Positions 1 to 64,000 of a stretch of DNA of 64,000 bases are shown piece after piece. The first letter of the stretch is position 1; every line of letters begins with the position of its first letter. The stretch is from Deltaproteobacteria bacterium (GTDB taxonomy: Bacteria > Desulfobacterota > WTBG01 > CAIYCZ01 > CAIRTM01). The position numbers and the translations under genes were made by a program. The stretch spans positions 47,390 to 111,389 of the forward strand of contig JAJRXD010000013.1 of assembly GCA_024276465.1 (NCBI GenBank), in the 5' to 3' direction. The notes beneath the pieces were generated by a model. It did no database searches, was not told where the DNA came from, and was given only the letters and a program-made list of their open reading frames with translations.

Positions 1-336
1 GCAGTGCTTGGTGCAATTGGCCTGGGTGACATTGGCAGACATTTCCCTGATACAGACAGCAGTTTTAAGGATATGTCAAGTCTGAAAATTCTTGACAGGG
101 TTCAGGAGATGGCAAGGCAAAGGGGTTTTTCCTGTATTAATGTTGATGCAGTTGTCGTGGCACAGAAACCGAGGCTGTCAGAATATATGGACACTATGAA
201 ATTGAACATAGCAAAACACCTTAAAATCAAAAGCTGTGACATTAACATTAAAGCAACAACAACAGAAGGGCTTGGCTTTGAGGGAAGACATGAAGGAATA
301 TCTGCCCGGGCAGTTGTGCTGATGAAACAGCAGTGA
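1..336 (+). CDS. ispF: 2-C-methyl-D-erythritol 2,4-cyclodiphosphate synthase, C-terminal part (5' end lies outside the window)
   Basis: Translation LGAIGLGDIGRHFPDTDSSFKD...ATTTEGLGFEGR matches the conserved IspF C-terminal region. The ORF runs off the window start. Confidence 0.85.
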   Translation, partial: AVLGAIGLGDIGRHFPDTDSSFKDMSSLKILDRVQEMARQRGFSCINVDAVVVAQKPRLSEYMDTMKLNIAKHLKIKSCDINIKATTTEGLGFEGRHEGISARAVVLMKQQ

Positions 337-360
337 CCTGATTTTTCAAGGAACAGAAAC

Positions 361-1833
361 ATGGCCATAACAATTTATAACACAATGAAAAAAAAGAAGG
401 AACTGTTTACCCCCCTGCAGGAGGGTAAAGTCGGCATGTATGCCTGTGGAGTGACGGTTTATGATTTGTCCCATATCGGACACGCAAGGGCAATGGTGGT
501 TTTTGATGTTATTCAGCGTTATTTGAAATATCGCGGATATGATGTTACCTATGTCCGGAACTACACGGACATAGATGATAAAATCATTAACAGAGCAAAT
601 GAAGAGGGAGTTCCTTTTAATGTAATTTCCGAGCGCTATATAGAAGAATTTGATGCTGACATGGAATCACTTGGGGTTGAAAAACCTGCTTACACCCCAC
701 GGGCCACACATCATATCAGGGAAATGACAGATATGATTCAGGTTCTTCTGGAGAAGGGGAAGGCTTATGAGGTTGAGGGAGATGTTTACTTTAATGTAAG
801 GCAATTTTCAGACTATGGAAAACTGTCAGGAAAAGACATTGACGGCCTTCTGTCCGGTGCCAGAGTGGAAATAGATGACAGAAAACAGAGCCCTCTTGAT
901 TTTGCCCTCTGGAAAAAAAGCAAGGATGGTGAGCCATCCTGGGAGAGCCCCTGGGGAAAAGGAAGGCCTGGCTGGCACATAGAATGCTCTGCAATGAGCT
1001 GTAAATATCTTGGCGAAACATTTGATATTCATGGGGGGGGCATGGATCTTATATTTCCTCACCATGAAAATGAAATTGCCCAGGCAGAATGTTCTACAGG
1101 CAAACAGTTTGTCAGATACTGGATGCATAACGGGTTTGTAAATATTGACAGGGAAAAGATGTCCAAGTCTTTAAAGAATTTCCTTACAATTCGTGAAGTG
1201 CTTAAGGATTATCATCCTGAAGTAATGCGGCTTTTCCTTCTTTCAAATCATTACCGGAGTCCTGTGGACTTTTCCCGGCAGAACCTGATTGAGACCAGGT
1301 CCGGAATGGACAGGTTTTATGCTCTGCTTAATGAACTTGAGGATGCAGACAGGTTTTCAGGTGATGCGGGAGAAGATGAGGCTGAAAAAGGGGCAAGGGA
1401 AGAGCTGACAGCATTTCCGGACAGGTTTAAAGGTGCCATGGATGATGATTTTAATACAGCTGCTGCAATCGGGATCCTTTATACACTTACAAAAACACTT
1501 AACAGGCTTGTTGACAGAAAAAAAAAGAATCTCTTATTTAACTTTTCACGGGATTTAGCTCTTCAGGCGCAAAATGTTTTCAGGGAAGCTGGAAATGTTC
1601 TTGGTCTTTTCCAGGAAGCACCTTCTGAGTATTTTGAAAAGCAGAAAAAAAACAGTATTGCATCTTCAGGTATTAATGAAAAAGAGATAGAAAAACTCAT
1701 TGCAGAAAGAATAAAGGCAAGAAACGGGAAAGACTGGAAAAGGGCTGATGAAATCAGAAACAGCCTTGCGGAAAAGGGTGTTATTCTGAAAGATAGTCCA
1801 AACGGTACAGAATGGAGCTTTAAAAACAAGTGA
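361..1833 (+). CDS. cysS: cysteine--tRNA ligase
   Basis: 490 aa. Class I aaRS HIGH motif (SHIGHARA) and KMSKS motif (KMSKSLKNF). Zinc-binding Cys and WHIECS region typical of CysRS. Confidence 0.95.
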   Translation: MAITIYNTMKKKKELFTPLQEGKVGMYACGVTVYDLSHIGHARAMVVFDVIQRYLKYRGYDVTYVRNYTDIDDKIINRANEEGVPFNVISERYIEEFDADMESLGVEKPAYTPRATHHIREMTDMIQVLLEKGKAYEVEGDVYFNVRQFSDYGKLSGKDIDGLLSGARVEIDDRKQSPLDFALWKKSKDGEPSWESPWGKGRPGWHIECSAMSCKYLGETFDIHGGGMDLIFPHHENEIAQAECSTGKQFVRYWMHNGFVNIDREKMSKSLKNFLTIREVLKDYHPEVMRLFLLSNHYRSPVDFSRQNLIETRSGMDRFYALLNELEDADRFSGDAGEDEAEKGAREELTAFPDRFKGAMDDDFNTAAAIGILYTLTKTLNRLVDRKKKNLLFNFSRDLALQAQNVFREAGNVLGLFQEAPSEYFEKQKKNSIASSGINEKEIEKLIAERIKARNGKDWKRADEIRNSLAEKGVILKDSPNGTEWSFKNK

Positions 1834-1873
1834 TAGTTGACTGCTTCATGATTGGGGAGAACCCCGGTAAAAT

Positions 1874-3871
1874 ATGCACTTTAAAATTACATCTGATTAT
1901 GTCCCTAAGGGGGATCAGCCCCAGGCTATTGAAAAACTGACCAATGGTGTTTTAAGCGGGAAAAAAAATCAGGTCCTTCTCGGGGTGACCGGTTCAGGAA
2001 AGACCTTTACCATGGCCAATGTCATCCGGAATCTGCAAAAACCCACCCTGATCATTGCACCTAACAAAACCCTTGCTGCCCAGCTTTATGGTGAATTCAA
2101 GACTCTCTTCCCCTGCAATGCAGTTGAATACTTTGTCAGCTATTATGACTATTACCAGCCAGAGGCTTATATGCCTGTCTCAGACACCTATATTGAGAAA
2201 GACTCATCCATTAATGAAGAGATAGACCGTCTGCGTCATTCTGCCACATCTTCTCTGCTCCAGCGCCGTGACGTCATTGTTGTTGCCAGTGTCTCATGCA
2301 TATATGGTTTAGGCTCGCCCGGGGATTATGAACAGATGCTTGTACTGATTAAAAACAGAGCAGATATTTCAAGGGATGAGCTTCTTTCAAAACTGGTTGA
2401 GATTCAGTATGAGAGAAATGATCTGGATTTTCACAGGGGCACGTTCAGGGTCAGGGGAGATATTGTTGAAATTTTTCCATCATATGAAGAGAACAGAGCA
2501 ATCAGAGTTGAATTTTTTGGTGATACTGTGGATTTGATAAACGAAGTCGATTCCATAAGCGGGAATGTCATACGGCAGTTAAAGCATATCCACATATATC
2601 CAAACAGCCACTATGTAACAACCCGCGATAACATGAAAAGAGCACTGGGAGATATTATGGAGGAACTCAGGGAGCGCATAGAGTTTTTTGAGTCACACTC
2701 CAAACTTCTTGAAGCACAGAGAATAAGGGAGCGAACGAATTTTGATCTTGAGATGCTTGAAACAATGGGCTACTGCAGCGGCATTGAAAATTACTCAAGG
2801 CATCTTGACGGAAGAAAACAGGGGGAGCCCCCATATGTGCTGCTTAATTACTTTCCTGATGATTTCCTTTTAATAATTGATGAGAGTCATATATCAATTC
2901 CCCAGGTTAGAGGTATGTACAATGGTGACCGTTCCCGAAAGCAAACCCTTGTGGATTTTGGTTTCAGACTTCCGTCAGCTCTTGACAACCGCCCCCTCAC
3001 ATTTGAAGAGTTTGAAAAGACTATAAACCACGTAATTTATGTTTCAGCAACCCCTGCTGAATTTGAGTTGAATAAATCCGGGGGCGAAGTGGTGGAACAG
3101 GTTATCCGGCCCACCGGGCTTATGGATCCATCCATACAGGTCCGGCCTGTATCTGGCCAGGTAGATGACCTTCTGGGGGAAATAGGAAAGCAGGTTGAAA
3201 AAAAAGACAGGACACTTGTAACCACCCTTACAAAAAGAATGTCTGAAGACCTGACAGAATATTACAGGGAACTTGGGGTACGGGTTGAATATCTTCACTC
3301 TGAAATTGATACCCTTGAAAGGATTGAAATTCTAAGGAACCTCAGGCTTGGTAAGTTTGATGTGCTTATCGGCATAAACCTTCTAAGAGAGGGCCTTGAT
3401 CTGCCGGAGGTCTCTCTGGTGGCAATACTTGATGCAGACAAGGAGGGCTTTCTGCGCTCAGAGCGATCCCTTATTCAGACCTGTGGAAGAACAGCACGCC
3501 ATGTGGACGGGCGTGTAATTCTATATGCCGATATCATGACTAAAAGTATTAAAAATACTATTAAGGAAACCAGAAGGAGAAGAAAAATACAGGCTGAATT
3601 TAACAGACAGAATAATATAACTCCTGAATCCGTTAAAAAAAATATTACAAATGTAATGGATACAGTTTATGAAAAGGACTATGTTACTGTACCCCTGGCT
3701 GCAGAGACAAGTGCACTGTACTGCGCTGGAAAAGATCTGAAAAAAGAGATCAGGAAACTCAAAAAAGAGATGACAGAGGCTGCAGGACTTCTTGATTTTG
3801 AGAGGGCAGCAGAACTGAGGGACCGCATATATCAAATTGAAAGGGCAGAACTGGGATTATCTGATACGTAA
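1874..3871 (+). CDS. uvrB: excinuclease ABC subunit B
   Basis: 665 aa. Walker [11 protein letters not shown], helicase motifs, C-terminal UVR domain ([14 protein letters not shown]). Confidence 0.95.
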
Positions 3872-3903
3872 GCTTCACCAGCAGGTTCTTTCAGAGCCCT
3901 TTT

Positions 3904-5043
3904 TTACCGGACAGATTCAAGAGCTGACTCAATTTCCCTCCTGACATCTTTATTTTTTTCCTCTGTTAGTGATGATTTCAGAATATCTGCAGCTGTATTT
4001 CCCCCGATTCTACCCACAGCCCATGCAGCATATCCCCGTACTGCATCATCACCCCTGTCAAGTACTTTTGACAAAACTTTCAACGACCTTTCTTCCCTGA
4101 AATTGCCAAGACTTATGGCAGCATTTCTTTGCAGGTATTTTTTATCCATAAGAAAAAATCCCATAAGTGTATTGGCATAGCCATTGTCCCATTCTTCATC
4201 TGTCATTTCAAATATGTTCAGCAGGGAAGGATGCAGGAGTTCTGTTGATGGTTTGAAACCTTCTATTGGTTTCAGTTTTCTGTTTTTCGGGCAGGCATCT
4301 CTGCAGACAGTACAACCCTCTCCAAGCAGATTGCTGCATTTTTCCCTGACTTCACTGGGCATGTTTTTTTTGTTATGTCCCAGATTAAAATCAACACACC
4401 TGGCAGGATCACACCTGTAAGGTGAATAAATAGCACCTGTAGGGCATGCTTTCATGCACAGGTCACAGTTGCCGCAATCCCCTTCAATGGGTGCATCAGG
4501 CTCAAGGTCCGCATCAGTTACATAGGCCATAAGCGATATCCATGATCCAAAATCAGGATGCTGTATGACACTGTTTTTTCCATAAAATCCTATTCCGCAT
4601 TTTGATGCTGCCAGTTTGATGGGATACTGTGTGCCCACAATTGAAAAACACTGAAATCCCCTGCTTGTAAAAAAATTGCCAAGCTGGAATCCTTTTTCCA
4701 TATAATGCTGTGACAGTTCAATGTTCACATGTGTTGGTTCTGTCCTGCCCAGAAGCTTTTCGCGGCATTCTTCAAAACCTGCAATCCTGCCGGGATACCC
4801 CGGAATGCCTGCCACGATAACAGAGCGGGCTTCCGTAAGATAATCTGCTGGTTTCATTAACGAACCTGCTCCTTCTGCAAGTGGCGTGGATCTGGCAAAC
4901 AGTTCCAGTACAGTGGTGATTCTTTTTACATCCTCTTCAGGAAAGTCCTCAGGTGGAAGAACACCAACAAGTGGTATTTGCAGTTCATCATGCACAAATT
5001 GAACAAATTCATCTTTCAGGGACATAACTTTCTCCTTTTCCAA
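3904..5043 (-). CDS. queG: tRNA epoxyqueuosine reductase
   Basis: 379 aa. Two 4Fe-4S ferredoxin-type Cys clusters (CGNCDLCMKACP, CTVCRDACP) followed by C-terminal HEAT/PBS-type repeats. Same length and architecture as QueG. Confidence 0.7.
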   Translation of the reverse strand: MEKEKVMSLKDEFVQFVHDELQIPLVGVLPPEDFPEEDVKRITTVLELFARSTPLAEGAGSLMKPADYLTEARSVIVAGIPGYPGRIAGFEECREKLLGRTEPTHVNIELSQHYMEKGFQLGNFFTSRGFQCFSIVGTQYPIKLAASKCGIGFYGKNSVIQHPDFGSWISLMAYVTDADLEPDAPIEGDCGNCDLCMKACPTGAIYSPYRCDPARCVDFNLGHNKKNMPSEVREKCSNLLGEGCTVCRDACPKNRKLKPIEGFKPSTELLHPSLLNIFEMTDEEWDNGYANTLMGFFLMDKKYLQRNAAISLGNFREERSLKVLSKVLDRGDDAVRGYAAWAVGRIGGNTAADILKSSLTEEKNKDVRREIESALESVR

Positions 5044-5107
5044 GATTTGTATTTTATTTGCTTATACTTTATTATATCATATTAGTAATATAAGAAGGGA
5101 GAAAACA

Positions 5108-5842
5108 ATGAAAAATAACACTCTTAAAATCATTCCGACGGTTCTTTCATATCTTCTGATTTTAAATGTTTGTCCTGTGTCATCTGATTCGGGAAAAGAT
5201 CCTTTTTTCAAATCACGCCACGATATGGTGGAAAATGATTTGAAAGCTCGCGATATAAATGACCCCGCTGTTTTAAAGGCCATGGAAAAGGTGAAAAGGC
5301 ACATTTTTGTTGATAAAAGCATGCAGGGATCAGCATATGGGGACTATCCTATGCCCATAGGGCAGAGACAGACGATTTCCCAACCCTATATTGTAGCCCT
5401 TATGACACAAAGCCTCCGGTTAACAAAGAAAGACAATGTGCTGGAAATCGGAACCGGTTCAGGATATCAGGCAGCGGTTCTTGCTGAAATTGTCAATCAT
5501 GTATATTCCATAGAGATCAAGCCTGAACTTGCCCATAAAGCAAAAAAACTTCTTAAGTCTCTTGGATACAAAAATATAACTGTAAAGGCCGGGGACGGGT
5601 TTTACGGATGGAAAGAACATGCACCTTTTGATGCTATTATACTTACCTGTTCTGTAGAAGAGATTCCATTGCCTCTTGCAGGACAGCTGAAAGACGGGGG
5701 GAAAATAATTATGCCTCTTGGAGAAAAATTCTGGATACAGAGCCTTGTCATAGGGACTAAAAAGGGTGAAGATATTGAAATTAAAAATCTGATTCCTGTG
5801 AGGTTTGTTCCCATGACAGGGAAAGCTGAACAAAAAAAGTAG
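5108..5842 (+). CDS. pcm: protein-L-isoaspartate O-methyltransferase with N-terminal signal peptide
   Basis: 244 aa. SAM-binding motif VLEIGTGSGYQAAVLAEI and PCMT family similarity. Hydrophobic N-terminus. Confidence 0.85.
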   Translation: MKNNTLKIIPTVLSYLLILNVCPVSSDSGKDPFFKSRHDMVENDLKARDINDPAVLKAMEKVKRHIFVDKSMQGSAYGDYPMPIGQRQTISQPYIVALMTQSLRLTKKDNVLEIGTGSGYQAAVLAEIVNHVYSIEIKPELAHKAKKLLKSLGYKNITVKAGDGFYGWKEHAPFDAIILTCSVEEIPLPLAGQLKDGGKIIMPLGEKFWIQSLVIGTKKGEDIEIKNLIPVRFVPMTGKAEQKK

Positions 5843-5866
5843 AGACGCAAAATTTTGCGTCTCTAC
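5839..5866. terminator. bidirectional rho-independent terminator (28-bp perfect palindrome)
   Basis: gtagagacgcaaaattttgcgtctctac lies between the convergent pcm (+) and PBP (-) genes and is preceded by an A-run. Confidence 0.7.
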
Positions 5867-5896
5867 TAATCAAGATGATGCCTGTTGATCCAACTG

Positions 5897-7909
5897 TTAA
5901 TTGACCTGATCCTGTTTGTTTTGATAGGACTGCAGGTATGATGTGGGCAAAGTGCCTTCTTTAAAACATTCAAATATTATCTTATCGTCTTTTGTAGCAG
6001 GGAAATAACCTGTGTCAGGGTTTATTCTGACAAAAACAATGCCTTCAGGCACATTGAATGTCTGAACAGGCTTATTTGTCAAAACCTTCTGCATAAAATC
6101 AAGCCAGATCGGGCCTGCAGCCACGGCCCCTGTTTCATGCTTGCCCAGTGATTTGAGATCATCAAATCCCACCCATACCCCTGCAACAAGCTGTGGTGTG
6201 AATCCTATAAACCATGCATCCCGAACCTCATTAGTTGTCCCTGTTTTTCCCGCACATGGCCGGCTGAGTGCCCTGACCCTTCTGCCTGTTCCTTCCTCAA
6301 CCACACTTTGCAGTAAGGTCGTCATAATGTAGGCAGTTTGAGGGCTGACAGCAGAACTCAGGCTGGGACGGTTTTCTTTGATAATATTTCCATCTCTGTC
6401 AATGATCCTGGTTATGAAAATTGGTTCTGCATAAACTCCCTGAGCGCAAAACGTTGAAAAAGCCTTAACCATATTCAGAAGTGATACACCGCAGGTTCCC
6501 AGGGCAAGTGACAGATCGTGGTTGAACTCTCCGGTCACGCCAAGCTGTCCGGCGTATCTGACAACATAATCCACACCGATGTTCCGGAGGATTTTTATGG
6601 TTACAATATTCCGGGATTGTGTCAGAGCCTTTCTTAATGTGATTGGACCTGTAAAAGCCTTGTCATAGTTATGCGGTTCCCAGAACTTATTGTTTTCTCC
6701 ATCGCTGACATCGAAAACAATCGGGGCATCAATAATTATGCTTGAAGGAGTATATCCTTTATCCAGGGCAGCTGCATAAATGATAGGCTTGAAAGCAGAG
6801 CCTGGCTGCCGTCTTGCCTGAATAGCCCTGTTGAACTGACTTTCCTTGAAATTTCTGCCGCCAACCATTGCTTTTACATAACCGGAATATGGATCCATGG
6901 ATATCAGTGCTGCCTGTACACGGGAATTGTTGTCTGAAACACCTTCCCTCTTTTCATATGCTTTAACTCCGGCTGCAACAGCGCCCTGAGCTGTGATCTG
7001 CATGGATAAATCCAGAGTTGTTTCTATGCGCAGCCCTTCTTTATATAAATAATCAGCCCCGTATTCCCTCTCTATTGTTCTGCGAATGTGTTCAGCAAAA
7101 TAAGGGGCCATGGATCTGTTTATGTTTTTAGATTCAGCAAAAGTCAGGGGTTCTTTTTCAGCTTCCCTCTTTTCAGCAGAGGTTAAATAACCCTGTTGAA
7201 CCATTCTTGCCAGAACATAGTTCTGGCGCTGCTTTGCTCTTTGCAGATTGCGAAAAGGAGAGTAATAGTTGGGGGCTTTAGGCAATCCTGCCAGCAAAGA
7301 AGCCTCAGCAGTTGAGAGCTCAGATGAGGATTTTCCAAAATAAACACGGGAAGCAGCTTCGATACCATATGCTCCATGGCCAAAATAGATCTGGTTAAGG
7401 TACAAGGCCAGAATATCATCCTTTGATAAATATTTTTCAATCCTTGTGGCAAGAATTGCTTCTTTAATCTTTCTGGAAAAACTCCTTTCAGGTGTTAAAA
7501 GCAAAGATTTAACTATCTGCTGAGTTATAGTGCTCCCACCCTGTTTGATTTCAAATGATCTTATGTTTTTTAAGGCAGCCCGAAAAATGCTCCAGAGGTT
7601 TATGCCTTTGTGTTTAAAAAACCTGTCATCTTCTGCTGCAATAATTGCTTCAATAAGCACTGTGGAAACATCTGAAAGCGGTACAATATATCTCCTCTCA
7701 AGATAAAATTCACCTATGAGCTTCCCCCTGCTGGAATATACCTCAGTAACAACGGATGGCCGGTAATCTTTCAGGGATTCTATGCGGGGCAGACTGTAAC
7801 TGAAGTAAAAATAGAGGGCTAAAACGCAGAATATTGGCAGAAAAACAATTAAGGTTAAAACTGTTGCAGAGAAAAAATTTTTTTTATTATTTTTCTTTTT
7901 TACAGCCAT
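5897..7909 (-). CDS. mrcA: penicillin-binding protein 1A family (bifunctional glycosyltransferase/transpeptidase)
   Basis: 670 aa. N-terminal TM, GT51 motifs (EDDRFFKHKGIN, RGGSTITQQ) and transpeptidase motifs (SAFKP, KTGTT). Confidence 0.9.
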   Translation of the reverse strand: MAVKKKNNKKNFFSATVLTLIVFLPIFCVLALYFYFSYSLPRIESLKDYRPSVVTEVYSSRGKLIGEFYLERRYIVPLSDVSTVLIEAIIAAEDDRFFKHKGINLWSIFRAALKNIRSFEIKQGGSTITQQIVKSLLLTPERSFSRKIKEAILATRIEKYLSKDDILALYLNQIYFGHGAYGIEAASRVYFGKSSSELSTAEASLLAGLPKAPNYYSPFRNLQRAKQRQNYVLARMVQQGYLTSAEKREAEKEPLTFAESKNINRSMAPYFAEHIRRTIEREYGADYLYKEGLRIETTLDLSMQITAQGAVAAGVKAYEKREGVSDNNSRVQAALISMDPYSGYVKAMVGGRNFKESQFNRAIQARRQPGSAFKPIIYAAALDKGYTPSSIIIDAPIVFDVSDGENNKFWEPHNYDKAFTGPITLRKALTQSRNIVTIKILRNIGVDYVVRYAGQLGVTGEFNHDLSLALGTCGVSLLNMVKAFSTFCAQGVYAEPIFITRIIDRDGNIIKENRPSLSSAVSPQTAYIMTTLLQSVVEEGTGRRVRALSRPCAGKTGTTNEVRDAWFIGFTPQLVAGVWVGFDDLKSLGKHETGAVAAGPIWLDFMQKVLTNKPVQTFNVPEGIVFVRINPDTGYFPATKDDKIIFECFKEGTLPTSYLQSYQNKQDQVN

Positions 7910-7921
7910 AGTGGATTATGC

Positions 7922-8314
7922 TTAAAAAAAAACAGCCAGTTCAAAGGCATTTTCAATTAAATTAACGTTGTACCCCTTGCCTGAAAACTGTATCGCTACA
8001 ATGTCAAACCTGGCAGCCCTGTCTTCCAATTTATATCGCTGAATAAATTCCAATGCAACCCAGCTGATTTTTTTTTGCTTTTTGGACTGGACAGCTTCCT
8101 GTGGCAAACCATATGCTTCTGAACTTCTTGTTTTTACTTCGATAAAGGCAAGAGTTTTTTTGTGTTGCGCAATTATATCGATTTCACCAAACTTGCACCT
8201 GTAGTTTCTGAACAATATTTTATACCGGTTTTTTTTGAGAAAGTTAACTGCAATCTCTTCTCCCCTCTCCCCCAGGCTTTTGCTTTTTTCAGTCATAAAA
8301 AAGTGGAGCTGCAC
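7922..8314 (-). CDS. yraN: YraN family (UPF0102) putative endonuclease
   Basis: 130 aa. GEEIAVNFLKKNRYKILFRNYRCKFGEIDIIA matches the YraN family. Confidence 0.8.
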   Translation of the reverse strand: MQLHFFMTEKSKSLGERGEEIAVNFLKKNRYKILFRNYRCKFGEIDIIAQHKKTLAFIEVKTRSSEAYGLPQEAVQSKKQKKISWVALEFIQRYKLEDRAARFDIVAIQFSGKGYNVNLIENAFELAVFF

Positions 8315-8440
8315 GCTTGCCCGGAAAGCATTCGGGACAGGCGCTCCCGGTAAATAATAGTTTAGTTATATTATGATTTGTGTTGCCCCACACTGCCTGC
8401 AAAGCAAGGCCGGGTCAAATTGCCTCAACAGAAGCAGCGG

Positions 8441-9058
8441 TCAAAGCGCTTGTTTAAAACTTTTTCTATGAATTGGGCAGTGTCCGTAAACTGTCAATGC
8501 CCGCACATGTTCAGGGGTTCCGTATCCCTTATGCTTTGCAAAGTTGTACTGGGGATAAATGGTATGGTATTTTTTCATGATTGAATCCCTTACCACTTTT
8601 GCCATTATGGACGCAGCTGCAATTGCAAGGCTCATTGTGTCGCCTTTTTTAATAGGTGTCTGTGGTATTTTGGTAGGAATAGCGTGAGGGCCGTCAACAA
8701 TTATGTAATCAGGCTTAACACACAGGGTCTCGACAGCCTTTTTCATGGCCATGAGACTGGCCTGAAGAATGTTTATGCGATCAATTTCATCAGGCTCAAC
8801 AAGTGCCCAGCTCCAGGCCATGGCATTTTCTTTTATTACAGGATAAAGAGTGACCCTTTTATTTTCAGTCAGTTTTTTTGAATCGTTTATTTCCAGATTG
8901 CACCAGTGCCGTGGCAGGATAACTGCTGCTGCTACCACGGGCCCTGCCAGGGGACCTCTTCCCGCTTCATCAACTCCTGCAACATGTGTATATCCATCAT
9001 TTCGAAGCAGTTCTTCAGGCTGATTTTCTTTAAGTGGCAGCGAGAATAAGCTTTCCAT
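8441..9058 (-). CDS. rnhB: ribonuclease HII
   Basis: 205 aa. GVDEAGRGPLAGPVV active-site motif. Confidence 0.95.
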   Translation of the reverse strand: MESLFSLPLKENQPEELLRNDGYTHVAGVDEAGRGPLAGPVVAAAVILPRHWCNLEINDSKKLTENKRVTLYPVIKENAMAWSWALVEPDEIDRINILQASLMAMKKAVETLCVKPDYIIVDGPHAIPTKIPQTPIKKGDTMSLAIAAASIMAKVVRDSIMKKYHTIYPQYNFAKHKGYGTPEHVRALTVYGHCPIHRKSFKQAL

Positions 9059-9071
9059 ATGGTATAAAAAA

Positions 9072-9419
9072 TTAATTATACCTGTTAGTCTTGACTCTGG
9101 CAGCTTTACCTCTTAATTTGCGCAGATAATAAAGCCTGGACCTTCTGACAATTCCTCTTTCTACAACCTCGATCTTTTCAATTGCAGGAGAGTGGAGTGG
9201 GAAAATTTTTTCTACCCCGATTCCATACGAAATTTTTCTGACAGTAAAGCTTGAACTCATTCCGCCTTTTCGTTTTGCTATAACAATACCTTGAAAAATC
9301 TGAATTCTTTCCTTTTCACCCTCTCTGATCTTCACATGTACCTTCACCGTGTCTCCAGAACGGAACTGAGGGATATCAATGCGCATATGCTCTTTTTCCA
9401 TTCTGTCAATTATATTCAT
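9072..9419 (-). CDS. rplS: 50S ribosomal protein L19
   Basis: 115 aa. Conserved L19 sequence. Lies in the rpsP-trmD-rplS operon context. Confidence 0.95.
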
Positions 9420-10164
9420 TGTTAAGCTCCAATCTTTCGGTTTTTTTTATTTTATTAATAATTTCACACTCTTCTTTATCGAGAGCAGCCTTTTTTAAAA
9501 GATCCGGCCTTCGCCGGAGAGTTTTTTTTATTGCCTCTGCCTTTCTCCATTGTTTAACTTTTTTGTGGTCCCCTGAGATGAGGACATCAGGAACCGCAAA
9601 TTTACGAAACTTTGATGGCCGTGTATATTGAGGATATTTCAGCAGGCTGTTTGAAAAGGTATCTTCAAGAACACAGGCCCTGTCACCCACAACTCCGGGA
9701 ACAAGGCGTGCTATTGAATCAACAATCAGCAAAGCAGGTATTTCGCCGCCGGTAAGGACATAATCACCTACAGATATCTCCTCGTCCACAAAACAAAGCA
9801 CCCGTTCATCCACACCCTCATACCTCCCGCAAATAATTAAAACCTGATCGTAAATACTCAAACTTTGTGCTGTTTCCTGATCAAAGACAGTACCCTGAGG
9901 TGTGGTAAGTATAGTACGGGTTTTTTTTGAGGCTGCTTTTACAGCCTCAACAGCTTTTACAATTGGTTCAACTTTCATAACCATCCCGGCCCCGCCACCA
10001 TAGGGGCTGTCGTCTGCGGTCCTATGTTTGTCCTGCGTGTAATCCCGCAGATTATGAACTTTTATATTAATTAACCCCTTTTGTTGCGCCTTTTTGATTA
10101 TGCTCTCTTGTAAAGGTGATTCAAAAATTCGGGGAAAAAGGGTGATTATGTCAAATTGAACCAT
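9406..10164 (-). CDS. trmD: tRNA (guanine37-N1)-methyltransferase
   Basis: 252 aa. [19 protein letters not shown]-terminus and SPOUT fold motifs. Confidence 0.95.
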
Positions 10165-10198
10165 AAAAAGATGGTTTTTTGTATGCTGTTAAAACAGA

Positions 10199-10459
10199 CT
10201 ATTCCACAATCTCAAGAACAGATCTTTTTCTTAGTTTAGCTGAAGCCGCAGACAGAATTGTTCTGATAGACTGAGCAGTCCTTCCGTGTTTACCAATTAT
10301 CTTTCCCAAATCATCTTTTGCAACTCTTAATTCAATCACTGAAGTCTGTTCCCCCTCAATTTCACTGACTGAAACGTCATCCGGGTTATCAACAAGCGCC
10401 TGAGCAATGAATTTTACTAAGTCTTTCATAATAGCCTCCATCTGAAGATTAATTAGCAC
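10199..10459 (-). CDS. KH-domain RNA-binding protein (UPF0109/YlqC-like)
   Basis: [24 protein letters not shown] motif. Lies between rpsP and trmD. True start is probably the internal MKDLV. Confidence 0.85.
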
Positions 10460-10508
10460 TTTTTACTGCCAAAACCAATTCATGCAATACTAAAAACCTG
10501 AAGTCTGT

Positions 10509-10757
10509 TTATCCCTTAAAAACACCCCCTTTTTTTAAAATCTGGCCTGCTGATTGAGTTGGCTGAGCACCCTTTTTCAACCACGCTAAAGCTTTTTCTT
10601 TCTCAATGTTTATTTTTGCAGGATCGCTGCATGGATCATATGTCCCTATCCTTTCCAGAAACCTTCCATCTCTCGGGGAAGTATCTTTTGTGACCACTAT
10701 TCTGTAGAAAGGCTTCTTTTTTTTTCCATACCTGGCAAGTCGAATTTTAACAGACAT
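10509..10757 (-). CDS. rpsP: 30S ribosomal protein S16
   Basis: 82 aa. MSVKIRLARYGKKKKPFYRIVV. Confidence 0.95.
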   Translation of the reverse strand: MSVKIRLARYGKKKKPFYRIVVTKDTSPRDGRFLERIGTYDPCSDPAKINIEKEKALAWLKKGAQPTQSAGQILKKGGVFKG

Positions 10758-10972
10758 TTTTTAGGTTTCTCCTGAAGTCAGTTTTTTTAAAAAACAGATG
10801 CTTTTTCCAGCAATTACGAGTTTACCCTCTTTTTACAAACAGCAAATATTTTAGTCTATATTAAATAACAGTACTTTGTCAAGAGGAATTATGCTAAAAA
10901 TACCTTGAAAACCACAAAACCGTGTGCTAACTTTTTTAATCATCGTTCTATTTATATAGAAAAAAACATTGG

Positions 10973-11395
10973 ATGGCAATAAAAACCTCAACTATTCAGG
11001 TAAATACTTCCGGCTCAACTGACATTATTGATATAACCACCCAGGTGGAATCAATCGTATCTCAATCCCCGGTTCAGAATGGTATCATGCTTCTTTTTAT
11101 AGCGGGCTCAACTGCTGCATTAACGACCATTGAATTTGAAAGCGGAGCAGTAAATGATCTGAAAAAAGCAATTGAAAAAATCGCCCCTCAAAATATTTCC
11201 TATGAACATGACAAAAGGTGGGGGGATGGCAATGGATATGCCCATGTCAGAGCAGCGCTGATAGGACCGTCACTTTCTATTCCCCTGTTTAAGGGGAGTC
11301 TTCTTATGGGGACCTGGCAGCAGATCGTGCTTTGCGATTTTGACAATCGTCCAAGGATACGGGAAATAATAGTTCAGGTTCATTCTCCGGAATAA
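10973..11395 (+). CDS. yjbQ: YjbQ family (UPF0047) secondary thiamine-phosphate synthase-like protein
   Basis: 140 aa. YjbQ family sequence similarity along the full length. Confidence 0.75.
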   Translation: MAIKTSTIQVNTSGSTDIIDITTQVESIVSQSPVQNGIMLLFIAGSTAALTTIEFESGAVNDLKKAIEKIAPQNISYEHDKRWGDGNGYAHVRAALIGPSLSIPLFKGSLLMGTWQQIVLCDFDNRPRIREIIVQVHSPE

Positions 11396-11470
11396 TTTGT
11401 CAACCTGTTTAAGACAGAGCCGCAACTGTCAAATTGCTTTAACTTTAAAAGTAAAACCAGACTGTCTCAA

Positions 11471-12481
11471 ATGAAAAATAATTTGTACAATACAGCGGAA
11501 GCAAATGATTTTTTTTCCGAAACTTTATATTTTGACGATGTAGGTTTCATTAAATATCTTTGCGGAGAACATGATAAAAACCTCAAAATAATTGTGAAAA
11601 AACTTAAGGTAAAACTGCAGGTTAAAGGCAATAAAATTATCCTGCAGGGAACAAATACTTCTCTGCCAACTGCAAAACAGCTTTTGCAGGAACTTTATTT
11701 CATAATTGAATCAGGATACACACTAAGTTCCATTGATGTAGTACATGCAACAAAAATGCTTTTTCAGGATTCTTCGCTGCATTTAAAGGATGTGTTTCTG
11801 GATACCATAATTGTTTCTTCAAAAGGGCGGGCAATAACTCCAAAAAGTTTTTCCCAGAAGGAGTATGTTGATGCCATGCGAAAATGCGATATGGTTGTAG
11901 GAATTGGGCCTGCAGGTACCGGAAAAACCTATCTTGCGATGGCAATGGCTATTTCAGCTTTTTTAAAAAAAGAAGTTGACAGAATTATTCTGACCAGACC
12001 AGCTGTTGAGGCTGGCGAAAAACTCGGTTTTTTACCAGGGGACCTGTTTGAAAAAATAAATCCTTATCTGCGACCACTCTATGATGCGCTGCATGATATA
12101 ATGGATATAAACAAGGCAACAGCTCTTCTTCAAAAAGGTATAATAGAGGTTGCGCCACTGGCCTTTATGAGAGGCAGAACACTTAACGACTCTTTTGTAA
12201 TCCTTGATGAGGCGCAAAACACAACATCGGAACAGATGAAAATGTTTCTTACCAGGCTTGGATTTAATTCCAAAGCTGTCATAACCGGTGACATAACTCA
12301 AATAGACCTTCCCCCTGGAACTGTTTCAGGTCTTGTGGAAGCCCGAAAAGTGCTGTCAGAAGTTCCAGACATACAATTTACTTTTTTTTCTGAAAAGGAT
12401 GTAGTAAGACATCCCATTGTTGAAAAAATAATCAAAGCTTATGAATCTGTTTCGGTCTACGGGTCAAACAATGAAGACTAA
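11471..12481 (+). CDS. ybeZ: PhoH-like ATPase
   Basis: 336 aa. Walker A GPAGTGKTYLAMA. PhoH family. Followed by the 7TM-HD and ybeY genes as in ybeZYX operons. Confidence 0.9.
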   Translation: MKNNLYNTAEANDFFSETLYFDDVGFIKYLCGEHDKNLKIIVKKLKVKLQVKGNKIILQGTNTSLPTAKQLLQELYFIIESGYTLSSIDVVHATKMLFQDSSLHLKDVFLDTIIVSSKGRAITPKSFSQKEYVDAMRKCDMVVGIGPAGTGKTYLAMAMAISAFLKKEVDRIILTRPAVEAGEKLGFLPGDLFEKINPYLRPLYDALHDIMDINKATALLQKGIIEVAPLAFMRGRTLNDSFVILDEAQNTTSEQMKMFLTRLGFNSKAVITGDITQIDLPPGTVSGLVEARKVLSEVPDIQFTFFSEKDVVRHPIVEKIIKAYESVSVYGSNNED

Positions 12482-14909
12482 TCTGCTAAAGCTTTTCAGG
12501 CCATCAAAAAGAAAGAACAAGGCTTCTAAAATAGGGGAGACCAGTAAAAAACAGCCTCTTTTTGTTACCCCTTTTATCAAAACCTCGACATACAGGATTC
12601 TTGGCTGCATTTTGCTGTCTGCAGTTATAGCCATACTTATAGCTCCTCAGTTAACAGTTCCAAAATATAATTATCAGCCGGGTGACATCTCAAAGAATAA
12701 CATCAGGGCACCCCGGGATTTTACTGTGGAGGATAAGCAGACAACAGAGAAAAGAAGGGTTGAGAAGTCAGAATCTGTTCTGTCAGTGTATGATTTTAAT
12801 TCAAGGGCAGAAGAGGAGGTGGAGAAAAGGATCACAAGCGCTTTTTCCATTATGAGAGAAACCATAAAAAATCTGCCGGAAAAACAAAAGCAGTTATCCA
12901 TAGAAAAAGATAAGGAAAAAGTTGAAACTCTTTTAAAAATACAGCTTGGCCAAAATGATTTCAATCTTCTCTGCAATCGTGGTTTTAAAAAGGAAATTGA
13001 AGACTACCTTCTTGATCTGATACTTCCTTATGCCCAGAGATGGATTGTTATATCCAAGGAACAACTGTTCAAGGAAAGAGCACGTGGAATAATTCTGAGA
13101 GATATTTATACTAAGGAAGAGATAATTATCGATGATTTTTCTTCATTTATTGATCTGAAAGAGGCCCAGATACTTTTAAAGCGCGATGCCCCGCGGATAT
13201 TGAAAAATGTGCGAACAAATGTGAGAAGAACAATAATAAACCTTGCGGTTAAACTGATTGAACCAACCATTACGTTTAATAAGATAGAGACTAATGCACA
13301 CAGGGTTGCTGCTACCGAGGATGTCAGCCCGCTTTATTACAATGTCAAAAAGGGGGAGATAATTGTCCGGGAAGGGGCAAAGATAAGTGGAGCCACCCTG
13401 GTAAAGCTTAAAGCCCTGACAAACCTGAAAGGCAAAAAGAGTATTTTATGGGGACTGGCTGGTTATTTCCTTTTTTCATTCCTGTCGCTGAACGTTCTGT
13501 ATCGTTTTTCAAACATCCCTCTGAGAAGCAGTGCTATCAGCAGAATCACCCGCAGGGACTTCACCTTTCTTTGTACAACGTTTATATTAACCTTTCTCGT
13601 GATAAAATTCTGTGTAATCAGCGCCAAAGTATTCAGTAAAGGTTATACTGCAATTCCTCTTGATCCTTATTTTTATCTGATACCCTTTTCCTTTGCGGCA
13701 ATTGTTGTGAGTGTGGTTCTTACACCCCGACTCGCTGCTTTGAGCTCAATTGTAATATCAATGTTTTCCTGTTTTCTTTTAGATAACCGGTTCTCGTTTT
13801 TTATCTATTCCTTCATCAGCGCACTGATAGCTGCACAGGAGGTTTCCCTGTCAAAAGAGAGAAAGACTATTATAAGGGCAGGGCTGATTGTCGGGGCAAC
13901 AAACGCCCTGTTGATACTTTCCCTGTATTTCATATCCGGTGATGTTTTCAAAATGGAAACTCTTGCCAGCATTGGCTTTGGTTTCATGGGTGGAATTCTT
14001 GCTGCAGTACTGGCAACTGGTATTATTCCGATAGCTGAAATCATGTTTAATTATACAACCGATATAAAATTGCTGGAACTTGCAGACCTTAACCAGACGG
14101 TTTTAAGGAAGCTTCTGATTTCAGCCCCCGGCACATATCATCACAGCATACTGGTAGGCATACTGGCAGAGGCAGCTGCAGAGTCTATTAATGCAAATCC
14201 TTTGCTTGCCCGTGTGAGCGCCTATTACCATGATATCGGAAAGATGAAAAAACCCCTGTATTTTGTAGAAAATCAGAAAGGTGTTGAGAATAAACATGAC
14301 AAACTGCTTCCCAGCATGAGCAGTCTGATCATCTCAACACATGTTAAAGAGGGGGTTGAAATTGCCAAGCAGTATCGCCTTGGAAAAATTATTCAGGATA
14401 TAATATCCCAGCATCATGGTACAAGCTGCATAAACTACTTTTTCCAGAAAGCAAAAGACCTGCACGAAGGAGGCAATCAGCTTGTAAGCGACAAAGATTT
14501 CAGGTATCCAGGCCCAAAGCCCCAGACAAAGGAAGCAGGCATTGTAATGTTAGCTGATGCGGTTGAGGCAACATCAAAGACTCTTTCTGACCCGACCCCT
14601 GCCAGAATTCAGGGTAAAGTTCAGAAGATTATCAACAACATTTTTACGGATGGCCAGTTAGATGAATGTGAGCTGACGTTAAAGGACCTGCATCTGATTG
14701 CAGAAAGTTTTATCAGAATTTTAAACGGCATCTTTCATTCCCGTATAGAGTATCCTGAGAAATCGGCAAAGGAGAGCAATGGCAAAGATCTGGATCAAAA
14801 ATCAGCAAAAACAGACATTAATCGACAGTCATCTGATACGGCGAATAGTGAAAGAGATCTTGGGAGAATTGGAATTACCAAAAGCAGAGATAAGCATTCT
14901 GCTGCTTGA
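12471..14909 (+). CDS. 7TM receptor with intracellular HD hydrolase (HDIG) domain protein
   Basis: Multiple TM helices in the central region and a C-terminal HD domain (HHSILVG...YHDIGK). Probable start is the ATG at 12471, overlapping the phoH stop. The low-complexity C-terminal tail overlaps ybeY. Confidence 0.8.
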   Translation: MKTNLLKLFRPSKRKNKASKIGETSKKQPLFVTPFIKTSTYRILGCILLSAVIAILIAPQLTVPKYNYQPGDISKNNIRAPRDFTVEDKQTTEKRRVEKSESVLSVYDFNSRAEEEVEKRITSAFSIMRETIKNLPEKQKQLSIEKDKEKVETLLKIQLGQNDFNLLCNRGFKKEIEDYLLDLILPYAQRWIVISKEQLFKERARGIILRDIYTKEEIIIDDFSSFIDLKEAQILLKRDAPRILKNVRTNVRRTIINLAVKLIEPTITFNKIETNAHRVAATEDVSPLYYNVKKGEIIVREGAKISGATLVKLKALTNLKGKKSILWGLAGYFLFSFLSLNVLYRFSNIPLRSSAISRITRRDFTFLCTTFILTFLVIKFCVISAKVFSKGYTAIPLDPYFYLIPFSFAAIVVSVVLTPRLAALSSIVISMFSCFLLDNRFSFFIYSFISALIAAQEVSLSKERKTIIRAGLIVGATNALLILSLYFISGDVFKMETLASIGFGFMGGILAAVLATGIIPIAEIMFNYTTDIKLLELADLNQTVLRKLLISAPGTYHHSILVGILAEAAAESINANPLLARVSAYYHDIGKMKKPLYFVENQKGVENKHDKLLPSMSSLIISTHVKEGVEIAKQYRLGKIIQDIISQHHGTSCINYFFQKAKDLHEGGNQLVSDKDFRYPGPKPQTKEAGIVMLADAVEATSKTLSDPTPARIQGKVQKIINNIFTDGQLDECELTLKDLHLIAESFIRILNGIFHSRIEYPEKSAKESNGKDLDQKSAKTDINRQSSDTANSERDLGRIGITKSRDKHSAA

Positions 14910-15252
14910 TGATATTCAGATAACAGGGGTAAACAGAGAATACCTCAAGCGCGACCGTCCAACCGATGTTATTTCTTTCCCCATGTTTGACAGCACATTT
15001 CCAAATGTTCAGCCCCACCTTTTAGGGGATGTTGTGATCTCTGTTGAAACAGCGGGAAGATATGCTGCTGAAAAACAATCTGGTATTTATAAAGAAATTA
15101 CAGCTCTTCTCATACATGGTGTGCTTCACCTTCTTGGTTATGACCATGAGGTGTCTGATGAGGAAGACAAGAAAATGAGAACAGAAGAGAAGAAAATTTT
15201 CAGAAAAATGCTGAGAAGTGATTTGTGGAGCAGGGGACAACAATCCAGATGA
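14779..15252 (+). CDS. ybeY: rRNA maturation endoribonuclease YbeY
   Basis: 157 aa. HGVLHLLGYDHE zinc-binding motif. Confidence 0.9.
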   Translation: MAKIWIKNQQKQTLIDSHLIRRIVKEILGELELPKAEISILLLDDIQITGVNREYLKRDRPTDVISFPMFDSTFPNVQPHLLGDVVISVETAGRYAAEKQSGIYKEITALLIHGVLHLLGYDHEVSDEEDKKMRTEEKKIFRKMLRSDLWSRGQQSR

Positions 15253-15317
15253 TGTCCCGGACAGGCTGCTGAAAATCAATTGAAGTACGGCAGGGTCGAT
15301 GAACAGGGTGAGTTTAG

Positions 15318-16022
15318 TTAACTGGCAATGAGCTGATCAACCCTTTGCTGGAAAAAAGCAATATCTTCATCTGTGTATGGCTTTAATTGTTTCAGGCCTG
15401 GATCAATAATTGCTTCTGAAGGATGAAAGTTCTGAACCCTGAGCCGTGCGGCACCGTTCAGTTCCATTGCAAGCTTATAAATATCCTCCGTACAATGAAA
15501 AGAGGGTACTACCGTAACCCTGAACTCATATTTAACATTCCCCTCAATCAAAAGTCTGATACTTTTCTTGACTGTTGCCAGTATATTGGGGGTCTGTGTA
15601 ATATTGCAGTAACTTGTTTCATCAAGGCAGGATTTAACATCCATTGCAACATAGTCAATAAGCCCTTCTTCTATGAGGGCTTTCAGAATTTCAGGATTAC
15701 TGCCGTTTGTATCAAGCTTGGTCAGAAAACCTTCATTTTTTATGAATGCAAGAACATTTGTAAGTGAAGGATGCAGGGTGGGCTCTCCCCCTGATATGCA
15801 GACGCCGTCAACCCAGCCCTTCAGAGCTGAAAGGCGCTTTGTTATTTCGCGGAAATCTATGTCCTCTAAAGAATCATAGCGTAAAACAAGCTCAGCGTTA
15901 TGACAGTAGCGGCATCTGAAATTGCATCGCGGAAATACTATTATTGAACATATTTTTCCGGGCCAGTCAACAAACGAGGTTTCGACAAAGCCCTTAACTG
16001 GAATGCCTGATAATGTTTCCAT
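15318..16022 (-). CDS. nrdG: anaerobic ribonucleoside-triphosphate reductase activating protein (radical SAM)
   Basis: 234 aa. CNFRCRYCHN radical-SAM cluster motif. Immediately downstream of nrdD. Confidence 0.85.
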   Translation of the reverse strand: METLSGIPVKGFVETSFVDWPGKICSIIVFPRCNFRCRYCHNAELVLRYDSLEDIDFREITKRLSALKGWVDGVCISGGEPTLHPSLTNVLAFIKNEGFLTKLDTNGSNPEILKALIEEGLIDYVAMDVKSCLDETSYCNITQTPNILATVKKSIRLLIEGNVKYEFRVTVVPSFHCTEDIYKLAMELNGAARLRVQNFHPSEAIIDPGLKQLKPYTDEDIAFFQQRVDQLIAS

Positions 16023-16115
16023 CTGAAATTGCCTGAAAAAAACAGTAATAGTTCAGCTGTTTGAAAATTCTTTTTGTGTGATTTGTTTTTTTAAAGGGCT
16101 AAGCTATTACCAAAG

Positions 16116-16400
16116 TTAAATTCCTGCCATGATCTCCCGTATTTTTTGGGGGCTTGGCACTTCTCCCCGGAAATCTGCAACTGTGTTTTCTTCCTGGTCT
16201 TCAAGGATAAACGTGGGCGTTGACTGCACGCTGTGAAAAGAAGCTTCTGCCAGACCGCCAGCGCTTTCAACGTTATATTCTATAACATTATAACCCTCTT
16301 TCTTCAAGGCGTCTCCTAATTGTTTTGCCTGAGGACACCTGTGACAATTGCTTTTCACAAAAAGCTTTATAACCCCCATTTTATATTTCCTGTCTATCAC
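16116..16400 (-). CDS. glutaredoxin/thioredoxin-like small redox protein
   Basis: 94 aa. CHRC (CxxC) active-site motif in a thioredoxin-fold context. Embedded in the nrdD-nrdG operon. Confidence 0.6.
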   Translation of the reverse strand: MIDRKYKMGVIKLFVKSNCHRCPQAKQLGDALKKEGYNVIEYNVESAGGLAEASFHSVQSTPTFILEDQEENTVADFRGEVPSPQKIREIMAGI

Positions 16401-16833
16401 AAAAAAAACCTCTGTTTTTGTTTCTCTCTTTTAGTTCGCCAAGCTTTCCCTTGTTCCAGCCCGATATTTTTGTGAAATAACCCGTAATACGTGTTATACC
16501 ATCAACTTCCACTGCACCGCAATGAGGACATGAATCTCTCAGACCCCGCACTGTCCTGCCGCATTGCAGACAGTTGGTAAACTCGGGTGAAAAGGCAATC
16601 TGGTCATTCTGGGTTTCTCTGAAAACCTTCACTACAAAATTGGCAAGGGATTCTTTGGAAGGTTTTGACTCGCCAAGCCACACGTGTGTAATTGCCCCTG
16701 CCTCAATAATCGGGTGAAAAAGACCCTCGATTCTTACCCTGTCAACCGGATTATCCCGGGATGAAACCGGAAGACAGGTTGAGTTTGTATAGTATATTTC
16801 ACCATAGGGAATGCTTCCCTTTACATACCGCAC
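16381..16833 (-). CDS. nrdD: anaerobic ribonucleotide reductase NrdD, C-terminal glycyl-radical and zinc-ribbon fragment (separated from the body by an in-frame TAA)
   Basis: Glycyl radical motif RITGYF and CxxC...CxxC zinc ribbon. GTG start immediately after an in-frame TAA at 16840-16842. Same frame as the upstream 555-aa ORF. Confidence 0.8.
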   Translation of the reverse strand: MRYVKGSIPYGEIYYTNSTCLPVSSRDNPVDRVRIEGLFHPIIEAGAITHVWLGESKPSKESLANFVVKVFRETQNDQIAFSPEFTNCLQCGRTVRGLRDSCPHCGAVEVDGITRITGYFTKISGWNKGKLGELKERNKNRGFFCDRQEI

Positions 16834-16839
16834 TGCCTC

Positions 16840-18507
16840 TTACGGATAGTCTCTCAGATCAAGCTTTGCAAATCTGTATGCAGTACTTTCTGCGGGAGTC
16901 TGCTCAAGCACAAAATGCATATCATGCTGCCTGCTGAACTCGTTACACAAAAGATTCATCTCTGAAATAACCTTAAGTCCGAATTTGAGAGCTTTCTTTG
17001 ATTCATTGAGGTCATCTCCGGTATGAATCTTTACAAGTTCATTGAGCCCGACCATACCTATAAGATAGGAAGCACGGTGCATCCTCAGGTATTGAGTTCC
17101 ATCCTTGTTCATTGTAAGCAGAGCAAGTGGACCTGTTTCACCAAGGGCAAGAAGGTTTTCAATAAAAGTTTTTTTCTCCAAATGGGCTTTGACTGCAAGT
17201 TCCATCATGGAGCGAAGGTTCCTGAAAAGAATTTCCTCATCCTTTTCACTTCTGTATCCCAGCCTTGGAAGATTGATGGTTACATTCTGCAGTGCGCAGA
17301 ATCTCATTTTCCACGGCTGTTTTGCGTCATTCAAATCATCATCATTCAGTTTGAAGCTGAGGCGGCAGCACTCGGAAATTTTAGCTGTTTCCCCCCTGTC
17401 AAACACAAAATATGTAGTGCCTTTTTCGCTGGCAATATCACATATATGATTCAAAAAATCCTGATGCCCCCTGGTTTTGAAAAATTTTTCCGTAATATGG
17501 ACCAGCGGCTTGGGAAAGAAAAATGGTCGCCCCGTACCATCCCCCTCCTTATACACATCAAACAGTGCCCAGACAAACCTCTGGGCTTCCTTTTCATAGT
17601 CGCCATAGGTCTTGCCGGTAAATTTGCCCCCTGGTCCGATTGCAGGCACATCTTCAAAATGTTTGGGAACTTCCCAGTACAGGTTTATATCCGTAAAAAT
17701 AGCCTGTCCACCCCTTGCTACAGCCTGCTGTGAAAACTCATAAACCATCATCTGAGCAAGTTGCTTCACTTCTCTGTCGCTTCTGCCTTCAAGATACGGA
17801 GCAAAAAACAGATTTACGGCATCCCATCCAATAGCGCCGGCAAAATGGCTCTGAAGCGCTGCAGCAAACTTTACCATGTGGGCAAGGAGCACTTCAGGCT
17901 GCCTGGCAGGTCTGGCGTTTGAAAGAGAATTTGGAAGATTAAGGCCAAACTTTTTTATGTATTCCAGGGACTGTCCTGAACAGTAGGGTCTGTCAATAAA
18001 CCCCAGATCATGCAGATGAATGTCGCCTCTCATGTGAGCATCCCCTACCTTGGGAGAAAAAACTTTCAGCAGGGCATATTCTTTTTTGATTCCTTCAGCC
18101 AGGGTAAGGTTTGTTGCCTCCGGTCCATGGGGGACATTTGCATTTTCCTTGTTGGGATGAAGAATGAGCTGATCTACATCATAAAGCGGAACACCAAGGC
18201 GGGTATGCTTCTTTCTTGCATCTTCCATTCCCCGTTCAATAAGCTTTGAATCAACCAGTTCTCTTACAAGAGGTGCAGTAACATATTTAATTTTTGAGGT
18301 GGTTATGATTTCCTGGACTTCATGGCTGATCTGTTCAGATGTTTCGATATCTACACCAGCTTCCCTGACAAGAGCATCAACAATTTTCTGCCGGTCCCAC
18401 CCGGATAAGTCTTCACTGGAAGTTCTGACAAAGAGTGTTAAATCTGTTGTTTCACTGGAAATGCCCCTGCTGTTTTGGTGTTCTTTCAGATCTAATAAAG
18501 ACCCCAT
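16840..18507 (-). CDS. nrdD: anaerobic ribonucleoside-triphosphate reductase NrdD, N-terminal 555-aa body (ATP-cone plus catalytic barrel)
   Basis: Class III RNR similarity along the full length. Ends at TAA in frame with the glycyl-radical fragment (555+2+150 aa versus about 710 aa for intact NrdD). Confidence 0.85.
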   Translation of the reverse strand: MGSLLDLKEHQNSRGISSETTDLTLFVRTSSEDLSGWDRQKIVDALVREAGVDIETSEQISHEVQEIITTSKIKYVTAPLVRELVDSKLIERGMEDARKKHTRLGVPLYDVDQLILHPNKENANVPHGPEATNLTLAEGIKKEYALLKVFSPKVGDAHMRGDIHLHDLGFIDRPYCSGQSLEYIKKFGLNLPNSLSNARPARQPEVLLAHMVKFAAALQSHFAGAIGWDAVNLFFAPYLEGRSDREVKQLAQMMVYEFSQQAVARGGQAIFTDINLYWEVPKHFEDVPAIGPGGKFTGKTYGDYEKEAQRFVWALFDVYKEGDGTGRPFFFPKPLVHITEKFFKTRGHQDFLNHICDIASEKGTTYFVFDRGETAKISECCRLSFKLNDDDLNDAKQPWKMRFCALQNVTINLPRLGYRSEKDEEILFRNLRSMMELAVKAHLEKKTFIENLLALGETGPLALLTMNKDGTQYLRMHRASYLIGMVGLNELVKIHTGDDLNESKKALKFGLKVISEMNLLCNEFSRQHDMHFVLEQTPAESTAYRFAKLDLRDYP

Positions 18508-18565
18508 TGCAACCCCCTGTAAGTAATTATTAATCCACCTATCTTGTATGGAAAGTCCAAATCTA

Positions 18566-18581
18566 ACACAACATATGGGGT
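18566..18581. promoter_or_regulatory. candidate NrdR box upstream of nrdD
   Basis: acacaacatatggggt matches 13 of 16 positions of the acaCwAtATaTwGtgt consensus. A single site with no partner box seen. Confidence 0.25.
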
Positions 18582-18659
18582 TGTCAAGAAAAAAACTGAA
18601 AAAACTTTGAATATTTTTTTTGGAAGGGATTTTATTATCTTATAAAACTGTTCTCAGGT

Positions 18660-19103
18660 TTAGCCGAACAATTTTTTAAAAAACCCAGGGTTTTTTACAC
18701 TGCTTTTTAAAAAATTCTTGAGCTGTTCTTTGGCAGTACCCTCAATTTTTATAAAGACGACCCCTATCTGATACATGAATTCTTCACTGTCACGAATAAC
18801 ATCATACCAGCAGACTTCACCGACAGCTTTAACAGGATTTTCTCCGGCAACCAGTTCGATTTCCATATCCAGCATGTTTTCACGTGCACCTGGAGACCCG
18901 GAAAGAACATTGATGCCGTCTACTACAATGTCTCTGGTCTCAAGACTTATCCCTTCCAAAGAAATGTCACGACTTTTAAGTTTCACGGGCTTTCCCTTTC
19001 CGGGCATGTCCTCATCAGTTATAACTTTAAGGGTAACATTTAAAGGGATCTCAAGACGTTGAAACTTTCTTTTTTCCACACCTTTATGTTTTGTTTTTTC
19101 CAC
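18660..19103 (-). CDS. PilZ domain protein
   Basis: RKFQRLE ... DISLEGIS correspond to the RxxxR and DxSxGG c-di-GMP-binding motifs. Confidence 0.7.
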   Translation of the reverse strand: MEKTKHKGVEKRKFQRLEIPLNVTLKVITDEDMPGKGKPVKLKSRDISLEGISLETRDIVVDGINVLSGSPGARENMLDMEIELVAGENPVKAVGEVCWYDVIRDSEEFMYQIGVVFIKIEGTAKEQLKNFLKSSVKNPGFFKKLFG

Positions 19104-19116
19104 ACTCCCTCCTTTT

Positions 19117-19608
19117 TTAAAGGTTCTTGATTTTGCTGATAATATTGGTTGTTGAAACCCCGTCCATCAGAGGAACTGAAATTATACTGCCTCCTGAGCT
19201 TTCTACTATCTCCCTGCCAACAATATTATTTGCATGCCAGTCCCCCCCTTTTACTAAAATATGCGGCTCGATACCTTTAATAACTTTCAGCGGGTCCGGC
19301 TCATTGAAAATTACCACATAATCAACTGATTCCAGAGCTGCAATAACCTCTGCGCGCTGCTGCTGCGGGATTACAGGCCTTTCCACGCCTTTTAATGTCC
19401 TTATTGAGTGGTCGCTGTTCAGGGCTACAATGAGCAGATCCCCCAACTTTTTGGCTTCTTCAAGAACCCTGACATGACCGGCATGGATAAGATCAAAACA
19501 ACCGTTGGTAAAGACAACTTTTTTTCCCTGTTCTTTCAGTTTTTGAACAAGCATTCTCAGATCGTCCAGGGCTTTAATTTTGTTCTTTAATCTCCCTGAC
19601 TGATACAT
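19117..19608 (-). CDS. D-glycero-beta-D-manno-heptose 1-phosphate adenylyltransferase (RfaE domain II / cytidylyltransferase-like)
   Basis: 163 aa. VVFTNGCFDLIHAGHV HxGH nucleotidyltransferase motif. Confidence 0.8.
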   Translation of the reverse strand: MYQSGRLKNKIKALDDLRMLVQKLKEQGKKVVFTNGCFDLIHAGHVRVLEEAKKLGDLLIVALNSDHSIRTLKGVERPVIPQQQRAEVIAALESVDYVVIFNEPDPLKVIKGIEPHILVKGGDWHANNIVGREIVESSGGSIISVPLMDGVSTTNIISKIKNL

Positions 19609-21440
19609 CTTTGCGCCTCATTGTAAGTTGTTCTTCCTTTTAAAATTTTGACAATTACATTTTCCTTCAACAACGTCATACCCTGTTTATGTGCAGTTCT
19701 TTTTATCACTTCAGATGACTCATTCCGGATAATGAGCTTTTTTATATCTTCTGTAACAGTAAGAATTTCAAACACACCCTCTCTGCCAAAATATCCTGTG
19801 TTTCTGCATTGACGACATCCCCTTCCTTTTTTTAACTGCACGACATTGTCCTTATAATCATGAGGAAGAGTAAACCCGAGACTGGAAAAATCATCCCTGG
19901 AAAGGGGAAATGTTTCATTACAGTGTGGGCAAACAATTCTTATAAGGCGCTGTGCTACAATTCCAAGAAGTGTGGAACTTATTAAAAAAGGCTCTATCCC
20001 AAGATCAACAAGCCTTGTTATGGCGGATGCTGCATCATTTGTATGAAGTGTGCTTAAAACCAGATGCCCTGTGAGTGCTGCCTGAATGGCATTTCTTGCT
20101 GTTTCCTGGTCCCGGATCTCTCCAATCATTATGATATCAGGGTCCTGTCTTAAAATGTTTCTGAGGATTGATGCAAAAGTGATATCCACTGCCGGCTGGA
20201 CAGCAATCTGGTTATAGTCCTCGCACACCATTTCAATCGGGTCTTCAACCGTAGTAATGTTTTTTTCAGACGTGGAAAGAAACTTCAGAGAGGAATAAAG
20301 GGTTGTGGTTTTTCCGCTCCCCGTAGGGCCGGTAACCAGTATAATTCCATGAGGCTGTTCTAAAAAACCGCGAAAATGTATCAGCTCGCTTGAAAAAAAA
20401 CCCAGATTTTCCAAATCCTGGAAAAGAACATCAGGGTTCAGAACCCTGAGAACAGCCTTTTCGCCAAAAACTACGGGAATAGTAGAAACTCTTATTTCAA
20501 CATCCCTGTCCTGATCCTTCAACTTGATCCTGCCGTCCTGAGGTTTCCTTTTTTCAGCTATGTTAAGGCGGGATTGAGATTTAATCCTTGAAATAACCGC
20601 ATTGTGAACAACAATGGGCATGGAATAGGTGGTGTGGAGAACACCGTCAATTCTCAGTCTGACAATGCTCCTGTCCCTTTTGGGTTCAATATGTATATCG
20701 CTTGCACGCTGTTCAAAGGCATAGCGAAAAAGATATTCAACAGCATTCTTTATGTATTTGTCCGTAGATTCAATCTCGCTGATTGTCCCAAGTTTTGAAT
20801 ACTGTTCCAGATTGCCGATATCAGCAAAGGGTGTAACAAGTTCTTTCTCTGCCATGGCAACAGATTGTTTAAAACCGTAAAACTCTCTTATCAGTTTTAA
20901 TATATCTGATTTTGTGCTTATTACAGGGGCTACCTTCATTTTTTGAACTTTGTCAATGTCTTCCAGCACCTCCCTGTTAAGGGGATCTGCCATTGCAATC
21001 TTCAGTTCTCCGTCCTCAACCGCAACAGGAACAACAAGGTTTTTAATGGCAAATGCCCTGGAAATTGTTCTGGTTACAACGTCAGGATCAAGTTCCAATG
21101 GATCTATTTTTTTAAAAGGTATTCCGAAAGAGGAGGCAACCTCCTTCATCACTGTCTCTTCAGTGATTAATCCTTTTTTGTTTTTTTTATCGTAAATTTT
21201 TAAGGACGCAATAATATCTGAGGGTGTAATGGCAAAGCCGTGGGGGGTACTGTTCAGATCACCTTTAAGATCATAAAGTTTCTTGAGTTTCTCTCTCTGC
21301 TCAGTTTCACTGGACAAAATCAGTTTGTTTTGTTCATCTGTGATGAGCTTCTGCCTGAGCAATATTTTGCAAACCTGTTTAAGTTCAAGGTTTTTTTTCA
21401 TCTGTTTCCTCTCTCCCTGATCTCTTTTCATATACCACAT
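19587..21440 (-). CDS. type II secretion / type IV pilus assembly ATPase, GspE/PilB family
   Basis: 617 aa. T2SSE N-terminal domain, Walker A GPTGSGKTTT and a tetracysteine motif (CPHC...CRQC). Confidence 0.9.
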   Translation of the reverse strand: MWYMKRDQGERKQMKKNLELKQVCKILLRQKLITDEQNKLILSSETEQREKLKKLYDLKGDLNSTPHGFAITPSDIIASLKIYDKKNKKGLITEETVMKEVASSFGIPFKKIDPLELDPDVVTRTISRAFAIKNLVVPVAVEDGELKIAMADPLNREVLEDIDKVQKMKVAPVISTKSDILKLIREFYGFKQSVAMAEKELVTPFADIGNLEQYSKLGTISEIESTDKYIKNAVEYLFRYAFEQRASDIHIEPKRDRSIVRLRIDGVLHTTYSMPIVVHNAVISRIKSQSRLNIAEKRKPQDGRIKLKDQDRDVEIRVSTIPVVFGEKAVLRVLNPDVLFQDLENLGFFSSELIHFRGFLEQPHGIILVTGPTGSGKTTTLYSSLKFLSTSEKNITTVEDPIEMVCEDYNQIAVQPAVDITFASILRNILRQDPDIIMIGEIRDQETARNAIQAALTGHLVLSTLHTNDAASAITRLVDLGIEPFLISSTLLGIVAQRLIRIVCPHCNETFPLSRDDFSSLGFTLPHDYKDNVVQLKKGRGCRQCRNTGYFGREGVFEILTVTEDIKKLIIRNESSEVIKRTAHKQGMTLLKENVIVKILKGRTTYNEAQRCISQGD

Positions 21441-21556
21441 AAAAAGAAATTTTCAAACTTATGATAACCTGAACTGAGCGATTCTAAAAAAACATGATTT
21501 CACTAACTGTCTTTATCTGAAAAACCGTTCAGATCCGGGATAATTCACGCAAAAAA

Positions 21557-21575
21557 AGCCCCTTTATCAGGGGCT
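21557..21575 (-). terminator. rho-independent terminator for the minus-strand pilus operon
   Basis: The minus strand reads agcccctgataaaggggct followed by a T-run. Lies directly 3' of the 21629-22051 gene. Confidence 0.6.
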
Positions 21576-21628
21576 TGGTAAATGCAGCACAAAGCATGTC
21601 CACAATAAAAAGTAATAAAAAAACCGGA

Positions 21629-22051
21629 TTATTCAGGATATCGCACAAATGGTTTTTTCATGGTAAAACGACTGGAAGTGCGTTTAGCATATTCCTTTAC
21701 TTTTAGCCTTACAAGTTCAGGATCAATATTTTTTCTGTTTTTGCGAAACCTTATCTCAGCCACACATGGTATCTTAAGGTCTTTGAGTGAAATTTTCTTT
21801 CCGTCAATATCTATAATGCTTGAAAATGGTGTTACCATCAGGTAATTTGACGCAATTTCAAACCTGTGATTTGTTATAATTACACAGTTTGGTGCTTTTC
21901 CTGAAACCTCTGCCATGTTTTTGCCCAGAGACTCTTCCCCGAACAGCTGTGCAGATGCCCTGCTTCCGGACACGGATGCAATGAGGCCATATAATAATGC
22001 AATAGAAGCAAGTACTGATAAAACTCTTTTAAATATTTTTTCCTGTTCCAT
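21629..22051 (-). CDS. hypothetical secreted protein (PilY2-like position downstream of pilY1)
   Basis: 140 aa. N-terminal signal peptide and no recognisable domain. 4-nt gap to the pilY1 stop. Confidence 0.5.
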   Translation of the reverse strand: MEQEKIFKRVLSVLASIALLYGLIASVSGSRASAQLFGEESLGKNMAEVSGKAPNCVIITNHRFEIASNYLMVTPFSSIIDIDGKKISLKDLKIPCVAEIRFRKNRKNIDPELVRLKVKEYAKRTSSRFTMKKPFVRYPE

Positions 22052-22056
22052 GTTTA

Positions 22057-25000
22057 TTACTCCTCTCTCCAGTAAAGTGGTGCACTTGTATGGCCGCTGA
22101 CATAGACCTGAATCTGCTGGATAACTCCTGTGCTCAGCTGGCCGTAAGCAGTGGCTCCTTCCTCTTTCCCAACGTGTATTCCAAAACTTGATGACAGGCC
22201 TTCACCCAGTGCTATAACATCCAGAATAGTACTCTGCGATTTATCACCCACTATGCGTCTTTTATAGGCAGTGCCTGTCTCGTAATAAAGCGCAAACAGC
22301 CTGGCCATACCCCCATACCCGCATATGTTGCTGTTGGGTGCAAAAGTGGGTGTCAGCAGAATGCCACCCAGTATTGACGGTTTGCTTAACACACGCTCAG
22401 AGGGCCCTGAGCCAAGGCATGTTCCGTCCGATGCCAAAGCATGGGAGCACAGCGTTTTATACCACCCGTCATAAATATCCTTTCGAGCCTCTTCTACAAG
22501 TTCGACAAAATTACTTACACCGGCAATACCTTCAACAACCCCGCCTTTTTTCACAGTAACTATGTTTGCATCAAAAAGATCTCCAAGGCTTCGCTCACAT
22601 TCAAGTCCGTATTGGCCATAGCAGGTATTGTTATCTACATTGAAGAAAGGGTCCTTGATTCCAAATATATAATTCTGATCTGTTGTTGTTTTATCTGCTT
22701 CCTCTATATAACGCCCTGTCCCTGCAAAAACCCAGCAGTTATCCCTTGAGTCGATACTTAAGGTGAAGGGTGCTGTTAACGGCGCAGGGGAATCAAAGAG
22801 TTTTATCATGGGGTCCCAGTTAAGAGGGTTGTCCTGATAGTCAGTGCTGAATGGATCATATTCACTTCCAAGCTGAGGCACTGTTATTTTGTACATGCGG
22901 CCATTCCAGTCAGAGCCCTGCTTATAGCTTGCACCGACATACACGGCATCGACATTATAATTCATCCCCTTGTCAAGAGCTACAGGGCTGTTCATATAAG
23001 CATTGGCCTCGCCGGTAACATAGTCTCTCAACATCTGTCCTGTAAGCATATCAACAATGTATACATGTCCGTTATGGGTGCTCGATCCGTCATAATCATC
23101 AGGTCCGGATCCGATTGCCAAGAACCAGCTGTCCTGGACCTTTACAACACAGGGCATATTGATTGCAAAACCAAGACCAGGATATGTTTTTTCCCACAGA
23201 AATCGCGGTTCGCGGGGGTTGGTAATATCAAGCGCAAAAAAGCTTGGGGAAAATATCTGTCCCCCTGCTGTAATTTGCTTGCCCCCCATTCTCATTCCGC
23301 CTATCAGGATTGTTCCCCAGCCGTTGGGATGAGCTGTGGAGTTGTCGTTAAAGATCCTGGCATCAACAACCTTTGTCTGCAGATCCACATATGCAACATG
23401 GGTATAGTTTTCATATGGCAGCCACTTAAGATGCGGGAGCAGGTTCTGGGGAATAAAAGCCCACAGCTCATCCCCTATTGCTATGTCCCCTATACCAAGA
23501 CTGTCAGGGATTGAAGTTGTGTACCCTGCAATTTCTGAGATCTTCTTAAAACTTTGATTGTCAGAGTCATACACCCCTGAGGTGAAAGCATGCAGCATCC
23601 CGTCATTTGCGCCAACGTACACCACTGTTTCACGGTTTTTATACTGTACAAAATAGTTCTGATAGGTCAAATCGTCATAAAGAAGGCCGTAATTTTCAAC
23701 CGGTTTGGAGATTGACACCGGCGTGGAATGAACGATGTCTCCAAGTTTCCACAAACGACCATCCTCCATTGTTCTGCCTCTGAGAACCGGACCTCCTTCA
23801 TACTCTGCTGAATTATCATCAACTCCGCGGATAAAATAGATAAGGTTGCTAACCCGGGTGGTGTTGTCAGTTCCCCCAAGATAGCTCCAGGTTGCATTGT
23901 CTTCTACTCCTAAAAAATGTCCGATCTGGGATGCATTAGCTGTTTTAAATTCAATAAATTTAGAGTTTGGATCAGCTTCGGTGCCGTCTCCAACATAGGT
24001 GAAAATATGCCTGTTGGATGCTGCCATGTCTGCGAGGTTGTTTCCAGTCTCGAAAACAGGAATTACTTCATCCAGAGATATAATCTCGCTTTCGTTATCA
24101 GTGCTGGGGTATGGGTTGTCAGCACTGACACTATAGCGTTTGACCTTTGTTTCGCCGGTTTCAGGGTCAAGGAAAAAGGTTATGATATCGTCTTCAGACA
24201 GGTCAAGGCCCTTGTTTCCGTTTGTATCTTCCCGTGTATTTCCATACCTGTCAATCCAGAGAGACTGAAGATACCCCACCCATTTTATTTCATCCAGACC
24301 ACTTGTAACACTGGGTTTGAAGTAGGCCTGGACCACTGTTCCCTCACCCTCACCCTTTGTAGCAAGAACAGAAACAGCAGTTCCTGATGCTGCCCGTTTC
24401 AGGATGTCACTTATTGCTGCAAGGAGCTCCTTCTCAAGCTGATAACCGTCCTGGGCCTCAAAGTAATTATCCGGAATACCATTCCCGTCGTCATCCCATT
24501 CGGAATCAAGGTCAGGTATCTTATTATCGTTTTTGTCAATGAATCCCCCGTTTTTTGCTGCATCCTTCAGAAGGTCACGGGCGTTTTGTTCGTTTCCGAA
24601 AGCATAGACCGTATAGAGGATAAGATTCTGCTCGCCGTCAAGATCAGGATCACGAAGGTCGTTGGTTCGAGCATAAAGCGCAATATCATCAAGGTAGTCA
24701 GAGCCGTTGCTGCTGTATAATCGGGTGGTTTCACTATTGTCCCCGTCATAGTTTTTCAGGTTAGCCGGGATGTCAAGATCCTGTGTGGGCGCACCGTCTG
24801 TCAGGAACAGACAGAAGCTTTTCGCACAGGGAATTGCATCACCGTTTTTATAGTAGGGATCCGAACTGCTGCCTTTGTTTGCAACAAAATTACCGTTTGG
24901 GTACCAGTTGTTGGAAGTATACATTGAACCATGCTGCTGCATAAAATAGTTCATTGCAACATAATAGTTTTCTGCCAGGGGAGTCCACGTGTTGCACCCC

Positions 25001-26382
25001 CTGGTTTCGATATTTGACACAAGAGTGTCAATGGCAGTGCCAATGGGATTGGCAACCCCTCCGGCTGCATCTGAATAGAACCACTGGTTTCCCCATCGCG
25101 CCTTGTCTCCGACGCGCTGCAGAATTCCCGCAATATTTCCATTAAGAAAATTATCCGGCTCATCTGCCTGGTCTTTTTTAACCCTTAAATTGTATGTAAA
25201 CAAGGGGCTGGACCACGGTGAACTGTCGTCATCCACATACAGATTGCCATATCTGAGGCCAAACCAGTAGAATCCGCTGTGGGGTGTAAAGTCAGTTCCG
25301 TCCAGGTATCTGGAAAAACATCGTGTGGTCTGTGCGGGTATTTCTCCCTGCAGAACTGTTAACCCGCTTCCATCCCTGATTTCAGCCCGTCCGCCTACCA
25401 GAACCTTTCTGAGTACATCAATCCTGCGGGTGGTGCACCAGTTAAGCCAGTTGCCGTCCCAGTCTCCGTTAGTATCTCTTTCAAACAGGCCGTCAACACT
25501 GTTATAGGTATATCTGGTTTCAGGATCAAAGTATCCGTAGTAGACGGTGGTGCATGCTTCATCCCCTGGCACATCAAGCTCTATATGCAAAACAGGAGCT
25601 CTTGAGCTGCCGCCATCGCGGGCGTATGCATCACGCTTGCCGGTTGCGCCGGTACGTTCAAAGATAAAGAGCATGGAGTTGCCGTCAGCCCAGCCCGGCC
25701 TGTTTACTGTTTCCTGGACAATTGAGGTTATATCAGGGGTGCGTGTATCATTGTCGTTTTGCTGATGAGCCCAGTCAGGAAGATTGTTCCAGGCAACAGA
25801 TGCTGTGGTTCTGGGCCGGCCTGAGATGTCGCTGTTTGAATTGTTGAAATTGCCTGGATTATCATCAGCCTGTCCGTAAATCACAAGGGATGTTGGCTCT
25901 CCGGTATGATCACCCCCACGCCTTCCCGTAAACTGTATATAGGCTCTTTTAATAACTTCCCCCTGCGGTATGGGCACATTCTGGAAACGCACACCCACTA
26001 AGGTTTGGTTATAAGTCGACCCGCTGTAATAGCCGGCAAAGTCAAGGTCGCTGCTGCTCCTCCAGGAATTTTGCTGAACAACTCTTTCCTCTGCGTCATC
26101 CGTGTAGGAGGAGACAGTTATGTTAAAAATATTGCTGTCTTTGGCACATGCGTATGGCTCCGGGACCTGGTTGTAATTTCCGGGAAATGTGCCGTACGCG
26201 TTAAAGTTCATGCTGCCGGAGTTGTCAAGTATGATATGGATGTTCGGAGTAGCGGCATTTGTCTGAAAGATAGGATAGCTCGTGTAGTCATCTATTATAG
26301 GCTCAAGAGCATGAAGGGATGTGCCCCATGCACCTGCAAAGATTAAGAATGAAATTATCTGGTAAAAAGTTTTCTTTTCCAT
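22057..26382 (-). CDS. pilY1: type IV pilus tip-associated adhesin PilY1-like protein with N-terminal vWA domain
   Basis: 1441 aa. Signal peptide, vWA MIDAS motif (ILDNSGSMNF) and a C-terminal PilY1-type beta-propeller region. Downstream of pilX in a minor-pilin operon. Confidence 0.8.
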   Translation of the reverse strand: MEKKTFYQIISFLIFAGAWGTSLHALEPIIDDYTSYPIFQTNAATPNIHIILDNSGSMNFNAYGTFPGNYNQVPEPYACAKDSNIFNITVSSYTDDAEERVVQQNSWRSSSDLDFAGYYSGSTYNQTLVGVRFQNVPIPQGEVIKRAYIQFTGRRGGDHTGEPTSLVIYGQADDNPGNFNNSNSDISGRPRTTASVAWNNLPDWAHQQNDNDTRTPDITSIVQETVNRPGWADGNSMLFIFERTGATGKRDAYARDGGSSRAPVLHIELDVPGDEACTTVYYGYFDPETRYTYNSVDGLFERDTNGDWDGNWLNWCTTRRIDVLRKVLVGGRAEIRDGSGLTVLQGEIPAQTTRCFSRYLDGTDFTPHSGFYWFGLRYGNLYVDDDSSPWSSPLFTYNLRVKKDQADEPDNFLNGNIAGILQRVGDKARWGNQWFYSDAAGGVANPIGTAIDTLVSNIETRGCNTWTPLAENYYVAMNYFMQQHGSMYTSNNWYPNGNFVANKGSSSDPYYKNGDAIPCAKSFCLFLTDGAPTQDLDIPANLKNYDGDNSETTRLYSSNGSDYLDDIALYARTNDLRDPDLDGEQNLILYTVYAFGNEQNARDLLKDAAKNGGFIDKNDNKIPDLDSEWDDDGNGIPDNYFEAQDGYQLEKELLAAISDILKRAASGTAVSVLATKGEGEGTVVQAYFKPSVTSGLDEIKWVGYLQSLWIDRYGNTREDTNGNKGLDLSEDDIITFFLDPETGETKVKRYSVSADNPYPSTDNESEIISLDEVIPVFETGNNLADMAASNRHIFTYVGDGTEADPNSKFIEFKTANASQIGHFLGVEDNATWSYLGGTDNTTRVSNLIYFIRGVDDNSAEYEGGPVLRGRTMEDGRLWKLGDIVHSTPVSISKPVENYGLLYDDLTYQNYFVQYKNRETVVYVGANDGMLHAFTSGVYDSDNQSFKKISEIAGYTTSIPDSLGIGDIAIGDELWAFIPQNLLPHLKWLPYENYTHVAYVDLQTKVVDARIFNDNSTAHPNGWGTILIGGMRMGGKQITAGGQIFSPSFFALDITNPREPRFLWEKTYPGLGFAINMPCVVKVQDSWFLAIGSGPDDYDGSSTHNGHVYIVDMLTGQMLRDYVTGEANAYMNSPVALDKGMNYNVDAVYVGASYKQGSDWNGRMYKITVPQLGSEYDPFSTDYQDNPLNWDPMIKLFDSPAPLTAPFTLSIDSRDNCWVFAGTGRYIEEADKTTTDQNYIFGIKDPFFNVDNNTCYGQYGLECERSLGDLFDANIVTVKKGGVVEGIAGVSNFVELVEEARKDIYDGWYKTLCSHALASDGTCLGSGPSERVLSKPSILGGILLTPTFAPNSNICGYGGMARLFALYYETGTAYKRRIVGDKSQSTILDVIALGEGLSSSFGIHVGKEEGATAYGQLSTGVIQQIQVYVSGHTSAPLYWREE

Positions 26383-26420
26383 GGTTGAGTCTCCTGGAAA
26401 TAAAATTAGACTGCGTACAG

Positions 26421-27011
26421 TTAAAATCTTGGAATAAACTGGAATCCCAGTACCTGGTTTGTAAAAACAGCACTGCTGTCGGGCAGCCCGCCAACAGAGT
26501 CTATGTTGTAAATAACCCTGTGCGTGGCAACACCAATGCCCTGTGCCCCGGACCCGAATTCCGCACCCCCACCGGCAAGTGGCCTGACAGCCACTTTGTC
26601 AACGTCAACAATGGCGTTAAATGGTGCCAGGAGCTGAATGTCAGGCCCAACATGAACAGAATCTGTCTGGTTATCCTTGTCCCAGTCACCTGTGCTGGCA
26701 GTGACATCCTTTTTTTCAAAAAGAAAGCTGCCGTCTATTACTTTAATAATATTGTTGTCATCATAAAAATAGTTGTCTGAAACCGAGTCATAACCGCCCA
26801 TGAGTTCTATAAGCTCTGTGCCCACGGTCATTCCTGATTCTGTATTGTAGAAAGCAATTTTGTGGAATTTGTCATTTGCAGAAATGTCTATCTCGGTTGT
26901 GCTTGTCATCATGGATGCAACACCAATCATGGAAAGAAGGGCCAGCATAAATATGGACATCACCAGCACCATTCCTTCTTCATTTGCCCCGACAATTTTT
27001 CTTTGTTTCAT
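26421..27011 (-). CDS. pilX: type IV pilus minor pilin PilX-like
   Basis: 196 aa. PilX_N-type N-terminus MKQRKIVGANEEGMVLVMSIFMLALL. Confidence 0.7.
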   Translation of the reverse strand: MKQRKIVGANEEGMVLVMSIFMLALLSMIGVASMMTSTTEIDISANDKFHKIAFYNTESGMTVGTELIELMGGYDSVSDNYFYDDNNIIKVIDGSFLFEKKDVTASTGDWDKDNQTDSVHVGPDIQLLAPFNAIVDVDKVAVRPLAGGGAEFGSGAQGIGVATHRVIYNIDSVGGLPDSSAVFTNQVLGFQFIPRF

Positions 27012-27037
27012 GCGTGATTCCTTTCAATACTGTTATC

Positions 27038-27484
27038 TTAATTCCACCGTGTAGAACGAATATAAGAAAAAGTTATCCTTTTTTTCTCCTTTTGCTCTCC
27101 TGAAACCCCGCTGGGAGTGACAGTTATCCCTATTGTTGTAAGGTTTTCAAGTGGATAACCAGCAGTTGCACGATACTGTGTCTGCAGGGGTCTTGATGTA
27201 CAGGGAGCTGGTCCATCCTGCCATGTCCCGTCATTCATGTCAGGATCAGTAAAAAGGGTGTCAGGAACAAGGCCTTCCCCTGTGCGAATGGGCCGGCTCA
27301 TTAAGTCCTCTATCCACTCCTCGGCAACAGCAACTCTCTCGGTCAGCCTGTTTGCAGAATTTGTTCCTTCAACAGCCCTTGTCTGCATGGCAGCAGCGCT
27401 CATCAATCCAACACCCAGGATCATTAACGCTATAACTACTTCAAGAATTGTAAATCCTGATTCCCCGGTTTTGATTGTTGACAT
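27038..27484 (-). CDS. pilV: type IV pilus minor pilin PilV-like (prepilin-type N-terminal methylation domain)
   Basis: GFTILEVVIALMILG prepilin motif. Probable start at the internal MSTIK rather than the ORF-track start at 27532. Confidence 0.7.
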   Translation of the reverse strand: MSTIKTGESGFTILEVVIALMILGVGLMSAAAMQTRAVEGTNSANRLTERVAVAEEWIEDLMSRPIRTGEGLVPDTLFTDPDMNDGTWQDGPAPCTSRPLQTQYRATAGYPLENLTTIGITVTPSGVSGEQKEKKRITFSYIRSTRWN

Positions 27485-27541
27485 ATGCCTGTCTCCCCGT
27501 ACATGTTTTTTGTAAAGTTTTAATAGTTTCATTTATGTTTT

Positions 27542-28264
27542 TTACGGGGCAGAAACTGTCCCCATATTTCTGCAATTTATTTTTGTAACTGTCAGCCTTC
27601 TTTTAAATGAATCATTAAACGGCCCCCAGGCAGGAGGTCTGTCTGTTAAACCGGGAGTAAGGTTATTGTCATTTGAAGCCTGGGTATAAACTGTATTATT
27701 CGTATAATCCTTTACAGGGTTTGCACTTCTGACCAGCATGGAAATAAAAACAGATCTTATCCGGGACATTCGATCAGCATCAGGGGGGGCTAATGTTGCA
27801 GTTCCATTGTCCAGGACATAGCAGAACTCCAGAGCTTCAACATTGTCACACACGGGCTGAAAGCCTCCTGCGCCATTATACTGTCTTCCCAGGTTGCAGG
27901 GAAAGCCATCTGCAATCCCGTCTGTATCATTGTCATTTGTCAGTGCATACTGGACTGTTTCCTTGGGGCCGTCACCAATTGCTCCACTGGCATTTTCGTC
28001 TACCTGGAAGTCAAGCCGTGCAATATTTGCTGTTGTAATAGTTGCATCTGCCTCCCCATCCGGATCATAGCCAGCCATCTTAATATCTATGGATAGAAAA
28101 TAGAGCCCTGCCCTGAGGCTCTGCTGGAGTTCAACCACCTGCTCCTGCTTTAAATATGATTTTTGCTGAAAATAATATGTTTGATAAATGCCTGTCATTA
28201 CAATTCCGAATATTGCCATTGCAATCATTACCTCAATCAGGGTAAACCCATTCTTTTTTTCCAT
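27542..28264 (-). CDS. pilW: type IV pilus minor pilin PilW-like
   Basis: 240 aa. GFTLIEVMIAMAIFGIVMTGIYQTYYFQQ matches the PilW N-terminus. Confidence 0.7.
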   Translation of the reverse strand: MEKKNGFTLIEVMIAMAIFGIVMTGIYQTYYFQQKSYLKQEQVVELQQSLRAGLYFLSIDIKMAGYDPDGEADATITTANIARLDFQVDENASGAIGDGPKETVQYALTNDNDTDGIADGFPCNLGRQYNGAGGFQPVCDNVEALEFCYVLDNGTATLAPPDADRMSRIRSVFISMLVRSANPVKDYTNNTVYTQASNDNNLTPGLTDRPPAWGPFNDSFKRRLTVTKINCRNMGTVSAP

Positions 28265-28303
28265 TTTATTAAAGCATCCTTTCGTAAATTGGCTTTAATT
28301 GCT

Positions 28304-28831
28304 TTATTCCCAACTGCTTCCTCCCCAGTGTCTCAGCACAATACTGCCTGACAGATTCCTTATGCCCACAGCATAAGCATCCCCCTGGTTATTGGTTAAA
28401 TACACATATCCAAGCTTATTGCTGAGTCCTCTTGAATTGAAAGCAACTTTGTCACCGGTAAAACTGACAGGGTCACCAGTTCCTGTTCCGGGAACATTGT
28501 CAGTGGCATTGCCGAAACCAAATGCTACCCCGCTGCCATAGCGCTCTGAAAGGCTTCGGATGTTTCCGTTATGTTCAACAGGGAACCAGGTTCCATCAAT
28601 ACTGTATCTGTTAGTTGCTGTATCAAAAACAAGTGTAATATCCCTTTGTTCCTTAACAGCAACAGATCGAGCGTGGCGCATTTTTGAAGTCAGATCTCTG
28701 GCTGCATTCTTTACACGATACTTTGGAAGACCGGTTACAATGTTGGGAGCGCTGATTGCTCCTAAGATTACAATTATGGCAATAACTACCATCAACTCAA
28801 CAAGCGAAAACCCTTTCCTGTTTTTCAACAT
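28304..28831 (-). CDS. type IV pilin FimT/FimU-like (GspH domain) protein
   Basis: 175 aa. KGFSLVELMVVIAIIVILGAI prepilin N-terminal methylation motif. Confidence 0.7.
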   Translation of the reverse strand: MLKNRKGFSLVELMVVIAIIVILGAISAPNIVTGLPKYRVKNAARDLTSKMRHARSVAVKEQRDITLVFDTATNRYSIDGTWFPVEHNGNIRSLSERYGSGVAFGFGNATDNVPGTGTGDPVSFTGDKVAFNSRGLSNKLGYVYLTNNQGDAYAVGIRNLSGSIVLRHWGGSSWE

Positions 28832-29200
28832 TTTCTTAACTCCTTGTTGTTTTTATTTTCCTCATTAAGCACGAAGCAGACCCAAAGAACAGGGCTGTAT
28901 CCTGTGAAAACTCCAATGCATTGATTTGACTTGGATAATTTTATTGATTTAAAAAATAATCTCTTTTTAAGATCGGAAAACCACAGTATTTCTATAATTA
29001 TTTTTAACATACCTGTAAAATAATTTAATATTTTTCCCGTGATTGCCTGTTAAAGAAATGTATGGTAATATCGATAAGTAATGTCAAATTAATCAAAACA
29101 ACGTATTCAAATAAAACCCGTGTTAGGCGGTAAAAATTGCACAAGGGGTTTTGAGCCACAGCATGTTTTTACTGCAAAATCCGGGTTAAAGCTGACAACA

Positions 29201-29932
29201 ATGGAAAAAAAACATAAAGGTTTAAAAGCAGATCTTCATCTCCACACCTGTGACTGCATTAAGGAGTCAACAATTGACTATAATGCTTTCCAGCTCATTG
29301 ATGCTGCCATGGAGAAGGGTTTTGAAGTTCTGGCAATAACCAACCATGACACGATAACCTACAGTAGTTATTTGAAGGATTATGCATGGGAGAGGGGAAT
29401 TCTTCTCATCCCCGGAAGTGAACTTACAATCAAAAAGAAACATATTTTGGCATACAACATAACAGACAGGGTTCTTTGTCTTGAAAATTATAATGATTTA
29501 AAAAAAATCAAGAAAAAAAACAACCTTTTTATTGCACCCCATCCTTTTTTTCCGGCAAGTCTTTCGCTTGGGATGCATTTAATTAAATGGCAGAGTTTGT
29601 TCGATGCTGTTGAACTGTCCCATTTTTACACAAATACCATAAACTTCAACAAAAAGGCCATAACCATAGCAGAAAAGCTTCATCTTCCCATGGTTGGCTC
29701 ATCTGACAGCCATTTGTTATGCCAGTTAAATACAACTTATTCGGTTATTTATGCTGAAAAAGACACAGAGGCTGTAATTGAAGCTGTGAAGAATGGGGCT
29801 GTCAAGGTTGTTACTTCCCCACTTTCCACAGCAAAAGCCGGCTTGATTTTACACGAGATGTTTATAAGGAAAAGCATAAAAAAAGTGGGTGCAGCATGCT
29901 TTTATCTTTTTTCGCTTCTTTTTCGTATATAA
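29201..29932 (+). CDS. PHP domain metal-dependent phosphoesterase
   Basis: DLHLHTCDC ... ITNHD PHP-family His motifs. Probable start at MEKKHKG (ORF-track start is 29120). Confidence 0.7.
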   Translation: MEKKHKGLKADLHLHTCDCIKESTIDYNAFQLIDAAMEKGFEVLAITNHDTITYSSYLKDYAWERGILLIPGSELTIKKKHILAYNITDRVLCLENYNDLKKIKKKNNLFIAPHPFFPASLSLGMHLIKWQSLFDAVELSHFYTNTINFNKKAITIAEKLHLPMVGSSDSHLLCQLNTTYSVIYAEKDTEAVIEAVKNGAVKVVTSPLSTAKAGLILHEMFIRKSIKKVGAACFYLFSLLFRI

Positions 29933-30017
29933 AAAAGAATATCTTAACCCGTCAGTACAATGTAACTGCAGCTTCAAAATCTGCCGGACTAAAGGACTTT
30001 TTATAAACCAGAACAAA

Positions 30018-30052
30018 AAGACGCAGAGGGTAATGGTTACACCCTGCGTCTT
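30018..30052. terminator. hairpin between convergent PHP and etfA genes
   Basis: aagacgcagagggtaatggttacaccctgcgtctt forms an inverted repeat of about 12 bp. Confidence 0.5.
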
Positions 30053-30105
30053 AAGAGTTTGTTGTGAACAAAGAGCAGCCATTAATACCACCCCTTTAAT
30101 TGTTT

Positions 30106-31098
30106 TCAGTCTGCCATCATTTTTTTCAATTCTTCAGTAAGTGGGGGAATGATCCTGAAAAGGTCGTCAACAACACCATAATCACATTTTGAAAAAATAG
30201 GGGCCTCCTCATCCTTGTTAATGGCAACTATTACCTTGGATGTGCCCATGCCTGCATAGTGCTGGATGGCACCTGAAATCCCGCAGGCAATATAAAGATT
30301 GGGCGACACGACTTTTCCTGTCTGTCCGACCTGGTCAGAAATATCTTTCCATCCTGCGTCCACAGCAGCACGGGATGCCCCTACAGTAGCACCGATAACT
30401 TCAGCAAGTTCATCAAGCATTTTATAATTTTCCGGGCCTTTCATTCCCCTGCCACCAGATACAATTATTTCGGCTTCAGTGAGATCAACTTTGCCTGCGC
30501 TTGCTTTAACAACTTCCAGCACTTTTACCTTTATGTTGTCTGCTGAAATTTCCGGAATTATACTTTCAATTTCAGCAGTTTTTGATGTGTCTGGCTCTGA
30601 AGCAATCAGAACATTTGGCCTGATTGATGCCATTATAATATCTGTATTCTGAAAACCGACATCAGCTAACACTTTACCGGCATATATTGGTCTTCTGACA
30701 CAAAAGTTTCCACTGTCATCAAGCTTCATTTCAGTGCAGTCTGAAGCAAGCCCTGCACTTACACGTGCGGCAACCTTGGCAGAAAGGTCTTTTCCATTAA
30801 TAGTGGCGCCAAAAAGTACGATTGAGGGCTGCTCTTTTATTATAAGGTCTGTTAGGGCCTTTGCATATGCATCAGAGGTATATTGCCCAAGTGTTTCATG
30901 ATCAACAAGATAAACTTTATCAGCACCATAAGGTGCAAACTTATCCCCAAGACCGGCTATGTCTTTACCTAAACATACAGCACAAAGCTGCTCACCCTTT
31001 TTATCTGCAATTTTTTTTGCTTCACTCAATATCTCAAAGGTAACCTTCCTGACTTTACCTTCTTCCTGCTCTGCAAATACCAAAATTCCTTTTCCCAT
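30106..31098 (-). CDS. etfA: electron transfer flavoprotein alpha subunit
   Basis: 330 aa. FAD-binding C-terminal region and EtfA family similarity. Confidence 0.9.
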
Positions 31099-31236
31099 CT
31101 TTCATGTCTCCTTTTTGTGCATTAACAACAATTTTGAAAGCCCCGAAATAGTACAGAAACAATCAACCCGCCATGTTTCCCACAGCAGGGCGATGCACTT
31201 GTTTGGGTGTGAACAATAAAAATCCCTGCATTCAGA

Positions 31237-32034
31237 TCAGATCGCTTTAGCTTCTTCCCTCAGCGCTTTAGCGAGGTTTTTAGCCTTTTCTTCAGGGGAC
31301 TCACCTCCAATAATTTTAGCTGCAGTTCTTGCAGGCGGAGATGAATAATTAAGAGATATGGTTTTTGAGCCTGTGGCTCCAACCTCATTGGCATCCAGTC
31401 CTATGTCTGCAACTTTAACAGGTTTCAACTCTTTTTTCTTTGCCTTCATTATCCCGGGAAGTGATGCATATCTTGGCTCATTAAGACCCTTCTGAGCGGT
31501 AATTACACAGGGAACAGGCATCTCTATGATTTCCTCGCCACCCACAATCTGTCTGTTTACTGTAATGCTTTTTTTGTCGTCTGCCACTTCAACTTTGGTA
31601 ACAAGTGCTGCATGAGGCAGGTTTAAGTACTCAGCCAGTGCGACCCCAACCTGTGCCTGGTCATCATCGATTGCCTGACGCCCACAAAAAATAATGTCAT
31701 ACTCCATTGATTTTATCTGTGCGGCAAGAGACTTTGCAGTAGACAGAGCATCACTGCCTTCGAATGCAGAATCATCAAGGTGAACGGCTTTGTCCGCACC
31801 CATTGCCAGACCGGTCCTGATGGATTCGACACATCTTTGAGGGCCAAGGCACACAAGTGTGACCGAGCCTGATCCCGACTTCTCCTTTTGCAACAATGCT
31901 TCTTCAATTCCGAACTCATCATAGGGGTTTATAATAAACTTAACATTATCCAGGACTACTTCTGAGCCATCGGATTTTACCCTTATGAGCGCTTCTGTAT
32001 CAGGAACCTGCTTTAAACATACAATGCTATTCAC
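31237..32034 (-). CDS. etfB: electron transfer flavoprotein beta subunit
   Basis: 265 aa. MNSIVCLKQVPDTE EtfB N-terminus. Confidence 0.9.
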   Translation of the reverse strand: MNSIVCLKQVPDTEALIRVKSDGSEVVLDNVKFIINPYDEFGIEEALLQKEKSGSGSVTLVCLGPQRCVESIRTGLAMGADKAVHLDDSAFEGSDALSTAKSLAAQIKSMEYDIIFCGRQAIDDDQAQVGVALAEYLNLPHAALVTKVEVADDKKSITVNRQIVGGEEIIEMPVPCVITAQKGLNEPRYASLPGIMKAKKKELKPVKVADIGLDANEVGATGSKTISLNYSSPPARTAAKIIGGESPEEKAKNLAKALREEAKAI

Positions 32035-32740
32035 GTTTTCCTCCCTGCTTTTTTTGTTTGTTGTTATAATCGGTCCTTTTAAATCAAACTTGATGGCTTC
32101 GCAGAAAGTTCAAGTCCCTGGCTGGCCTGGATCTGTGATTGGTGTTGTGCAGCATCCCTGGTCATTGCAACGTACAGCTTAGCCCACTTTATCCCTGAGG
32201 ATTTTTGTGCCTTGAATTTGAAGCTTTTTGTTCGGCCATTGAATTTTGACTTTTTACTGTTTTGTCAAGATGAAACTATTATAAAAAAACAGATTTGTAC
32301 TGCAAAAACCTGTTTTTAAAAAAATATTTTGATACCATATGAAGGAGTAAAGTTCAAGTAATATTTTCATTTAACACCTTGTATACATGCAGTATTTTTT
32401 TTAGAGGGGGGCCGACAGCCGATCTTAATAACAAAGGGTATCTATGAAGGGATATTTGAGGGTGTTACTAAGTTTTTAAAATTATATTAAGATCGACTGC
32501 CGTATATGAAAAAGCTAAAATTTAATCACTGTCATTTGCTGAAATATATATGCAGTATCTGTGCCATCTAAGCAAAAAAACACGACAAGACCTTAATCAT
32601 TTGAAATAACATTATTTTTTTGTATAATCCCATGAACTGCTCTCCTTTCCTTTTATCATTGAAAACAATAGAATTTGTCATTTTGGCAATTTAACGCTTT
32701 TACCAGGTACTGAAAGGACAATTTGTCAAAAAATATCATT

Positions 32741-34174
32741 CTATTCATCTTCCATCTTCCGGTATAAAGTCCTTTTAGAAACCCCTAATATTTTTGAAGC
32801 AATGTTTTTATTTCCTTTTGCCTGCTTCAATGTTTCCTCCATGACCATTTTCTCGATTTCTTTAAGAGGGACTTTCCCTACAGGAATATTAAGCACCCTT
32901 CCGGATGTTGTTATATCTTCAGAACCTTTAACTGCATTCAGAATATCCTCCGGCAGGTCTGTTGGTTTAATTACAGTTTCACGTGTCAGTACAACAGCCC
33001 GCTCTATTGTATTCTCCAGTTCCCTGACATTTCCGGGCCATCTGTATTTAGTCAGGAGATCCATGGTCTCTTTAGAAATACCTTCAATGTTTTTATCATT
33101 TTTACTGCTGTACATTCGAAGAAAAAAATCGGCAAGCAGCATAATGTCTTCCTTCCTTTCACGAAGAGGAGGGATTTCAATGTTTATTACATTTAGTCTG
33201 TAATAAAGGTCTTCCCGGAACTGTTTTGTCTCCACCAGTTTTTTCAGGGAGGCATTTGTAGCAGCAATAACCCTAACATCGGATTTAACAGTTTTACCAC
33301 CACCAAGCCTTTCAAACTCTCCGCTCTGGAGAACCCTTAAAAGCTTGACCTGAACAGCAGGGTTGATGTCCCCCACTTCATCAAGAAATAGAGTTCCTCT
33401 GTCAGCAAGTTCAAAACGGCCCTCTCTTCTGCTTACAGCACCGGTAAAAGCCCCTTTTTCATAGCCAAACAGTTCTGCCTCCAGAAGAGTCTCAGGAAGA
33501 GCAGCGCAATTTACCTTGATAAATTTATTTTCTCTCCGCTGGCTCATATTATGAATATCCACAGCCACTACTTCTTTTCCAACGCCGCTTTCTCCGGTAA
33601 TCAGTATGATAGCAGAGCTTGAGGCAACCTGACCTGCAAGGTCCATTACTTTTCTCATTGCCGGGCTCCTGCCTATAACATTTCCAGTCTTCTGGATATT
33701 TTTCAGCTTTTCATGCAAAATTTTGTTTTCAAGAACCAGAGACCGTTTTTCCAGAGCCTTTCTCACAGTTTTTAAAACAACTGCCTTGTTAAAAGGCTTT
33801 TGAATAAAGTCAAACGCCCCATCCTTCATAGCCTCCACTGCAACTTCAACTGTGCCATAGCCGGTGATCAGTATCACCTCAATATCAGGTGATATGGTTT
33901 TCGTTATACTTAAAAGTTCAGCGCCGTCAACCTTGGGCATCTTTAAATCTGTTAACACCAGGGCAATATCATTTTTTTGAAGTATTTTAACCGCTTGCTC
34001 ACCGTCACCTGCTGTAAAAACATTAAAGCCTTCTTTGTTGAGAATTTTTAAAATTGCATCCCTTATGCCGGGGGTGTCATCAACGACTAAAATTGCTTTG
34101 CCATCTGAAAAGTTCAATGTTTTCTCCTTAAACCCGGAATTTACAGTCCCGCTGAAATCGGGACTGTGAGGCAA
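32741..34174 (-). CDS. sigma-54-dependent response regulator (NtrC family)
   Basis: Receiver domain, AAA+ sigma-54 interaction domain (GESGVGKE, GAFTGA), C-terminal HTH. Confidence 0.9.
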   Translation of the reverse strand: MPHSPDFSGTVNSGFKEKTLNFSDGKAILVVDDTPGIRDAILKILNKEGFNVFTAGDGEQAVKILQKNDIALVLTDLKMPKVDGAELLSITKTISPDIEVILITGYGTVEVAVEAMKDGAFDFIQKPFNKAVVLKTVRKALEKRSLVLENKILHEKLKNIQKTGNVIGRSPAMRKVMDLAGQVASSSAIILITGESGVGKEVVAVDIHNMSQRRENKFIKVNCAALPETLLEAELFGYEKGAFTGAVSRREGRFELADRGTLFLDEVGDINPAVQVKLLRVLQSGEFERLGGGKTVKSDVRVIAATNASLKKLVETKQFREDLYYRLNVINIEIPPLRERKEDIMLLADFFLRMYSSKNDKNIEGISKETMDLLTKYRWPGNVRELENTIERAVVLTRETVIKPTDLPEDILNAVKGSEDITTSGRVLNIPVGKVPLKEIEKMVMEETLKQAKGNKNIASKILGVSKRTLYRKMEDE

Positions 34175-34209
34175 AACCTCTTGCTACGATCCCTGCTGCA
34201 AAATCCGGG

Positions 34210-36264
34210 TTAAAATAAATCCTCGTTTTCTTTATGCATGGGAATTCTTATCTTGAAACATGTTCCATTCCCATGTCCATTGCTTTCATACTCTATTTCT
34301 CCTTTATGCTCAGTGACAACATGCTGTGTTATGGACAGTCCAAGTCCTGTCCCGCCACTCTTTGTTGTAAAAAAAGGGGCAAATATTTTTTCTGTCTGCC
34401 CTTCCGGGATTCCAGTGCCAGTATCTGTAAAAACAATTTCTATCCATCCATCAGTTGCACGTGTTGTAACTTCAATGAAGCCACCTGTTTCCATTGCCTC
34501 TACAGAGTTTCTGATAATATTGAGAAAAGCCCCACGAATCAGGTCCTGATCCACGTTTGTCAATGGCAGATTTTTTTCATAATTCGTCTTAAAGACAATT
34601 TTTTTTCTTCGCAGTTCTTCTTCAATAAAACCAAAAAGGTTTTTCAGGATTGTATTGATATTCTGTATCTCCGGTTTTATTTTCGGGAACCTGGTGCACT
34701 CCAGATATTCCTTTAAAATATTATGCAGGCCATCCAGCTCTGATTTGATTGTTGAAACAAGCTCTGTTGCCTCGGTGATATCGATTCCGGAATAGCTGTT
34801 GATTTCATCCTCCAAAAGGTCAATGTTTAAAGTAAGCGTTCCAAGGGGGTTCCGAATTTCATGGGCTACCTGAGCTGACATTTTAACTATCATTGATTTA
34901 CGCTCATGCTGAATAATCTCTGAGCGAAGAGCCATCTCTTTAGTTACATCTTTCACGCATTCTGCAACCCTGACCGTGTCCCCGTTTTTATCCTTCAAGG
35001 GGAAGGTGGCAAGATGGAAATAGTACTTTTTGCCCCCTAACACTGTGCTGACCTTTTCTCTGAATGCAGGTTTGCCGGTTAAGAAAGTTTCTTTTGCTGG
35101 ACAGCCTTCGCAAACACCTTCATGCTGCTGAAAAACAATGTAACACGGTTTGGCTTTAAAAAAATGCTGGGGTTTTCCCTGCCATTCACATACGGCTTTA
35201 TTCACCATAAGCACGCGGTAATTTCTGTCAATAATAGAGATTCCATCTGCCAAACCGTCAAAAACCTCCTGGCTCCAGGTGAGTTCCTGATTGACCAGTC
35301 TCTTTCTGTTTGTCTGGACTACTATCTGAAAGGCACTGACAATAATAAGAAGAATAAATAATGCTAAAAATATGGCAGGAACAGTGAGACTCTCAATTAG
35401 CGGGGCCATTACTTCATTGTAAGGAGCAGACACTCCAATTGACAGCAGCAGGCCTTTAAAATCTATGGGTGAATATGCAATAAGCTTTTTGGTCAGTTTT
35501 TTTTCTCCCAGATGCCAGCCGGTATATTCACCTTTGCCCTCCTCACCTTTGGTCATTTCTTTGTTTATAATTGCTTCAAGGTTCAGCGAGGAATATTTTG
35601 GCCAGAGTTCTTTCAGAACATCCATGGCCTTTCTTCCCTCCATGTCTTTGTTGGGATGGGCAAACAAAACCCCGTTGCAGTCTATCATCCAGGCATATCC
35701 TGTTCTGCCGGAACGTATTGGATAGATGAAATTATTTTTGATTTCACTGGAATTCAGGATACAGAAAAGCCACTGGGTCGTCTTTTTAACAGGCACGCCC
35801 ATAACAAATGAAAGGACAGGTTTATTTTCATGTTCAATGAAAATAAGATTGGTTAAAGATGCTTTGCCGGCACGGGCACTGGAAAGAATTTTATTAAAAT
35901 TGAGTTCAATTTCAGAAAGAGCACTAAACTCCTGGGGATAGCTGTATACTGCCTGCCCGCTGTTGCTGATTAGAAAAAGACTCTGAATGATATTTTGCTG
36001 ATTGGAAAAAAGTGACTTGAGTATTCTTTCTTTTGGATAAAAAGCAAGCAGGTCAGCACAAGTCTTAAGGCTTGTCTCTATGTTGTTTGCAAGTGCTTCA
36101 ATGCTCCTGGCAGATTCCCTGACAAGAAAGAGCTGTTGTGTGTTAAATGCTTCAGCAGTGTTCTTTGCGGTAATCCTGTAGCTTTCAAAGGCAATAACCA
36201 GAACACCTGCAATAAGAATTATTGCAGGAATCCAGATTTTTAATGCAGGTGAAATCCTTTCCAT
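34210..36264 (-). CDS. sensor histidine kinase (periplasmic Cache-like sensor, PAS, HisKA, HATPase_c)
   Basis: 684 aa. Two TM segments flanking a periplasmic domain. H-box VAHEIRNPL. G-boxes GTGLGL. Confidence 0.85.
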   Translation of the reverse strand: MERISPALKIWIPAIILIAGVLVIAFESYRITAKNTAEAFNTQQLFLVRESARSIEALANNIETSLKTCADLLAFYPKERILKSLFSNQQNIIQSLFLISNSGQAVYSYPQEFSALSEIELNFNKILSSARAGKASLTNLIFIEHENKPVLSFVMGVPVKKTTQWLFCILNSSEIKNNFIYPIRSGRTGYAWMIDCNGVLFAHPNKDMEGRKAMDVLKELWPKYSSLNLEAIINKEMTKGEEGKGEYTGWHLGEKKLTKKLIAYSPIDFKGLLLSIGVSAPYNEVMAPLIESLTVPAIFLALFILLIIVSAFQIVVQTNRKRLVNQELTWSQEVFDGLADGISIIDRNYRVLMVNKAVCEWQGKPQHFFKAKPCYIVFQQHEGVCEGCPAKETFLTGKPAFREKVSTVLGGKKYYFHLATFPLKDKNGDTVRVAECVKDVTKEMALRSEIIQHERKSMIVKMSAQVAHEIRNPLGTLTLNIDLLEDEINSYSGIDITEATELVSTIKSELDGLHNILKEYLECTRFPKIKPEIQNINTILKNLFGFIEEELRRKKIVFKTNYEKNLPLTNVDQDLIRGAFLNIIRNSVEAMETGGFIEVTTRATDGWIEIVFTDTGTGIPEGQTEKIFAPFFTTKSGGTGLGLSITQHVVTEHKGEIEYESNGHGNGTCFKIRIPMHKENEDLF

Positions 36265-36727
36265 TAACCTCTCAGCCTTTTTATGACCATTTTATAAACA
36301 GTTTTGGTGAATAATAATTAACATAGTAGTACGTTCTGTAATTTTTTATTGCATACGAACCTGTCAATGACACCCTGACATACCACTTTATTTATGAAAC
36401 GCTCTACTATTGTGTTTTTGCTTCTTAAAATTTGCAGAATACCTGCACAAATTTTTTATAAAAATATAAAGCTCTATCAACTTTAATATTATATCATACT
36501 ATCTCTCATGACAAACGCAAAAAACAAAAAAGAGATAATCTGTTAATAATTCACGAAAAGCAATATTTACCCATGCGCAGTATCCTGAAATTGATTTTTG
36601 AAAACCTGCAAAGCAGCGCACATCAGTGATATTCTGTACCATACAGGCAATAGTCAATCTGGATTATTAACACAAAATTAATTTCACCTTTATTAACTAT
36701 TAATACGATGCAGGTAGATTTATTTGT

Positions 36728-36888
36728 AAGTAGTGGGTGAACGAAAACCCTGATTAAGGTTGGAAACCGAAAAATAATTTTCTGTAGGAGCGCCTTCAGG
36801 CGCGATATCAGTTCTGTTTTTCGCGCCTGAAGGCGCTCCTACAGCATAAAATCAGGACTTTTCGGGCAGCCACTAAGTAGTGGGTGAA
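36728..36888. repeat. 161-bp palindromic element: 23-bp perfect inverted repeat flanked by 15-bp direct repeats
   Basis: IR ctgtaggagcgccttcaggcgcg (36782-36804) pairs with cgcgcctgaaggcgctcctacag (36822-36844). DR taagtagtgggtgaa at 36728-36742 and 36874-36888. Confidence 0.6.
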
Positions 36889-36987
36889 TAAAAATCCTTA
36901 CACAGAGTGAGGAATCAAGCATGTATCTTTTTTCAGGTTTTATCCTGATTTTTGTTGAGACTGTACAAAAGGAGTATCTGCGAACAT

Positions 36988-37332
36988 ATGAAGTATCAAA
37001 TAGTTGAGGATGATAGCTTTCTCCTCATAAAAATATCCGGCAAAACTGTTAAAAATGAAACTGTAATGGCAAAAAAAATGCTTTTTCCCCACCTCAAGAA
37101 AAAAGGTATTAAGGTTATTATAGACATGCGAAATTTAGAATCTTTTGAGCTGATAACCATCCTTGGGATTTTTAATGCTCTCAGGAAGGAAATTATGCTT
37201 GCAGGGGGTAGTATGAAGCTGTGTTGCTTAAAACCAAATATAATTAAGTTTTTAAAACAAAACAGGCTGGACCAGATGTTTCTTATATATAAGGACATGG
37301 AAACAGCAATAAAAAGTGCAGGGAGCAAGTAA
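36988..37332 (+). CDS. STAS domain protein (anti-sigma factor antagonist-like)
   Basis: SpoIIAA-like architecture. Probable start MKYQIVEDD (ORF-track start is 36952). Confidence 0.55.
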   Translation: MKYQIVEDDSFLLIKISGKTVKNETVMAKKMLFPHLKKKGIKVIIDMRNLESFELITILGIFNALRKEIMLAGGSMKLCCLKPNIIKFLKQNRLDQMFLIYKDMETAIKSAGSK

Positions 37333-38060
37333 TGGCAGACAACAAACAGGTTATCGAATTATACCCGAATATTTTCTGGCTGAAAGGGGAAGAAACTGGC
37401 AGTCACAGCTATCTTATCAAGGGTAAGTACAAAAATGTACTGATTGACTCTGGGCTGGACAGAAATTATGTCAGACTTCAACACAATATGTTCGAGGATT
37501 TAGGCTTGAAGGTTCGGGATATTGACATAATAATAAATACCCATGAGCACTTTGATCATATTGGGGCAAATCGCTATTTTCAGGAATTTGGACTGATTGC
37601 TGCCCATCGCCTTGCAGCCAACAAGATTGTTGAGGAAGACAGGTATGTTACAATGTACACATCAGGGGATCTGAACAGGCCTTCTCTTAAGGTTCATCTC
37701 TGGCTCGAAGACAGATTTCGTTTTGATCTTGGAAACTACCGCCTTGAGGTTATACATACACCGGGCCATACTTCCGGATCGATCTGTATTTATGAGATTA
37801 CACAAAAAATTCTTTTTACCGGCGATACTCTGTTTGCCGGCGGGACTCTTTCCTATATTGCAGAGTCCGGGAGCTTTGGCGATTATATCAATTCAATCAA
37901 TCTGCTGGAAACGAGAAAGATCAAAGCCCTCTATCCAGGACATGGAATGGTTTCAAAAACCCCCGAAGAAGATATGAAAAAGGCAATCCTGAATGCAAAA
38001 GCTCTTTTAAGGGACGAAAACGAAGATGTGGAAATTACATGTTTTCGGGAGGTTTCGTAA
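37332..38060 (+). CDS. MBL-fold metallo-hydrolase
   Basis: HEHFDHIGAN metal-binding motif. 242 aa. Confidence 0.8.
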   Translation: MADNKQVIELYPNIFWLKGEETGSHSYLIKGKYKNVLIDSGLDRNYVRLQHNMFEDLGLKVRDIDIIINTHEHFDHIGANRYFQEFGLIAAHRLAANKIVEEDRYVTMYTSGDLNRPSLKVHLWLEDRFRFDLGNYRLEVIHTPGHTSGSICIYEITQKILFTGDTLFAGGTLSYIAESGSFGDYINSINLLETRKIKALYPGHGMVSKTPEEDMKKAILNAKALLRDENEDVEITCFREVS

Positions 38061-38190
38061 AAACTCCTGAGACATTTAAGCTTGCTTAATTAAAAGAAAT
38101 TTTATAGTTTTTGTATGATTGATGGTCTTGCTAATAAGTTTCATTCAGCTCTGAAAATTCATAAACTCCGGTTATTAACTCTGGTGTAAT

Positions 38191-40104
38191 ATGCATATAA
38201 AAATCAAGAATCCTGCAGTAGAAAAAGTATTGTTTGCATGTTCCATTCTATTCATGCTGTTTTTCTTTGATGCCGGTGTGCTTGCCAATGACTACTGCCT
38301 TGACCCTGAAAAACCGGTTGAATGTACTGATGATTCAGTTACAGGCTTTGACCTCTGGTGGTGCTGTCCTGATGGCTATACATGCGGAACCATGACCGAA
38401 CCCTGCAATGAATCCCAGTCCAGCACTACTACAGTGCCAGGGGAAACAGGCACGACTACAACAGCCGTCGACACGGAATTTTTGTGGAAACAGGTAATAA
38501 ACGGTTCTGCTTCAAAGAGTGATGATGAAGCCAGTAGTATTGCAATAGATGAAAACGACAATATTTTGATTGCAGGATTTAGTGAGCCTGCGGGTTCAGG
38601 CAGGGATTTTACAGTTATAAAGCTTAATGGTTATACGGGTGATGTTATATGGCAGGACCTGATACAGGGAAGTTCTGCTCAGGGGGATAATGAGGCTAAA
38701 GCTGTTGTGACTGATTCTGGAGGCAGTGTTTTTGCAGCAGGATTTCTCAGCGAGTCTGGAAGCGGTCAGGCTTTTACAGTATTGAAACTTAATGGTGATG
38801 ATGGGAGTGAAATCTGGAAACAGTTGCTAAACGGCAACCCTGAGGAGGCAAATGATAAAGCTCTGGCTCTTACACTTGACAGTGAGGATAATGTTGTTTC
38901 TGGTGGATATCTGGCAAACGGAAGCACTGGTTCATACTATACCGTAGTCAAACTGAAAGGCAGCACGGGAAAAATTCTGTGGGAAGAAACCTTTGACAGC
39001 CCTTCGGAAAATAACAACGCTGTTTTTGATGTCATTGTTGACAAAGACAATCATGTTATTTCAGCCGGTCAGATGGGTAATGGTTATGGTGGTTCATGGA
39101 TCACGGTTATGAAACTGAACGGCTCTACCGGCAGAACCATATGGCAGAAGGATATCTGGGGCGGGGATCTTCGAAAGAGTTGGGCTGCTGATATTGTTCT
39201 TGACCATGAGGAAAATATTATAGTGGCTGGAACTCTTGCCTATTCTGGTGGTATTAACAGCTTTGCGGTTATCAAGTTAAGGGGTAAAGATGGTGAACAG
39301 ATATGGGCAAAGGATTTTTTCGGCAGCGATCTGAGCGGATATAACTGTGCTGAAGGAGTTGTTGTTGATGATCAAAATAATATTTTTGCAGCAGGTGTTA
39401 CAAAAGACCTGGGGGGGTATAGATTTGCCCTGATGAAGCTTAATGGAAACGATGGCAGTAAGATCTGGCCTTCCGGGCTTTCAAACTCACCCCTTCCATA
39501 TGTTACTGCCTCAGCCACAGGACTGGTGTTGAATGAAAAAAAAGACCTGTTTGCTGTCGGCCAGATACCATGTTCTGAAACCATGAACTATGCTTTTGCA
39601 GTCTGTGTGTTTGATCCGGGTACAGGTGAACTGTTACGCGAGGAAACAATTCCAGGAACAGCAGCCCTTGTTGATTTTTCAACGGGTACTGCAGCAGCTG
39701 TGGACAGTTCCGGAAATCCTGTTGCAGCAGGGGTTGTTACATCTGAAGATACGGGAAATGATATTGTTGCTGTAAAAATAGGATTGTATGATGATACAGG
39801 AATTTTTCCAGGCACAACGACTACTACTGTGGAAGAAGATAATCCTGAAGAACCGAACGAGGGTCAGTGTTTTATTGAAACGGTTTATAAAGGGAGCCTT
39901 TCAGAAGAGATAATGCTTCTGCGTTATTTTCGTGACAGTGTTCTTCTGAAATCTCCGGCTGGAAGACAGCTTGTGAAGTTATACTATTTTTTAAGTCCTG
40001 CATTGAGTCGGTTTGCGGAACAGAATAAACGGTTTGAACATGATGCAAAAGACATTCTTGATAGTATAGTGTGTTTTGTCAGGCTTTCACAAGATGTCAG
40101 ATAA
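38191..40104 (+). CDS. secreted beta-propeller repeat (SBBP-like) protein with Cys-rich N-terminus
   Basis: Signal peptide and a Cys-rich N-terminal module. About 8 tandem repeats of roughly 45 aa of the pattern D..A.A...D...N....G.....G.G.DF.V.KLNG.TG..IW. Confidence 0.65.
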   Translation: MHIKIKNPAVEKVLFACSILFMLFFFDAGVLANDYCLDPEKPVECTDDSVTGFDLWWCCPDGYTCGTMTEPCNESQSSTTTVPGETGTTTTAVDTEFLWKQVINGSASKSDDEASSIAIDENDNILIAGFSEPAGSGRDFTVIKLNGYTGDVIWQDLIQGSSAQGDNEAKAVVTDSGGSVFAAGFLSESGSGQAFTVLKLNGDDGSEIWKQLLNGNPEEANDKALALTLDSEDNVVSGGYLANGSTGSYYTVVKLKGSTGKILWEETFDSPSENNNAVFDVIVDKDNHVISAGQMGNGYGGSWITVMKLNGSTGRTIWQKDIWGGDLRKSWAADIVLDHEENIIVAGTLAYSGGINSFAVIKLRGKDGEQIWAKDFFGSDLSGYNCAEGVVVDDQNNIFAAGVTKDLGGYRFALMKLNGNDGSKIWPSGLSNSPLPYVTASATGLVLNEKKDLFAVGQIPCSETMNYAFAVCVFDPGTGELLREETIPGTAALVDFSTGTAAAVDSSGNPVAAGVVTSEDTGNDIVAVKIGLYDDTGIFPGTTTTTVEEDNPEEPNEGQCFIETVYKGSLSEEIMLLRYFRDSVLLKSPAGRQLVKLYYFLSPALSRFAEQNKRFEHDAKDILDSIVCFVRLSQDVR

Positions 40105-40200
40105 AAAGTATCGGCTGTTAAAATTGCAATTAATTTCATACGTAAGCATATTATCTGATTATTGTACCATTTAATCTTGAAAATAAACAGGCAGTAGTTA

Positions 40201-40881
40201 ATGAATAAACTGATAGCAATAGTGGAAGATGAACCGGATATTGTAGAGCTTATTAAAATCCATCTTACAAAGGCTGGTTTTAATGTTAAAGGCTTTCCTG
40301 ACGGGCAAAGCTTTTTTAAGTTCTTAGGGAAAAATGACCCTGCCCTTGTAATTCTTGATCTCATGCTGCCTGATACAGACGGACTGGAAATATGCAAATT
40401 CATGAGAAACAAAGAGGAGTTTTCATCCACCCCCATTATAATGCTTACTGCTAAAAGTGAGGAGGTGGATAAAATATTAGGTCTTGAACTGGGCGCGGAT
40501 GATTATGTGACTAAACCCTTTTCCCCAAGGGAACTTGTTGCACGGGTTAAGGCTGTGCTGCGCAGAAAAAATGGAAAAAAAGAATCAGAGAAAATTCTGG
40601 TGGGAGATCTCCTGGTGATAGATTCAGGAAGATACGAGGTGAGCGTAAGGGAGAAAAAGGTGGAACTTACATCAACGGAATTTAAAATTTTAGAACTTCT
40701 CTGTTCAAGAAAAGGCTGGGTGTTTACAAGGGATAAAATTTTAAATTATCTGTGGGGGGAGGAAAAGGCTGTTATAGACAGAACTGTTGATGTCCACATA
40801 AAACATTTACGTGAAAAGCTTGGGGAAGCAGCCCGGTTGATTAAAAATATAAGGGGCGTAGGATATAAAATAGAGGAATGA
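40201..40881 (+). CDS. phoB: OmpR/PhoB-family response regulator
   Basis: 226 aa. Receiver domain plus winged-helix. Adjacent to a PhoR-like kinase and, across the island, to pstSCAB-phoU. Confidence 0.8.
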   Translation: MNKLIAIVEDEPDIVELIKIHLTKAGFNVKGFPDGQSFFKFLGKNDPALVILDLMLPDTDGLEICKFMRNKEEFSSTPIIMLTAKSEEVDKILGLELGADDYVTKPFSPRELVARVKAVLRRKNGKKESEKILVGDLLVIDSGRYEVSVREKKVELTSTEFKILELLCSRKGWVFTRDKILNYLWGEEKAVIDRTVDVHIKHLREKLGEAARLIKNIRGVGYKIEE

Positions 40882-42611
40882 AGCGATCACTGTTTATTAA
40901 AATATTTGCGGGCTATTTTACAATAATCTGTATGCTGTCAGTCAGTATTTCATTTTTTTCGTTTCGGATAATAAAACATTATCATATCAAATCCTTAACA
41001 GGTGAAATGCTGAAACAGGGCAAGACACTTTTGTTGAAAATAACCCCACTGCTGGAACACAACAGCATGAAGGAACTGGACAATCTGGTAAAACTCCTCG
41101 GCAGTGATATTAACACCCGCATTACTGTTATAGATGTGAATGGTGTGGTGTTGGCTGATTCGAAAAAAAACCCTGCGGAGATGGAAAACCATAAGACACG
41201 TCCGGAAGTAATTCAGGCCATTTACGGCAGCATGGGTTCTTCAATGCGCTTCAGCACAACTGTCAGGCAGCAGATGCTGTATGTGGCAATTCCTGTTAAA
41301 AAGGCAGACAGAGTCTCCTGGGTGCTGCGTATAAGCCTGTTTCTGAACGACATTAACGCTCTGTTAGGAGATTTGAAAAACAGCATTATCTCTATTGCTG
41401 CTGCAGCAACTTTTATTTGTCTGGTTATTTCATTTATTGTTGCAAGGAAAATGACCGCTCCCATACATATATTAAGCAAAGCTTCAAAAAGAATTGCATC
41501 AGGTGATTTCAATACAAGAGTTTTTTTAAAAAACAACGATGAGCTGAATGAATTTGCAGACAGCTTTAATTATATGACAGAAAAAATACGAAGTCTTTTT
41601 GAAGAAGTATCCTTTCAAAAGGAAGAATTTAATTATATAATTTCTTCCATGCACGAAGGCCTTATGGTTCTTGACCGGGATGGAACAATTGCCCTGACCA
41701 ACGAAAGCCTGAAAAAAATCACACAGACAGGAGACATTAGGGGGAAATTTTACTGGGAGGTCTTACGGGAACCGCAGTTTGGAGACCTTATAAAAAAGGT
41801 TACGGACGGGAGGCAGGACACTATAGAAGAACTGACCATGAATGGCAGAACTTTTTTGTGCAGCACCTCATTTATTGAACCAAAGGAAAAAATCATAATA
41901 ATTTTCCTTGATATATCAGAGATCAGAAATATGGAGCGTATAAAGAAGGATCTGGTTTTAAATGTTTCCCATGAGCTGCGCACTCCCCTTACTGCAATTA
42001 AGGGGTTTTTGGAAACCATGGAGGAGGAAGAGGTAGTCAACACAAGCCATCGCCGTTATCTGGAGATAATTAAACGGCATACAGACAGGCTTATCAATAT
42101 AGTTAAAGATTTGATGGATCTGTCAAAACTGGAAAAAGAGGCTGCACTTGATCTGGAAGAAGCAGACCTCAAAGAACTTGTAAAGCGGACAGGGAAAATT
42201 TGCGAGCAGGCACTGCAGCAAAAGAATCTCAGCCTGAAACTTGAGATGGAAGATGAACCTGTTTTTATCAGGGCTGATGCTTTTAAACTTGAACAGGCGT
42301 TTATAAACCTTTTGGACAATGCAATCAAATATACGGAGAAAGGCGGGATACTGATATCATTGAAACGTGAGGATGACAGTGTTCAAATATGCGTTAAGGA
42401 TACTGGTATTGGAATTGGAAAAGAAGATCTGTCAAGAATTTTTGAAAGGTTTTATGTTGCAGACAAGTCCCGGTCCAGGAGTCTGGGTGGCACAGGCCTT
42501 GGTCTTTCCATTGTCAAACATATTGTGCTCCTGCACAACGGAACAATTGATGTTCAAAGCACACCTGGTGCTGGAACCAGATTTATTATCAACCTTCCTT
42601 TAAATGCCTAA
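40878..42611 (+). CDS. phoR: PhoR-like sensor histidine kinase (TM, HAMP, PAS, HisKA, HATPase_c)
   Basis: 577 aa. H-box SHELRTPLT. G-box GGTGLGLSIV. Confidence 0.8.
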   Translation: MKRSLFIKIFAGYFTIICMLSVSISFFSFRIIKHYHIKSLTGEMLKQGKTLLLKITPLLEHNSMKELDNLVKLLGSDINTRITVIDVNGVVLADSKKNPAEMENHKTRPEVIQAIYGSMGSSMRFSTTVRQQMLYVAIPVKKADRVSWVLRISLFLNDINALLGDLKNSIISIAAAATFICLVISFIVARKMTAPIHILSKASKRIASGDFNTRVFLKNNDELNEFADSFNYMTEKIRSLFEEVSFQKEEFNYIISSMHEGLMVLDRDGTIALTNESLKKITQTGDIRGKFYWEVLREPQFGDLIKKVTDGRQDTIEELTMNGRTFLCSTSFIEPKEKIIIIFLDISEIRNMERIKKDLVLNVSHELRTPLTAIKGFLETMEEEEVVNTSHRRYLEIIKRHTDRLINIVKDLMDLSKLEKEAALDLEEADLKELVKRTGKICEQALQQKNLSLKLEMEDEPVFIRADAFKLEQAFINLLDNAIKYTEKGGILISLKREDDSVQICVKDTGIGIGKEDLSRIFERFYVADKSRSRSLGGTGLGLSIVKHIVLLHNGTIDVQSTPGAGTRFIINLPLNA

Positions 42612-42619
42612 TCAAGAAG

Positions 42620-42650
42620 ACAAAAAAGGAAATTCTTTTTTGCTTCTCAG
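42620..42650. terminator. imperfect hairpin between convergent phoR and the DUF45 gene
   Basis: gaagacaaaaaaggaaattcttttttgcttc is an inverted repeat. Confidence 0.35.
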
Positions 42651-43399
42651 ATTATGACTTTTTCCAGGCGTTGCTTACGCTTTTCCCAGTCCGGCAGAAT
42701 TCGTCCGAGAAGCTGGTAAAATTTCCTGTCATGTTGCGGACAGATCAGATGACACAGTTCATGTATAATCACATAATCAATACAGTGGATAGGTGCCTTG
42801 ACAAGTTCTGTGTTCAACATGATGTTGCCATTGCCAGAACAGCTGCCCCATCGTTTTTTTATACGGCGATAGCGCACTTGCGGTTCTGTTACGCCCATCC
42901 TCACAAAGGCTTGCAGGTAATAAGCAAGTCTTCTTGTAAGCAAATCCCTGGCATGTTCCGAATACCAATCAAGCATAAGTGCTTTGGCTTTTTCCCTTTT
43001 GTTTGGATCTGGTAACTGCATTTCAAAAAAACGACCGAGCAATCGTACTCGTGGTGTATCGCCACGTCGTGTTCTCAAACGATACTGCCGCCCCAAATAA
43101 TAATGAGTTTCACCGGAGACAAATTTTCGTTCCATAGGAAAGGACTGAAACTGCTCAAAAAAATCAAGTTGCCGGGCTATCCATGATGCCCGCTTTACAA
43201 GTCGCTGCTGAACAACTTCCAGCTCATATCCTGCAGGTGTTTTTGCCACGATTTTAAGGTCTGGGTACACTGTAATGGAAAGACGTTTGCGCTCGCTCCA
43301 CATAACATCCACAGCGAACTGTCGTCGTCCAAAACTTATTTTTATTTTTTCGCTTTTCACGCCAGTCACGGTTTCCTGATCCTGGCAATATCCAGACAC
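42647..43399 (-). CDS. DUF45/YgjP-like (WLM/M48-like) zinc metallohydrolase
   Basis: 250 aa. HELCHL HExxH motif. The family commonly trails hsdR in Type I RM loci. Confidence 0.75.
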   Translation of the reverse strand: MSGYCQDQETVTGVKSEKIKISFGRRQFAVDVMWSERKRLSITVYPDLKIVAKTPAGYELEVVQQRLVKRASWIARQLDFFEQFQSFPMERKFVSGETHYYLGRQYRLRTRRGDTPRVRLLGRFFEMQLPDPNKREKAKALMLDWYSEHARDLLTRRLAYYLQAFVRMGVTEPQVRYRRIKKRWGSCSGNGNIMLNTELVKAPIHCIDYVIIHELCHLICPQHDRKFYQLLGRILPDWEKRKQRLEKVII

Positions 43400-46300
43400 T
43401 GTTCCATTATCGCATCCATCTCCTCAAACGTAATTTCAATACCTTCTCTGTCTTTAAAGTCAAAAAGAAGGTCTTCGATATCATTCCTCATACGATTTTG
43501 TGTGTCCATATCACTATCCCAGCTAACAATACGGTTTCGTTCAATGACTTCATCTATAGCCAGCGCAACATCGGCAAGAACATCTTCGAAATCATCCCGG
43601 CCGTTATCCAATCGCCCGATGATTTCCTTAAGAGAACCAAAATAGGCCTTGGCAACATCATGGCTCTTGAGTTTTTCCGGAATTCGGTCTCCAGTACGGT
43701 TACGCACTGCGTTCATAATCTCCGTAACTTTCCTGAGATACTCATTTGCCTTAATCCGTTCTTCCCTGAAAGCCGCGATAGCAGCAATCAGGAGCTCTGA
43801 GAACCGTTTATAGAAAGCCGGGTCTTCCTGCATGCGCTCATGGATTGTTCGGGCTGTACGATGGGCAATTGTGTCGGCTTTGGCGGCCGCGTTCGGCAGT
43901 TTTTCCACTTCCCGGGCAAAGGCATCGGCATCAAAGATGTTAACCAGAGAGGTGATTTTTTCCACCTCACCGGTGCCGACATGCGTATCCAGCAGTTTTT
44001 GAATCTTAGGTTCGTATTCGCTAAAATCCACGACTTCTGCATATCGTTTCCTCACCGCCGTGCGCAGCTTGGAGAAAAACTTCAGGTCCGCCCGATAACG
44101 ACTCAACTTTTCCGGATCGGTTTCCTCTAAAAACTTTACGCTGGACAGTGCAATACCAAGCGTTTTTGAAAATGCCGATAAACGTTCATAAAACCTGGTC
44201 CGCAGCCCCACATCCGCCAGCGCCAGCTCGTAGGCTTCCTCATCCTGCTTGTTCTTGACCTCTTTAAATGTATCCCACAGGAGAGAATGCTTCTGAGGAA
44301 GTGTTGATGTCTCCACACTCACATCGGTGAGAATATTCTCAATATCTCCGGAATCAAACTCTGATAACGTGCTGTAAAGGTCCAGGGCGTGGTCGAGGTT
44401 TTCCAGGACCCCGCGATAATCGATGATATATCCGAAATCTTTGCTATTGCTCAGCCGGTTGACCCTGGCGATGGCTTGCAGCAGGGTATGGTCCTTCAGT
44501 TTCCGCATCAGGTAAAGAATGGTATTTCGGGGCGCGTCGAATCCAACGAGCAACTTATCTACCACAATAATTATTTCGGGATGTTCCGCGTTTTTGAAGG
44601 CATTGATAATCTGTTTGTTGTACTCCCGTTCGCTGCCGTATTTGCTGATGATCGTTTTCCAGAACCGATGCACGGCCAGTTTGTTTTCTTCATACAGGTC
44701 CTCTTCACCTTCCCGTTCGTCGGGACCCGAGATCAGCACTTCGCATGACACCATGGCGAATTCATCCAGATATTTTTTGTAGAGTAACGCGGCAGCCTTG
44801 TCCTGCGTCACCATTTGCCCCTTAAACCCTGTTCCTTGCCAGTTGTCACGAAAGTGCTCGCTGATATCCCAGGCAATGGCCATAACCTTCTGCGCCGCCT
44901 TGTTCAATTGGTCAGTGGTTGCGAATTTTTTTTTCAGGTCTGCAGATTGTTCATCGCTCAAGTTGGTTGTGATTCGCTCGAACCAGGCGTCGATACCATT
45001 GGAGTCTACGTGCTGTTCAACGTGTCTGCCCTCATATAAAAGGGGAACAACCGCCTTATCAGCCACCGCCCGGTCGATGGTATAGGTATCAATCAGGCCG
45101 CCGAATTTTTCGACCGTGTTTTTGTCCTTCTTCATCACCGGCGTCCCGGTGAAACCGATGTAACAGGCGTTCGGTAATACCCGACGCATTTTGGCATGGC
45201 GCGGGCCGTACTGGCCGCGATGGCCTTCATCTATCAGAACAAAAATATCGGGATCATCGTTGCGCACAACGTGCCGACCGACAGCCGCCTCAAATTTGTC
45301 GATGATCGTTGTTACAATGCGCTGTTTATTGCCTTTCAGCATCTGCGACAGGTGCTTGCCGGTTCCGGCCTGCTCAACTTCCTTGCCGCAATGGTGGAAG
45401 GTTCTGTATATCTGGTCATCAAGATCAACCCGGTCGGTCACCAGGACGATTTTGTAGTCGGTAATTTCAGGGCACAGGGCGATGGACTTGGCAAGCAGTA
45501 CCATGGTCAAGGACTTGCCGCTGCCCTGGGTGTGCCAGACCACGCCGCCCCGCCGTCTGCCGTTTTGTTCGCGATTCCCGATGCGGTCCATAATTTTTCT
45601 GACGGCAAAGTATTGCTGATACCGTGCGATCTTCTTGACACCGGCATCAAACAGAATAAAGCGATAGGTCAATTCAAGGAGCCGTTCAGGACGGCACAAT
45701 GCATAAAGTGCTCGATCCTGCTCAGTCACCTGTCTTTTAAGAGTGCCGTAAGCGGTCGGTTTTTCCCGTACCATCCACTCATTGTCAGTGAACAGCCTGT
45801 CCACCTGATTTTCAGTCAGGGGAATGTTTACCAATTCTTTCAAGGGCGGATGACCATCCGCCCCTACAGTTTCGATATTGTCTTCCCGCCATGCAGACCA
45901 GAATTTCAAAGGCGTTCCCGTAGTTGCGTATTTGGCCTCATTCTTTGACAACACCAAAAGGAGCTGAGAATAGATAAACAGATGAGGAATTTCGTCATGT
46001 TTCTGGTTGCGGATCTGCTGGGATATGGCCTGCGCAAGCGACTCCTTGATGTGCGGCGATTTACATTCGATCACGCAAAAGGGAATACCATTTACAAAGA
46101 GTACTATATCCGGTCTGCGGGTCTGGTGACTGCCGGCCCGCTCAACGGTAAATTCTTCCGTGACATGAAAGATGTTGTTGTCCGGATGTTCCCAGTCGAT
46201 ATAATGCAGGGTAAAACTCTTGATATCGCCGTCCACTGACTGCTGCAGGCTTTTGCCCAGGCACAACAGGTCATAAATTTTCTCATTGGTACGCACCAGT

Positions 46301-46563
46301 CCGTCAAAGGGAATCTCTTTGAGTGCCTGCAGGGCGCTCAGGATATTGCCCTCGGTAAACGGCAGCTCTCTTCCCTTGAATCTGACCCGGTTATTTTTCC
46401 GCAGCCAGTCAGCAAGAATTCCCTCCAGGAGTACGCCCCCCAGCCTGCCGCTCCGAAGGTCAAGAGCCTCTTTTGGTGTCAGATATTGCCATCCCAGATT
46501 CTGAAGCAGGTGCAGGGCAGGGAGCTGAGAAATGGCGTCTTCGTTTAAAACTGGCGCCCTCAT
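43366..46563 (-). CDS. hsdR: Type I restriction enzyme R subunit
   Basis: 1065 aa. HsdR N-terminal nuclease region and DEAD/DEAH helicase motifs (GSGKS, DEGHRGQ). Confidence 0.95.
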   Translation of the reverse strand: MRAPVLNEDAISQLPALHLLQNLGWQYLTPKEALDLRSGRLGGVLLEGILADWLRKNNRVRFKGRELPFTEGNILSALQALKEIPFDGLVRTNEKIYDLLCLGKSLQQSVDGDIKSFTLHYIDWEHPDNNIFHVTEEFTVERAGSHQTRRPDIVLFVNGIPFCVIECKSPHIKESLAQAISQQIRNQKHDEIPHLFIYSQLLLVLSKNEAKYATTGTPLKFWSAWREDNIETVGADGHPPLKELVNIPLTENQVDRLFTDNEWMVREKPTAYGTLKRQVTEQDRALYALCRPERLLELTYRFILFDAGVKKIARYQQYFAVRKIMDRIGNREQNGRRRGGVVWHTQGSGKSLTMVLLAKSIALCPEITDYKIVLVTDRVDLDDQIYRTFHHCGKEVEQAGTGKHLSQMLKGNKQRIVTTIIDKFEAAVGRHVVRNDDPDIFVLIDEGHRGQYGPRHAKMRRVLPNACYIGFTGTPVMKKDKNTVEKFGGLIDTYTIDRAVADKAVVPLLYEGRHVEQHVDSNGIDAWFERITTNLSDEQSADLKKKFATTDQLNKAAQKVMAIAWDISEHFRDNWQGTGFKGQMVTQDKAAALLYKKYLDEFAMVSCEVLISGPDEREGEEDLYEENKLAVHRFWKTIISKYGSEREYNKQIINAFKNAEHPEIIIVVDKLLVGFDAPRNTILYLMRKLKDHTLLQAIARVNRLSNSKDFGYIIDYRGVLENLDHALDLYSTLSEFDSGDIENILTDVSVETSTLPQKHSLLWDTFKEVKNKQDEEAYELALADVGLRTRFYERLSAFSKTLGIALSSVKFLEETDPEKLSRYRADLKFFSKLRTAVRKRYAEVVDFSEYEPKIQKLLDTHVGTGEVEKITSLVNIFDADAFAREVEKLPNAAAKADTIAHRTARTIHERMQEDPAFYKRFSELLIAAIAAFREERIKANEYLRKVTEIMNAVRNRTGDRIPEKLKSHDVAKAYFGSLKEIIGRLDNGRDDFEDVLADVALAIDEVIERNRIVSWDSDMDTQNRMRNDIEDLLFDFKDREGIEITFEEMDAIMEQCLDIARIRKP

Positions 46564-48095
46564 CGGTTTTTCTCCTGTTCAAGTAGTTGCTGTCCCTTTA
46601 TCGTCAGCCGATATTTCTGCTTGCTGCTTGTTGGCTTGTCAGGAATGGTCATTTCAATAAACGCAGCCTCGATAAGATGATTCAATACTTGCTGCCTGAA
46701 CTTGGTGCGATCTTTTCGTCCTGTAATGGACATAAGCTCAAGCAATGTACTTTCCCCCTTGCATTTATTGAGTATTTCAACTTGGTGCCGACTTAGTGCC
46801 GACTTAGTGCCAACTTGTGTATCCTGCAGCCATTTCAGAGATTCAGCAAAAACAGGATGGATAAATAATTCTACCAGAAAATAAGTCCTTTCGTCATCCG
46901 TATGGAATATAGGCGCAGGAGAACCATTGTCCCTAATCGCCCTTAACATTTTTGGAATGCCGGTTCCTCGCCCCTCGGTCATTTCAAGCTCCTTGAGGAA
47001 CTCCCCGACCCGGCGGTTACGGTATCGACGGGACAGAAAACGGAATTCTTGCATGTCTTTTTTCCGGATGGATCGGTCAGGCCCAGGAAAGCTGGAAATG
47101 GTTATACGATCCGGCAAAATGCGCACCTCCATAGGCTCCCTGATTTCATAAGAACGGTGATACACAGCGTTACAGAGGGCTTCTTCAATGGCGGCAAACG
47201 GATAGTTGAAAAAACGGTCGGCTTCTGCACGGTCAGGGTGCTTGATGATCTTTTCCTCTATCACCGTCGAGCGGATATGAGCAAGTGCATCCTGCAACAT
47301 AACGTGGAGCGGCCCAGTGAAAATCTTTTCAGTGAAAAAGTCCGCCCCGGGACCTTCAGGAAAATGCACTACATCAATCTGTGTTTGAGGGAAAAATTTG
47401 GAGGGATTGTTGTTAAAGAACATGAGGCCGACATTCCTGGGCCACACTGCTTCGTCAGGCCCGTCAGCAATGTTTATCCGGCGGCAAAGCTGGACAAAAT
47501 TCATTTTTGCCGCTTCGGGAAAAAGATCGCTTTTGACCTGCTTCAGATAGGCACGCATCAGTCCCAGATCCAAATCGTCAAAAATGGCAGCCTGGTTCAT
47601 GCGGTCGTCAAAGGGAACAGTGGCAGCAAGGCTCATTAATTCCACTTCATCCTGATGCCTGGCTCGAACAGTAACTGACCCCTTACGAATATAGTAGGCA
47701 AATTCCCTCTTGCCCTTTGCCAGAGAAACCGGGGCTTTGTAGGGCCTGGTCTGACCTCCTATGGCCCAGAGCACCAGGATGTGTTTTTCGCCAATTTTAC
47801 ATGGAGCTATAATCGGGTGATAATAAGGCACCATCCGGTAGCCAAACTCCACGATTTCTTTCTGGATGGCGTCAAGTTCCCCGGCTGGCATCCCTTGTGG
47901 CGGCAAAACAGGCCGGCCATTATCTTCTTCCACTCCGATGATGATGTATCCACCGCCAAGGTTATGAAAATCATTGGCAAAAGCACACATGGTGTGCAGC
48001 ACCTTTTCCGGGTTCCAGCCGGCCTTGAACTCCAGCCGTTCCCATTCCACGGTCCGGGCGGTGAGAAGGTCGTTTATGTTAATTGGGAGGTTCAT
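46560..48095 (-). CDS. AlbA_2 (Schlafen-like DNA-binding) and HATPase_c_4 domain ATP-binding protein
   Basis: N-terminal AlbA_2-type domain (EFKAGWNPEKVLHTMCAFANDFHNLGGGYIIIGV). Probable start MNLPININ at 48095; the ORF track starts at a GTG at 48131. Confidence 0.65.
   Translation of the reverse strand: MNLPININDLLTARTVEWERLEFKAGWNPEKVLHTMCAFANDFHNLGGGYIIIGVEEDNGRPVLPPQGMPAGELDAIQKEIVEFGYRMVPYYHPIIAPCKIGEKHILVLWAIGGQTRPYKAPVSLAKGKREFAYYIRKGSVTVRARHQDEVELMSLAATVPFDDRMNQAAIFDDLDLGLMRAYLKQVKSDLFPEAAKMNFVQLCRRINIADGPDEAVWPRNVGLMFFNNNPSKFFPQTQIDVVHFPEGPGADFFTEKIFTGPLHVMLQDALAHIRSTVIEEKIIKHPDRAEADRFFNYPFAAIEEALCNAVYHRSYEIREPMEVRILPDRITISSFPGPDRSIRKKDMQEFRFLSRRYRNRRVGEFLKELEMTEGRGTGIPKMLRAIRDNGSPAPIFHTDDERTYFLVELFIHPVFAESLKWLQDTQVGTKSALSRHQVEILNKCKGESTLLELMSITGRKDRTKFRQQVLNHLIEAAFIEMTIPDKPTSSKQKYRLTIKGQQLLEQEKNR
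46785..46817. repeat. 11-bp tandem repeat, 3 copies, inside the AlbA_2 gene
   Basis: gtgccgactta gtgccgactta gtgccaacttg. Confidence 0.6.
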
Positions 48096-48105
48096 ATTTT
48101 CACCT

Positions 48106-48897
48106 TTAATTTCCGGTTTCAGGGCAGACACGCAGGTCTGCCCCTACAACGGCAGGGTTTTCCCGGTCGTGTTCCCATTTGGCCGGATTATCAATGATGT
48201 ATTGGCGAAGGCGGTTTAATTCGTTTTCATTGCGGACAATATGTTCCCAATAATTGCGTTGCCATAATTTGCCGTCAAATCGTGGCCAACCGCATTGTTT
48301 GACACCACGGATATATTCATTGGTTGTTATGGTTTTAAACCATTGAACCACCGCCCGTAGGGGCGCACCTGTGTGTGCGCCCGTTGTTTCGTGTGCGTCC
48401 GGTTCGGGTTCGCCTGGTTCCATGTGTTCGTCCGTTTTGTGGTTGTCCGAATCGTGGTTGTCCCCTATGTGTTCCCGCGGTTTTGTAGGGGCAATCCTGC
48501 GTGATTGCCCATTGTTCCGTGATCGCACATCACTAGGGCAGACACGCAGGTCTGTTTCAGGGCAGACACGCAGGTCTGCCCCTACATTGACAACAACACC
48601 GTGAAAATGATTCGGCATAACAATATATTCATCACATCGAATATCCGGGAATTTGTTTTCTAATTCCTGATACCATTTCTTCACCATCCGTCCCGGATCA
48701 TTCAATACCATTTCACCATCCACAATTTTACCAAACATACATTCCCGATTCTGTGTGCATATTGTCACAAAATATGCCCCTGATTGCGAATAATCATATC
48801 CCCGCAAACGGATAGACCGACGGTTTCGTTCCCGCCGTAGGGGCAACCCCCTGTGGTTGCCCACATCCAATTCTGTATCCGAATCCCGTTTAATCAT
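48106..48897 (-). CDS. REP-associated tyrosine transposase (RAYT, IS200/IS605 TnpA-like HUH enzyme) with REP palindromes inside the ORF
   Basis: HUH motif MPNHFHGVV and Tyr motif LWQRNYWEHIVRNE...YIIDNPAKW. The spacing between the two motifs is about 57 aa longer than canonical because of a REP-containing in-frame insert. Confidence 0.8.
   Translation of the reverse strand: MIKRDSDTELDVGNHRGLPLRRERNRRSIRLRGYDYSQSGAYFVTICTQNRECMFGKIVDGEMVLNDPGRMVKKWYQELENKFPDIRCDEYIVMPNHFHGVVVNVGADLRVCPETDLRVCPSDVRSRNNGQSRRIAPTKPREHIGDNHDSDNHKTDEHMEPGEPEPDAHETTGAHTGAPLRAVVQWFKTITTNEYIRGVKQCGWPRFDGKLWQRNYWEHIVRNENELNRLRQYIIDNPAKWEHDRENPAVVGADLRVCPETGN
48122..48147 (-). repeat. REP element (GTAG-headed palindrome) overlapping the RAYT stop
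   Basis: Minus strand reads gtaggggcagacctgcgtgtctgccc. Confidence 0.75.
48357..48382 (+). repeat. REP element variant inside the RAYT ORF
   Basis: gtaggggcgcacctgtgtgtgcgccc. Confidence 0.7.
48485..48510 (+). repeat. REP element variant inside the RAYT ORF
   Basis: gtaggggcaatcctgcgtgattgccc. Confidence 0.7.
48536..48585 (-). repeat. tandem REP pair: a truncated copy at 48536-48554 and a full copy at 48560-48585
   Basis: gggcagacacgcaggtctg tttca gggcagacacgcaggtctgcccctac. Confidence 0.75.
48837..48862 (+). repeat. REP element variant in the 5' part of the RAYT ORF
   Basis: gtaggggcaaccccctgtggttgccc. Confidence 0.7.
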
Positions 48898-49946
48898 ATT
48901 TCTACCCTGATTTCCCCTGTCAGCAGTTTCTGCATCAGGCCCTTCTTTTGTTCCAATAATTTCTCCTGTTTCTTTTTCAATAATTCAATTTCCCGGTCGC
49001 AGGTGGAAAGAGTCCCTGCTATACGTTTTTGTTCGTCTGTGGTAGGCAAGTGAACCGTGGTCTTCATCACAGCGGATGTTGTTAGACCAAACCGCGTGGC
49101 TCCATTAGCATGTGTCGTGAAATGCTTTCGTGACCGTGCGCTACCCAATTCCTTTGACAGAAAAACGGGGTTGACTTCTACGGAGTTCGGGCGGATGAGT
49201 GCGAGGTGATAACCGCATACAACATTCTCTAATTTCTCTGTGACAACTGCCGGAATGCCTATATCATCGGGTGTCTCTGAATCTTTCGTAATCATGACGT
49301 CACCCTGTCGCAGTAAGAACCTTTCAATCTCGGAAGCCGAAGCCGTTGCTGGCATGAAGTTCAGGTCAACGGTGATATAGTCATTCGCATAGACATCCAT
49401 GTAGTTGCAGAGCCTGACGGGTATTTCATCGGTATGAGTCTTCTTGTCCACGCCGCTGAAGGAAACGTGAGCGATGCTGCCAATGGGCCTCTCTTCCCAC
49501 CCCTCCGGCAGTTCGCCTCTTTTCTCAACCGGTTTGCCAAACTCAGGGAACCGCATCCGGCCGGAGAGCAGTTGCTGCATCAGCCCTTTTTTGAGTAATT
49601 CAGCGAAATCTCGATCTACGAGAGCAGGAACAGCAATGTCATCGGCTGTTTCGGAATCCTTTGTAATGAGGACGTCACCCTTTTGCAGAGAATAGCGTTC
49701 AATCTCTCGTGGCATTGCCGTAGCGGACATGAATGAGATGGCGTCTGAAATATGGGCGTTGTAGTAAACGTCCGTATAATTGCACAGGCGTACTGCCTGC
49801 TCTCCCTTATGTGATTTTTTGTCGACGTTGCTGAAACGTACATCAGCGACATCCTCAAGCCGCACACATTCCCATTCCTCCGGTATCCACCCAACTTTGG
49901 AATCCTTATATCCGAGCCTGTTTTCGTTCCGCTTGCTCATGCGCAT
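48894..49946 (-). CDS. hsdS: Type I restriction-modification specificity subunit with two similar target-recognition domains
   Basis: 350 aa. Duplicated TRD blocks (VRLCNYTDVY...ITKDSETADDIAVPALV and VRLCNYMDVY...ITKDSETPDDIGIPAVV). Conserved coiled-coil spacer regions. Confidence 0.85.
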   Translation of the reverse strand: MRMSKRNENRLGYKDSKVGWIPEEWECVRLEDVADVRFSNVDKKSHKGEQAVRLCNYTDVYYNAHISDAISFMSATAMPREIERYSLQKGDVLITKDSETADDIAVPALVDRDFAELLKKGLMQQLLSGRMRFPEFGKPVEKRGELPEGWEERPIGSIAHVSFSGVDKKTHTDEIPVRLCNYMDVYANDYITVDLNFMPATASASEIERFLLRQGDVMITKDSETPDDIGIPAVVTEKLENVVCGYHLALIRPNSVEVNPVFLSKELGSARSRKHFTTHANGATRFGLTTSAVMKTTVHLPTTDEQKRIAGTLSTCDREIELLKKKQEKLLEQKKGLMQKLLTGEIRVEI

Positions 49947-50698
49947 TTCTCCCGCTTGGCCTGTTCGCGTGCCATCTCATCGAGTTCTTTCTTCAGAGCT
50001 TTTGGGAGAAGGCTCCAGTCAAAATCTTTCATCTCGCTCTCTTTCAGGCTGTAAAGAACATTGGTGGCATCCCTGATGAATCGTTCTTTGGACTGCTGTT
50101 TCAATAAATCAAGCATGGATGCTCCGTGACATCTCCGCAGTATCTTCCCGGAACCGCAGGGACAAACGTGATGCCCCCGATATGTCCCATCGGCCATCAG
50201 TTTTAATAATGACAGCACGATCTGAACATCATCGGTGTTAAACAGGTCTTGATAGTATTCCCGGATACCATTTGCCCCATGAGAGAGTTCACCGAAAGGC
50301 ATTTCGCCATGTTTCTCAAAGTATGCATATCCATACAGGTACTCGACAACCAGCGTTTCCACAAAGGTGACAAGGCGGGGATCGGCCTTGAATCGCCTCC
50401 ATACTTCAACCGGGGCTCCAAGGCACAGAGTCCGATCACCATACTGATGGAAATTTGGTGGGATTCGACCGCCGGTCTCCTGAACCGTGGGTGGAGAATC
50501 CGGGTAGTCACGGGGCAGCATGATCAGAATAGAGAATACGTCCGTGATTGTCACTTTTTGAAACGTCGCAGAGAACGACAGCATCCCCCGAATCACCCAC
50601 CGGCAGGGGGCGTCTTCGTATAGTTTCAGCCCGGAGGAATATTTCCCTGACAATTCCTCGAACTGCTGCCGGATCAGTGCTTCTTTGCCGTTATTCAA
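49937..50698 (-). CDS. E2/UBC-like protein with C-terminal SEC-C-like zinc motif (CBASS Cap2-like, E2-only)
   Basis: HPN-like loop and catalytic Cys (IPPNFHQYGDRTLCLGAP). C-terminal HVCPCGSGKILRRCHG. 4-nt overlap with the nucleotidyltransferase gene. Confidence 0.55.
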   Translation of the reverse strand: MNNGKEALIRQQFEELSGKYSSGLKLYEDAPCRWVIRGMLSFSATFQKVTITDVFSILIMLPRDYPDSPPTVQETGGRIPPNFHQYGDRTLCLGAPVEVWRRFKADPRLVTFVETLVVEYLYGYAYFEKHGEMPFGELSHGANGIREYYQDLFNTDDVQIVLSLLKLMADGTYRGHHVCPCGSGKILRRCHGASMLDLLKQQSKERFIRDATNVLYSLKESEMKDFDWSLLPKALKKELDEMAREQAKREKCA

Positions 50699-51858
50699 GA
50701 TTCACGCCCCCACGGCTTGCTGGGCTTGGTAATACTGATACTTGGGGCTACGGCTGCAACGGCACTTACAGAGCTTGAACGAGTTGGAAAGGCCCTTGAA
50801 TCTGCCTCATTGACAATGCGGTCGCCAAACCGAGGTTTGAGGTTCTCGATCATGTCATCGAGGTCCCCAGCGCGAAGGGCGGCATCCAGATCGACACGAA
50901 CCTGTTGTATCCACTCGCGGAACTTGACTTCCAACTCTGGGTGTTTCCTCCATTTGTCGGCAAAGTTCTCGGGATGATCGGTCACATCAACCGGGTTTGC
51001 AACGAGGGCGTTACCCTGTTCATCCCGTCCAATCAGACCGGGCATCTTGTTGACGATATTCTGCAGCGCATCAAGAAGATCGGCTTCGTTGTTGTATGCA
51101 TGACCGGCAAGTGTCGTAATGATGATTGAAATAGGCCGATTACCCAAGTCGTCTTTAAACATGATGTCCCTGTGCCGCTTGAGAATCTGGATGGATCGTT
51201 GCAGCGGGGTTTTGACCTTGTATTCCGGGACATCCTCAATGCTTGCTCGAAGCGATTCGGCCAGCAACATGCGTTTGGCATCAAACTGCACGCGCGTGCG
51301 CTCCTTGAACCACTCGGCATAGCCGACGGGATTACTCCGTTGCCAATTGTATAGTTCCCGGTCGGTTATAAGAATTGCGCTTTGGGCAAGGTTCGCACCG
51401 ATCTCACGGGCTATTCCGTTGATATCGTCATCGGGAATTGCCGGCAGAATGTCCATGTGGAAACGGGCTGAGTCGGCATATTGCAGTGTCCAGCAGCGTT
51501 TGCCCTCTTTGAGCATCTTGCGATACCGTTCATTTTCCTTCAGGCGGTCCCCGACCATATCCTTAAGTTGCTTCTGGGTGACGTTTTCTTTTCTTAGAGC
51601 CTTCAATTCACAAACGAGGTCGATGTCATATTCGTCCTTATCGTTTACAGGTTTGATCATCGTGCCCAGACGAAATGAACCTTGTGGATAGATTTGGGGA
51701 TCATACTCAGCTATGGGCGAATCATCCTTATTCAGCCAGTCACCAACCGCCTCGTAATGCTTTACAGCCGCTTCGTACTGTGCATCGGAGATATCCAGTG
51801 ATTCCGCCAATTCCTGAAACAACTGCCTGAGTTCATTATGTCGTTCCTGTGTCATCAC
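50695..51858 (-). CDS. cGAS/DncV-like nucleotidyltransferase (CD-NTase)
   Basis: 387 aa. Pol-beta NTase signature QGSFRLGTMIKPVNDKDEYDIDLV (GS...DxD) and a downstream acidic residue (FHMDILP). Flanked by a patatin effector and an E2-like gene. Confidence 0.7.
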   Translation of the reverse strand: MMTQERHNELRQLFQELAESLDISDAQYEAAVKHYEAVGDWLNKDDSPIAEYDPQIYPQGSFRLGTMIKPVNDKDEYDIDLVCELKALRKENVTQKQLKDMVGDRLKENERYRKMLKEGKRCWTLQYADSARFHMDILPAIPDDDINGIAREIGANLAQSAILITDRELYNWQRSNPVGYAEWFKERTRVQFDAKRMLLAESLRASIEDVPEYKVKTPLQRSIQILKRHRDIMFKDDLGNRPISIIITTLAGHAYNNEADLLDALQNIVNKMPGLIGRDEQGNALVANPVDVTDHPENFADKWRKHPELEVKFREWIQQVRVDLDAALRAGDLDDMIENLKPRFGDRIVNEADSRAFPTRSSSVSAVAAVAPSISITKPSKPWGRES

Positions 51859-52823
51859 ATACCTCCGTTGTTGAGGTCCAAAAAAGTCTTGATCATTTCC
51901 GCCTTATGCGAGAAATCCCTATCAGCACGAGACTTCAAATCGCGCAGGTCAGCCGGATCGTCCAAAGGAAGCGCAGAGTCTGAGTCAAAATTGAGTCTTA
52001 AAATCTGCTCTGGTCTCAGGAGAAGACCTGTCATGTTGTTGGCTGTTTCAGATTGAAGATTTAGCAGCATTGAAATGAACTTTCCATGCTGCCAGCGTGT
52101 TGCAAATCCCCAGCCCTGATATCGCTTCCACCATGGCCGCTTCTGTGGATAAAAGCTACGGCTAACTCCTGTGCCGAGGGTAAACACCTTAAGGGAGTCA
52201 AGGTCCTTGCCAAGCCGCTTTTTGGCGTCAATTACTGCAACAAGTGAAGGACTGTTTGCCCACAACCCCCCATCGGCCAGAAGGTACTCACCTACATTTT
52301 GAGGATCGAAATAGGTGGGGGCTGAGCAGGATGCCATAACGGCATCTCGGATAAGAACGTTGCGGTCACGGACAAACCCTTTATCATAGCCCGACTTGAA
52401 CACATGAACACATCCGTTCCCGATGTCAGTTGCCGGAATAATGAGTGGCGTTGTTACTTGCCCAAGTCGGCGGTCAGCAAAAACCTCCTGCAGAATGTCA
52501 CGAAGGTATTGGTTTCTGTATCGACTCCTAATAAAACCAAAGCGTGGCATAAACCGGCGAGGAAATATCTGAGCACCGTGTTCTTCGTAGAATTCCACGA
52601 TGTCACACGCGCGCATTTCGCACGCAAGTCCTGCCGCAACTATTGAACCGGTACTCGTACCTGCAATCAATTGAAAATGATTTCGCAAATCCAAGTCGTA
52701 TTCTTGCTCAATCCGGGCAAGAATATGGGCGGCATAGACGCCACGAAATCCACCACCGTCAACGGAAAGAATACGGAAGGAGTTGTCTGCAGAACTTGAC
52801 AGAACAGGGTTCGATTTGCTCAT
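51855..52823 (-). CDS. capV: patatin-like phospholipase (CapV-like CBASS effector)
   Basis: 322 aa. Oxyanion hole DGGGFRG, nucleophile elbow GTSTG, catalytic dyad Asp in ADGG. Confidence 0.85.
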   Translation of the reverse strand: MSKSNPVLSSSADNSFRILSVDGGGFRGVYAAHILARIEQEYDLDLRNHFQLIAGTSTGSIVAAGLACEMRACDIVEFYEEHGAQIFPRRFMPRFGFIRSRYRNQYLRDILQEVFADRRLGQVTTPLIIPATDIGNGCVHVFKSGYDKGFVRDRNVLIRDAVMASCSAPTYFDPQNVGEYLLADGGLWANSPSLVAVIDAKKRLGKDLDSLKVFTLGTGVSRSFYPQKRPWWKRYQGWGFATRWQHGKFISMLLNLQSETANNMTGLLLRPEQILRLNFDSDSALPLDDPADLRDLKSRADRDFSHKAEMIKTFLDLNNGGM

Positions 52824-54340
52824 AGACCCAGTTCCTTTAAATAACCGCCGAGTTTTTTCTGAGTACTTGCAAGCTCCGTCTCGATCTCTTCAATTTCCTT
52901 TTGAACGGCAGAAATGTCGATGTCCTCTTCTTCCTCAAAGGTATCCACATAGCGGGGGATATTCAGATTGAATTCGGCTTCCTGAATCTCTTCCAGCGTT
53001 GCCAGGTGGGAGTATTTTTCTACTTCCTCGAATTTGCGGAACGTAGAGATGATCTTTTCGATATCTTCATCCCGCAGGCGGTTCTGCTTTTTCTCGTCTT
53101 TAAACTCGCGGCTGGCGTCTATAAAAAGAACATGCTTATCACGTTTGTTCTTTGCCGTTTTCCAGGGTTTCCTGCCCTTGTTGAAAACAAGAATGGCCGC
53201 CGGTATCCCGGTGCCGTAGAAAAGCTGGGCGGGTAGACCAATAACCGCTTCAAGGATATTGTCCTCAATGAACGCCTTCCGGATAACGCCTTCCGCTCCA
53301 CCACGAAACAGAACCCCGTGAGGCACAATGACGCCCACCTTGCCTTCACCCTCCAGGGTAATTTCAACCATGTGGCTGATAAAAGCGTAATCGCCCCGGC
53401 TTTTTGGCGGGACCCCGCGCCAGAAGCGGTTGAACCGGTCGTGACTTGCATTTTCCTGGCCCCACTTATCCAGAGAAAACGGCGGATTGGCAACCACGAC
53501 ATTGAAGCGCATCAGTTCGTCGTTCTCTATCAGCCTGGGGTTGTTGATGGTGTCGCACCATTCAATGCGGGCAGAATCCATTGAATGCAAAAACATGTTC
53601 ATTCGGCACAGGGACCAGGTGGAACCGTTGGACTCCTGGCCGGACAGGGCAAAATTCGGACTCCCGACTTCCTGACCGACTTTGATGAGAAGCGATCCTG
53701 ACCCGCAGGCCGGGTCACAGATACGGTCTCCGTCTTTGGGATTAAGCAATTTGGCAAGCAGCGTGGAAACTTCGGCTGGAGTGTAGAACTCGCCGGCTTT
53801 TTTCCCGGCCCCGGCCGCAAAACGGGAAATCAGGTATTCATACACGTCACCGATTACGTCACGATTCCCAATGCGTGAGGGGCGCAAATCAAGACGCTCA
53901 TCGGCAAAGTCCTCCAGAAGATTCTTCAGGCGGCGGTTGCGCTCCTTGGTCTGACCCAAGGCAGGTTCGCTGTTGAAATCAATATTGCGAAAAACATTTT
54001 CGAGTTTCGACTTGTTGGCATCCTCGATTTTTTCAAGGGCAATATTGATGATCTCACCGATATTGGGCTCGTCGCGTCTGCTGTAGAGGGAATTAAAGTT
54101 TGATTCCGGAGGCACCACAAAGCGTTCCCGGGCCAGTGCTCTTTCCACTCGGGCAGCATCACCATTATATTTTTTCTCGTATTCGGCTCTTTTGTCCTTC
54201 CACAGGTCGCTCATGTACTTGATGAAGAGCATGGTAAGGATGTAATTCTTGTATTCCGACGGATCGACTGCGCCCCTGAAGGTGTCGCAGGCCCGCCAGA
54301 CAACATCATTGATTTCTTTTTGGGAAACGTGAGGACTCAT
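52820..54340 (-). CDS. hsdM: Type I restriction-modification N6-adenine DNA methyltransferase subunit
   Basis: 506 aa. HsdM N-terminal domain. SAM-binding motif DPACGSGS. Catalytic NPPF (VVANPPFS). Confidence 0.95.
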   Translation of the reverse strand: MSPHVSQKEINDVVWRACDTFRGAVDPSEYKNYILTMLFIKYMSDLWKDKRAEYEKKYNGDAARVERALARERFVVPPESNFNSLYSRRDEPNIGEIINIALEKIEDANKSKLENVFRNIDFNSEPALGQTKERNRRLKNLLEDFADERLDLRPSRIGNRDVIGDVYEYLISRFAAGAGKKAGEFYTPAEVSTLLAKLLNPKDGDRICDPACGSGSLLIKVGQEVGSPNFALSGQESNGSTWSLCRMNMFLHSMDSARIEWCDTINNPRLIENDELMRFNVVVANPPFSLDKWGQENASHDRFNRFWRGVPPKSRGDYAFISHMVEITLEGEGKVGVIVPHGVLFRGGAEGVIRKAFIEDNILEAVIGLPAQLFYGTGIPAAILVFNKGRKPWKTAKNKRDKHVLFIDASREFKDEKKQNRLRDEDIEKIISTFRKFEEVEKYSHLATLEEIQEAEFNLNIPRYVDTFEEEEDIDISAVQKEIEEIETELASTQKKLGGYLKELGL

Positions 54341-54343
54341 TTT

Positions 54344-54928
54344 TTATCTCTCCTGTTCTTGAATTGCATTTAAGCAGGCAGCCTTGACAAGACGTGATCG
54401 CGTCTGCGCAAGCCTTTCCAGAAGGAATTGTTCGCGACTGGCAAGCGCTACGCTTAGCACAATTTTTTTCTGAATGGAAACCGGCGGAATCATGACTTGC
54501 AGACGGGAAAGCGTGTGCTTGGAGACAAATGAGATCCCCGTTCCCCGGGCCTGTGCCCTCAGCCAGGCTTGCGCTTTTGACTGATTCAGCCACCAAGCCA
54601 GATATTGTGGAATAATCTCATTCCCTTTCACGCGAAGGATATAGAAAGAACCTGAAGCAAGTGTGTTCTTCAAATCAGCTTCAATATAACCGGCAAAATG
54701 AGCTATTCCACGAGCCTGAAAAAGTATATCGCCTTTGCAAACAGAATAAATTTCAGGCTTTCGCTCAGGGAAAAATGCAGTAAGATTATCCGGCATTAAA
54801 CAATGAAGACAATCGAAATCTTTGGTTTGAATAAGATAATGCGTACCTTTTACATTTTCCTTAATGCTGGCTTTTGCCTGATATCCTGCCTGAATGCTGG
54901 CAACTGTTTTTAAAAAAGTGCTTGTCAT
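54344..54928 (-). CDS. truncated or half-size Type I specificity subunit (single TRD)
   Basis: 194 aa. One TRD plus a conserved C-terminal helical region (IPPVSIQKKIV...LERLAQTRSRL). Lies immediately upstream of hsdM. Confidence 0.6.
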   Translation of the reverse strand: MTSTFLKTVASIQAGYQAKASIKENVKGTHYLIQTKDFDCLHCLMPDNLTAFFPERKPEIYSVCKGDILFQARGIAHFAGYIEADLKNTLASGSFYILRVKGNEIIPQYLAWWLNQSKAQAWLRAQARGTGISFVSKHTLSRLQVMIPPVSIQKKIVLSVALASREQFLLERLAQTRSRLVKAACLNAIQEQER

Positions 54929-55303
54929 TAAATTAATACCACAACAATGTCAGTATTAGCCCTACTTATTGCTAAATATAGCATAAGCTTGATTTAATGT
55001 CAAGAAAAATAATAAGTAATAAATCTACTAACTTGTTTCCTTCCGGTTTTTCGCACCTGTCAACATCAACCTGAGGAAGGAAAAACAAACAAACTGCAGA
55101 ATGTAACCTATTGATATTGACTCAAAAAATACAGGAAAAGGTTTCACTACATAAACAACATTTTTTCTCCTGTCCCTAAATTAACCCAAAATTAACAAAA
55201 CCCTTATCAGGGGTTAACAGAACTAACCTAATTAATACAACTAAGCCATGGTGCTTAAAATGGAAATTTAATTTAATTAATTACAAACACGGAAGGTAAA
55301 CTT

Positions 55304-56335
55304 ATGAAAAGATCAATCTTTTTTTATATCTTGATTATTTTAGCTGGTTTTAATGCACAGGCCATGGGAAGTGAACTGATAGGGGCTGGGGCAACATTTC
55401 CGTATCCGTTTTATTCGAAATTATTTGACACATATCATAAAGAGAAGGGGGTTAAAATCAACTACCAGGCAATTGGCTCAGGAGGTGGAATTAGACAACT
55501 TACAAAAAAGACTGTGGATTTTGGCGGAACAGATGCATTTATGAAAGAAAAAGATATGGAAAACGCATCCTCACCCATCCTCCATATCCCGACCTGTCTT
55601 GGTGCTGTTGTAGTGACCTACAATATTCCGGGAAACCTTTCTTTAAGACTGACCCCTGATATAATAGCAGATATTTTTCTTGGAAAAATCACTAAATGGA
55701 ACAACAAACGGATCAACAGTATCAATCCACAATTAAAACTTCCTGACATGAACATTGTTGTTGTCCACCGGTCCGATGGCAGTGGAACTACATTTATATT
55801 CACTGATTACCTGAGCAAGGTAAGTTCTGAGTGGAAGGAAAAGGCCGGGACCGGAAAATCCCTTAACTGGCCTGCAGGGCTTGGAGCAAAGGGAAATTCC
55901 GGGGTTGCCGGGCTTGTAAAACAGATTCCTGGATCAATAGGATATGTTGAACTTATATATGCCATGAGCAATAACATGCCGTATGCTGATATAAAAAACA
56001 GGTCAGGTGTCTTTGTGAAGCCTTCAATTGAATCGGTCAGCCTTGCTGCAGAGGTTGCGATGCCGGATGATACCCGTGTAACTATTACTGATACAGGGGC
56101 AACAGATGGATACCCGATCAGTGGTTTTACATGGCTGATAATTTACAAGGAACAAAACTATAAGGGCAGAAGCAAAGAAAAGGCAGAAACACTGCTGAAC
56201 ATGCTCTGGTGGGTTTTACATGAGGGCCAGCAGCTTGCCGAGCCTCTTCACTATGCGCCGCTTCCAAAAAGGGTGGCAGAAAAAGGTGAAGCCATTTTAC
56301 GCTCTGCAACCTATAATAATAAAAAGATTCTATAA
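55304..56335 (+). CDS. pstS: phosphate ABC transporter substrate-binding protein
   Basis: 343 aa. Signal peptide and PstS family similarity (GAGATFPYP, SGTT). Confidence 0.9.
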   Translation: MKRSIFFYILIILAGFNAQAMGSELIGAGATFPYPFYSKLFDTYHKEKGVKINYQAIGSGGGIRQLTKKTVDFGGTDAFMKEKDMENASSPILHIPTCLGAVVVTYNIPGNLSLRLTPDIIADIFLGKITKWNNKRINSINPQLKLPDMNIVVVHRSDGSGTTFIFTDYLSKVSSEWKEKAGTGKSLNWPAGLGAKGNSGVAGLVKQIPGSIGYVELIYAMSNNMPYADIKNRSGVFVKPSIESVSLAAEVAMPDDTRVTITDTGATDGYPISGFTWLIIYKEQNYKGRSKEKAETLLNMLWWVLHEGQQLAEPLHYAPLPKRVAEKGEAILRSATYNNKKIL

Positions 56336-56508
56336 TGTCCAAAACAAGGTATTAACATATTGTTTTTGCATGTGTTTCAAGGTTGAGATTGCTTCGGTCG
56401 TACTTCCCTCGCAATGACATTAACTGTTTGATTTTGCTTTGCATTGTCATTGCGAGCGAAGCGTGGCAATCTCGTTCTTGGACAACAATGAAAAAGATTC
56501 TATAATGT
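56321..56508. repeat. 170-bp palindromic insertion at the pstS/pstC junction bounded by 18-bp direct repeats
   Basis: DR aaaaagattctataatgt at 56321-56338 and 56491-56508. Internal composite IR 56385-56473 (gagattgc...ctcgcaatgaca / tgtcattgcgag...gcaatctc). Confidence 0.65.
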
Positions 56509-57461
56509 TGAAAGCAGCAGTTTTAAAAAACAGGCTCGGTTCTGAAACAAGCATGAGAGAAGAAAGTCAGCCGGAACAGATAAGAGCGTCTTTTCTGTCT
56601 GACTCAGTATTTAAGACAGCACTCAATGTTTCCGCTGTTTTTATGTTGTTAATTCTGGCAGGAATTTTTGTTACTCTTGTACTTGAATCGATTCCATCCA
56701 TTAAAGCTGCCGGATTTTCATTCCTCACGGGAAAAACGTGGGACCCTGTTTTCAGGGAATATGGCACTTTTGTATTTCTTGTCGGAACTCTTGTAACCTC
56801 TTTTTTAGCTCTGATTATTTCAATTCCGTTCTCCCTTGCCATAGCTCTTTTTTCAGGAGAATACTTCAGGCAGGGCGTGTTTTCATCTTTTCTTAAAAGT
56901 GCTGTAGAGCTTCTTGCCGGAATTCCATCTGTTGTATATGGTTTCTGGGCTTTGCTTATTCTGGTTCCTCTGGTGCGAACCTTTGAAATGAAAGCTGGTA
57001 TTATTCCCTATGGTGTGGGAATTTTAACAGCATCCCTGATTCTTGCTGTTATGATTGTCCCTTACTCGGCATCCATTGGAAGTGATATAATAAGTCTGGT
57101 GCCTTCTGACCTCAAAGAGGCTGCACTGTCACTGGGGTCCACCAGGTTTGAGATGATAATGAAAGTAGTATTTCCCTATGCACGCTCAGGAATATGTGCC
57201 GGAATTCTTTTGTCCCTTGGCAGGGCCATAGGGGAAACCATGGCAGTTACCATGGTGATTGGAAACTCAAACCTGATGCCTGAAAATATTTTCAGTCCTG
57301 CAAATACCATGGCAAGTATTATTGCAAATGAATTTACAGAGGCTACAGGCGATGTATATGTTTCAAGTCTTATTGAGGTGGGACTTGTTCTTTTGCTGGT
57401 CAGCTTAATCATAACTGTTACAGGCCGTTATATAATAAACAGAACAAGCATGCAGCAGTAG
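56505..57461 (+). CDS. pstC: phosphate ABC transporter permease
   Basis: Six TM segments and an ABC permease EAA-like loop. Start taken as the ATG inside the second direct-repeat copy (ORF-track start 56439 lies inside the inserted element). Confidence 0.85.
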   Translation: MLKAAVLKNRLGSETSMREESQPEQIRASFLSDSVFKTALNVSAVFMLLILAGIFVTLVLESIPSIKAAGFSFLTGKTWDPVFREYGTFVFLVGTLVTSFLALIISIPFSLAIALFSGEYFRQGVFSSFLKSAVELLAGIPSVVYGFWALLILVPLVRTFEMKAGIIPYGVGILTASLILAVMIVPYSASIGSDIISLVPSDLKEAALSLGSTRFEMIMKVVFPYARSGICAGILLSLGRAIGETMAVTMVIGNSNLMPENIFSPANTMASIIANEFTEATGDVYVSSLIEVGLVLLLVSLIITVTGRYIINRTSMQQ

Positions 57462-57810
57462 TGGCAACACCTGAACAGAGTGATTTTACCTGTGAGAGTT
57501 TTCCCCACAACAGGTTTTCACTCATTCTCGGCAGACATCCATGTCTGCCTGTGAGGTAAGCATTACGTTTCACCATCCAGGTGAAAATAGTGTAATGCTT
57601 AAACCCGTTCAAACCTGCTGTGGGGAAAGTTCTTTGCAAAACCATATCCTTAAGAACCGGCTTTATTGTGTGTCGAAATCAACTGTTCAGGTGGATAGAC
57701 TGAAGATTGAAGACTGTTGGATTACTTCAGCCTTTAACCTGAACACCTGGGTAGTTACCATTGAATCACAGAAACAAAACTACTCAAACATTGTGTGACA
57801 GGGCAGTAGC

Positions 57811-58659
57811 ATGACGGATGGAAAATTAGTATTCAGAATAATAAAAGACAGACTGTTTCAGGCAGTGGTAATTTTGTTCTCCTTTGCAATGATAGTGCCT
57901 CTGTTTTTAATCATCTATTATATTATCAGAAACGGTATTTCAGTAATAAACTGGGAATTTCTTGTCTCTCTGCCAAAACCCATGGGTGATATTGGCGGTG
58001 GGATTGCAAATGCAGTTGTCGGAACAGCCATGCTGGTTATTGTTGCCACTGTTTTTGCCGTGCCTCTGGGTGTTTGTGCGGGCATTTATCTTTCTGAAAA
58101 CAAAAAAGGCAGGATAGCATATTCGGTTCGGCTTTGTATGGAGATATTGCAGGGTGTCCCGTCAATTGTTATAGGAATCATAGCATATTCGTGGATTGTT
58201 TTAAGCATGGGCACTTTTTCTGCATTGTCAGGCGGGGTAGCACTGGCAATCATGATGCTTCCGGTCATTGTCAGGGCAACAGAAGAAACCTTAAAACTTA
58301 TCCCTGAAAACCTGAGGGAAGCATCCCTGGCTCTTGGTGTGCCATACAGCAGAACAATTATAAAAGTTATTGTTCCAGCCGGCCTTACGGGAATCCTTAC
58401 CGGCGTACTGCTTGGCATTGCACGCATTGCAGGTGAAACAGCACCACTTCTTTTTACGGCATTTGGCAATCCATTCATGAACATTAACATATTCAAGCCC
58501 GTAGATTCCCTGCCCATGTTAATATTCAATTACGCTACAAGCCCCTATCCCCTGTGGCATGCCATGGCCTGGGGCGCCTCTTTTGTGCTGGTAGTGCTTG
58601 TTCTGGGATTGAACATAGTTACAAAGGTGATAACAAACAGATGGAAAGTCAGGTTTTAA
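57811..58659 (+). CDS. pstA: phosphate ABC transporter permease
   Basis: 282 aa. PstA family similarity. Multiple TM segments. Confidence 0.9.
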   Translation: MTDGKLVFRIIKDRLFQAVVILFSFAMIVPLFLIIYYIIRNGISVINWEFLVSLPKPMGDIGGGIANAVVGTAMLVIVATVFAVPLGVCAGIYLSENKKGRIAYSVRLCMEILQGVPSIVIGIIAYSWIVLSMGTFSALSGGVALAIMMLPVIVRATEETLKLIPENLREASLALGVPYSRTIIKVIVPAGLTGILTGVLLGIARIAGETAPLLFTAFGNPFMNINIFKPVDSLPMLIFNYATSPYPLWHAMAWGASFVLVVLVLGLNIVTKVITNRWKVRF

Positions 58660-59399
58660 AAGTAACAAATTTTTCCGCACACTTCAGTGGAAATCAGGTG
58701 GTCAATAATGTCAGCATGAAGGTTGCGCACAATAAAGTAACAGCCCTTATGGGACCATCCGGATGCGGCAAAACTACTTTGCTGAGATGTATTAACCGAA
58801 TGCATGAGCTTATTCCTGAGGCTGGAGTCAGCGGAAGTATTTTACTCCACAATAAAGACATTTACAGGATGAATCCTATTCTTGTAAGGAAAAAAATAGG
58901 CATGGTGTTTCAAAAGCCGAATCCATTTCCCACCATGAGTATATATGATAATGTAATTGCAGGATATAAATTAAACGGTATCAGTCTCAAGAGGGATGAG
59001 AAAAACAGAATTGTTGAGGATTCTCTTAAAAAATCAGCTTTGTGGAATGAGGTAAAGGACAGACTTTATAAAAAAGGCTCTTTTCTTTCAGGCGGGCAGC
59101 AGCAAAGGCTTTGTATTGCAAGGGCCCTTGCCATGAACCCTGACATACTTCTCATGGATGAGCCAACCTCAGCCCTGGATCCCAAGGCAACCTCACATAT
59201 AGAAGAACTTCTAACTGAATTAAAAAACAACATAACAATCCTTCTTGTTACACACAATATTGCTCAGGCAGCAAGGGTTTCTGACTTTACGGCATTTATG
59301 TATCTTGGCAACATGGTTGAGTTCGGGCTCACGGAAAAACTCTTCACTGTTCCGGAGGATAAAAGGACAGAGGAATATCTGTCAGGAAAGTTTGGATAG
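58641..59399 (+). CDS. pstB: phosphate ABC transporter ATP-binding protein
   Basis: Walker A GPSGCGKTT, ABC signature LSGGQQQR, Walker B LLMDEPTSALD. Probable start MESQVLKV (ORF-track start is 58554). Confidence 0.9.
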   Translation: MESQVLKVTNFSAHFSGNQVVNNVSMKVAHNKVTALMGPSGCGKTTLLRCINRMHELIPEAGVSGSILLHNKDIYRMNPILVRKKIGMVFQKPNPFPTMSIYDNVIAGYKLNGISLKRDEKNRIVEDSLKKSALWNEVKDRLYKKGSFLSGGQQQRLCIARALAMNPDILLMDEPTSALDPKATSHIEELLTELKNNITILLVTHNIAQAARVSDFTAFMYLGNMVEFGLTEKLFTVPEDKRTEEYLSGKFG

Positions 59400-59441
59400 A
59401 ATTGATGAAATCGTCAAATTTAATTAGGAAGAGATAAAACA

Positions 59442-60104
59442 ATGCTACAAGAAAAGATTAATGACCTGAAAGCACAGGTCATACAGTTTTCCTCTCTCAT
59501 TGAGCAGATGATAGACAAAAGCATAAAGGGCCTTATAAATAAAGACAAAGAGCTTCTTGATGAGGTAATAAAAGTAAATGAGCCGTATGCAAACGAATTT
59601 GAGCTGGAAATAGATGAAATCTGCATAAACCTTATTGCTCAATTCCAGCCCAGAGCAAAAGATCTGCGAACCATTCTTATGATCTACAATATGAATAATG
59701 CACTGGAAAGGATGGGGGACCATGGAGTGAATATTGCGGAAAGTTCTTATGAAATCATAAAAACTCCCTTCATAAAACCTTTTATTGATATTCCCAGAAT
59801 GAATGAAACATTAAAAAAGATGCTCAGCGACAGCATAAATTCTTTTATTAATGAGGACCGGGAATTAGCCAGAGATGTCTGTGAAAGGGATTCTGTCATT
59901 GACGCACTGAGAGATCAGATACTGCGGGAGCTCATAACATTTATGAGTGCAAACTCCTCAATTATTGGAGAATGTATTCATATTTTGCGTATTGCGGAAA
60001 ACCTGGAGCGGATTGCAGACCTTACTACCAATATTTGTGAAGACGTAATATTTATGTCAGAGGGAACAGTGATAAAACATGGCGGAAAGGAAAACGAAGC
60101 ATGA
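59442..60104 (+). CDS. phoU: phosphate transport system regulator PhoU
   Basis: 220 aa. Two PhoU repeats. Lies at the end of the pstSCAB operon. Confidence 0.9.
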   Translation: MLQEKINDLKAQVIQFSSLIEQMIDKSIKGLINKDKELLDEVIKVNEPYANEFELEIDEICINLIAQFQPRAKDLRTILMIYNMNNALERMGDHGVNIAESSYEIIKTPFIKPFIDIPRMNETLKKMLSDSINSFINEDRELARDVCERDSVIDALRDQILRELITFMSANSSIIGECIHILRIAENLERIADLTTNICEDVIFMSEGTVIKHGGKENEA

Positions 60105-60140
60105 AGCAGACTTTATCAATTTTGAGGTACTGCTGGTTTT

Positions 60141-61904
60141 TCAATCTTCTTCAAGGGTCGAGGTATCCCCTAATGGCTGGCCCAGTTCTTTAGCCTTCAG
60201 CAATCGCCGCATGATCTTGCCGCTTCGTGTTTTTGGAAGTGAGGCGATAAATTCGATCTCTCTGGGAGCAGCAGCACTGGAGAGTCTCTTCATAACGAAT
60301 TTCTGGATGTCGTGCTTCAGTTTTTCTGATGGCTCGCAGTTTTCTTTCAATGAAACAAAGGCTTTGACCACTTCCATGGCGATTGGATCCGGCTTGCCAA
60401 TAACACCTGCTTCGGCTACTGCCGGATGTTCGATAAGGACAGACTCAACCTCAAAGGGGCCAACCAGGTGTCCGGCAGTGTTGATAACATCATCTGCACG
60501 ACTTACGAACCAAAAGTACCCTTCCTCGTCTTTTTTAGCTTTGTCTCCGGTGATATACCACCCGTTTTTGAACTTGGATTGATACATTTCCTCTTTTTCC
60601 CAGTAAGTTCTGAACATGGACGGCCATCCAGGCCTTAGTGCCAGGTTGCCCTCTTTGCCATGCGGGAGCTCATTGAAATCATCATCCAGCACCCCTGCCC
60701 TGATTCCCGGGAACGGCCTTCCCATGGAGCCGGGCTTAATATCCTGGACAGGATAATTGGCGATCATGATGGCCCCTGTTTCTGTCTGCCACCAGTTGTC
60801 GTGAAAAGGCTTGTCAAAAACCTTCTTTCCCCAAACCACTGCTTCAGGATTGAGCGGTTCTCCAACGCTGCATGTGTAGCGCAGTGACTTGAGATTGTAT
60901 TGCCCCGGCAGATCATCCCCGGCTTTCATGAGCATTCTGATAGCAGTTGGCGCTGTGTACCAGACCGTGACTTTCCGGCGTTCAATAAAGCTGTACCAGC
61001 GTTTTGCACTAAACGCGCCGTCATATACTACCTGGGTGATGCCATTGGACCAGGGGCCGAACATCCCATAAGATGTCCCTGTGACCCACCCCGGGTCTGC
61101 TGTGCACCAGTATATGTCTTGTGGCTGAAGGTCAAGAACATATTTTGCTGTTGCATAGTGTCCCAGGACAGCTCCATGCACATGAACAGCCCCCTTGGGC
61201 TTGCCGGTGGTGCCTGAGGTGTAATGCATAATGGCGTAATCTTCCTTCTTGGTCTTAACCGTATCGAAAGAATCAGAGGCTGCTGCCATGGCTTCTTCAT
61301 AGGAAATATCGCCAGGATCTGCTTTGTCTTTTCCTTTTTGCACTGTGATGATATTTTTAAGATCAGGCAGTTCGGGTATGATTTCAGAGATTTTCTTTTT
61401 CAGGGCAGGGCTGGTCACCAGTACCCCTGCCCTGCTGTCTATCAAACGGTCCTTCACTGCCTCAGGGCCAAAAGCTGAAAAAAGAGGTCCAATAACCCCG
61501 CCAGCCTTAAGGGTTCCAATAATGCCTATATATATTTCCGGGACCCGCTCCAGAAAGAAAAAGACCCGATCCCCTTTCCTGATACCAAGCTGCGAGACCA
61601 GAATATTGGCAAACTTGTTGCTCAGGCGTGCAAGTTCTGCAAAAGTATACTCTTCCTGTTCTCCTTTCTGGTTTTCCCATATCAGTGCCTTTTTGTCGCG
61701 ACGATCTGTTTTCAGATGAGAGTCGATAATTACACTGGCAATGTTTATATGTTCGCTGTCAAACCAGTCCATGTCCCGGGAAATCTTATCCCAGTTCAAC
61801 TCCCTGTACATCATATGATAATCATGAAGATTAGGTTTGACGGAAAAGTGTTCGATGGGTTCCTTGATTATTTTTGAATATTGCATTCTTGAATTTCCTC
61901 CCAT
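60141..61904 (-). CDS. acetate/acyl--CoA ligase (AMP-forming), Acs-like
   Basis: 587 aa. AMP-binding motif YTSGTTGKPKG. Acs-type YWCTADPGWVTGTSY motif. C-terminal Lys region SGKIMRR. Confidence 0.8.
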   Translation of the reverse strand: MGGNSRMQYSKIIKEPIEHFSVKPNLHDYHMMYRELNWDKISRDMDWFDSEHINIASVIIDSHLKTDRRDKKALIWENQKGEQEEYTFAELARLSNKFANILVSQLGIRKGDRVFFFLERVPEIYIGIIGTLKAGGVIGPLFSAFGPEAVKDRLIDSRAGVLVTSPALKKKISEIIPELPDLKNIITVQKGKDKADPGDISYEEAMAAASDSFDTVKTKKEDYAIMHYTSGTTGKPKGAVHVHGAVLGHYATAKYVLDLQPQDIYWCTADPGWVTGTSYGMFGPWSNGITQVVYDGAFSAKRWYSFIERRKVTVWYTAPTAIRMLMKAGDDLPGQYNLKSLRYTCSVGEPLNPEAVVWGKKVFDKPFHDNWWQTETGAIMIANYPVQDIKPGSMGRPFPGIRAGVLDDDFNELPHGKEGNLALRPGWPSMFRTYWEKEEMYQSKFKNGWYITGDKAKKDEEGYFWFVSRADDVINTAGHLVGPFEVESVLIEHPAVAEAGVIGKPDPIAMEVVKAFVSLKENCEPSEKLKHDIQKFVMKRLSSAAAPREIEFIASLPKTRSGKIMRRLLKAKELGQPLGDTSTLEED

Positions 61905-61917
61905 GCTGAATAGTGAT

Positions 61918-62157
61918 CTACTTTGAAGAGACCTTTGTTTCGACCAGTTTTACCAGTTCATCCACGTTTTCAAGTTCCACAAGCTCATCGCTCAGAATCT
62001 CTATTTCATACTGGTCACTGATGGCAGCTGCCAGGTTTAAAAGTGCCACAGAGTCAGCGCCAAGGTCGTCCTGCAGGTGGGCTTCAGATAGCACCTCTTT
62101 TTCATCAACGGCCAGCTCTTTTACAATTATATCTTTGATTTCAGAAAAAAATTCCAT
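61918..62157 (-). CDS. acyl carrier protein
   Basis: 79 aa. DDLGADSVALL phosphopantetheine attachment motif. Confidence 0.75.
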   Translation of the reverse strand: MEFFSEIKDIIVKELAVDEKEVLSEAHLQDDLGADSVALLNLAAAISDQYEIEILSDELVELENVDELVKLVETKVSSK

Positions 62158-62202
62158 AATATTCCTTTCCGGTGTTCCCTGTAATAAATTCCTTATACAT
62201 TG

Positions 62203-63588
62203 TCAGGTTTTTGGTTTTAGATACTGTGGCAGATGCTTCCTGATTTTATCTTTCATTTCCGTTTGCGAGATAGCAGTAGTTCTGCCCCTGTTGTATTCTT
62301 CGCCCCACCATTTGATTAAAGGAAGGACATCTCCTTCACGAACTTTTTTACCCTCTCCTAAAAATCCTTGAGATCTAAGGTAATTATTTACATATGCTAT
62401 AACCCCTTCCGGGCCTGACTTGTCTGTTAACAGGATTTCAGGATCTCTGTCAAGAAGCGTTTTGGTGTTAAAGGGATTGTATATCCTTTCATCTCTGTCT
62501 AATCCCCTGGCATGAATACCTGCCCTTGTTGTAAATGCTTCATGCCCTACAATGGATTTATTAGGCGGTATTGTCACTCCCATGTCTCTTAAATAATCTG
62601 CTGCTTCAGTGATGGCCCCAGTATTCATACCATCTTTTGTACCTTTCAAGCTGATATATTCAAAAACTGCAGCTTCCAATGGAGGATTACCTGTTCTTTC
62701 ACCAAAACCACATAAGGTGCTGTTAAGAATATCACAACCATAATACCACGCAGAAGCAGCATTTGCATGGACCTTATTGAAATCATCATGCCCGTGCCAC
62801 TCCAGCCGCTCAGTGGGCAACCCTGTTTCAGATCTTATTACATGAATTAATTTTGGTATGCCCCTGGGAAGTGCAACTTTATCATCCGGCACAGCAAATC
62901 CCATTGTATCGCACAGCCTGACCTTTATCTTTAAAGAAGCATCAACCTGATCTGAAATTTCCATTAATTTTTGCACAAATGGAACAACAAACCCATATAT
63001 ATCAGATCTTGTTAAATCCTCCAGATGACATCTTGGTCTTATTCCTTTTTCTATTGTTTTTTCAACCATAGTTACGTATTCATTGAATATTTTTTTTCTA
63101 TCCTTTTTGAGCTTTAAAAAGATATGATAATCAGAGGATGAAGTTAATAAACCTGTTTCCTTTATGCCGGCTTCCCCCAGCCACTTAAGCCGAATACTGT
63201 CTTCACGTGTTCCTCTAATCCACCCTGTTATTTCAGGAAACCTGTGTCCCTGTTCCATGCAGGCAATAACAGCTTCTTTATCTTTCTTGCTGTAAACAAA
63301 AAACTCACTGTTGACAATGATTCCATTCGGGCCGGAAATTTTATTTAAAAGATTAAAAAGATCAACTATCTGTTTGACAGTATAAGGGGGTCTGGCTTGC
63401 TGCCCGTCTCTGAAAGTAGTATCACTTATTCTTAAGTTTCTTTCAGAAACATTGCCTTCCAAATCAACCTTTTTATTGTCAAAGATAATTTTTGGAGGCA
63501 GATCATAAGGGAAAATATTTTCAAACAGTTGGGGTTTTTTCGTTTCAACTAATTTGTGTTGTGGCATTTCAGATATCCCTGTGCACAA
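62203..63588 (-). CDS. HMGL-like family enzyme (2-isopropylmalate/homocitrate/citramalate/Re-citrate synthase family)
   Basis: 461 aa. DTTFRDGQQ pyruvate-carboxyltransferase (DRE-TIM) motif. A His-x-His metal site later in the sequence (WHGHDD). Confidence 0.65.
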   Translation of the reverse strand: MCTGISEMPQHKLVETKKPQLFENIFPYDLPPKIIFDNKKVDLEGNVSERNLRISDTTFRDGQQARPPYTVKQIVDLFNLLNKISGPNGIIVNSEFFVYSKKDKEAVIACMEQGHRFPEITGWIRGTREDSIRLKWLGEAGIKETGLLTSSSDYHIFLKLKKDRKKIFNEYVTMVEKTIEKGIRPRCHLEDLTRSDIYGFVVPFVQKLMEISDQVDASLKIKVRLCDTMGFAVPDDKVALPRGIPKLIHVIRSETGLPTERLEWHGHDDFNKVHANAASAWYYGCDILNSTLCGFGERTGNPPLEAAVFEYISLKGTKDGMNTGAITEAADYLRDMGVTIPPNKSIVGHEAFTTRAGIHARGLDRDERIYNPFNTKTLLDRDPEILLTDKSGPEGVIAYVNNYLRSQGFLGEGKKVREGDVLPLIKWWGEEYNRGRTTAISQTEMKDKIRKHLPQYLKPKT

Positions 63589-64000
63589 TCAAAAGCTTTG
63601 CTGTTAAATCATCAAACTGTCCTGTTTGTAAGATTTTTCTGAACCTGCTTTTTTTTTACATTGACTCAGGACATAAATTAATAAGTGCCAGGACAGAATA
63701 TATTGCTAATTATATAATGGAGATACAGAAAGATTAGCATTTATATTAATGCTTGGCAATACTTAAATAACATCATGACTTTTTCTGACTGATGTCTGTC
63801 ATTTTTTTTCTTCGGGAGTTCCTGTTGTGGCTCATCAGATAAGGCTGAAAATCCGGGTTGAAACATCCTGGATATATCCGGAATTCTAAAGTTGTTGTCT
63901 GAAATGCCTGGATGAGATATGGTAGAAATCCCCGGCCGGATATTTGTCTTTCAAGCCATTTATTTTTAAGGAGTGGGCATGATTAAAAAAAGTTATTTTT

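Follow-up and report, generated by a model that had tools for sequence, protein, structure and literature searches.

Organisation of the nrdD-trx-nrdG locus

The window, i.e. the whole stretch of 64,000 nucleotides analysed here, harbours a standard nrdD-trx-nrdG operon for a class III anaerobic ribonucleotide reductase (RNR) of an uncultured Thermodesulfobacteriota lineage, in which nrdD is spread over two consecutive open reading frames (ORFs) separated by a TAA codon (Table 1). On the minus strand, the junction reads ...GAC TAT CCG TAA GAG GCA GTG CGG... This bears out the initial annotation, which described a 555-residue NrdD body ending in DLRDYP at the TAA and, two codons further on and in the same frame, a GTG that opens a 150-codon ORF. 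The combined length had been likened to that of an intact class III enzyme, and rightly so, as the two parts amount to 708 codons compared with 700-726 aa in relatives.

Table 1. Features of the interrupted nrdD gene and of its operon partners (positions are those of the window)
Feature	Position	Strand	Description
nrdD 5' part	16843..18507	minus	555 codons; weak ATP-cone and most of the 10-stranded barrel, including the ECCRL finger-loop motif
555-aa ORF counted with its own stop	16840-18507	minus	Ends DLRDYP at the TAA
In-frame TAA	16840..16842	minus	In place of an Asp/Glu codon, in a variable surface linker
GAG GCA (Glu-Ala)	16834..16839	minus	Two sense codons separating the TAA from the GTG
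nrdD 3' part	16381..16833	minus	150-codon ORF; GTG start at 16833-16831
Small thioredoxin-fold gene (trx)	16116..16379	minus	Intact; CHRC motif; between nrdD and nrdG; PF13192, E 4e-8
nrdG	15318..16022	minus	Intact activase (radical SAM); TIGR02495 NrdG2, 164 bits (cut-off 131)

The Pfam NRDD model (562 positions) is matched from 1 to 430 by the first part (E 3e-106) and from 437 to 560 by the second (E 8e-38). Similarly, the two parts cover positions 1-447 and 455-580 of TIGR02487 (NrdD, 581 positions), with 313 and 114 bits, respectively; the sum of 427 exceeds the cut-off of 326, which neither piece reaches by itself. As profile coverage is contiguous across both ORFs, they are pieces of one gene, and a chance pairing is excluded. 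It is only jointly that they match the entire catalytic subunit; with the TAA in between, the Cys finger loop and the Gly loop do not lie on one uninterrupted chain. The ATP-cone at the beginning of the first part is a weak match (Pfam, E 4e-4).

The operon partners are those expected of a class III RNR. A same-strand nrdG gene is present in 74 of 80 genome loci, and full-length same-strand matches to the trx gene are found downstream of nrdD in 61 of them. The activase gene had been called intact, in agreement with its score (Table 1). As for the small partner, first described as a glutaredoxin, it is a thioredoxin-fold protein with a CHRC motif and at most a putative glutaredoxin. Upstream of nrdD, a single match to the NrdR box (13 of 16 positions) was seen, which by itself is not significant.

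The C-terminal fragment comprises part of the catalytic barrel

Encoded in the 150-codon part are the YYTNS motif, the final strand of the barrel (ITHVWL), a CxxC-x10-CxxC Zn ribbon (codons 16519-16572) and, as the glycyl-radical loop, RITGYF, whose radical Gly is encoded at 16480-16482. Both RITGYF and the C-x2-C-x10-C-x2-C signature are invariant in the alignment, and all other invariant columns are also kept in this part. The arrangement of ribbon and loop agrees with the description of class III RNRs (PMC4493059). According to the secondary structure of an intact homologue, the site of the stop is a variable linker that accepts indels and connects a helix to a hairpin. The fragment begins 120 residues upstream of the Gly and takes in strand 607-612, helix 618-631 and strand 636-646 of the model. 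The break is within the catalytic barrel rather than at a domain boundary. The stop was initially placed immediately before the glycyl-radical domain, which is only roughly right, given that 120 codons separate it from the radical Gly and about 90 from the Zn ribbon. As its chain ends short of the final barrel strand, the ribbon and the radical glycine, the 555-aa product would be inactive by itself.

A small ORF carrying a glycyl-radical loop calls to mind GrcA (YfiD), and a candidate listed at the outset was a separately expressed, trans-acting spare module of this kind. In this reading it would rescue oxygen-damaged NrdD. We find this hardly credible. GrcA is the counterpart of only the terminal Gly-radical domain of pyruvate formate-lyase (PFL), and it is a conserved stand-alone gene acting on an otherwise complete enzyme. 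In contrast, the fragment described here begins well before the Gly-radical domain and includes barrel elements, notably the barrel's last strand and flanking helices. Its partner, without the ITHVWL strand and the YYTNS hairpin, leaves no complete enzyme to rescue. No conserved stand-alone homologue was found in relatives. Proteins of about 150 aa on long contigs were numerous among the matches to the 150-aa piece, but the contexts examined were long-read contigs with several frameshifts (L001-L003), a truncation at a contig end (P0078), a frameshifted gene (L129) and a gene with a TAG unrelated to the present stop (L126). These matches were accordingly discarded as support for a conserved split.

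The stop codon is found in a single assembly

We compared the junction with 125 related loci. In 117 of them the tblastn alignment passes through the site without a stop, the residue aligned to it being P, E, D, Q, K, A, S or G; the eight non-spanning loci are five contig-end truncations and three frameshifted long-read contigs. The homologous codon in the nearest relatives is GAG (L005), GAT (L006 and L029), GAC (L004) or GAA (L084), and a single G-to-T change turns GAA into TAA. This is as expected of a pseudogene made by nonsense mutation, whose stop takes the place of a sense codon of orthologues and can be reached by one substitution. A split at the same site, which an evolved split gene of the NrdJa/NrdJb type would share with its relatives, occurs in none of the 117 spanning loci. 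The comparison with relatives suggested at the outset as a check on a genuine split gene thus speaks against one.

The protein data agree. Among the best 120 matches in a collection of 5.8 billion proteins, the 555-aa form is represented only by P0121, a singleton cluster that is 100% identical and is the window's own entry. Of the next 119 matches, 117 are 700-726 aa long and the remaining two 562 and 622 aa. The closest listed proteins (88-89% identity, 703-705 aa) have D or E at the stop site, as exemplified by P0125, which reads DLRDYPDEAV across it. Identity of the 555-aa part to the 80 genome loci ranges from 73 to 87%. The premature TAA is therefore lineage-specific, found in no relative examined and one substitution step away from the ancestral codon.

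We also looked for relaxed constraint in the C-terminal part. Identity ratios, NG86 dN/dS and relative-rate counts gave no such signal and no excess of window-specific changes, with low power because dS is saturated. Thus, dN to L004 is 0.068 for the C-terminal part versus 0.084 for the N-terminal part, a comparison of low power for the same reason, dS to the nearest relatives being saturated. That the C-terminal part is no more diverged than the N-terminal part fits a recent event. The perfect preservation of this part, of trx and of nrdG would be equally expected if the split were tolerated. The lesion is accordingly recent, an error, or tolerated.

The putative restart region is ancestral coding sequence

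The AGAGG motif reported 2 nt upstream of the GTG is indeed at that position, but it does not hold up as a ribosome-binding site. Its first A is the final base of the TAA, and the rest lies in GAG GCA; the same GAG GCN GTN sequence (E-A-V) is present in the intact relatives L006 and L029. Motif and GTG together are thus ancestral Glu-Ala-Val coding sequence. In addition, the spacing of 2 nt is poor compared with the 3-9 nt seen at most genes checked in the window. There is, in short, no dedicated initiation region for a second cistron.

Discussion

Very probably, this one-off stop is either a recent, lineage-specific nonsense mutation or a consensus error, and not an evolved split gene. The linker codon, ancestrally GAN and most simply GAA (Glu), reads TAA in this single assembly, most probably because of a genuine G-to-T nonsense change in the genotype that was sequenced, and less probably because of a wrong consensus base. 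In that scenario translation would stop after residue 555, and the downstream 150-codon frame would have stayed open solely because the event is too young for further decay to have set in, not as an evolved second cistron. Among the candidates listed in the initial annotation, we favour sequencing error and recent nonsense mutation, the stop being unique, one step from GAA or GAN, and without signs of long-term decay.

A sequencing or assembly error, with GAA or a similar sense codon as the real codon and an intact nrdD, is a sub-case of this explanation, the stop not being an evolved feature under it either; we regard it as possible but on the unlikely side. One base change leads from the ancestral codon to the lesion, which is present in one assembly only, the rest of the operon is intact, and scattered cases of a broken nrdD are frequent in public metagenome-assembled genomes (MAGs). 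However, those copies mostly result from homopolymer indels in long-read contigs in which neighbouring genes are broken as well, whereas the present lesion is a clean substitution, and a search among about 54 ORFs found no further broken gene. Nor did the window contain another recognisable split gene: where ORFs of the same strand adjoin, each is a complete gene distinct from its neighbour, which is unlike an error-riddled assembly. Substitution errors are rare in consensus assemblies, whereas bacterial genomes often contain genuine nonsense pseudogenes. The stop thus appears to be a real mutation rather than an error. Conspecific sequences that would part the two were not found, with exact-sequence look-ups of both protein parts and of P0121 matching no contig and identity peaking at 86% in the metagenome scan, 87% in the genome scan and 88-89% in the protein collection; with relatives only 86-89% identical and no second assembly of the species, error and real mutation are inseparable.

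It is tempting to speculate that the gene works in two pieces, with termination at the TAA, re-initiation at the GTG 6 nt downstream, and non-covalent assembly of the 555-aa and 150-aa chains into a barrel that NrdG can activate. The predicted restart product would start (f)M/V-RYVKGSIPYGEIYYTNSTCLPVSSR (Val-Arg-Tyr-Val-Lys), and restarts after nonsense codons in lacI are a classic precedent. The stop lies in a linker that tolerates variation and indels, a GTG with an SD-like AGAGG follows within two codons, every invariant residue of the C-terminal part is kept and both trx and nrdG are intact. Functional split RNRs are also known, namely NrdJa/NrdJb in Pseudomonas (PMC4520616) and NrdA-a/NrdA-b in phage Aeh1 (PMC3045599). 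Nevertheless, the Aeh1 pieces needed special tail sequences (PMC3045599), which are absent here, and the cut is within the catalytic barrel and not between domains. No relative has the split, hence no sign of selection for it, and the SD-like motif and GTG are ancestral coding sequence whose 2-nt spacing is far below the optimum. Optimal SD spacing is about 5-9 nt. Altogether, we deem a functional two-piece NrdD unlikely. That the TAA is real and that termination-reinitiation yields two polypeptides forming an active class III RNR, an arrangement that would be unprecedented for NrdD in cellular organisms, is more doubtful still.

Readthrough or recoding of the TAA to give a full-length NrdD of 708 aa, also among the initial candidates, is highly improbable. 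Both parts share a frame and the position accepts many residues in relatives, but TAA is the commonest genuine stop in the window, where it ends 30 of 54 ORFs, and it is therefore not reassigned. A search for tRNAs and RNA elements in the window found none, i.e. neither a suppressor nor any other tRNA and no element recognised by Rfam, and none of the relatives is interrupted by a stop at this site. UAA is moreover the least leaky stop in bacteria. Selenocysteine or pyrrolysine recoding was ruled out, as the codon is TAA and not TGA or TAG and aligns with Asp, Glu or Pro and not with Cys. Ribosomal hopping was rejected as well, since inspection of the sequence around the stop revealed no pair of matching codons for take-off and landing with which YYTNS would be kept.

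Returning to the favoured reading, a recent nonsense mutation or a consensus error, nrdD should be flagged as interrupted or as a pseudogene, or the base should be rechecked. More generally, singleton in-frame stops in MAGs call for caution and should not be taken as evidence of recoding or of split genes. As it stands, the interrupted nrdD matters little. If, alternatively, the organism relies on the TAA allele for anaerobic dNTP synthesis, the glycyl-radical barrel would tolerate a backbone break in the helix-hairpin linker before YYTNS. Such a tolerated break would be of modest interest for the engineering of RNRs and glycyl-radical enzymes and for the onset of gene fission. A two-piece NrdD would then represent gene fission at its very start, with a cut inside the catalytic barrel and without added interaction tails.

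Comparison with known systems

The closest counterparts are the intact nrdD-trx-nrdG operons of Thermodesulfobacteriota (L004, L005; P0122-P0130), with 73-89% identity over the 555-aa part and the same gene order and strand. Their NrdD proteins share the ECCRL finger-loop motif, the Zn ribbon and the RITGYF loop with the window's gene, but each is encoded by a single ORF of 700-726 aa, in which Asp or Glu occupies the position of the window's TAA. Interrupted nrdD genes in other MAGs, with an in-frame TAG (L126) or frameshifts (L129, L050 and L066), are likewise one-off lesions in an otherwise conserved gene. They differ in position or in lesion type, and none of them has the TAA described here.

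Among established split RNRs, the class II NrdJa/NrdJb of Pseudomonas aeruginosa and other Proteobacteria is similar in that the catalytic subunit is encoded by two consecutive ORFs of an operon, with the smaller piece being C-terminal (PMC4520616). It is the only split RNR known in non-viral organisms; its split is at one site conserved across many species and has been shown to be functional, with NrdJb as a separable thiol-exchange module (PMC4520616). In contrast, the split of the window's nrdD is a singleton located inside the barrel, and its function is only putative. RNR genes in fragments are also found in phages, as in NrdA-a/NrdA-b of Aeromonas phage Aeh1 (PMC3045599) and in split phage nrdD genes, nrdD being the RNR gene most often split in phages (PMC3653736). 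In those cases the gene was broken up by introns, inteins or homing-endonuclease insertions, and the Aeh1 pieces rely on acquired tails (PMC3045599, PMC3653736), whereas the nrdD gene described here carries no insert and differs by one substituted base only.

An in-frame stop divides nrdD

As the initial annotation had proposed, the nrdD gene of the window is split by an in-frame TAA (minus strand, ...GAT CTG AGA GAC TAT CCG TAA GAG GCA GTG CGG TAT GTA AAG GGA...). The Pfam NRDD profile is matched at positions 1-430 in the 555-codon ORF (E 3e-106) and 437-560 in the 150-codon ORF (E 8e-38), and TIGR02487 at 1-447 and 455-580, respectively. As these matches are contiguous, the two ORFs are adjoining pieces of one nrdD of 708 codons in total. 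Judged by its sequence, the gene belongs to the NrdD family and is an interrupted copy as encoded. The stop does interrupt nrdD, but placing it 'immediately before the glycyl-radical domain' was imprecise: counted within the 150-aa piece, RITGYF has its radical Gly at residue 118, and the cysteines of the Zn ribbon stand at 88, 91, 102 and 105.

Features of the interrupted nrdD locus
Feature	Position	Strand and location	Remarks
nrdD N part	ATG at 18507, TAA stop at 16840-16842	minus	555 codons
nrdD C part	GTG 16833-16831, end 16381	minus	150 codons, same frame, two codons past the TAA
Small thioredoxin-fold gene	16116-16379/16400	minus, downstream of nrdD	PF13192, CHRC motif
nrdG	15318-16022	minus, downstream of nrdD	TIGR02495, 164 bits vs cut-off 131

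The thioredoxin-fold gene keeps its position between nrdD and nrdG in 61 of 80 relatives. The NrdD finger-loop motif is ECCRL, as against SCCR in T. maritima and MGCR in T4. Together, this neighbour and the motif hint at a thiol-dependent NrdD subtype rather than a formate-dependent one. Upstream, 59 nt from the nrdD ATG, the 16-mer ACACAACATATGGGGT (18566-18581) matches what we take to be the NrdR-box consensus at 13 of 16 positions; with two such 16-mers in the window for 0.76 expected, this match alone is not significant.

The cut falls within the predicted barrel

We used an AlphaFold2 model of the intact homologue P0125 (55 sequences, mean pLDDT 70, 75-90 near the site), whose numbering equals that of the window protein up to residue 555. 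Residue 556 sits between helix 540-553/short helix 555-558 on one side and, on the other, a hairpin (563-565/570-572) leading into YYTNS. Gaps in the alignment with Prevotella copri NrdD (8p23) indicate that the length of this linker is variable. Farther downstream, the model has helix 587-594, strand 607-612 (ITHVWL), helix 618-631 and strand 636-646, followed by the Zn ribbon and the loop of Gly676. According to PMC4493059, the Zn ribbon is an insertion after the final strand of the barrel and ahead of the Gly loop, and the 150-aa piece should therefore hold elements of the barrel core. By itself, the 555-aa piece is predicted to be an incomplete barrel without the radical site, and any activity would require reassembly of both chains.

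Relatives do not share the stop

Scanning one genome per GTDB species yielded 80 loci (73-87% identity), all from uncultured Thermodesulfobacteriota or 'delta proteobacteria' MAGs. A 196-aa query spanning the junction, run against metagenomes, gave 42 further loci, the best at 86% identity. None of the searches turned up a conspecific sequence against which to check the TAA base. The comparison with relatives that had been called for is clear: by tblastn with the junction query, 117 of 125 loci cross the position without any stop, and none of these 117 has the TAA split. The other eight do not span the site, being five contig-end truncations and three frameshifted long-read contigs. The residue aligned to the TAA is P in 58 loci, E in 24, D in 18, Q in five, K in four, A in three, S in two and G in one, with a gap in two. 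The nearest clade reads DLRD[FY][PT]-[DE]-[EK]A, and the homologous codon is GAG (L005), GAT (L006, L029), GAC (L004, L011, L085-87) or GAA (L084); TAA is thus one G-to-T step from GAA.

In a collection of 5.8 billion proteins, the best match to the 555-aa part is P0121, a 555-aa, 100% identical singleton cluster on one NCBI contig of 117,585 bp, presumably the one from which the window was taken. Among the next 119 matches, 117 are 700-726 aa long and the other two 562 and 622 aa. The closest non-self proteins (88-89% identity) have 703-705 aa and D or E at the stop site; P0125 reads DLRDYP-D-EAV.

With the 150-aa piece as query, many proteins of 140-260 aa were found, most of them end fragments on 1-3 kb contigs; six matches on long contigs were looked at. 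Two related loci (L001, L002) have nrdD in three pieces each, and in L003 nrdD ORFs of 555 and 153 aa overlap and the adjacent adh_short gene is split too. These three are long-read assemblies with indels, in which fragmentation also affects nrdD itself or the adjoining gene. P0078 is cut short by the contig end, and L129 has an nrdD frameshift. L126 (GCA_052915985.1, contig JBLFLA010449769.1) carries an in-frame TAG at 1691-1693, at a different site (MHE*KKALKFG; relatives have a Ser codon there), which yields ORFs of 485 and 188 aa in the same frame. Broken nrdD copies elsewhere are sporadic and heterogeneous, and the window's TAA is in none of the six.

On four long-read MAG contigs, nrdD frameshifts also fall within the variable linker in which the window has its TAA (L001:3985-4000, L002:3980-3990, L050:5620-5640, L066:5665-5685). 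They lie in homopolymer-rich sequence (GGAAAAGG, TTTTCCCCC, GGGCCCAAAG), and we read them as indel errors.

Age of the lesion and quality of the window

The C part retains all invariant columns. Measured against the two nearest relatives, its divergence is 0.97 times that of the N part; the median of this ratio is 1.42 for window pairs against 1.31 among intact relatives (5-95% range 1.05-1.60). Compared with L004, the C part has a dN of 0.068 and the N part one of 0.084, and window-specific substitutions show no excess in the C part (4 v 6, 3 v 8, 6 v 4). These measures show no trace of relaxed constraint on the C part; with dS saturated towards every available relative, however, they say no more than that the lesion is either recent (on this long branch), an error or tolerated.

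The window looks like a clean assembly: it is free of Ns, and its long ORFs, about 54 in number, reach 1441 aa. TAA is its commonest stop (30 of 54 ORFs), and no other in-frame stop in the window is flanked by homologous halves. Suspicious adjacent ORF pairs were rejected as split genes, being distinct complete genes.

No tRNA or Rfam element was found in the window. Three stretches of ~700-800 nt (10165-10972, 32035-32740, 36265-36951) have no ORF of at least 90 aa, no tRNA and no Rfam match at gathering threshold. A probable type IV pilus locus lies on the minus strand at 19587-28831, where a 617-aa sequence reads as a GspE-like ATPase and a 1441-aa protein has a PilY1 domain (Pfam), together with several small ORFs. 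Also on the minus strand, tightly overlapping ORFs (4-nt ATGA-type overlaps) form a long run over 42647-54928; the N-terminus of one resembles an HsdM-type methylase (VWRACDTFRG).

Readings of the stop

The TAA is most probably a one-off, non-conserved lesion. The two candidates of this kind in the initial annotation, sequencing error and recent nonsense mutation, are jointly favoured, the stop being unshared and one step from GAA. We lean towards a recent, real nonsense mutation in the sequenced genotype, whose default consequence would be a null nrdD. A consensus base error is a distinctly weaker candidate: clean consensus assemblies rarely contain substitution errors, whereas bacterial genomes often carry pseudogenes made by nonsense mutation.

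Termination at the TAA might be followed by restart at the GTG and fragment complementation, giving some activity. Reinitiation after nonsense codons has a classic precedent in lacI. However, the AGAGG upstream of the GTG found no support as a ribosome-binding site. Intact relatives L006 and L029 have GAG-GCN-GTN (Glu-Ala-Val) right after the site, as P0125 has Glu-Ala-Val, so that AGAGG and the Val codon are inherited coding sequence. Moreover, GAGG lies 2 nt from the GTG, against mostly 3-9 nt at other window genes with a motif (AGGAGG 4 nt, GAGG 7 nt, AGGAG 9 nt). Sequence inspection revealed no other in-frame start codon between the TAA and the conserved YYTNS motif. We consider such a restart improbable. 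Readthrough of the TAA found no support and is effectively excluded. The same applies, slightly more strongly still, to a C part acting in trans as a GrcA/YfiD-like spare part: the fragment would carry barrel elements, and the upstream product, an incomplete barrel in the model, would leave no complete enzyme to repair.

Comparison with known split reductases

Functional split RNRs are known; according to PMC4520616, NrdJa/NrdJb is the only one found in non-viral organisms. NrdA-a/b of phage Aeh1 depend on acquired tails for function (PMC3045599), and in phages nrdD often carries introns or comparable inserts that interrupt it (PMC3653736). Unlike such interrupted phage genes, the window nrdD contains no insert. 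In contrast to evolved split RNRs, for which a conserved split site is the defining test, its split site is not conserved and its C part has no dedicated initiation region. Set beside these systems, the interruption is nothing new in kind.

Follow-up and report, generated by a model that had tools for sequence, protein, structure and literature searches.

A probable GTAG-1 REPIN framed by locus-private motif copies upstream of a STAS-MBL operon in a low-GC, Desulfobacterales-like genome

Described REP systems and the plan of the inverted repeat

REPINs are tiny, hairpin-forming, non-autonomous mobile DNA elements which are processed as single-stranded DNA by RAYT (TnpA_REP), an HUH/Y1 transposase. 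The transposase recognises the REP hairpin together with its GTAG tag and cuts next to the hairpin, at the dinucleotide CT or CA, and REP populations are present in high copy number, typically more than 100 per genome. Among the REPs that flank RAYT genes are GTAGGAGCGCGCTCGCGCGCGA in X. campestris and TGTAGGAGCGGATTCATCCGCGAT in P. entomophila (Nunvar 2010, PMC2817692). The GTAG-1 and GTAG-2 classes are recognised by a dinucleotide that separates GTAG from the stem and by a conserved motif of 3 nt past the stem (Di Nocera 2013, PMC3733652); dimers with GTAG outside are designated 'HH', and homodimers can fold as one large hairpin (PMC3733652). In Marinomonas, the REP combines a 5-bp perfect palindrome with a GTAG 2 nt away, the RAYT cuts at CT/CA and the GTAG acts as a guide (Corneloup 2021, PMC8266576).

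In the 64-kb stretch of DNA that we analysed, hereafter the window, an inverted repeat lies extragenic within the 723-bp intergenic region 36265-36987, between a sensor kinase gene and the STAS/MBL genes; the first-pass annotation of the window had placed it correctly in this divergent region, whose length it had given as 690 bp. The arms of this core, 36782-36805 and 36821-36844, are 24 nt each and 100% complementary across a 15-nt spacer; the perfect inverted repeat first recorded at 36782-36804/36822-36844, with arms of 23 nt and a 17-nt loop, is a subset of it. Each arm does contain, as annotated, the mini-palindrome GCGCC-TTCA-GGCGC, which alone folds at -6 kcal/mol and makes a GC-rich stem of 5 bp closed by the 4-nt loop TTCA. 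In both arms the first bases of the perfect repeat are exactly CT-GTAG, and the GTAG tags occupy 36784-36787 on the + strand and 36842-36839 on the - strand. The arms show the GTAG-1 frame, with an unpaired GA between GTAG and stem and a tail, GAT or GAA, past the stem. The CT that heads the left unit is a candidate cleavage dinucleotide. The bases that adjoin the 24-nt arms, AATTTT and CATAAA, form no repeat. As single-stranded DNA the 63-mer core reaches a folding energy of -32.6 kcal/mol, shuffled sequences giving -7.8 +/- 1.9 (z = -13), and its GC content is ~57%, compared with ~37% in the surrounding region and ~42% over the 64-kb window. The features are located in Table 1.

Table 1. Location of the features discussed (window coordinates)
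Feature	Position	Strand	Description
GTAG-tagged palindrome	5839-5866		perfect 28-nt palindrome GTAGAGACGCAAAATTTTGCGTCTCTAC, one GTAG-tagged hairpin
KTAAY x4 array	36667..36710	+	11-nt-periodic (TTAAC/TTAAT/TTTAT/TTAAT), Pho-box-like; 3 matches vs 0.34 expected
-10-like TAGATT	36716..36721	+	4 nt past last KTAAY unit; same spacing to TATCTT and TATTAA in two relatives (L122, L120)
Motif copy A	36727..36755	+	first direct repeat; first 15 nt identical to C; last 14 nt near-complementary to B; left side of outer stem
Left REP unit	36782..36805	+	CT-GTAG-GA-GCGCC-TTCA-GGCGC-GA
REP dimer spacer	36806..36820	.	TATCAGTTCTGTTTT; length inside the family's 3-119 nt range
Right REP unit	36821..36844	-	identical to left unit, inverted; GTAG ends outward (HH homodimer)
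Motif copy B	36850..36876	-	inverted, ~77% identical to A; right side of outer stem
Motif copy C	36874..36898	+	second direct repeat; 25 nt, 88% identical to A; abuts B head-to-head (CCACTAA/GTAGTGG)
GTAGGGGC-class REP	45867		9-bp stem, 2-nt loop
GTAGGGGC-class REPs, five	48122-48862		8-bp stems, 6-nt loops

By its sequence, the core is an HH homodimer of the published GTAG-1 class, with the frame GTAGGAGCG...CGCGA. It has in common with the GTAG-1 REPs of Pseudomonas and Xanthomonas the succession of tag, unpaired dinucleotide, GC stem-loop and 3-nt tail, (T)GTAGGAGCG...CGCGA(T/A), and in both cases the REPs occur as dimers foldable into one large hairpin and flank RAYT genes. Unlike them, it has the stem-loop GCGCC-TTCA-GGCGC and a Desulfobacterales-like host of ~42% GC, and it is found as one doublet in 64 kb with no cognate RAYT in the window. 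The group 3 REPtron Mb of Marinomonas sp. MWYL1 (PMC8266576) has the same 5-bp palindrome length, the same 2 nt to GTAG and the same 4-nt loop size, but its loop is TTTA instead of TTCA and its stem sequence differs; its cleavage sites are CT/CA dinucleotides beside the hairpin, and the CT right before GTAG on both arms of the core would be a candidate site of this kind. Finally, the REPINs of Pseudomonas fluorescens SBW25 (Bertels & Rainey 2011, PMC3116915) also consist of an inverted REP pair with a short spacer that forms a hairpin, and they present the same excess of one dimer orientation and the same single-copy RAYT genes flanked by identical REPs; unlike theirs, the spacers of the core's family differ widely from genome to genome, both in sequence and in length (3-119 nt).

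A GC-rich hairpin of such stability between divergent units could also be an intrinsic, possibly bidirectional, terminator or an insulator, and REPs are reported to terminate or stabilise transcripts (Di Nocera 2013, PMC3733652). We consider this function extremely improbable and rejected it: the flanking genes diverge, so that no transcript needs termination at the core, the + strand has no T-run adjacent to the stem and the - strand only a displaced TTATTTTT, and the core was not flagged by a terminator scan.

A REP family spread over distant genomes and its RAYT genes

The REP unit of the core belongs to a family that extends far beyond the window. An exact scan for the 20-mer GTAGGAGCGCCTTCAGGCGC, with one genome per species, gave at least 119 stretches. 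Among the matches listed, the carriers are mostly high-GC Gammaproteobacteria (60-73% GC), namely Arenimonas, Luteimonas, Dokdonella, Guyparkeria and Chromatiaceae MAGs, and a minority are Desulfomonilia, 'delta proteobacterium' and Thermodesulfobacteriota MAGs with 49-56% GC; none of these listed carriers is the host of the window, with which they share no sequence other than the core, over 57-63 nt. The REP was also found on contigs labelled Bacteroidales (L092, ~67% GC) and Klebsiella (L100); both may be mis-binned, and the taxonomic labels of MAGs call for caution.

From the listed stretches, 171-172 REP copies were collected, up to 6 per 8-kb locus. The exact neighbouring pairs among 171 listed copies are '+ -' in 34 cases and '- +' in none. 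When up to 5 mismatches and a distance of up to 160 nt are allowed, an inverted partner is found downstream of 117 of 158 listed copies (74%) and upstream of 11 (7%), which makes the family overwhelmingly one of dimers with GTAG outward, like the window copy. The stem is kept by compensatory changes in the partner variants (GCGGC/GCCGC, GGGCC/GGCCC), the GA after the stem is present in 168 of 172 listed copies, and the two bases before GTAG are most often CT (54 of 172). No conservation beyond the REP unit was detected among the listed copies, and the core's own spacer TATCAGTTCTGTTTT gave 0 matches in metagenome contigs.

In Guyparkeria halopsychrophila, the same REPs and a GCGGC variant lie on both sides of an ORF (L037, 1022-1471, - strand) that possesses the HLH and YIVANPVRAGLV motifs. 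The encoded protein scores 130 bits (cutoff 80) on the NCBIfam model NF047646, 'REP-associated tyrosine transposase', matches Pfam Y1_Tnp as well, and aligns with the E. coli TnpA_REP (PDB 4er8) across the HUH and Tyr motifs (E = 5e-7); GTAG-tagged palindromes and an alignable transposase are common to this family and to the E. coli REP/BIME system. A second RAYT, in Arenimonas composti, reaches 110.8 bits on NF047646 across the L062/L048 junction and has REP clusters on both sides. The REPs that flank the RAYT genes in Guyparkeria and Arenimonas constitute the classical REP-RAYT arrangement.

In the window itself, GTAG-tagged hairpins number 10, against 2.9 in composition-preserving shuffles, and six of them form a distinct class, GTAGGGGC-stem-GCCC (GTAGGGGC-N14-GCCC). 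The ORF 48106-48897 (- strand) is a RAYT homologue: NF047646 matches it in two stretches with 57 bits, below the cutoff of 80, and it can be aligned to 4er8 over its HUH and Tyr motifs, which are separated by ~80 aa more than in 4er8, with REP-derived sequence in the gap. This ORF is both flanked and interrupted by GTAGGGGC-type REPs, which are not of the core's class. The RAYT homologue and the excess of GTAG hairpins indicate that this genome hosts REP-RAYT biology. A RAYT cognate to the core REP was sought in the window by tblastn, and the matches lead only to 48106-48897, which carries the other REP class. The core's class is represented in the window by one doublet: no other copy of the arm was found within the 64 kb at up to 3 mismatches (0 in 100 shuffles). 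The additional copies of both repeats for which the first-pass annotation proposed to search thus amount, in the window, to none for the arm and, for the direct repeat, to a single inverted third copy at the same locus.

The architecture of the unit, the geometry of the family dimers and the REPs that flank RAYT genes elsewhere lead us to regard it as highly probable that the core 36782-36844 is a REPIN made of two identical inverted GTAG-tagged REPs, the flanking A/B/C motifs being separate and private to the locus. This copy would have arrived by RAYT-mediated transposition, and its cognate RAYT would be located elsewhere in the genome or would have been lost since. The MITE first envisaged is right insofar as the core would be a miniature non-autonomous mobile element, of a REPIN family that flanks RAYT genes; it is not a classical MITE with terminal inverted repeats and target-site duplication, a candidate that we rejected since the direct repeats stand 40 and 29 nt off the arms, no other copy of the unit that they bound turned up in the window or in metagenome contigs, and flanking direct repeats are rare in the family as a whole.

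Several observations count against the REPIN reading. The other carriers among the matches listed are nearly all of 60-73% GC, and the window has ~42%. REPs are usually situated between convergent or co-directional genes (Di Nocera 2013, PMC3733652), and the divergent promoter region in which the core lies is an unusual place for a REP. The A/B/C motif and its exact 15-nt direct repeat are unexplained by REPIN biology. A REP population is characterised by its high copy number within a genome, and the window offers one doublet in 64 kb. Finally, no empty site that would attest a transposition was observed.

Gene context and a Pho-box-like array upstream of the STAS gene

On the - strand side, the intergenic region is followed by the gene of a dCache/PAS histidine kinase and then by that of an NtrC-type sigma-54 activator with an HTH_8 domain (32741-34174); on the + strand side, by the STAS gene (ATG 36988) and an MBL-fold hydrolase gene. 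An OmpR-type regulator is encoded at 40201-40881. The best matches of the MBL protein have source names that point to Desulfobacterales / Thermodesulfobacteriota, and in the closest relatives this protein is 76-80% identical in amino acids, their intergenic regions not being alignable. A sigma-70 scan flagged no site on the element; its promoter-like matches, on the - strand at 36451-36514, would serve the kinase. A tRNA/tmRNA scan of the window gave no hit.

Upstream of the element, the KTAAY array looks like the Pho box of this lineage and would mark the probable STAS-MBL promoter. In five distinct STAS-MBL relatives, with 76-78% identity in the MBL protein, the operon lies near pstS-like, pstCAB-like, phoU, porin O/P, phnG and PhoBR-like genes, and all five have an 11-nt-periodic KTAAY x3 array upstream of STAS; in one of them (L120), an array of identical type is also found upstream of the Porin_O_P and PstS-like genes. 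The STAS-MBL operon is probably phosphate-regulated. Given the position of the -10-like hexamer, the predicted transcription start, at ~36727-36730, would coincide with the start of motif A.

In the window, 283 nt separate the array from the STAS start. Four relatives have distances of 62, 63, 77 and 138 nt; the fifth, in which an ORF intervenes, has 379 nt. Neither the inverted repeat, nor the direct repeat, nor the A/B/C motif is present upstream of STAS-MBL in the five relatives. Conservation of the inverted-repeat pairing in orthologous regions, the lack of which was named at first among the refuting observations, is consequently not observed, and the composite is a lineage-specific addition to the predicted mRNA leader, of which it would occupy about +1 to +172, behind the Pho-box-like promoter.

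Three motif copies around the core and the readings they suggest

If the core is a REPIN, its palindrome is ordinary and the remaining puzzle is that of the short flanking repeats only. The exact 15-nt direct repeat TAAGTAGTGGGTGAA annotated initially is confirmed, together with the position of its second copy (36874-36888); the first copy is at 36727-36741, 1 nt off the position given. Shuffled sequences contain on average 0.06 such matches, and with 88% identity the similarity can be followed over 25 nt. A third, inverted copy, which that annotation had missed, lies at ~36850-36876 and pairs with 36731-36755. Once the REPIN is deleted, an outer A:B stem of -36.3 kcal/mol remains, compared with -19.5 +/- 3.4 (z = -5.0). 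Copy A has the look of a mosaic: at its end (the last 14 nt), 13/15 positions agree with the complement of B and only ~8/14 with C.

An nhmmer profile retrieved no further A/B/C copy in the window, the next best hit having E = 0.6. The motif AGTAGTGGGTGAANNAAAANCC gave 4 matches in metagenomes, all in unrelated chance contexts, and 0 in viral contigs, and BLAST against plasmids and phages found no match at E <= 0.01, a result of little weight with so short a query. The 9-mer TAGTGGSTG occurs 8 times in the window against 0.6 expected; the 5 extra sites are intragenic and show no extended similarity. A/B/C were also considered as decayed GTAG REPs and rejected, as their potential stems are of just 2-4 bp and none of the three passed the GTAG-hairpin scan. 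The + - + order of the three copies resembles the alternating orientation of the repeats in the E. coli BIME; unlike E. coli REPs, with their longer, bulged stems, A/B/C form no convincing hairpins and are not multi-copy.

In the REP family, flanking repeats of at least 11 nt are found at 3 of 54 dimers, all three within REP clusters, so that the A/C repeat does not stem from target duplication by the RAYT mechanism. In agreement with this, single-strand transposition of the IS200/IS605 type is established to generate no such duplication (PMC8266576). In our view, A/B/C arose as a by-product when the sequence around the palindrome rearranged locally, and they do not belong to the mobile unit. 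They may have originated by local rearrangement or palindrome extension, by the insertion of a 147-bp composite, or from a native B-C leader palindrome that was partly duplicated.

The second of these origins would correspond to a composite miniature transposon of 147 bp, A-REPIN-B, inserted in the leader with the REPIN as cargo and with the 15-nt direct repeat as target-site duplication. The geometry, in which direct repeat, imperfect inverted repeat, core, inverted repeat and direct repeat follow each other, is that of such an element, and the outer stem is significant alone, as its z = -5.0 indicates. The leader is, furthermore, ~145-220 nt longer than in 4 of the 5 relatives, and without the 147 bp it would measure 136 nt, close to the 138 nt of one relative (L131). 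However, the left outer arm overlaps the first direct repeat instead of lying inside it, and three copies in the order +, -, + are not terminal inverted repeats with a target-site duplication. The imperfect similarity that continues 10 nt past the exact 15-nt repeat is not expected of a target-site duplication either, and neither the motif nor the outer arm has another copy in the window; the matches in metagenomes are the four chance ones mentioned above, and viral contigs gave none. Such a transposon is in our view unlikely.

The setting also invites a reading in terms of operators, in which the GC-rich inverted repeat or A/B/C, including the B-C palindrome CAGCCACTA-AG-TAGTGGGTG, would bind the NtrC-type or another regulator. 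The region is indeed divergent and regulatory, beside the gene of the sigma-54 activator with its HTH_8 domain; B together with C gives an imperfect 9-2-9 palindrome, and the 147 bp from A to C equal 14 helical turns. Against this, the inverted repeat belongs to a family that is present hundreds of times in unrelated genomes and for that reason cannot be a locus-specific operator, the remaining TAGTGGSTG sites of the window are intragenic and devoid of extended similarity, and the five STAS-MBL upstream regions retain the Pho-box-like array without A/B/C or the inverted repeat. No sigma-54 -24/-12 element (TGGCAC-N5-TTGCW) was found in 36265-36987 at up to 3 mismatches. We therefore judge operator sites very unlikely; the NtrC-type enhancer, which the first-pass annotation had offered as one option, was rejected, there being no sigma-54 promoter in the intergenic region, no inverted or direct repeat in the five relatives, and a multi-genome repeat in the place of the presumed site.

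The coincidence of motif A with the predicted transcription start raises yet another interpretation, that of an exapted cis-acting RNA or of an sRNA, in which the nested hairpin would control STAS-MBL via stability, processing or the alternation of A:B and B:C pairing. The predicted fold of the 186-nt RNA is a nested hairpin of -87.3 kcal/mol (z = -11.5), B is able to pair with A or with C, and REP dimers have been discussed as RNA hairpins and endoribonuclease targets (Di Nocera 2013, PMC3733652). If transcribed, the composite would be a very stable hairpin that could alter mRNA stability or be a target of RNase III, its 24-bp perfect RNA duplex being a plausible RNase III substrate or 5' stabiliser. 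Nevertheless, any REPIN would produce such a structure signal, the element is not conserved in the upstream regions of the relatives, and the transcription start is itself a prediction. In Rfam 15 the best score is 28.5 bits, for a viral CRE model whose threshold is 55, the gathering scores being 43-75 bits, and a scan of 36200-37100 with E up to 10 detected sub-threshold chance hairpin look-alikes only. No U-run follows any of the hairpins, which excludes an attenuator logic. A regulatory RNA here is thus improbable; the structured sRNA proposed at first has no Rfam support, transcription within the mRNA leader being plausible on the predicted start.

A broader scenario would unite several of these elements: a REPIN of a class typical for high-GC Gammaproteobacteria would have entered a low-GC Desulfobacterales lineage, either in a hitherto undescribed 147-bp hairpin element with a 15-bp duplication or by palindrome extension, and would now, within the opening ~170 nt of an mRNA under Pho regulation, exert an RNA-level control, as an RNase III site or a 5' stabiliser. 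We hold this complete sequence of events to be quite unlikely.

In conclusion, our preferred reading, that the core is a REPIN, gives the correct annotation of a striking palindrome in a regulatory region, which would be neither the site of a neighbouring regulator nor a new RNA. What is new here is the presence of a published REP class in a low-GC (~42%), Desulfobacterales-like genome. The occurrence of an identical 22-24-nt REP unit in very distant lineages and GC backgrounds bears on the idea of a purely vertical inheritance of REP-RAYT systems. Furthermore, the leader predicted for this operon, itself probably regulated by phosphate, is an unusual location for a REP, which could change the fate of the mRNA there, and the triple motif that is private to this locus may record a palindrome-driven rearrangement.

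The RAYT homologue and its repeats

The window carries a homologue of the REP-associated tyrosine transposases (RAYT), the HUH and Tyr motifs of which align to those of E. coli TnpA_REP (4er8); the distance between them is about 80 aa longer than in this structure. Between these two motifs sit REPs of the GTAGGGGC-8bp stem-6nt loop-GCCC class, the copies of which are distinguished by compensatory stem changes, and a REPIN of its own may have split the transposase gene. The homologue is flanked on one side by a Schlafen/AlbA_2-type gene and on the other by a type I restriction-modification specificity gene. It lies in a block (44000-54000) of about 50% GC, versus about 41% elsewhere, which also contains type I restriction-modification genes and the Schlafen-like gene, and which may be an acquired defence island.

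Repeat features and KTAAY arrays in the window and at related STAS-MBL loci (L numbers)
Feature	Position	Strand	Remark
RAYT homologue	48106-48897	-	NF047646, 57 bits (cutoff 80), two stretches
REP, GTAGGGGC class	48122-48147	-	at RAYT homologue
REP, GTAGGGGC class	48357-48382	+	at RAYT homologue
REP, GTAGGGGC class	48485-48510	+	at RAYT homologue
REP, GTAGGGGC class	48560-48585	-	at RAYT homologue
REP, GTAGGGGC class	48837-48862	+	at RAYT homologue
Hairpin, GTAGGGGC class (GTAGGGGCGGATGGTCATCCGCCC)	45842-45867	-	within 1065-aa ORF 43366-46563
GTAG-tagged palindrome, GTAGAGACGCAAAATTTTGCGTCTCTAC	5839-5866		perfect, 28 nt
Inverted repeat CTTCCCTCGCAATGACA / TGTCATTGCGAGCGAAG	56403-56461		17 nt, 94%
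Inverted repeat	57495-57633		23-nt pair, 87%, 93-nt spacer
Inverted repeat	16950-17032		27-nt pair, 78%
KTAAY array	36667-36710	+	
KTAAY array	32464-32490	-	
KTAAY arrays	L120 5569-5595, 6728-6765, 8530-8567		
KTAAY array	L122 2127-2153		
KTAAY array	L124 3042-3068		
KTAAY array	L129 1030-1056		
KTAAY array	L131 2476-2513		

The hairpin of the 1065-aa ORF may be an intragenic REP. The perfect palindrome lies where two ORFs, 5108-5842 (+) and 5897-7909 (-), converge, and it covers the final 4 nt of the (+) ORF; it is either a REP of a third class or a terminator that acts in both directions.

REP copies in other genomes

In delta/Desulfomonilia MAGs, the REP of the 36782-36844 REPIN forms heterodimers of a GCGCC and a GCGGC arm (L076 5136, L077 3298, L082 809), the spacer of which (GTTGTGTGCACCCCT...) is conserved across these different MAGs, whereas the gammaproteobacterial copies have variable spacers. 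Other carriers belong to MAGs labelled Bacteroidales (L092, 66.6% GC), Klebsiella pneumoniae (L100) and Arenimonas (L022, a contig at 50.5% GC). The composition or the taxon label of these three contigs looks inconsistent with their bin; they are probably mis-binned, and how widely this REP family is distributed among taxa, as read from MAG labels, is therefore uncertain.

KTAAY arrays upstream of the STAS-MBL operons

KTAAY units repeated with an 11-nt periodicity form arrays 5' of the STAS-MBL operons and, in the relative's locus L120, also 5' of porin O/P and PstS-like genes. In this Desulfobacterales lineage, such arrays probably constitute the Pho box; if so, the STAS-MBL pair would belong to the Pho regulon.

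What the first reader, a model, noticed from the sequence alone, without database searches (positions are those of the whole stretch)
42612..55303. A 12.3-kb defence island is inserted between phoBR and pstSCAB-phoU
phoB/phoR (40201-42611) and pstS-pstC-pstA-pstB-phoU (55304-60104) are functionally linked Pho-regulon genes that are commonly contiguous. Here they are separated by a block of ten minus-strand defence and mobile genes: DUF45, hsdR, AlbA_2-ATPase, RAYT, hsdS, E2, CD-NTase, capV, hsdM and half-hsdS. The block reads against the flanking genes. This looks like an accessory island acquired at the phoR/pstS junction. No integrase, tRNA or obvious long direct repeats were found at the boundaries (42612-42646 and 54929-55303), so the insertion mechanism is unclear.
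Basis: inference. Interest (0 to 1): 0.6.

Follow-up and report, generated by a model that had tools for sequence, protein, structure and literature searches.

The report
Defence operon inserted between phoR and pstS
A 12.4-kb block of foreign DNA carrying one operon of anti-phage genes (a type I restriction system with a CBASS suicide system nested inside it) sits between the phosphate-sensing genes and the phosphate-transporter genes; it is a real acquired island, but of a kind already described.

Summary
The block is compositionally foreign (GC 0.49 against 0.42; GC3 mostly 0.46-0.60 against 0.31-0.47). It is absent from all relatives found. Those carry phoR followed directly by pstS, or by same-strand phosphate genes such as Porin_5 and PHO4.

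The same cassette recurs at 79-97% protein identity in other metagenomic contigs at unrelated sites, for example after ssrA or after a ribonucleotide reductase gene. Its order is half-hsdS / hsdM / capV / CD-NTase / E2 / hsdS / cargo / hsdR / ygjP. It is therefore a horizontally moved, integrase-less composite defence operon, with homology limits at about 42643 and 55036. The pstS Pho box is intact.

How it inserted remains unknown: I found no tRNA, integrase or direct repeats. Embedding of defence genes in type I R-M operons is already published, so this is a new member of a known kind.

Side findings:
- REP hairpins lie inside the RAYT gene.
- A ~60-bp duplicate of the hsdS 5' end flanks the CBASS cassette in related copies.
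- Paired RGTA-N7-TACY palindromes bracket the promoter in all seven copies that include the promoter region. Six of these also show the conserved half-HsdS gene just downstream.

The parts
40201..42611 (+). phoB (40201-40881) and phoR (40878-42611): native left flank
   Evidence: Pfam Response_reg + Trans_reg_C, and sCache/HAMP/HisKA/HATPase_c. Synteny with relatives.
42612..42646 (.). 35-bp spacer between the convergent phoR and ygjP genes. It forms an A/U-rich hairpin on both strands, probably the phoR terminator. Island homology ends at about 42643.
   Evidence: Fold of -15.2 and -16.8 kcal/mol, z -3.8 and -4.1. End of homology to L081 and L103.
42647..43399 (-). YgjP-like (DUF45) Zn-metallopeptidase, last gene of the operon
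   Evidence: PF01863, 1e-57. Follows hsdR in L081, L083, L089, L097 and L103.
43366..46563 (-). hsdR, type I restriction subunit (1065 aa, full length)
   Evidence: TIGR00348, 496 bits. PADLOC REase_I, 1e-229. 82-91% identical to L081, L083 and L089.
46560..48131 (-). AlbA_2 (Schlafen-like) + HATPase_c_4 + winged-helix protein: cargo between hsdS and hsdR
   Evidence: Pfam. L081 keeps only a 67-nt stub of its 5' end.
48106..48897 (-). RAYT-like HUH/Y1 gene. Five REP hairpins (GTAGGGGC + stem-loop) lie inside it or at its ends: 48122-48147, 48357-48382, 48485-48510, 48560-48585 and 48837-48862.
   Evidence: 5 matches against 0.03 expected; none elsewhere in 64 kb.
48894..49946 (-). hsdS, 350 aa. 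The first target-recognition domain is incomplete.
   Evidence: Alignment with 401-415 aa homologues. Its TRD1 is 60% identical to the first 78 aa of TRD2, then about 100 aa are missing.
49937..50698 (-). E2-only Cap2-like protein of the CBASS
   Evidence: PADLOC E2, 1e-82.
50695..51858 (-). CD-NTase (cGAS/DncV-like cyclase) with a conserved C-terminal ...KPWG plus a short extension
   Evidence: SMODS and DncV-like NTase. PADLOC cyclase, 1e-139. PDB 9woo at 3e-70 and SmCdnG 8hsb at 1e-38. C-termini.
51855..52823 (-). CapV, patatin-like phospholipase effector
   Evidence: NF041079, 234 bits above the cut-off of 200. 93-97.5% nucleotide identity in all copies.
52820..54340 (-). hsdM, type I methyltransferase; its stop overlaps the capV start
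   Evidence: TIGR00497, 297 bits. Coordinates.
54344..54928 (-). Conserved single-TRD 'half-HsdS', first gene of the operon
   Evidence: Methylase_S. Identity to the window copy is 74, 70, 57 and 42% in the four aligned copies (L081, L086, L083, L097), with many invariant residues. A 193-aa Methylase_S gene sits at the same place in L103.
54952..55036 (-). Island promoter region: -35 TTGACA and -10 TATATT (55003 to 54975), bracketed by two palindromes RGTA-N7-TACY (55015-55029 and 54952-54966). Island homology starts at about 55034-55036.
   Evidence: Promoter scan, 11 of 12 matches with an extended TG. The motif pair is present in all 7 copies with upstream sequence.
55037..55303 (+). Native pstS upstream region with a Pho-box-like TTAAC-N6-TTAAC at 55178-55199
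   Evidence: 20-22-nt matches to sequences upstream of Pho-type genes in L100, L102 and L001.
55304..60104 (+). pstS, pstC, pstA, pstB and phoU: native right flank
   Evidence: Pfam. Synteny.

Best explanation
**What it is.** The block at about 42643-55036 is a horizontally acquired composite defence operon with no mobility gene that accounts for the move. It belongs to a recurrent cassette family built on a type I R-M scaffold: half-hsdS, hsdM, slot A, capV-CD-NTase-E2, slot B, hsdS, slot C, hsdR, ygjP.

**How it is expressed.** It is probably transcribed as one unit from its own sigma-70-type promoter, away from pstS. It ends at the hairpin it shares with the convergent phoR.

**How it works (inferred from family knowledge).**
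- HsdM2S methylates the host's own DNA. HsdR2M2S translocates along and cuts unmodified incoming DNA.
- The nested E2-CBASS is a second layer for phages that escape restriction. The CD-NTase makes a cyclic nucleotide on infection. That nucleotide activates the CapV phospholipase, which destroys the membrane and kills the cell (abortive infection). The E2 cleaves and attaches to the cyclase's C-terminal Gly tail and so regulates it.
- Because the genes overlap, translation of the CBASS genes and hsdS is probably coupled to hsdM.

**How the cassette was assembled (shown by comparison).**
- It was built by nested insertions and exchanges inside the hsd operon. In L087 and L081 the CBASS unit lies between two copies of the first ~60 nt of hsdS.
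- Cargo in the slots differs from copy to copy.
- capV is near-identical across copies that are otherwise divergent.

**How it reached this site (not shown).** The likeliest route is recombination during uptake of foreign DNA. This may have replaced the Pho-type porin genes that relatives carry in this interval. It left the pstS Pho box and the phoR terminator intact.
For: **Gene identities and arrangement**
- Gene identities.
- 4-nt overlaps between most neighbouring genes.
- Own promoter.

**Foreign origin**
- Foreign GC and GC3.
- The cassette core keeps GC3 of about 0.51-0.65 (hsdM, CD-NTase) in hosts whose flanks differ. L086 flank 0.44 with island 0.48; L097 flank 0.50 with island 0.44.
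- Absent from relatives, which have phoR-pstS or phoR-porin-pstS.

**The same cassette elsewhere**
- L081/L082: hsdM 95%, capV 97%, CD-NTase 90%, hsdR 91%.
- L083-85 and L089.
- L086, which lies 423 bp after the tmRNA gene.
- L097/L098, after a ribonucleotide reductase gene.
- L087, L091 and L092.
- L103, the same scaffold without CBASS.
- Sources.
- HsdR relatives at 72-93% identity carry source names from several phyla.

**Assembly history and mechanism**
- Homology limits.
- hsdS 5' duplication around CBASS: (58 of 61 nt identical in L087).
- capV mosaic.
- E2-CBASS mechanism: PMC12948482. Conserved KPWG tail.
- Embedding in type I R-M as a known phenomenon: 10.1101/2024.01.29.577857, PMC11411939, PMC12255303.
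Against: - There is no island-free genome of the same species or genus (nearest PhoR 66%). The empty site is therefore inferred from distant synteny, not seen.
- No integrase, att repeats, tRNA or transposon ends were found, so the act of insertion is unexplained.
- The two terminal genes (ygjP GC3 0.41, half-hsdS 0.39) look host-like in composition and are the most divergent from other copies (63% and 76% aa). This could mean an older residence with a later swap of the centre.
- HsdS lacks about 100 aa of TRD1 and the central helix, so the restriction arm may be inactive here.
- Single-operon transcription, activity of any component, and any functional coupling between R-M and CBASS are all untested.
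Confidence: 0.85

Rival explanations
1. The block is an old resident of this locus, a lineage-specific R-M operon inherited vertically. Its central part was later overwritten by homologous recombination with an incoming related cassette. The 'island' would then be a replaced allele rather than an insertion between phoR and pstS.
For: - The terminal genes have host-like GC3 (0.39 and 0.41), while the centre is at 0.46-0.60.
- They are also the least similar to other copies: ygjP 74% and half-hsdS 78% nucleotide identity, against 84-97.5% (mostly 89-97.5%) for the shared central genes from hsdM to hsdR, hsdS apart (58.5%).
- Mosaic exchange inside the family is demonstrated for capV.
- An unrelated type I R-M and a Fic gene also follow phoR in a Syntrophorhabdus MAG, L008.
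Against: - None of the PhoR-bearing loci examined has this scaffold at phoR/pstS.
- The half-hsdS and ygjP of L097 and L083 also vary in GC3, so low GC3 at the ends is not specific to this host.
- Even if this reading is true, the first arrival was still an acquisition.
Confidence: 0.15
2. The block was moved by the RAYT/REP module it carries. HUH/Y1 enzymes cut and join single-stranded DNA at hairpins and leave no target duplication, which would explain the lack of repeats at the ends.
For: - The RAYT has intact HUH and Tyr motifs.
- Five REP hairpins with the canonical 5' GTAG are present.
- A degenerate REP sits just upstream of the CBASS cassette in L081.
- The island has no terminal repeats.
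Against: - All REPs in the window lie within 48122-48862. None is at or near either island end.
- Copies L083, L089, L097 and L103 lack the RAYT yet have the same scaffold and the same end at ygjP.
- RAYTs form a very large family (26,678 representatives at E<=0.001). They are generally regarded as domesticated single-copy genes (own knowledge).
Confidence: 0.04
3. The block is an assembly or binning artefact: a foreign 12-kb fragment joined into a MAG contig.
For: The source appears to be a metagenome-type NCBI contig of 117,585 bp. The composition changes sharply at the edges.
Against: - Two chimeric joins would have to fall exactly in the two intergenic spacers.
- They would also have to restore the phoBR ... 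pstSCAB-phoU order and orientation seen in relatives.
- The outer stem of the spacer hairpin pairs the phoR stop region with the last codons of ygjP.
Confidence: 0.03

Closest known systems
Defence systems genetically embedded in type I R-M operons. Examples: Payne et al. 2024 'guilt by embedding' (10.1101/2024.01.29.577857), TgvAB in V. cholerae VPI-2 (PMC11411939), DarTG2 in the EPEC RRDM island (PMC12255303)
   Same: Complete defence modules sit between hsd genes of one operon and are co-transcribed from one promoter. Cargo differs between related operons.
   Different: - Here the embedded module is an E2-type CBASS placed between hsdM and hsdS.
- There are three variable slots.
- The first gene is a conserved half-HsdS. 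No RptR-like regulator is present, and the promoter palindromes (RGTA-N7-TACY) differ from the RptR site TAGCTA.
- I did not find CBASS named among embedded systems in the main text of Payne et al.. The supplements were not read.
E2-CBASS (type II 'short' CBASS), e.g. Serratia marcescens SmCdnG-SmE2 (PMC12948482)
   Same: A CD-NTase followed by a stand-alone E2, with no E1 or JAB. The cyclase has an extended C-terminus ending in Gly plus a few residues. The best PDB matches include CdnG. The effector is a patatin.
   Different: Identity to SmCdnG is low (E 1e-38). The operon is not free-standing: it is translationally linked to hsdM upstream and hsdS downstream.
Classical genomic or defence islands at tRNA/tmRNA hotspots
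   Same: Foreign composition, patchy distribution and defence cargo. One sister copy (L086) lies 423 bp downstream of ssrA.
   Different: No integrase, tRNA or att repeats at this site. The island is a single operon, bounded within a few nucleotides by its promoter and its last stop codon.
REP/RAYT systems (E. coli TnpA_REP, PDB 4er8)
   Same: HUH and Tyr motifs. Hairpins preceded by GTAG flank the gene in inverted orientation.
   Different: - The REPs also lie inside the reading frame and are translated (VGADLRVCPE).
- No REPs occur elsewhere in the 64 kb.
- The gene sits inside a defence operon.

Membership tests
Type I restriction-modification system | HsdR, HsdM and HsdS genes present | tested here: met
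   TIGR00348 496 bits (cut-off 285). TIGR00497 297 bits (cut-off 243). Methylase_S and PADLOC Specificity_I 6e-90.
Type I restriction-modification system | S subunit with two complete target-recognition domains and two conserved helices | tested here: not met
   HsdS is 350 aa against 401-415 aa in aligned relatives. TRD1 stops after 78 aa and the first central helix is missing. L103 also has a 350-aa S with a short TRD1, so the short form may be tolerated. Activity is unknown.
Type I restriction-modification system | Sequence-specific m6A methylation and ATP-dependent restriction | not testable with these tools
   Needs methylome data or biochemistry.
CBASS type II, E2-only | CD-NTase with catalytic GS...DxD...D residues | tested here: met
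   YPQGSFRLGT, YDIDLV and HMDILP are present in the translation. SMODS and DncV-like NTase. PADLOC cyclase 1e-139.
CBASS type II, E2-only | Cyclic-nucleotide-activated effector next to the cyclase | tested here: met
   CapV NF041079 at 234 bits, above the cut-off of 200. GTSTG and DGG motifs.
CBASS type II, E2-only | Stand-alone E2, with no E1 domain and no JAB peptidase | tested here: met
   253-aa protein matches PADLOC E2 at 1e-82. There is no E1 or JAB hit in any of the ten proteins.
CBASS type II, E2-only | Cyclase C-terminal Gly tail used by E2 | tested here: met
   ...ITKPSKPWG followed by 1-5 variable residues is conserved in 35 of the 42 homologue C-termini listed; exceptions are the ~500-aa AGS_C fusions P0011 and P0014 and five tails without the Gly (P0004, P0029, P0032, P0034, P0039). 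Cleavage after Gly by E2 is reported in PMC12948482. The chemistry was not tested here.
Classical integrative genomic island | Integrase or recombinase gene | tested here: not met
   No such domain in the ten proteins or in the neighbouring genes examined.
Classical integrative genomic island | Insertion next to a tRNA/tmRNA gene with flanking direct repeats | tested here: not met
   No tRNA or tmRNA in the 64 kb. No shared word of 11 nt or more at the boundaries.
Classical integrative genomic island | Atypical composition, absence from relatives, presence elsewhere | tested here: met
   10, 52, 53; 19-21, 33, 83.
REP-associated tyrosine transposase (RAYT) | HUH and catalytic Tyr motifs; family HMM above cut-off | tested here: inconclusive
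   The motifs are present and align to 4er8. NCBIfam gives 57 bits (cut-off 80) and Pfam Y1_Tnp 19.7 bits (cut-off 23). The family is large, with 1,560 representatives at E<=1e-30.
REP-associated tyrosine transposase (RAYT) | Flanked by GTAG-hairpin REPs that are also dispersed in the genome | tested here: inconclusive
   Flanking and internal REPs are present. None is dispersed in the 64 kb. The rest of the genome was not available.

The most novel reading that the evidence does not exclude
**The half-HsdS as a fixed-specificity subunit acting on the operon's own promoter.**
- The first gene encodes a conserved single-TRD 'half-HsdS'. I propose it acts as a homodimer, possibly together with HsdM. 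It would recognise the two conserved interrupted palindromes RGTA-N7-TACY that bracket the -35 and -10 elements in every copy of the cassette with upstream sequence.
- This would give the operon a built-in circuit, by DNA binding or by methylation state, that times expression of restriction and CBASS after transfer to a new host.

**The hsd genes as recombination anchors.**
- The conserved hsd genes and the ~60-nt hsdS 5' segment would serve as homology anchors through which defence cassettes such as CBASS are inserted and exchanged.
- The type I operon would then be a general carrier for defence cargo that needs no recombinase of its own.

**Supporting observations.**
- Motif pairs occur in 7 of 7 copies at a fixed geometry.
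- The half-S TRD is conserved while the full-S TRDs are hypervariable.
- Half-S homodimers are known to read interrupted palindromes, e.g. GAA-N7-TTC-type sites (PMC3874165).
- No conserved regulator gene is present in all copies.
- hsdS 5' repeats flank the CBASS cassette in two copies.

None of this was tested functionally.
Probability: 0.25. Interest if true: 0.6.

Novelty: new member of a known kind. Interest (0 to 1): 0.35.

Why it matters
- For the genome at hand, it marks 12.4 kb as accessory DNA and shows that the Pho regulon architecture was interrupted without loss of the pstS promoter.
- More generally, the locus is one instance of a well-conserved, widely transferred type I R-M scaffold with three cargo slots.
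- That scaffold is a convenient natural system for asking three questions. How are defence modules swapped without dedicated recombinases? Do restriction and abortive-infection layers in one operon act together? How is such an operon switched on safely in a new host?
- None of this overturns current views. It adds a clear example and some testable details.

Tried and rejected
- **Exact-sequence look-ups.** PhoR and PstS translated from the window found nothing. The identical PhoR does exist in the protein collection as P0121 on a 117,585-bp NCBI contig.
- **Organism name.** The taxon stays unknown. Its nearest PhoR is in Thermodesulfobacteriota/'delta proteobacterium' MAGs.
- **Carrier replicon.** Searches for the hsdM-CBASS stretch in plasmids and phages returned only generic hsdM matches of 60-80%. 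The viral-contig scan with the CD-NTase found nothing. No carrier replicon was identified.
- **Metagenome scan.** The scan with E2 gave only 7 loci, mostly short.
- **Boundary repeats.** The search gave only chance 9-10-mers.
- **RNA genes.** Rfam and ARAGORN were negative.
- **RptR-type regulation** (TAGCTA repeats, PMC12255303). Rejected: no such regulator gene is present, and the promoter motifs differ.
- **RAYT-driven mobility.** Rejected as unlikely: the REPs are confined to the RAYT gene, and RAYT-less copies exist.
- **T-arm-like sequence after ygjP in L081.** I considered it an att remnant of ssrA. It lies on the opposite strand, and ARAGORN calls no gene there. It is left unexplained.
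- **Operon-precise ends.** This should not be over-read. At 74-78% nucleotide identity in the end genes, any homologous non-coding flank could have diverged beyond detection.

Full report
**1. What is there**

Between phoB/phoR (40201-42611, + strand) and pstS-pstC-pstA-pstB-phoU (55304-60104, + strand) lie ten ORFs on the minus strand (flank identities).
- YgjP/DUF45 metallopeptidase
- HsdR
- an AlbA_2 + HATPase_c_4 + winged-helix protein
- a RAYT-like protein
- HsdS
- a stand-alone E2
- a CD-NTase
- the patatin phospholipase CapV
- HsdM
- a 194-aa single-domain HsdS

Neighbouring genes overlap by 4 nt in five of the nine junctions: hsdM/capV, capV/CD-NTase, CD-NTase/E2, hsdS/RAYT and AlbA_2/hsdR. 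The others overlap by 10-34 nt or are 3 nt apart.

A strong sigma-70-type promoter lies 47 nt upstream of the first gene. It reads TTGACA-17-TATATT with an extended TG, at 55003 to 54975 on the minus strand. The 35-bp spacer to the convergent phoR folds into a hairpin on both strands. The block therefore looks like one operon. Transcription was not tested.

**2. Is it foreign?**

*Composition.*
- GC is 0.491 in the block and 0.417 in the rest of the window. One-kb windows outside average 0.418 (sd 0.032); inside they average 0.495.
- GC3 of the eight central genes is 0.46-0.60. The other genes of the window have 0.31-0.47, except an AMP ligase at 0.51.
- The two terminal island genes are host-like, at 0.39 and 0.41.

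*Relatives.*
- The source lineage is isolated. The best PhoR matches are 66%, 63% and 56% identical.
- None of the PhoR-bearing loci I examined has this block next to phoR.
- phoR is followed within 110-230 bp by pstSCAB-phoU in L009, L016, L035 and L037.
- The three closest relatives (L100/L101, L102, L001), and also L006 and L005, have one or two Porin_5 genes between phoR and pstS. All but L005 and L006 also have a 172-174-aa ORF there. These genes are on the same strand and of the same composition as the flanks.
- L003 has a PHO4 transporter and a porin there, and L007 has phosphatases.
- No Porin_5 homologue exists anywhere in the 64-kb window.
- A 20-22-nt element with TTAAC-N6-TTAAC at 55178-55199 is shared with the upstream regions of these Pho-type genes in relatives. 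The pstS promoter region is therefore native and intact.

The ancestral interval was probably either empty or held Pho-regulon accessory genes. The island may have replaced such genes. This is an inference.

**3. The same cassette elsewhere**

*Copies with the nested CBASS.* The closest CD-NTase relatives (79-90% identity) sit in the same arrangement in independent metagenome contigs.
- L081/L082: HsdM 95%, CapV 97%, CD-NTase 90%, E2 85%, HsdR 91%, RAYT 74%, YgjP 63%, half-HsdS 76%.
- L083-L085 and L089.
- L086.
- L097/L098.
- The shorter L087, L088, L091 and L092. L092 keeps the order hsdM, patatin, CD-NTase, E2, hsdS even at 55-66% identity.

*Genomic contexts differ.* In L086 the cassette starts 423 bp after a tmRNA gene next to smpB. 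In L097 it follows a ribonucleotide reductase gene.

*The scaffold without CBASS.* L103 (HsdR 87%) has half-hsdS, hsdM, hsdS, hsdR and ygjP but no CBASS, and carries other cargo.

*CBASS without the scaffold.* Cyclase-E2 pairs at 74-78% identity have SAVED effectors and are not nested in hsd genes (L094, L095, L099).

*Cargo slots.*

| Slot | Position | Cargo seen |
|---|---|---|
| A | hsdM to capV | RhuM + Fic (L081); 23S_rRNA_IVP + DUF1016 (L097) |
| B | E2 to hsdS | DUF6119 (L097) |
| C | hsdS to hsdR | RAYT + AlbA_2 (this window); RAYT alone (L081); a 1260-aa protein + IVP (L083); SMODS-AGS_C + SLATT (L097); DUF3800 (L103) |

*Independence from the host.* The core of the cassette keeps GC3 of about 0.51-0.65 (hsdM, CD-NTase) whatever the flanks. 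HsdR relatives at 72-93% identity carry source names from several phyla. All this points to repeated horizontal transfer.

**4. Boundaries and insertion mechanism**

- Homology to L081 and L103 stops within about 5 nt of the ygjP stop codon, at window position ~42643.
- Homology to L086, L081, L089 and L103 starts at the first promoter palindrome, at ~55034-55036.
- Outside these points the sequences are unrelated.
- The ends carry no direct or inverted repeats. The 64 kb holds no tRNA or tmRNA, and no integrase was found.
- The cassette was not found on plasmids, phages or viral contigs.

I cannot say how it entered. Recombination after uptake of foreign DNA, possibly with replacement of resident genes, is the default explanation. 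Because the end genes are only 74-78% identical between copies, the apparent operon-precise ends may partly reflect loss of detectable homology in non-coding DNA.

One relative, L008 (a Syntrophorhabdus MAG), has Fic, DUF6765 and an unrelated type I R-M right after phoR. This is a hint, no more, that the junction tolerates such cargo.

**5. How the composite was built**

- In L087 the hsdM stop overlaps an hsdS start codon. Twenty-two hsdS codons follow, then the patatin gene, the CD-NTase and E2. A complete hsdS comes after that. The two hsdS 5' segments are 58 of 61 nt identical.
- L081 keeps a decayed copy of the same segment, and a degenerate REP, just upstream of capV.
- The CBASS unit therefore sits inside a duplication of the conserved hsdS 5' end. 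This is what a single crossover between a circular cassette and the operon would leave. That mechanism is an inference.
- In this window the upstream repeat is gone and hsdM abuts capV directly.
- capV is 93-97.5% identical in nucleotides among all copies, even where hsdM and hsdR are 67-70%. The high-identity block begins at the capV start codon. Its GC3 is also lower than its neighbours'. The effector has therefore spread recently among cassettes.

**6. How it most likely works**

*The R-M arm.* It is a standard type I system by family knowledge. One caveat applies: HsdS here is 350 aa and lacks the second half of TRD1 and the first central helix. Specificity, or activity itself, may be altered or lost. 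L103 also has a 350-aa S with a short TRD1.

*The CBASS arm.* It is of the E2-only type.
- The cyclase has intact GS/DxD/D motifs.
- Its best solved relatives include a cGAS-like enzyme (9woo) and SmCdnG.
- The C-terminal ...KPWG with a 1-5-residue extension is conserved in 35 of the 42 homologue C-termini listed.
- In the Serratia system the E2 cleaves the tail and links covalently to the cyclase C-terminus, regulating it (PMC12948482).
- CapV passes the NCBIfam equivalog cut-off for the cGAMP-activated lipase.

Restriction followed by abortive infection in one transcription unit is a plausible layered defence. Synergy was not tested.

**7. Comparison with what is known**

- Embedding of defence genes within type I R-M, BREX and DISARM operons is described in Payne et al. 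2024.
- Worked examples are TgvAB in VPI-2 and DarTG2 with the RptR repressor.
- E2-CBASS is an established class: 616 genomes according to PMC12948482.

The present locus is a new member of these kinds. The finding as given, a defence island between phoBR and pst, is correct but ordinary.

**8. Less ordinary details**

(a) *Promoter palindromes and the half-HsdS.*
- All seven copies with upstream sequence have two palindromes RGTA-N7-TACY. One lies 7-10 nt upstream of the -35 element and one just downstream of the -10. They are 57-64 nt apart.
- In the window the motif occurs 6 times against 1.4 expected, and 4 of the 6 are in the island.
- The only genes present in every copy are half-hsdS, hsdM, hsdS, hsdR and ygjP.
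- The half-HsdS is conserved (74, 70, 57 and 42% identity to the window copy in the four aligned copies), unlike the TRDs of the full HsdS.
- Half-size S subunits act as homodimers on interrupted palindromes (PMC3874165).
- A half-HsdS that reads the operon's own promoter is therefore a testable hypothesis.

(b) *REPs inside the RAYT gene.*
- The RAYT gene contains five REP hairpins with the canonical GTAG. Two are at its ends in inverted orientation and three are in the linker between the HUH and Tyr motifs. They are translated in frame.
- The L081 homologue has four.
- None occurs elsewhere in the window.
- The family is very large and its linker length varies.

**9. Verdict**

The insertion mechanism is unresolved. 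Interest is moderate to low for the finding itself, with a modest upside from the promoter/half-HsdS and cassette-exchange leads.

Noticed in passing
window 48106-48897 (REPs at 48122-48147, 48357-48382, 48485-48510, 48560-48585, 48837-48862; partial at 48530-48562): The RAYT-like gene carries REP hairpins (GTAGGGGC + stem-loop) at both ends and in its HUH-Tyr linker. Read in frame they give VGADLRVCPE peptides. None occurs elsewhere in the 64 kb (5 found, 0.03 expected). The L081/L082 homologue has four.
   Followed up: partly
window 54952-54966 and 55015-55029; also L081 246/308, L083 109/166, L086 6832/6893, L089 541/598, L097 5028/5092, L103 14/76: Two palindromes RGTA-N7-TACY bracket the -35/-10 of the operon promoter in all seven copies, 57-64 nt apart. 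No conserved regulator gene is present. The conserved half-HsdS is a candidate binder.
   Followed up: partly
window 48894-49946: HsdS is 350 aa. Its TRD1 is a 60%-identical copy of the first 78 aa of TRD2, then about 100 aa (the rest of TRD1 and the first central helix) are missing. The R-M arm may be defective or have altered specificity. L103 also has a 350-aa HsdS with a short TRD1.
   Followed up: partly
L087 68-130 and 2993-3060; L081 about 4870-4920 and 7810-7870: A ~60-nt copy of the hsdS 5' end lies immediately upstream of the CBASS effector gene, and the full hsdS follows E2 (58 of 61 nt identical in L087). The CBASS cassette is flanked by direct repeats of the hsdS start. The window has lost the upstream copy.
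   Followed up: partly
window 51855-52823 and the capV genes of L081, L083, L086, L097: capV is 93-97.5% identical in nucleotides across copies whose hsdM/hsdR are only 67-91% identical. Protein identity is about equal to nucleotide identity, and GC3 is lower than the neighbours'. The high-identity block starts at the capV start codon. This suggests a recent spread of the effector gene by recombination.
   Followed up: partly
L008 9619-19619: In a Syntrophorhabdus MAG, phoR is followed by a Fic gene, DUF6765 and an unrelated minus-strand type I R-M (split hsdM, hsdS, hsdR). The same junction may be a recurrent landing place for defence genes. The locus ends before any pstS could be seen.
   Followed up: no
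L081 13946-14067 (minus strand); L086 6076-6429: In L081 the ygjP end abuts a tRNA/tmRNA-like T-arm (GGACGCGGGTTCGATTCCCGC ... CCAGCCACCA) on the opposite strand, which ARAGORN does not call. In L086 the promoter end lies 423 bp after a tmRNA gene, and L081 shares about 340 bp of that spacer.
   Followed up: partly
window 55178-55199: A Pho-box-like direct repeat TTAAC-N6-TTAAC lies upstream of pstS. It is shared with the upstream regions of porin, 172-aa ORF and pstS genes in L100, L102 and L001.
   Followed up: partly
window 50695-50740 (CD-NTase C-terminus) and 42 homologues: The cyclase tail ...ITKPSKPWG followed by 1-5 variable residues is conserved in 35 of the 42 homologue C-termini listed; P0011 and P0014 (~500-aa AGS_C fusions) and five others lack it. 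This fits the reported cleavage and attachment by E2 after a C-terminal Gly.
   Followed up: partly
window 22057-28264 and 60141-61904: Other stretches have raised GC. A type IV pilus minor-pilin/PilY1 cluster has GC 0.45-0.48, and an AMP-binding ligase gene has GC3 0.51. GC alone is therefore not diagnostic in this genome.
   Followed up: no
L081 9784-9849 versus window 48048-48114: L081 keeps a 67-nt stub (84% identical) of the 5' end of the AlbA_2 gene between RAYT and hsdR. The AlbA_2 gene was probably deleted there rather than gained here.
   Followed up: no

Follow-up and report, generated by a model that had tools for sequence, protein, structure and literature searches.

The closest described relatives of the RAYT gene studied here are the TnpA_REP proteins of subclass 2.4 (Quentin, Siguier, Chandler, Fichant, BMC Genomics 2018, 19:475, PMC6006769), which correspond to RAYT group 4 of Bertels et al. 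2017. According to PMC6006769, subclass 2.4 proteins carry an insert between strand beta3 and helix alphaC that is built from short DNA repeats and was modelled as a peripheral extension, and the spacing between their HuH motif and catalytic tyrosine has a median of 88 aa, compared to 58–67 in most subclasses. Their REPs combine a GT[AG]G foot with a stem based on three G-C pairs and lie within 1 kb of the gene, and the in-frame insertion of REPs in their own RAYT gene was published for this subclass in 2018 (PMC6006769).

Three other systems are useful for comparison. The TnpA_REP of E. coli (subclass 2.2; 4ER8) shares with our protein the HuH motif, the catalytic tyrosine, the W-Q...E-H..R block and the fold, and the REPs and BIMEs of E. 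coli likewise have a GTAG foot 5' of a GC-rich hairpin. Residues W94, Q95, E100, H101 and R104 of the E. coli protein read the GTAG guide (PMC6006769), and Y115 is its catalytic tyrosine (PMC3479197). Unlike the RAYT described here, however, it is 165 aa long, its HuH and Y are 54 aa apart and it has a C-terminal extension, and its REPs, unlike those at our locus, are bulged, lie outside genes and number in the hundreds. The TnpA proteins of IS200/IS605 elements (IS608, ISDra2) resemble ours in fold and in the logic by which a hairpin plus a guide tetranucleotide would be recognised on single-stranded DNA, but our RAYT lacks IS ends and tnpB and does not appear to be multi-copy in the window (by which we mean the whole 64-kb stretch of DNA analysed). 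We rejected the idea that it is an IS200/IS605 insertion sequence, since the protein has no match to the NCBIfam IS200 model, there is no tnpB near the gene, and the window holds one RAYT copy. Finally, in-frame REPs in unrelated genes have been documented (Di Nocera et al. 2013), and the locus resembles these intragenic REPs and the Rickettsia RPEs in that palindromes in frame add a tolerated peptide; a REP-like copy in the hsdR gene fits this pattern. The locus differs from them in that the host gene encodes the enzyme predicted to recognise the REPs, and in that the insertion sites are conserved throughout the clade.

Set against subclass 2.4 itself, the locus has the same Y1 HUH core, an enlarged and variable HuH-Y spacing, a repeat-built beta3-alphaC insert, canonical long REPs, REPs in frame in the gene and no C-terminal extension domain. 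It differs in three respects: its spacing of 134 aa exceeds the published median of 88 but lies within the range measured here, all REPs near the RAYT gene are inside the ORF with none in its flanks, and the gene is internal to a Type I restriction-modification (RM)/CBASS operon, a context that PMC6006769 does not mention. Judged by its sequence, the locus is very probably a REPtron of TnpA_REP subclass 2.4 (RAYT group 4), that is, an intact gene for a single-stranded DNA HUH/Y1 nuclease-transferase together with its cognate REP hairpins. The first-pass annotation of this DNA had called a RAYT gene tiled with its own REPs unusual. Every subclass 2.4 feature that could be tested was found, however, and REP peptides separate HuH from Y in 103 of 104 close homologues, with A invariably ahead of B (both defined below); the gene is therefore of a known kind and not unusual. 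The REP copies inside it are real and an already published hallmark of the subfamily. As a clean and well-preserved instance of something described in 2018, the locus in itself matters little.

An intact RAYT gene in a Type I restriction-modification operon

The 263-aa ORF contains the HUH and tyrosine motifs originally ascribed to it, and Table 1 locates them together with the other features of the locus. Alignment to 4ER8 pairs H97 and H99 with H59 and H61, Y233 with Y115, and W212, Q213, E218, H219 and R222 with the E. coli GTAG readers W94, Q95, E100, H101 and R104. The catalytic residue is thus Y233 rather than Y216 as first proposed, although the YIIDNP block named earlier is indeed present. 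Across an alignment of 26 homologues, the HuH residues, Y233 and the residues that read GTAG show no variation or almost none. The distance from H99 to Y233 is 134 residues, compared to 54 in E. coli (H61 to Y115), an excess of about 80 aa and not the 57 or so estimated previously. The protein ends 30 residues past Y233 in a variable, REP-encoded tail and has no conserved C-terminal extension domain.

Table 1. Features of the RAYT locus, in coordinates of the 64-kb window.
Feature	Position	Strand	Basis or remarks
tnpA_REP / RAYT gene, 263 aa, subclass 2.4-like	48106..48897	(-)	ORF and NF047646
HuH motif H97-F98-H99, end of strand beta3	48601..48609	(-)	Invariant in alignment
PNHFH motif	48601-48615	(-)	Translated ORF
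WQRNYWEH...YIIDNP block	48184-48264	(-)	Translated ORF
GTAG-guide residues W212, Q213, E218, H219, R222	48232..48264	(-)	Alignment to 4ER8
Catalytic tyrosine Y233 (YIIDNP)	48199..48201	(-)	Equivalent of Y115, E. coli TnpA_REP
REP 1, 5' flank inside ORF, GTAGGGGCAACCCCCTGTGGTTGCCC	48837..48862	(+)	Antisense to gene; encodes GNHRGLPL
REP 2, sense 'A', GTAGGGGCAGACCTGCGTGTCTGCCC	48560..48585	(-)	VGADLRVCP, directly after HuH strand
24-nt tandem duplication of REP 2 3' part (A')	48530..48553	(-)	Encodes TDLRVCPS
REP 3, antisense 'B', frame 1, GTAGGGGCAATCCTGCGTGATTGCCC	48485..48510	(+)	Encodes GQSRRIAPT
REP 4, antisense 'B', frame 3, GTAGGGGCGCACCTGTGTGTGCGCCC	48357..48382	(+)	GAHTGAPL, directly before helix alphaC
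REP 5, 3' flank inside ORF, sense, 26-mer same as REP 2	48122..48147	(-)	VGADLRVCP, 4 codons before stop
REP-like hairpin in hsdR, 4-nt loop, GTAGGGGCGGATGGTCATCCGCCC	45844..45867	(-)	z -4.8; encodes VGADGHPPL
Imperfect direct repeat, 17/23 with 48894-48916	48092..48114		Both copies cover gene junction, ...GGAAAT..GGT.GAAATATGA

The best NCBIfam model is NF047646 REP_Tyr_transpos (E 1.4e-15, 57.4 bits against a curated cut-off of 80), and the best Pfam match is Y1_Tnp, for which the full-length protein falls below the cut-off. It scores below both cut-offs because the REP insert splits the domain match; with the insert excised in silico, the Y1_Tnp score is 25.9 bits, above the 23-bit cut-off. 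RAYT genes of this sort are under-called by Pfam and NCBIfam for the same reason. The sole PDB sequence match is 4ER8, at marginal similarity (E 0.1). When an AlphaFold (AF2) model built with 26 homologues was submitted to Foldseek, the top 30 matches were all Y1 HUH transposases, 4ER8 among them. The pLDDT of the model is 80–92 in the core and below 50 in residues 1–32 and most of 109–176; these low regions are exactly the REP-built parts of the protein, so that the REP-encoded segments are predicted to be disordered. By its fold and catalytic residues, then, this is an intact Y1 HUH enzyme gene.

The sub-threshold Pfam and NCBIfam scores and the long HuH-Y spacing could also be read as signs of a decaying relic, a non-functional RAYT riddled with REP insertions, and the remnant RM context of one homologue (L281) and the partial copies in another (L290) would suit such a reading. 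We consider it very improbable. The reading frame is open over 792 nt and through six repeats, as initially reported for every REP copy, the HuH residues, Y233 and the GTAG-reading residues are intact, the core is confidently folded in the model, and the start codon overlaps the hsdS stop. Nor is the spacing exceptional: among 125 representatives of the family, which comprises about 4,500 representative clusters at E <= 1e-30, it ranges from 66 to 197 with a median of 108, and 26 (21%) have a spacing of at least 134.

The gene is internal to a Type I RM operon that also holds a CBASS module, with the gene order hsdM, patatin, CD-NTase, E2-like, hsdS, RAYT, AlbA_2 gene, hsdR. This island has about 50% G+C, compared to about 40% in its flanks. 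The RAYT ATG overlaps the hsdS TGA (ATGA at 48894-48897), which agrees with the translational coupling to hsdS proposed in the first-pass annotation. Coupling to the AlbA_2 gene was proposed as well; the RAYT TAA lies 10 nt ahead of an ATG at 48093-48095 that has an AGGTGA Shine-Dalgarno sequence, and the AlbA_2/HATPase_c_4/Fic-like_C gene more likely starts there, past the RAYT stop.

Five REP hairpins within the reading frame

The REP motif at this locus is the 26-nt sequence GTAGGGGC-N4-CTGYGT-N4-GCCC; the formula given previously was one base too long. It has four exact matches in the 64-kb window, where none is expected, and all four are within the RAYT ORF. A fifth REP (REP 1) has the loop CCCTGT. 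All five have a GTAG foot, a perfect 8-bp stem and a 6-nt loop, with the GTAG foot and the GGGC....GCCC stem base present in five of five, and the two arms pair exactly in every stem variant (agac/gtct, gcac/gtgc, aatc/gatt, aacc/ggtt). DNA folding gave the predicted hairpin for every one of them, with dG values of -7.9 to -10.5 kcal/mol and z scores of -2.0 to -3.8. Six REP palindromes had been claimed; five are perfect hairpins, and we rejected the truncated sixth (48536-48554) as an independent REP insertion, since it is a 24-nt tandem duplication without GTAG foot or left arm that yields TDLRVCPE/TDLRVCPS and is missing from L276, the closest orthologue, whose protein is 72% identical.

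We call the sense orientation, which encodes VGADLRVCP, A, and the antisense orientation B. Read along the coding strand, a B copy in the N-terminal tail is followed by the HuH motif, then by A, A', B and B, by the tyrosine helix and finally by an A copy in the C-terminal tail. These orientations and the encoded peptides match the first description, and the outermost REPs are indeed inverted. REPs 2–4 and the 24-nt duplication fall between residues 104 and 180, i.e. in the beta3-alphaC insert. The L276 gene carries the REP 1 element at the equivalent site, and at the REP 5 site it has a different palindrome, GTACGGGCGGTTCGCGAACCGCCC.

Outside the RAYT gene, a relaxed scan of the window gave the hsdR hairpin as the sole further REP-like element, and there is no extragenic REP copy within the 64 kb. 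The hsdR hairpin is not a fresh insertion, since the L276 HsdR, which is 91% identical, has the same site with one stem mismatch. Searches of the island with Rfam gave nothing credible.

The two inverted flanking REPs and the internal inverted REP cluster are all accommodated inside the reading frame, with the cluster in a predicted surface loop between beta3 (HuH) and alphaC and the outer REPs in the N- and C-terminal tails, which, like the loop, are probably sites that tolerate extra disordered peptide. The hairpins would be kept as nucleic acid, the most likely reason being that their own enzyme recognises GTAG hairpins, and the peptides would be by-products; both the flanking pair and the internal inverted pair would then be single-stranded DNA recognition sites of the encoded enzyme. 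An A...B pair appears to be ancestral to this RAYT clade, and the extra length of our RAYT probably came from lineage-specific in-frame events beside the REPs, namely the 24-nt tandem duplication, an extra B-type REP and spacer expansions. Such length variation could arise by replication slippage or by enzyme-mediated events at the hairpins. The REPs would persist in the ORF because the loop and tails tolerate them and frame-breaking variants are lost. We infer that the full 263-aa protein is made and that the enzyme binds or cuts the REP copies in its gene.

Comparison with homologues is consistent with in-frame events of this kind. Between our gene and that of L276 the indels are 15, 9, 3, 3, 42 and 51 nt; all are multiples of 3 and adjoin REPs. 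The N- and C-terminal halves are in frame at four of four loci found without ORF calling, and the copy number of a tandem unit differs between the near-identical proteins P0014 and P0023.

The hairpin DNA, not the encoded peptide, is conserved

In about 90% of homologues two REP motifs are found at constant sites beside beta3 and alphaC, which is what would be seen if the repeats were a conserved protein motif (VGADLRVCP / GEHIGSPL) under selection as peptide, with palindromy of the DNA incidental. The DNA of the homologues makes this explanation extremely improbable. In the 11 homologues whose genes were recovered with their DNA, the fraction of identical codons at identical residues is 0.87 in REP A and 0.95 in REP B, compared to 0.55–0.62 in the catalytic core, so synonymous positions are far more conserved in the REPs than in the core. 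Of the 11 homologous loci, 7 have the 26-mer GTAGGGGCAGACCTGCGTGTCTGCCC unchanged at the orthologous site, although their proteins are only 55–72% identical to ours. One and the same element is translated in different frames (VGADLRVCP or RGRPVCLP; GQTHRSAPT or GEHIGSPL) and in both orientations, and stem changes are compensatory and alter residues: in L283, a change of GCA to GCG is paired with one of TGC to CGC, which replaces Cys with Arg. The REP segments are, moreover, predicted to be disordered, and identical 26-mers are found in hundreds of contigs without a nearby gene of this RAYT family.

Covariation of the stems was measured on a larger set, taken from public metagenome and viral contigs by a search that left the four inner stem positions of each arm free. 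This search gave 266 matches, of which 240 (90%) are perfect palindromes; by chance, about 1 in 256 would be expected. The 43 distinct sequences have three variable pairs and 53 double-sided changes; the covariation score was reached by none of 500 shuffles, and it collapsed in slid controls. The palindrome excess and the shuffle result thus uphold the original claim that the stems co-vary under nucleic-acid constraint. The extra segment is conserved among homologues, but as DNA hairpins and not as the protein domain that had been considered as an alternative.

Two of these quantitative points go beyond what we saw in the available text of PMC6006769: the REPs exceed the core in synonymous-site conservation, and A...B lies at fixed sites clade-wide. 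Both points speak for a function of the internal hairpins as DNA or RNA and against their being merely tolerated insertions. The synonymous-site conservation could alternatively have its source in an RNA-level function or in repeated copying of the REPs.

The REP family in public sequence data

The motif is a widespread REP family that is found mostly outside this RAYT gene family in the public data: a gene of the family is present within 400 nt of just 7 of the 141 metagenome matches and of none of the 125 'viral' ones. A dispersed family had been considered in the first-pass annotation, and in public contigs this is borne out; the recurrence does not extend to the window, where the hsdR variant is the one copy elsewhere. 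Matches are rarer in ORFs than random positions are (50% vs 82%, and 62% vs 92%), and 19 of 21 neighbouring REP pairs in the public contigs are inverted, as in BIMEs and REPINs. Within 8–16 kb around ten homologues and in the window, on the other hand, REPs are almost all within the RAYT gene; the exceptions are the single REP-like element in hsdR of the window and, in L282, two adjacent elements (a doublet) within an hsdS fusion gene and a further one within hsdR.

A pattern for a variant with a 7-nt loop gave 53 related imperfect hairpins in genome contigs, none of them near a RAYT, and has no bearing on the copy number of the 6-nt-loop motif. Relatives elsewhere were 2 in viral contigs and 4 distant ones in the plasmid collection, numbers too low for statistics on gene context.

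Related RAYT genes in restriction-modification operons

We compared 15 genomic contexts, namely 12 context look-ups together with three metagenome loci, all seeded from one query. The RAYT gene is internal to and co-directional with an RM operon in 10 of the 15, and stop and start codons usually overlap. These ten are the window, L276/L277 (the same island), L278, L279, L282, L281 (reduced to remnants of hsdM and hsdR), L283 (hsdM followed by RAYT), L086 (hsdR, hsdS, RAYT), L280 (SNF2 helicase, RAYT, N6/N4 methyltransferase, Fic, Type III Res) and L290 (PLD-SNF2 helicase, MmeI/Eco57I-type methyltransferase, RAYT). The other five (L285, L288, L289, L116 and L124) are not in RM operons. Between the three Type I families identity is 24–37% for HsdM and 25–27% for HsdR, compared to 55–66% for RAYT; the RM backgrounds are mutually unrelated and the RAYTs are related, and the RAYT has therefore moved between RM systems. 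Within one island, the RAYT evolves faster than HsdM (72% vs 95% identity). We found no mention of a RAYT-RM association in RAYT papers or in literature searches, so the embedding of a RAYT clade in unrelated RM operons looks unreported, although in a small sample drawn from one query it is a lead only. If general, the association would give this RAYT subclass its first physiological context.

Several explanations of this setting may be weighed. One is that the clade is an ORF-exact cassette that inserts at gene junctions of RM operons and serves them, and is not a free-standing REPtron; this is a possibility, though a rather unlikely one. The operons concerned include Type I (at least three unrelated families), Type III-like and MmeI-like systems. 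Such a cassette would preserve translational coupling on both sides, its insertion in L283 would have been accompanied by a 45-nt duplication of the hsdM 3' end, and its possible roles include a hairpin-specific single-stranded DNA nuclease, REP-based control of hsdR expression, or an agent of locus rearrangement. A related proposal, which we think unlikely, is that the RAYT is not a passenger but a working partner of the RM system, such as a nuclease that attacks single-stranded DNA entering the cell, or a locus recombinase. The ten RM contexts out of 15 represent at least six unrelated kinds; the RAYT gene is co-directional in all of them, stop and start codons overlap in most, and hsdR or hsdS of the window and L282 contain REP copies, all of which would fit a partner. 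On the other hand, few contexts were sampled, all from one query, and RM loci are well known for picking up unrelated passengers. PADLOC lacks a RAYT model, the literature we searched describes no such role, and 5 of the 15 relatives are elsewhere.

It is also conceivable, although quite unlikely, that the REP hairpins act mainly as RNA structures in the RM operon, where they would set the expression or decay of hsdM and hsdS relative to downstream genes including hsdR, with the RAYT ORF as their carrier. This explanation is compatible with a REPtron. REPs stabilise or attenuate mRNA in other bacteria (PMC3733652), the hairpins are palindromic and would therefore all fold in mRNA, and the RAYT gene lies operon-like between hsdS and hsdR in the window, L276, L278, L279 and L282. 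However, the RAYT coding strand has no T-tracts and no terminator-like sites, and the same A...B layout is found outside RM operons, in L285, L288 and L289.

A target-site duplication as a general feature of these genes was not supported, since direct repeats at the gene ends are significant only in L283 and L276; the 23-nt junction repeat in the window is weak (p about 0.08). In L283 a 45-nt direct repeat (39/45) of the hsdM 3' end, ATGA included, borders the RAYT ORF on both sides, and in L276 an exact 12-mer is present at both RAYT ends.

RAYT genes within restriction-modification operons

REP-associated tyrosine transposase (RAYT) genes of the window clade lie within restriction-modification (RM) operons in 10 of the 15 contexts gathered from one query, the window among them (window 42647-54340; relatives' loci L276-L283, L290 and L086). 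There they are co-directional with the operon, and in most cases are joined to it by overlapping stop and start codons. At least six mutually unrelated RM backgrounds host the clade; across the Type I families HsdM proteins are only 24-37% identical, versus 55-66% for the RAYTs. We found no mention of a RAYT-RM operon association in the literature searched.

In L283, L276 and the window, the RAYT ORF has on either side of it a direct repeat of the 3' end of the gene upstream, ATGA junction included, and this arrangement looks like insertion of a cassette in a manner that preserves the gene junction. Target duplications are not known from Y1 transposons. The RAYT terminates in a conserved (D/E)xxW(M/R/F)x-stop motif, which overlaps the hsdR start by 13 nt in L278, L279, L282 and L281; many RAYT homologues end in this motif, and it may serve as a marker of additional hsdR-adjacent copies. 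L290 carries a second, partial copy of the RAYT 5' end (MKYDPSKHH...) 3' of the RAYT stop codon.

A distant RAYT-like gene, annotated "transposase" and 30% identical, is present on Fulvitalea axinellae plasmid pFA2 (L292) with a type I-B cas operon directly downstream in the same direction, and is a further defence-locus context.

Coordinates of RAYT-associated features and neighbouring genes
Feature	Locus	Position	Strand	Remark
RAYT-bounding repeat	L283	7960-8004 and 8574-8618		45 nt, 39/45 identical
RAYT-bounding repeat	L276	~9004-9015 and ~9793-9804		exact 12-mer
RAYT-bounding repeat	window	48092-48114 and 48894-48916		weak, 17/23
RAYT/hsdR overlap	L278	10741-10753		ATGGATGACATGA
RAYT/hsdR overlap	L279	6296-6308		ATGGATGACATGA
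RAYT/hsdR overlap	L282	8588-8600		
RAYT/hsdR overlap	L281	8708-8720		
Partial RAYT copy	L290	8673-8790		
RAYT-like gene	L292	5917-6519		
REP-like hairpin	window	45844-45867	-	GTAGGGGCGGATGGTCATCCGCCC, inside hsdR
REP doublet	L282	6986-7044		inside hsdS fusion gene
REP, single	L282	10937-10962		in hsdR
Double-foot REP	window	5839-5866		GTAGAGACGCAAAATTTTGCGTCTCTAC
CBASS module	window	49937-52823		
AlbA_2 gene	window	46560-48131		
AlbA_2 gene remnant	L276	9790-9840		
GTAGGGGCAGACCTGYGTGTGGGGCCCC element	L010, L015, L017, L021, L032, L036, L042, L043			Acidobacteriota MAG MFD06229.bin.2.137
GTAGGGGCAGACCTGYGTGTGGGGCCCC element	several loci			Blastocatellia SMAG_U7443

Hairpins outside the RAYT gene

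The hairpin within the window hsdR encodes the HsdR peptide VGADGHPPL. It is old, since the L276 HsdR, 91% identical to that of the window, carries the hairpin in the same position, with a single mismatch in its stem.

A "double-foot" REP, different in type from those of the RAYT gene, occurs once in the 64-kb window (dG -14 kcal/mol, z -9.7). Pcm-like and PBP1A-like genes converge on it, and the TAG stop codon of the former falls within its GTAG foot.

A genome-contig scan with a related hairpin pattern having a 7-nt loop found GTAGGGGCAGACCTGYGTGTGGGGCCCC, an imperfect element related to the RAYT-gene REP and spread across many contigs of single Acidobacteriota genomes; no RAYT of the window family lies near its copies in the Acidobacteriota loci examined.

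Neighbouring operon genes

In the window, the CBASS module (patatin-like effector, CD-NTase/SMODS and E2-like protein) sits inside the Type I system, with hsdM on one side and hsdS on the other, and L276 and L277 are arranged alike. In PADLOC, the AlbA_2/HATPase_c_4/Fic-like_C protein is similar to both the pAgo-associated and the SIR2-PNTD families (E ~1e-16). Only the ribosome-binding site and first ~40 nt of its gene remain after the RAYT in L276, and therefore the gene either has been lost there by deletion or is a cassette prone to insertion.
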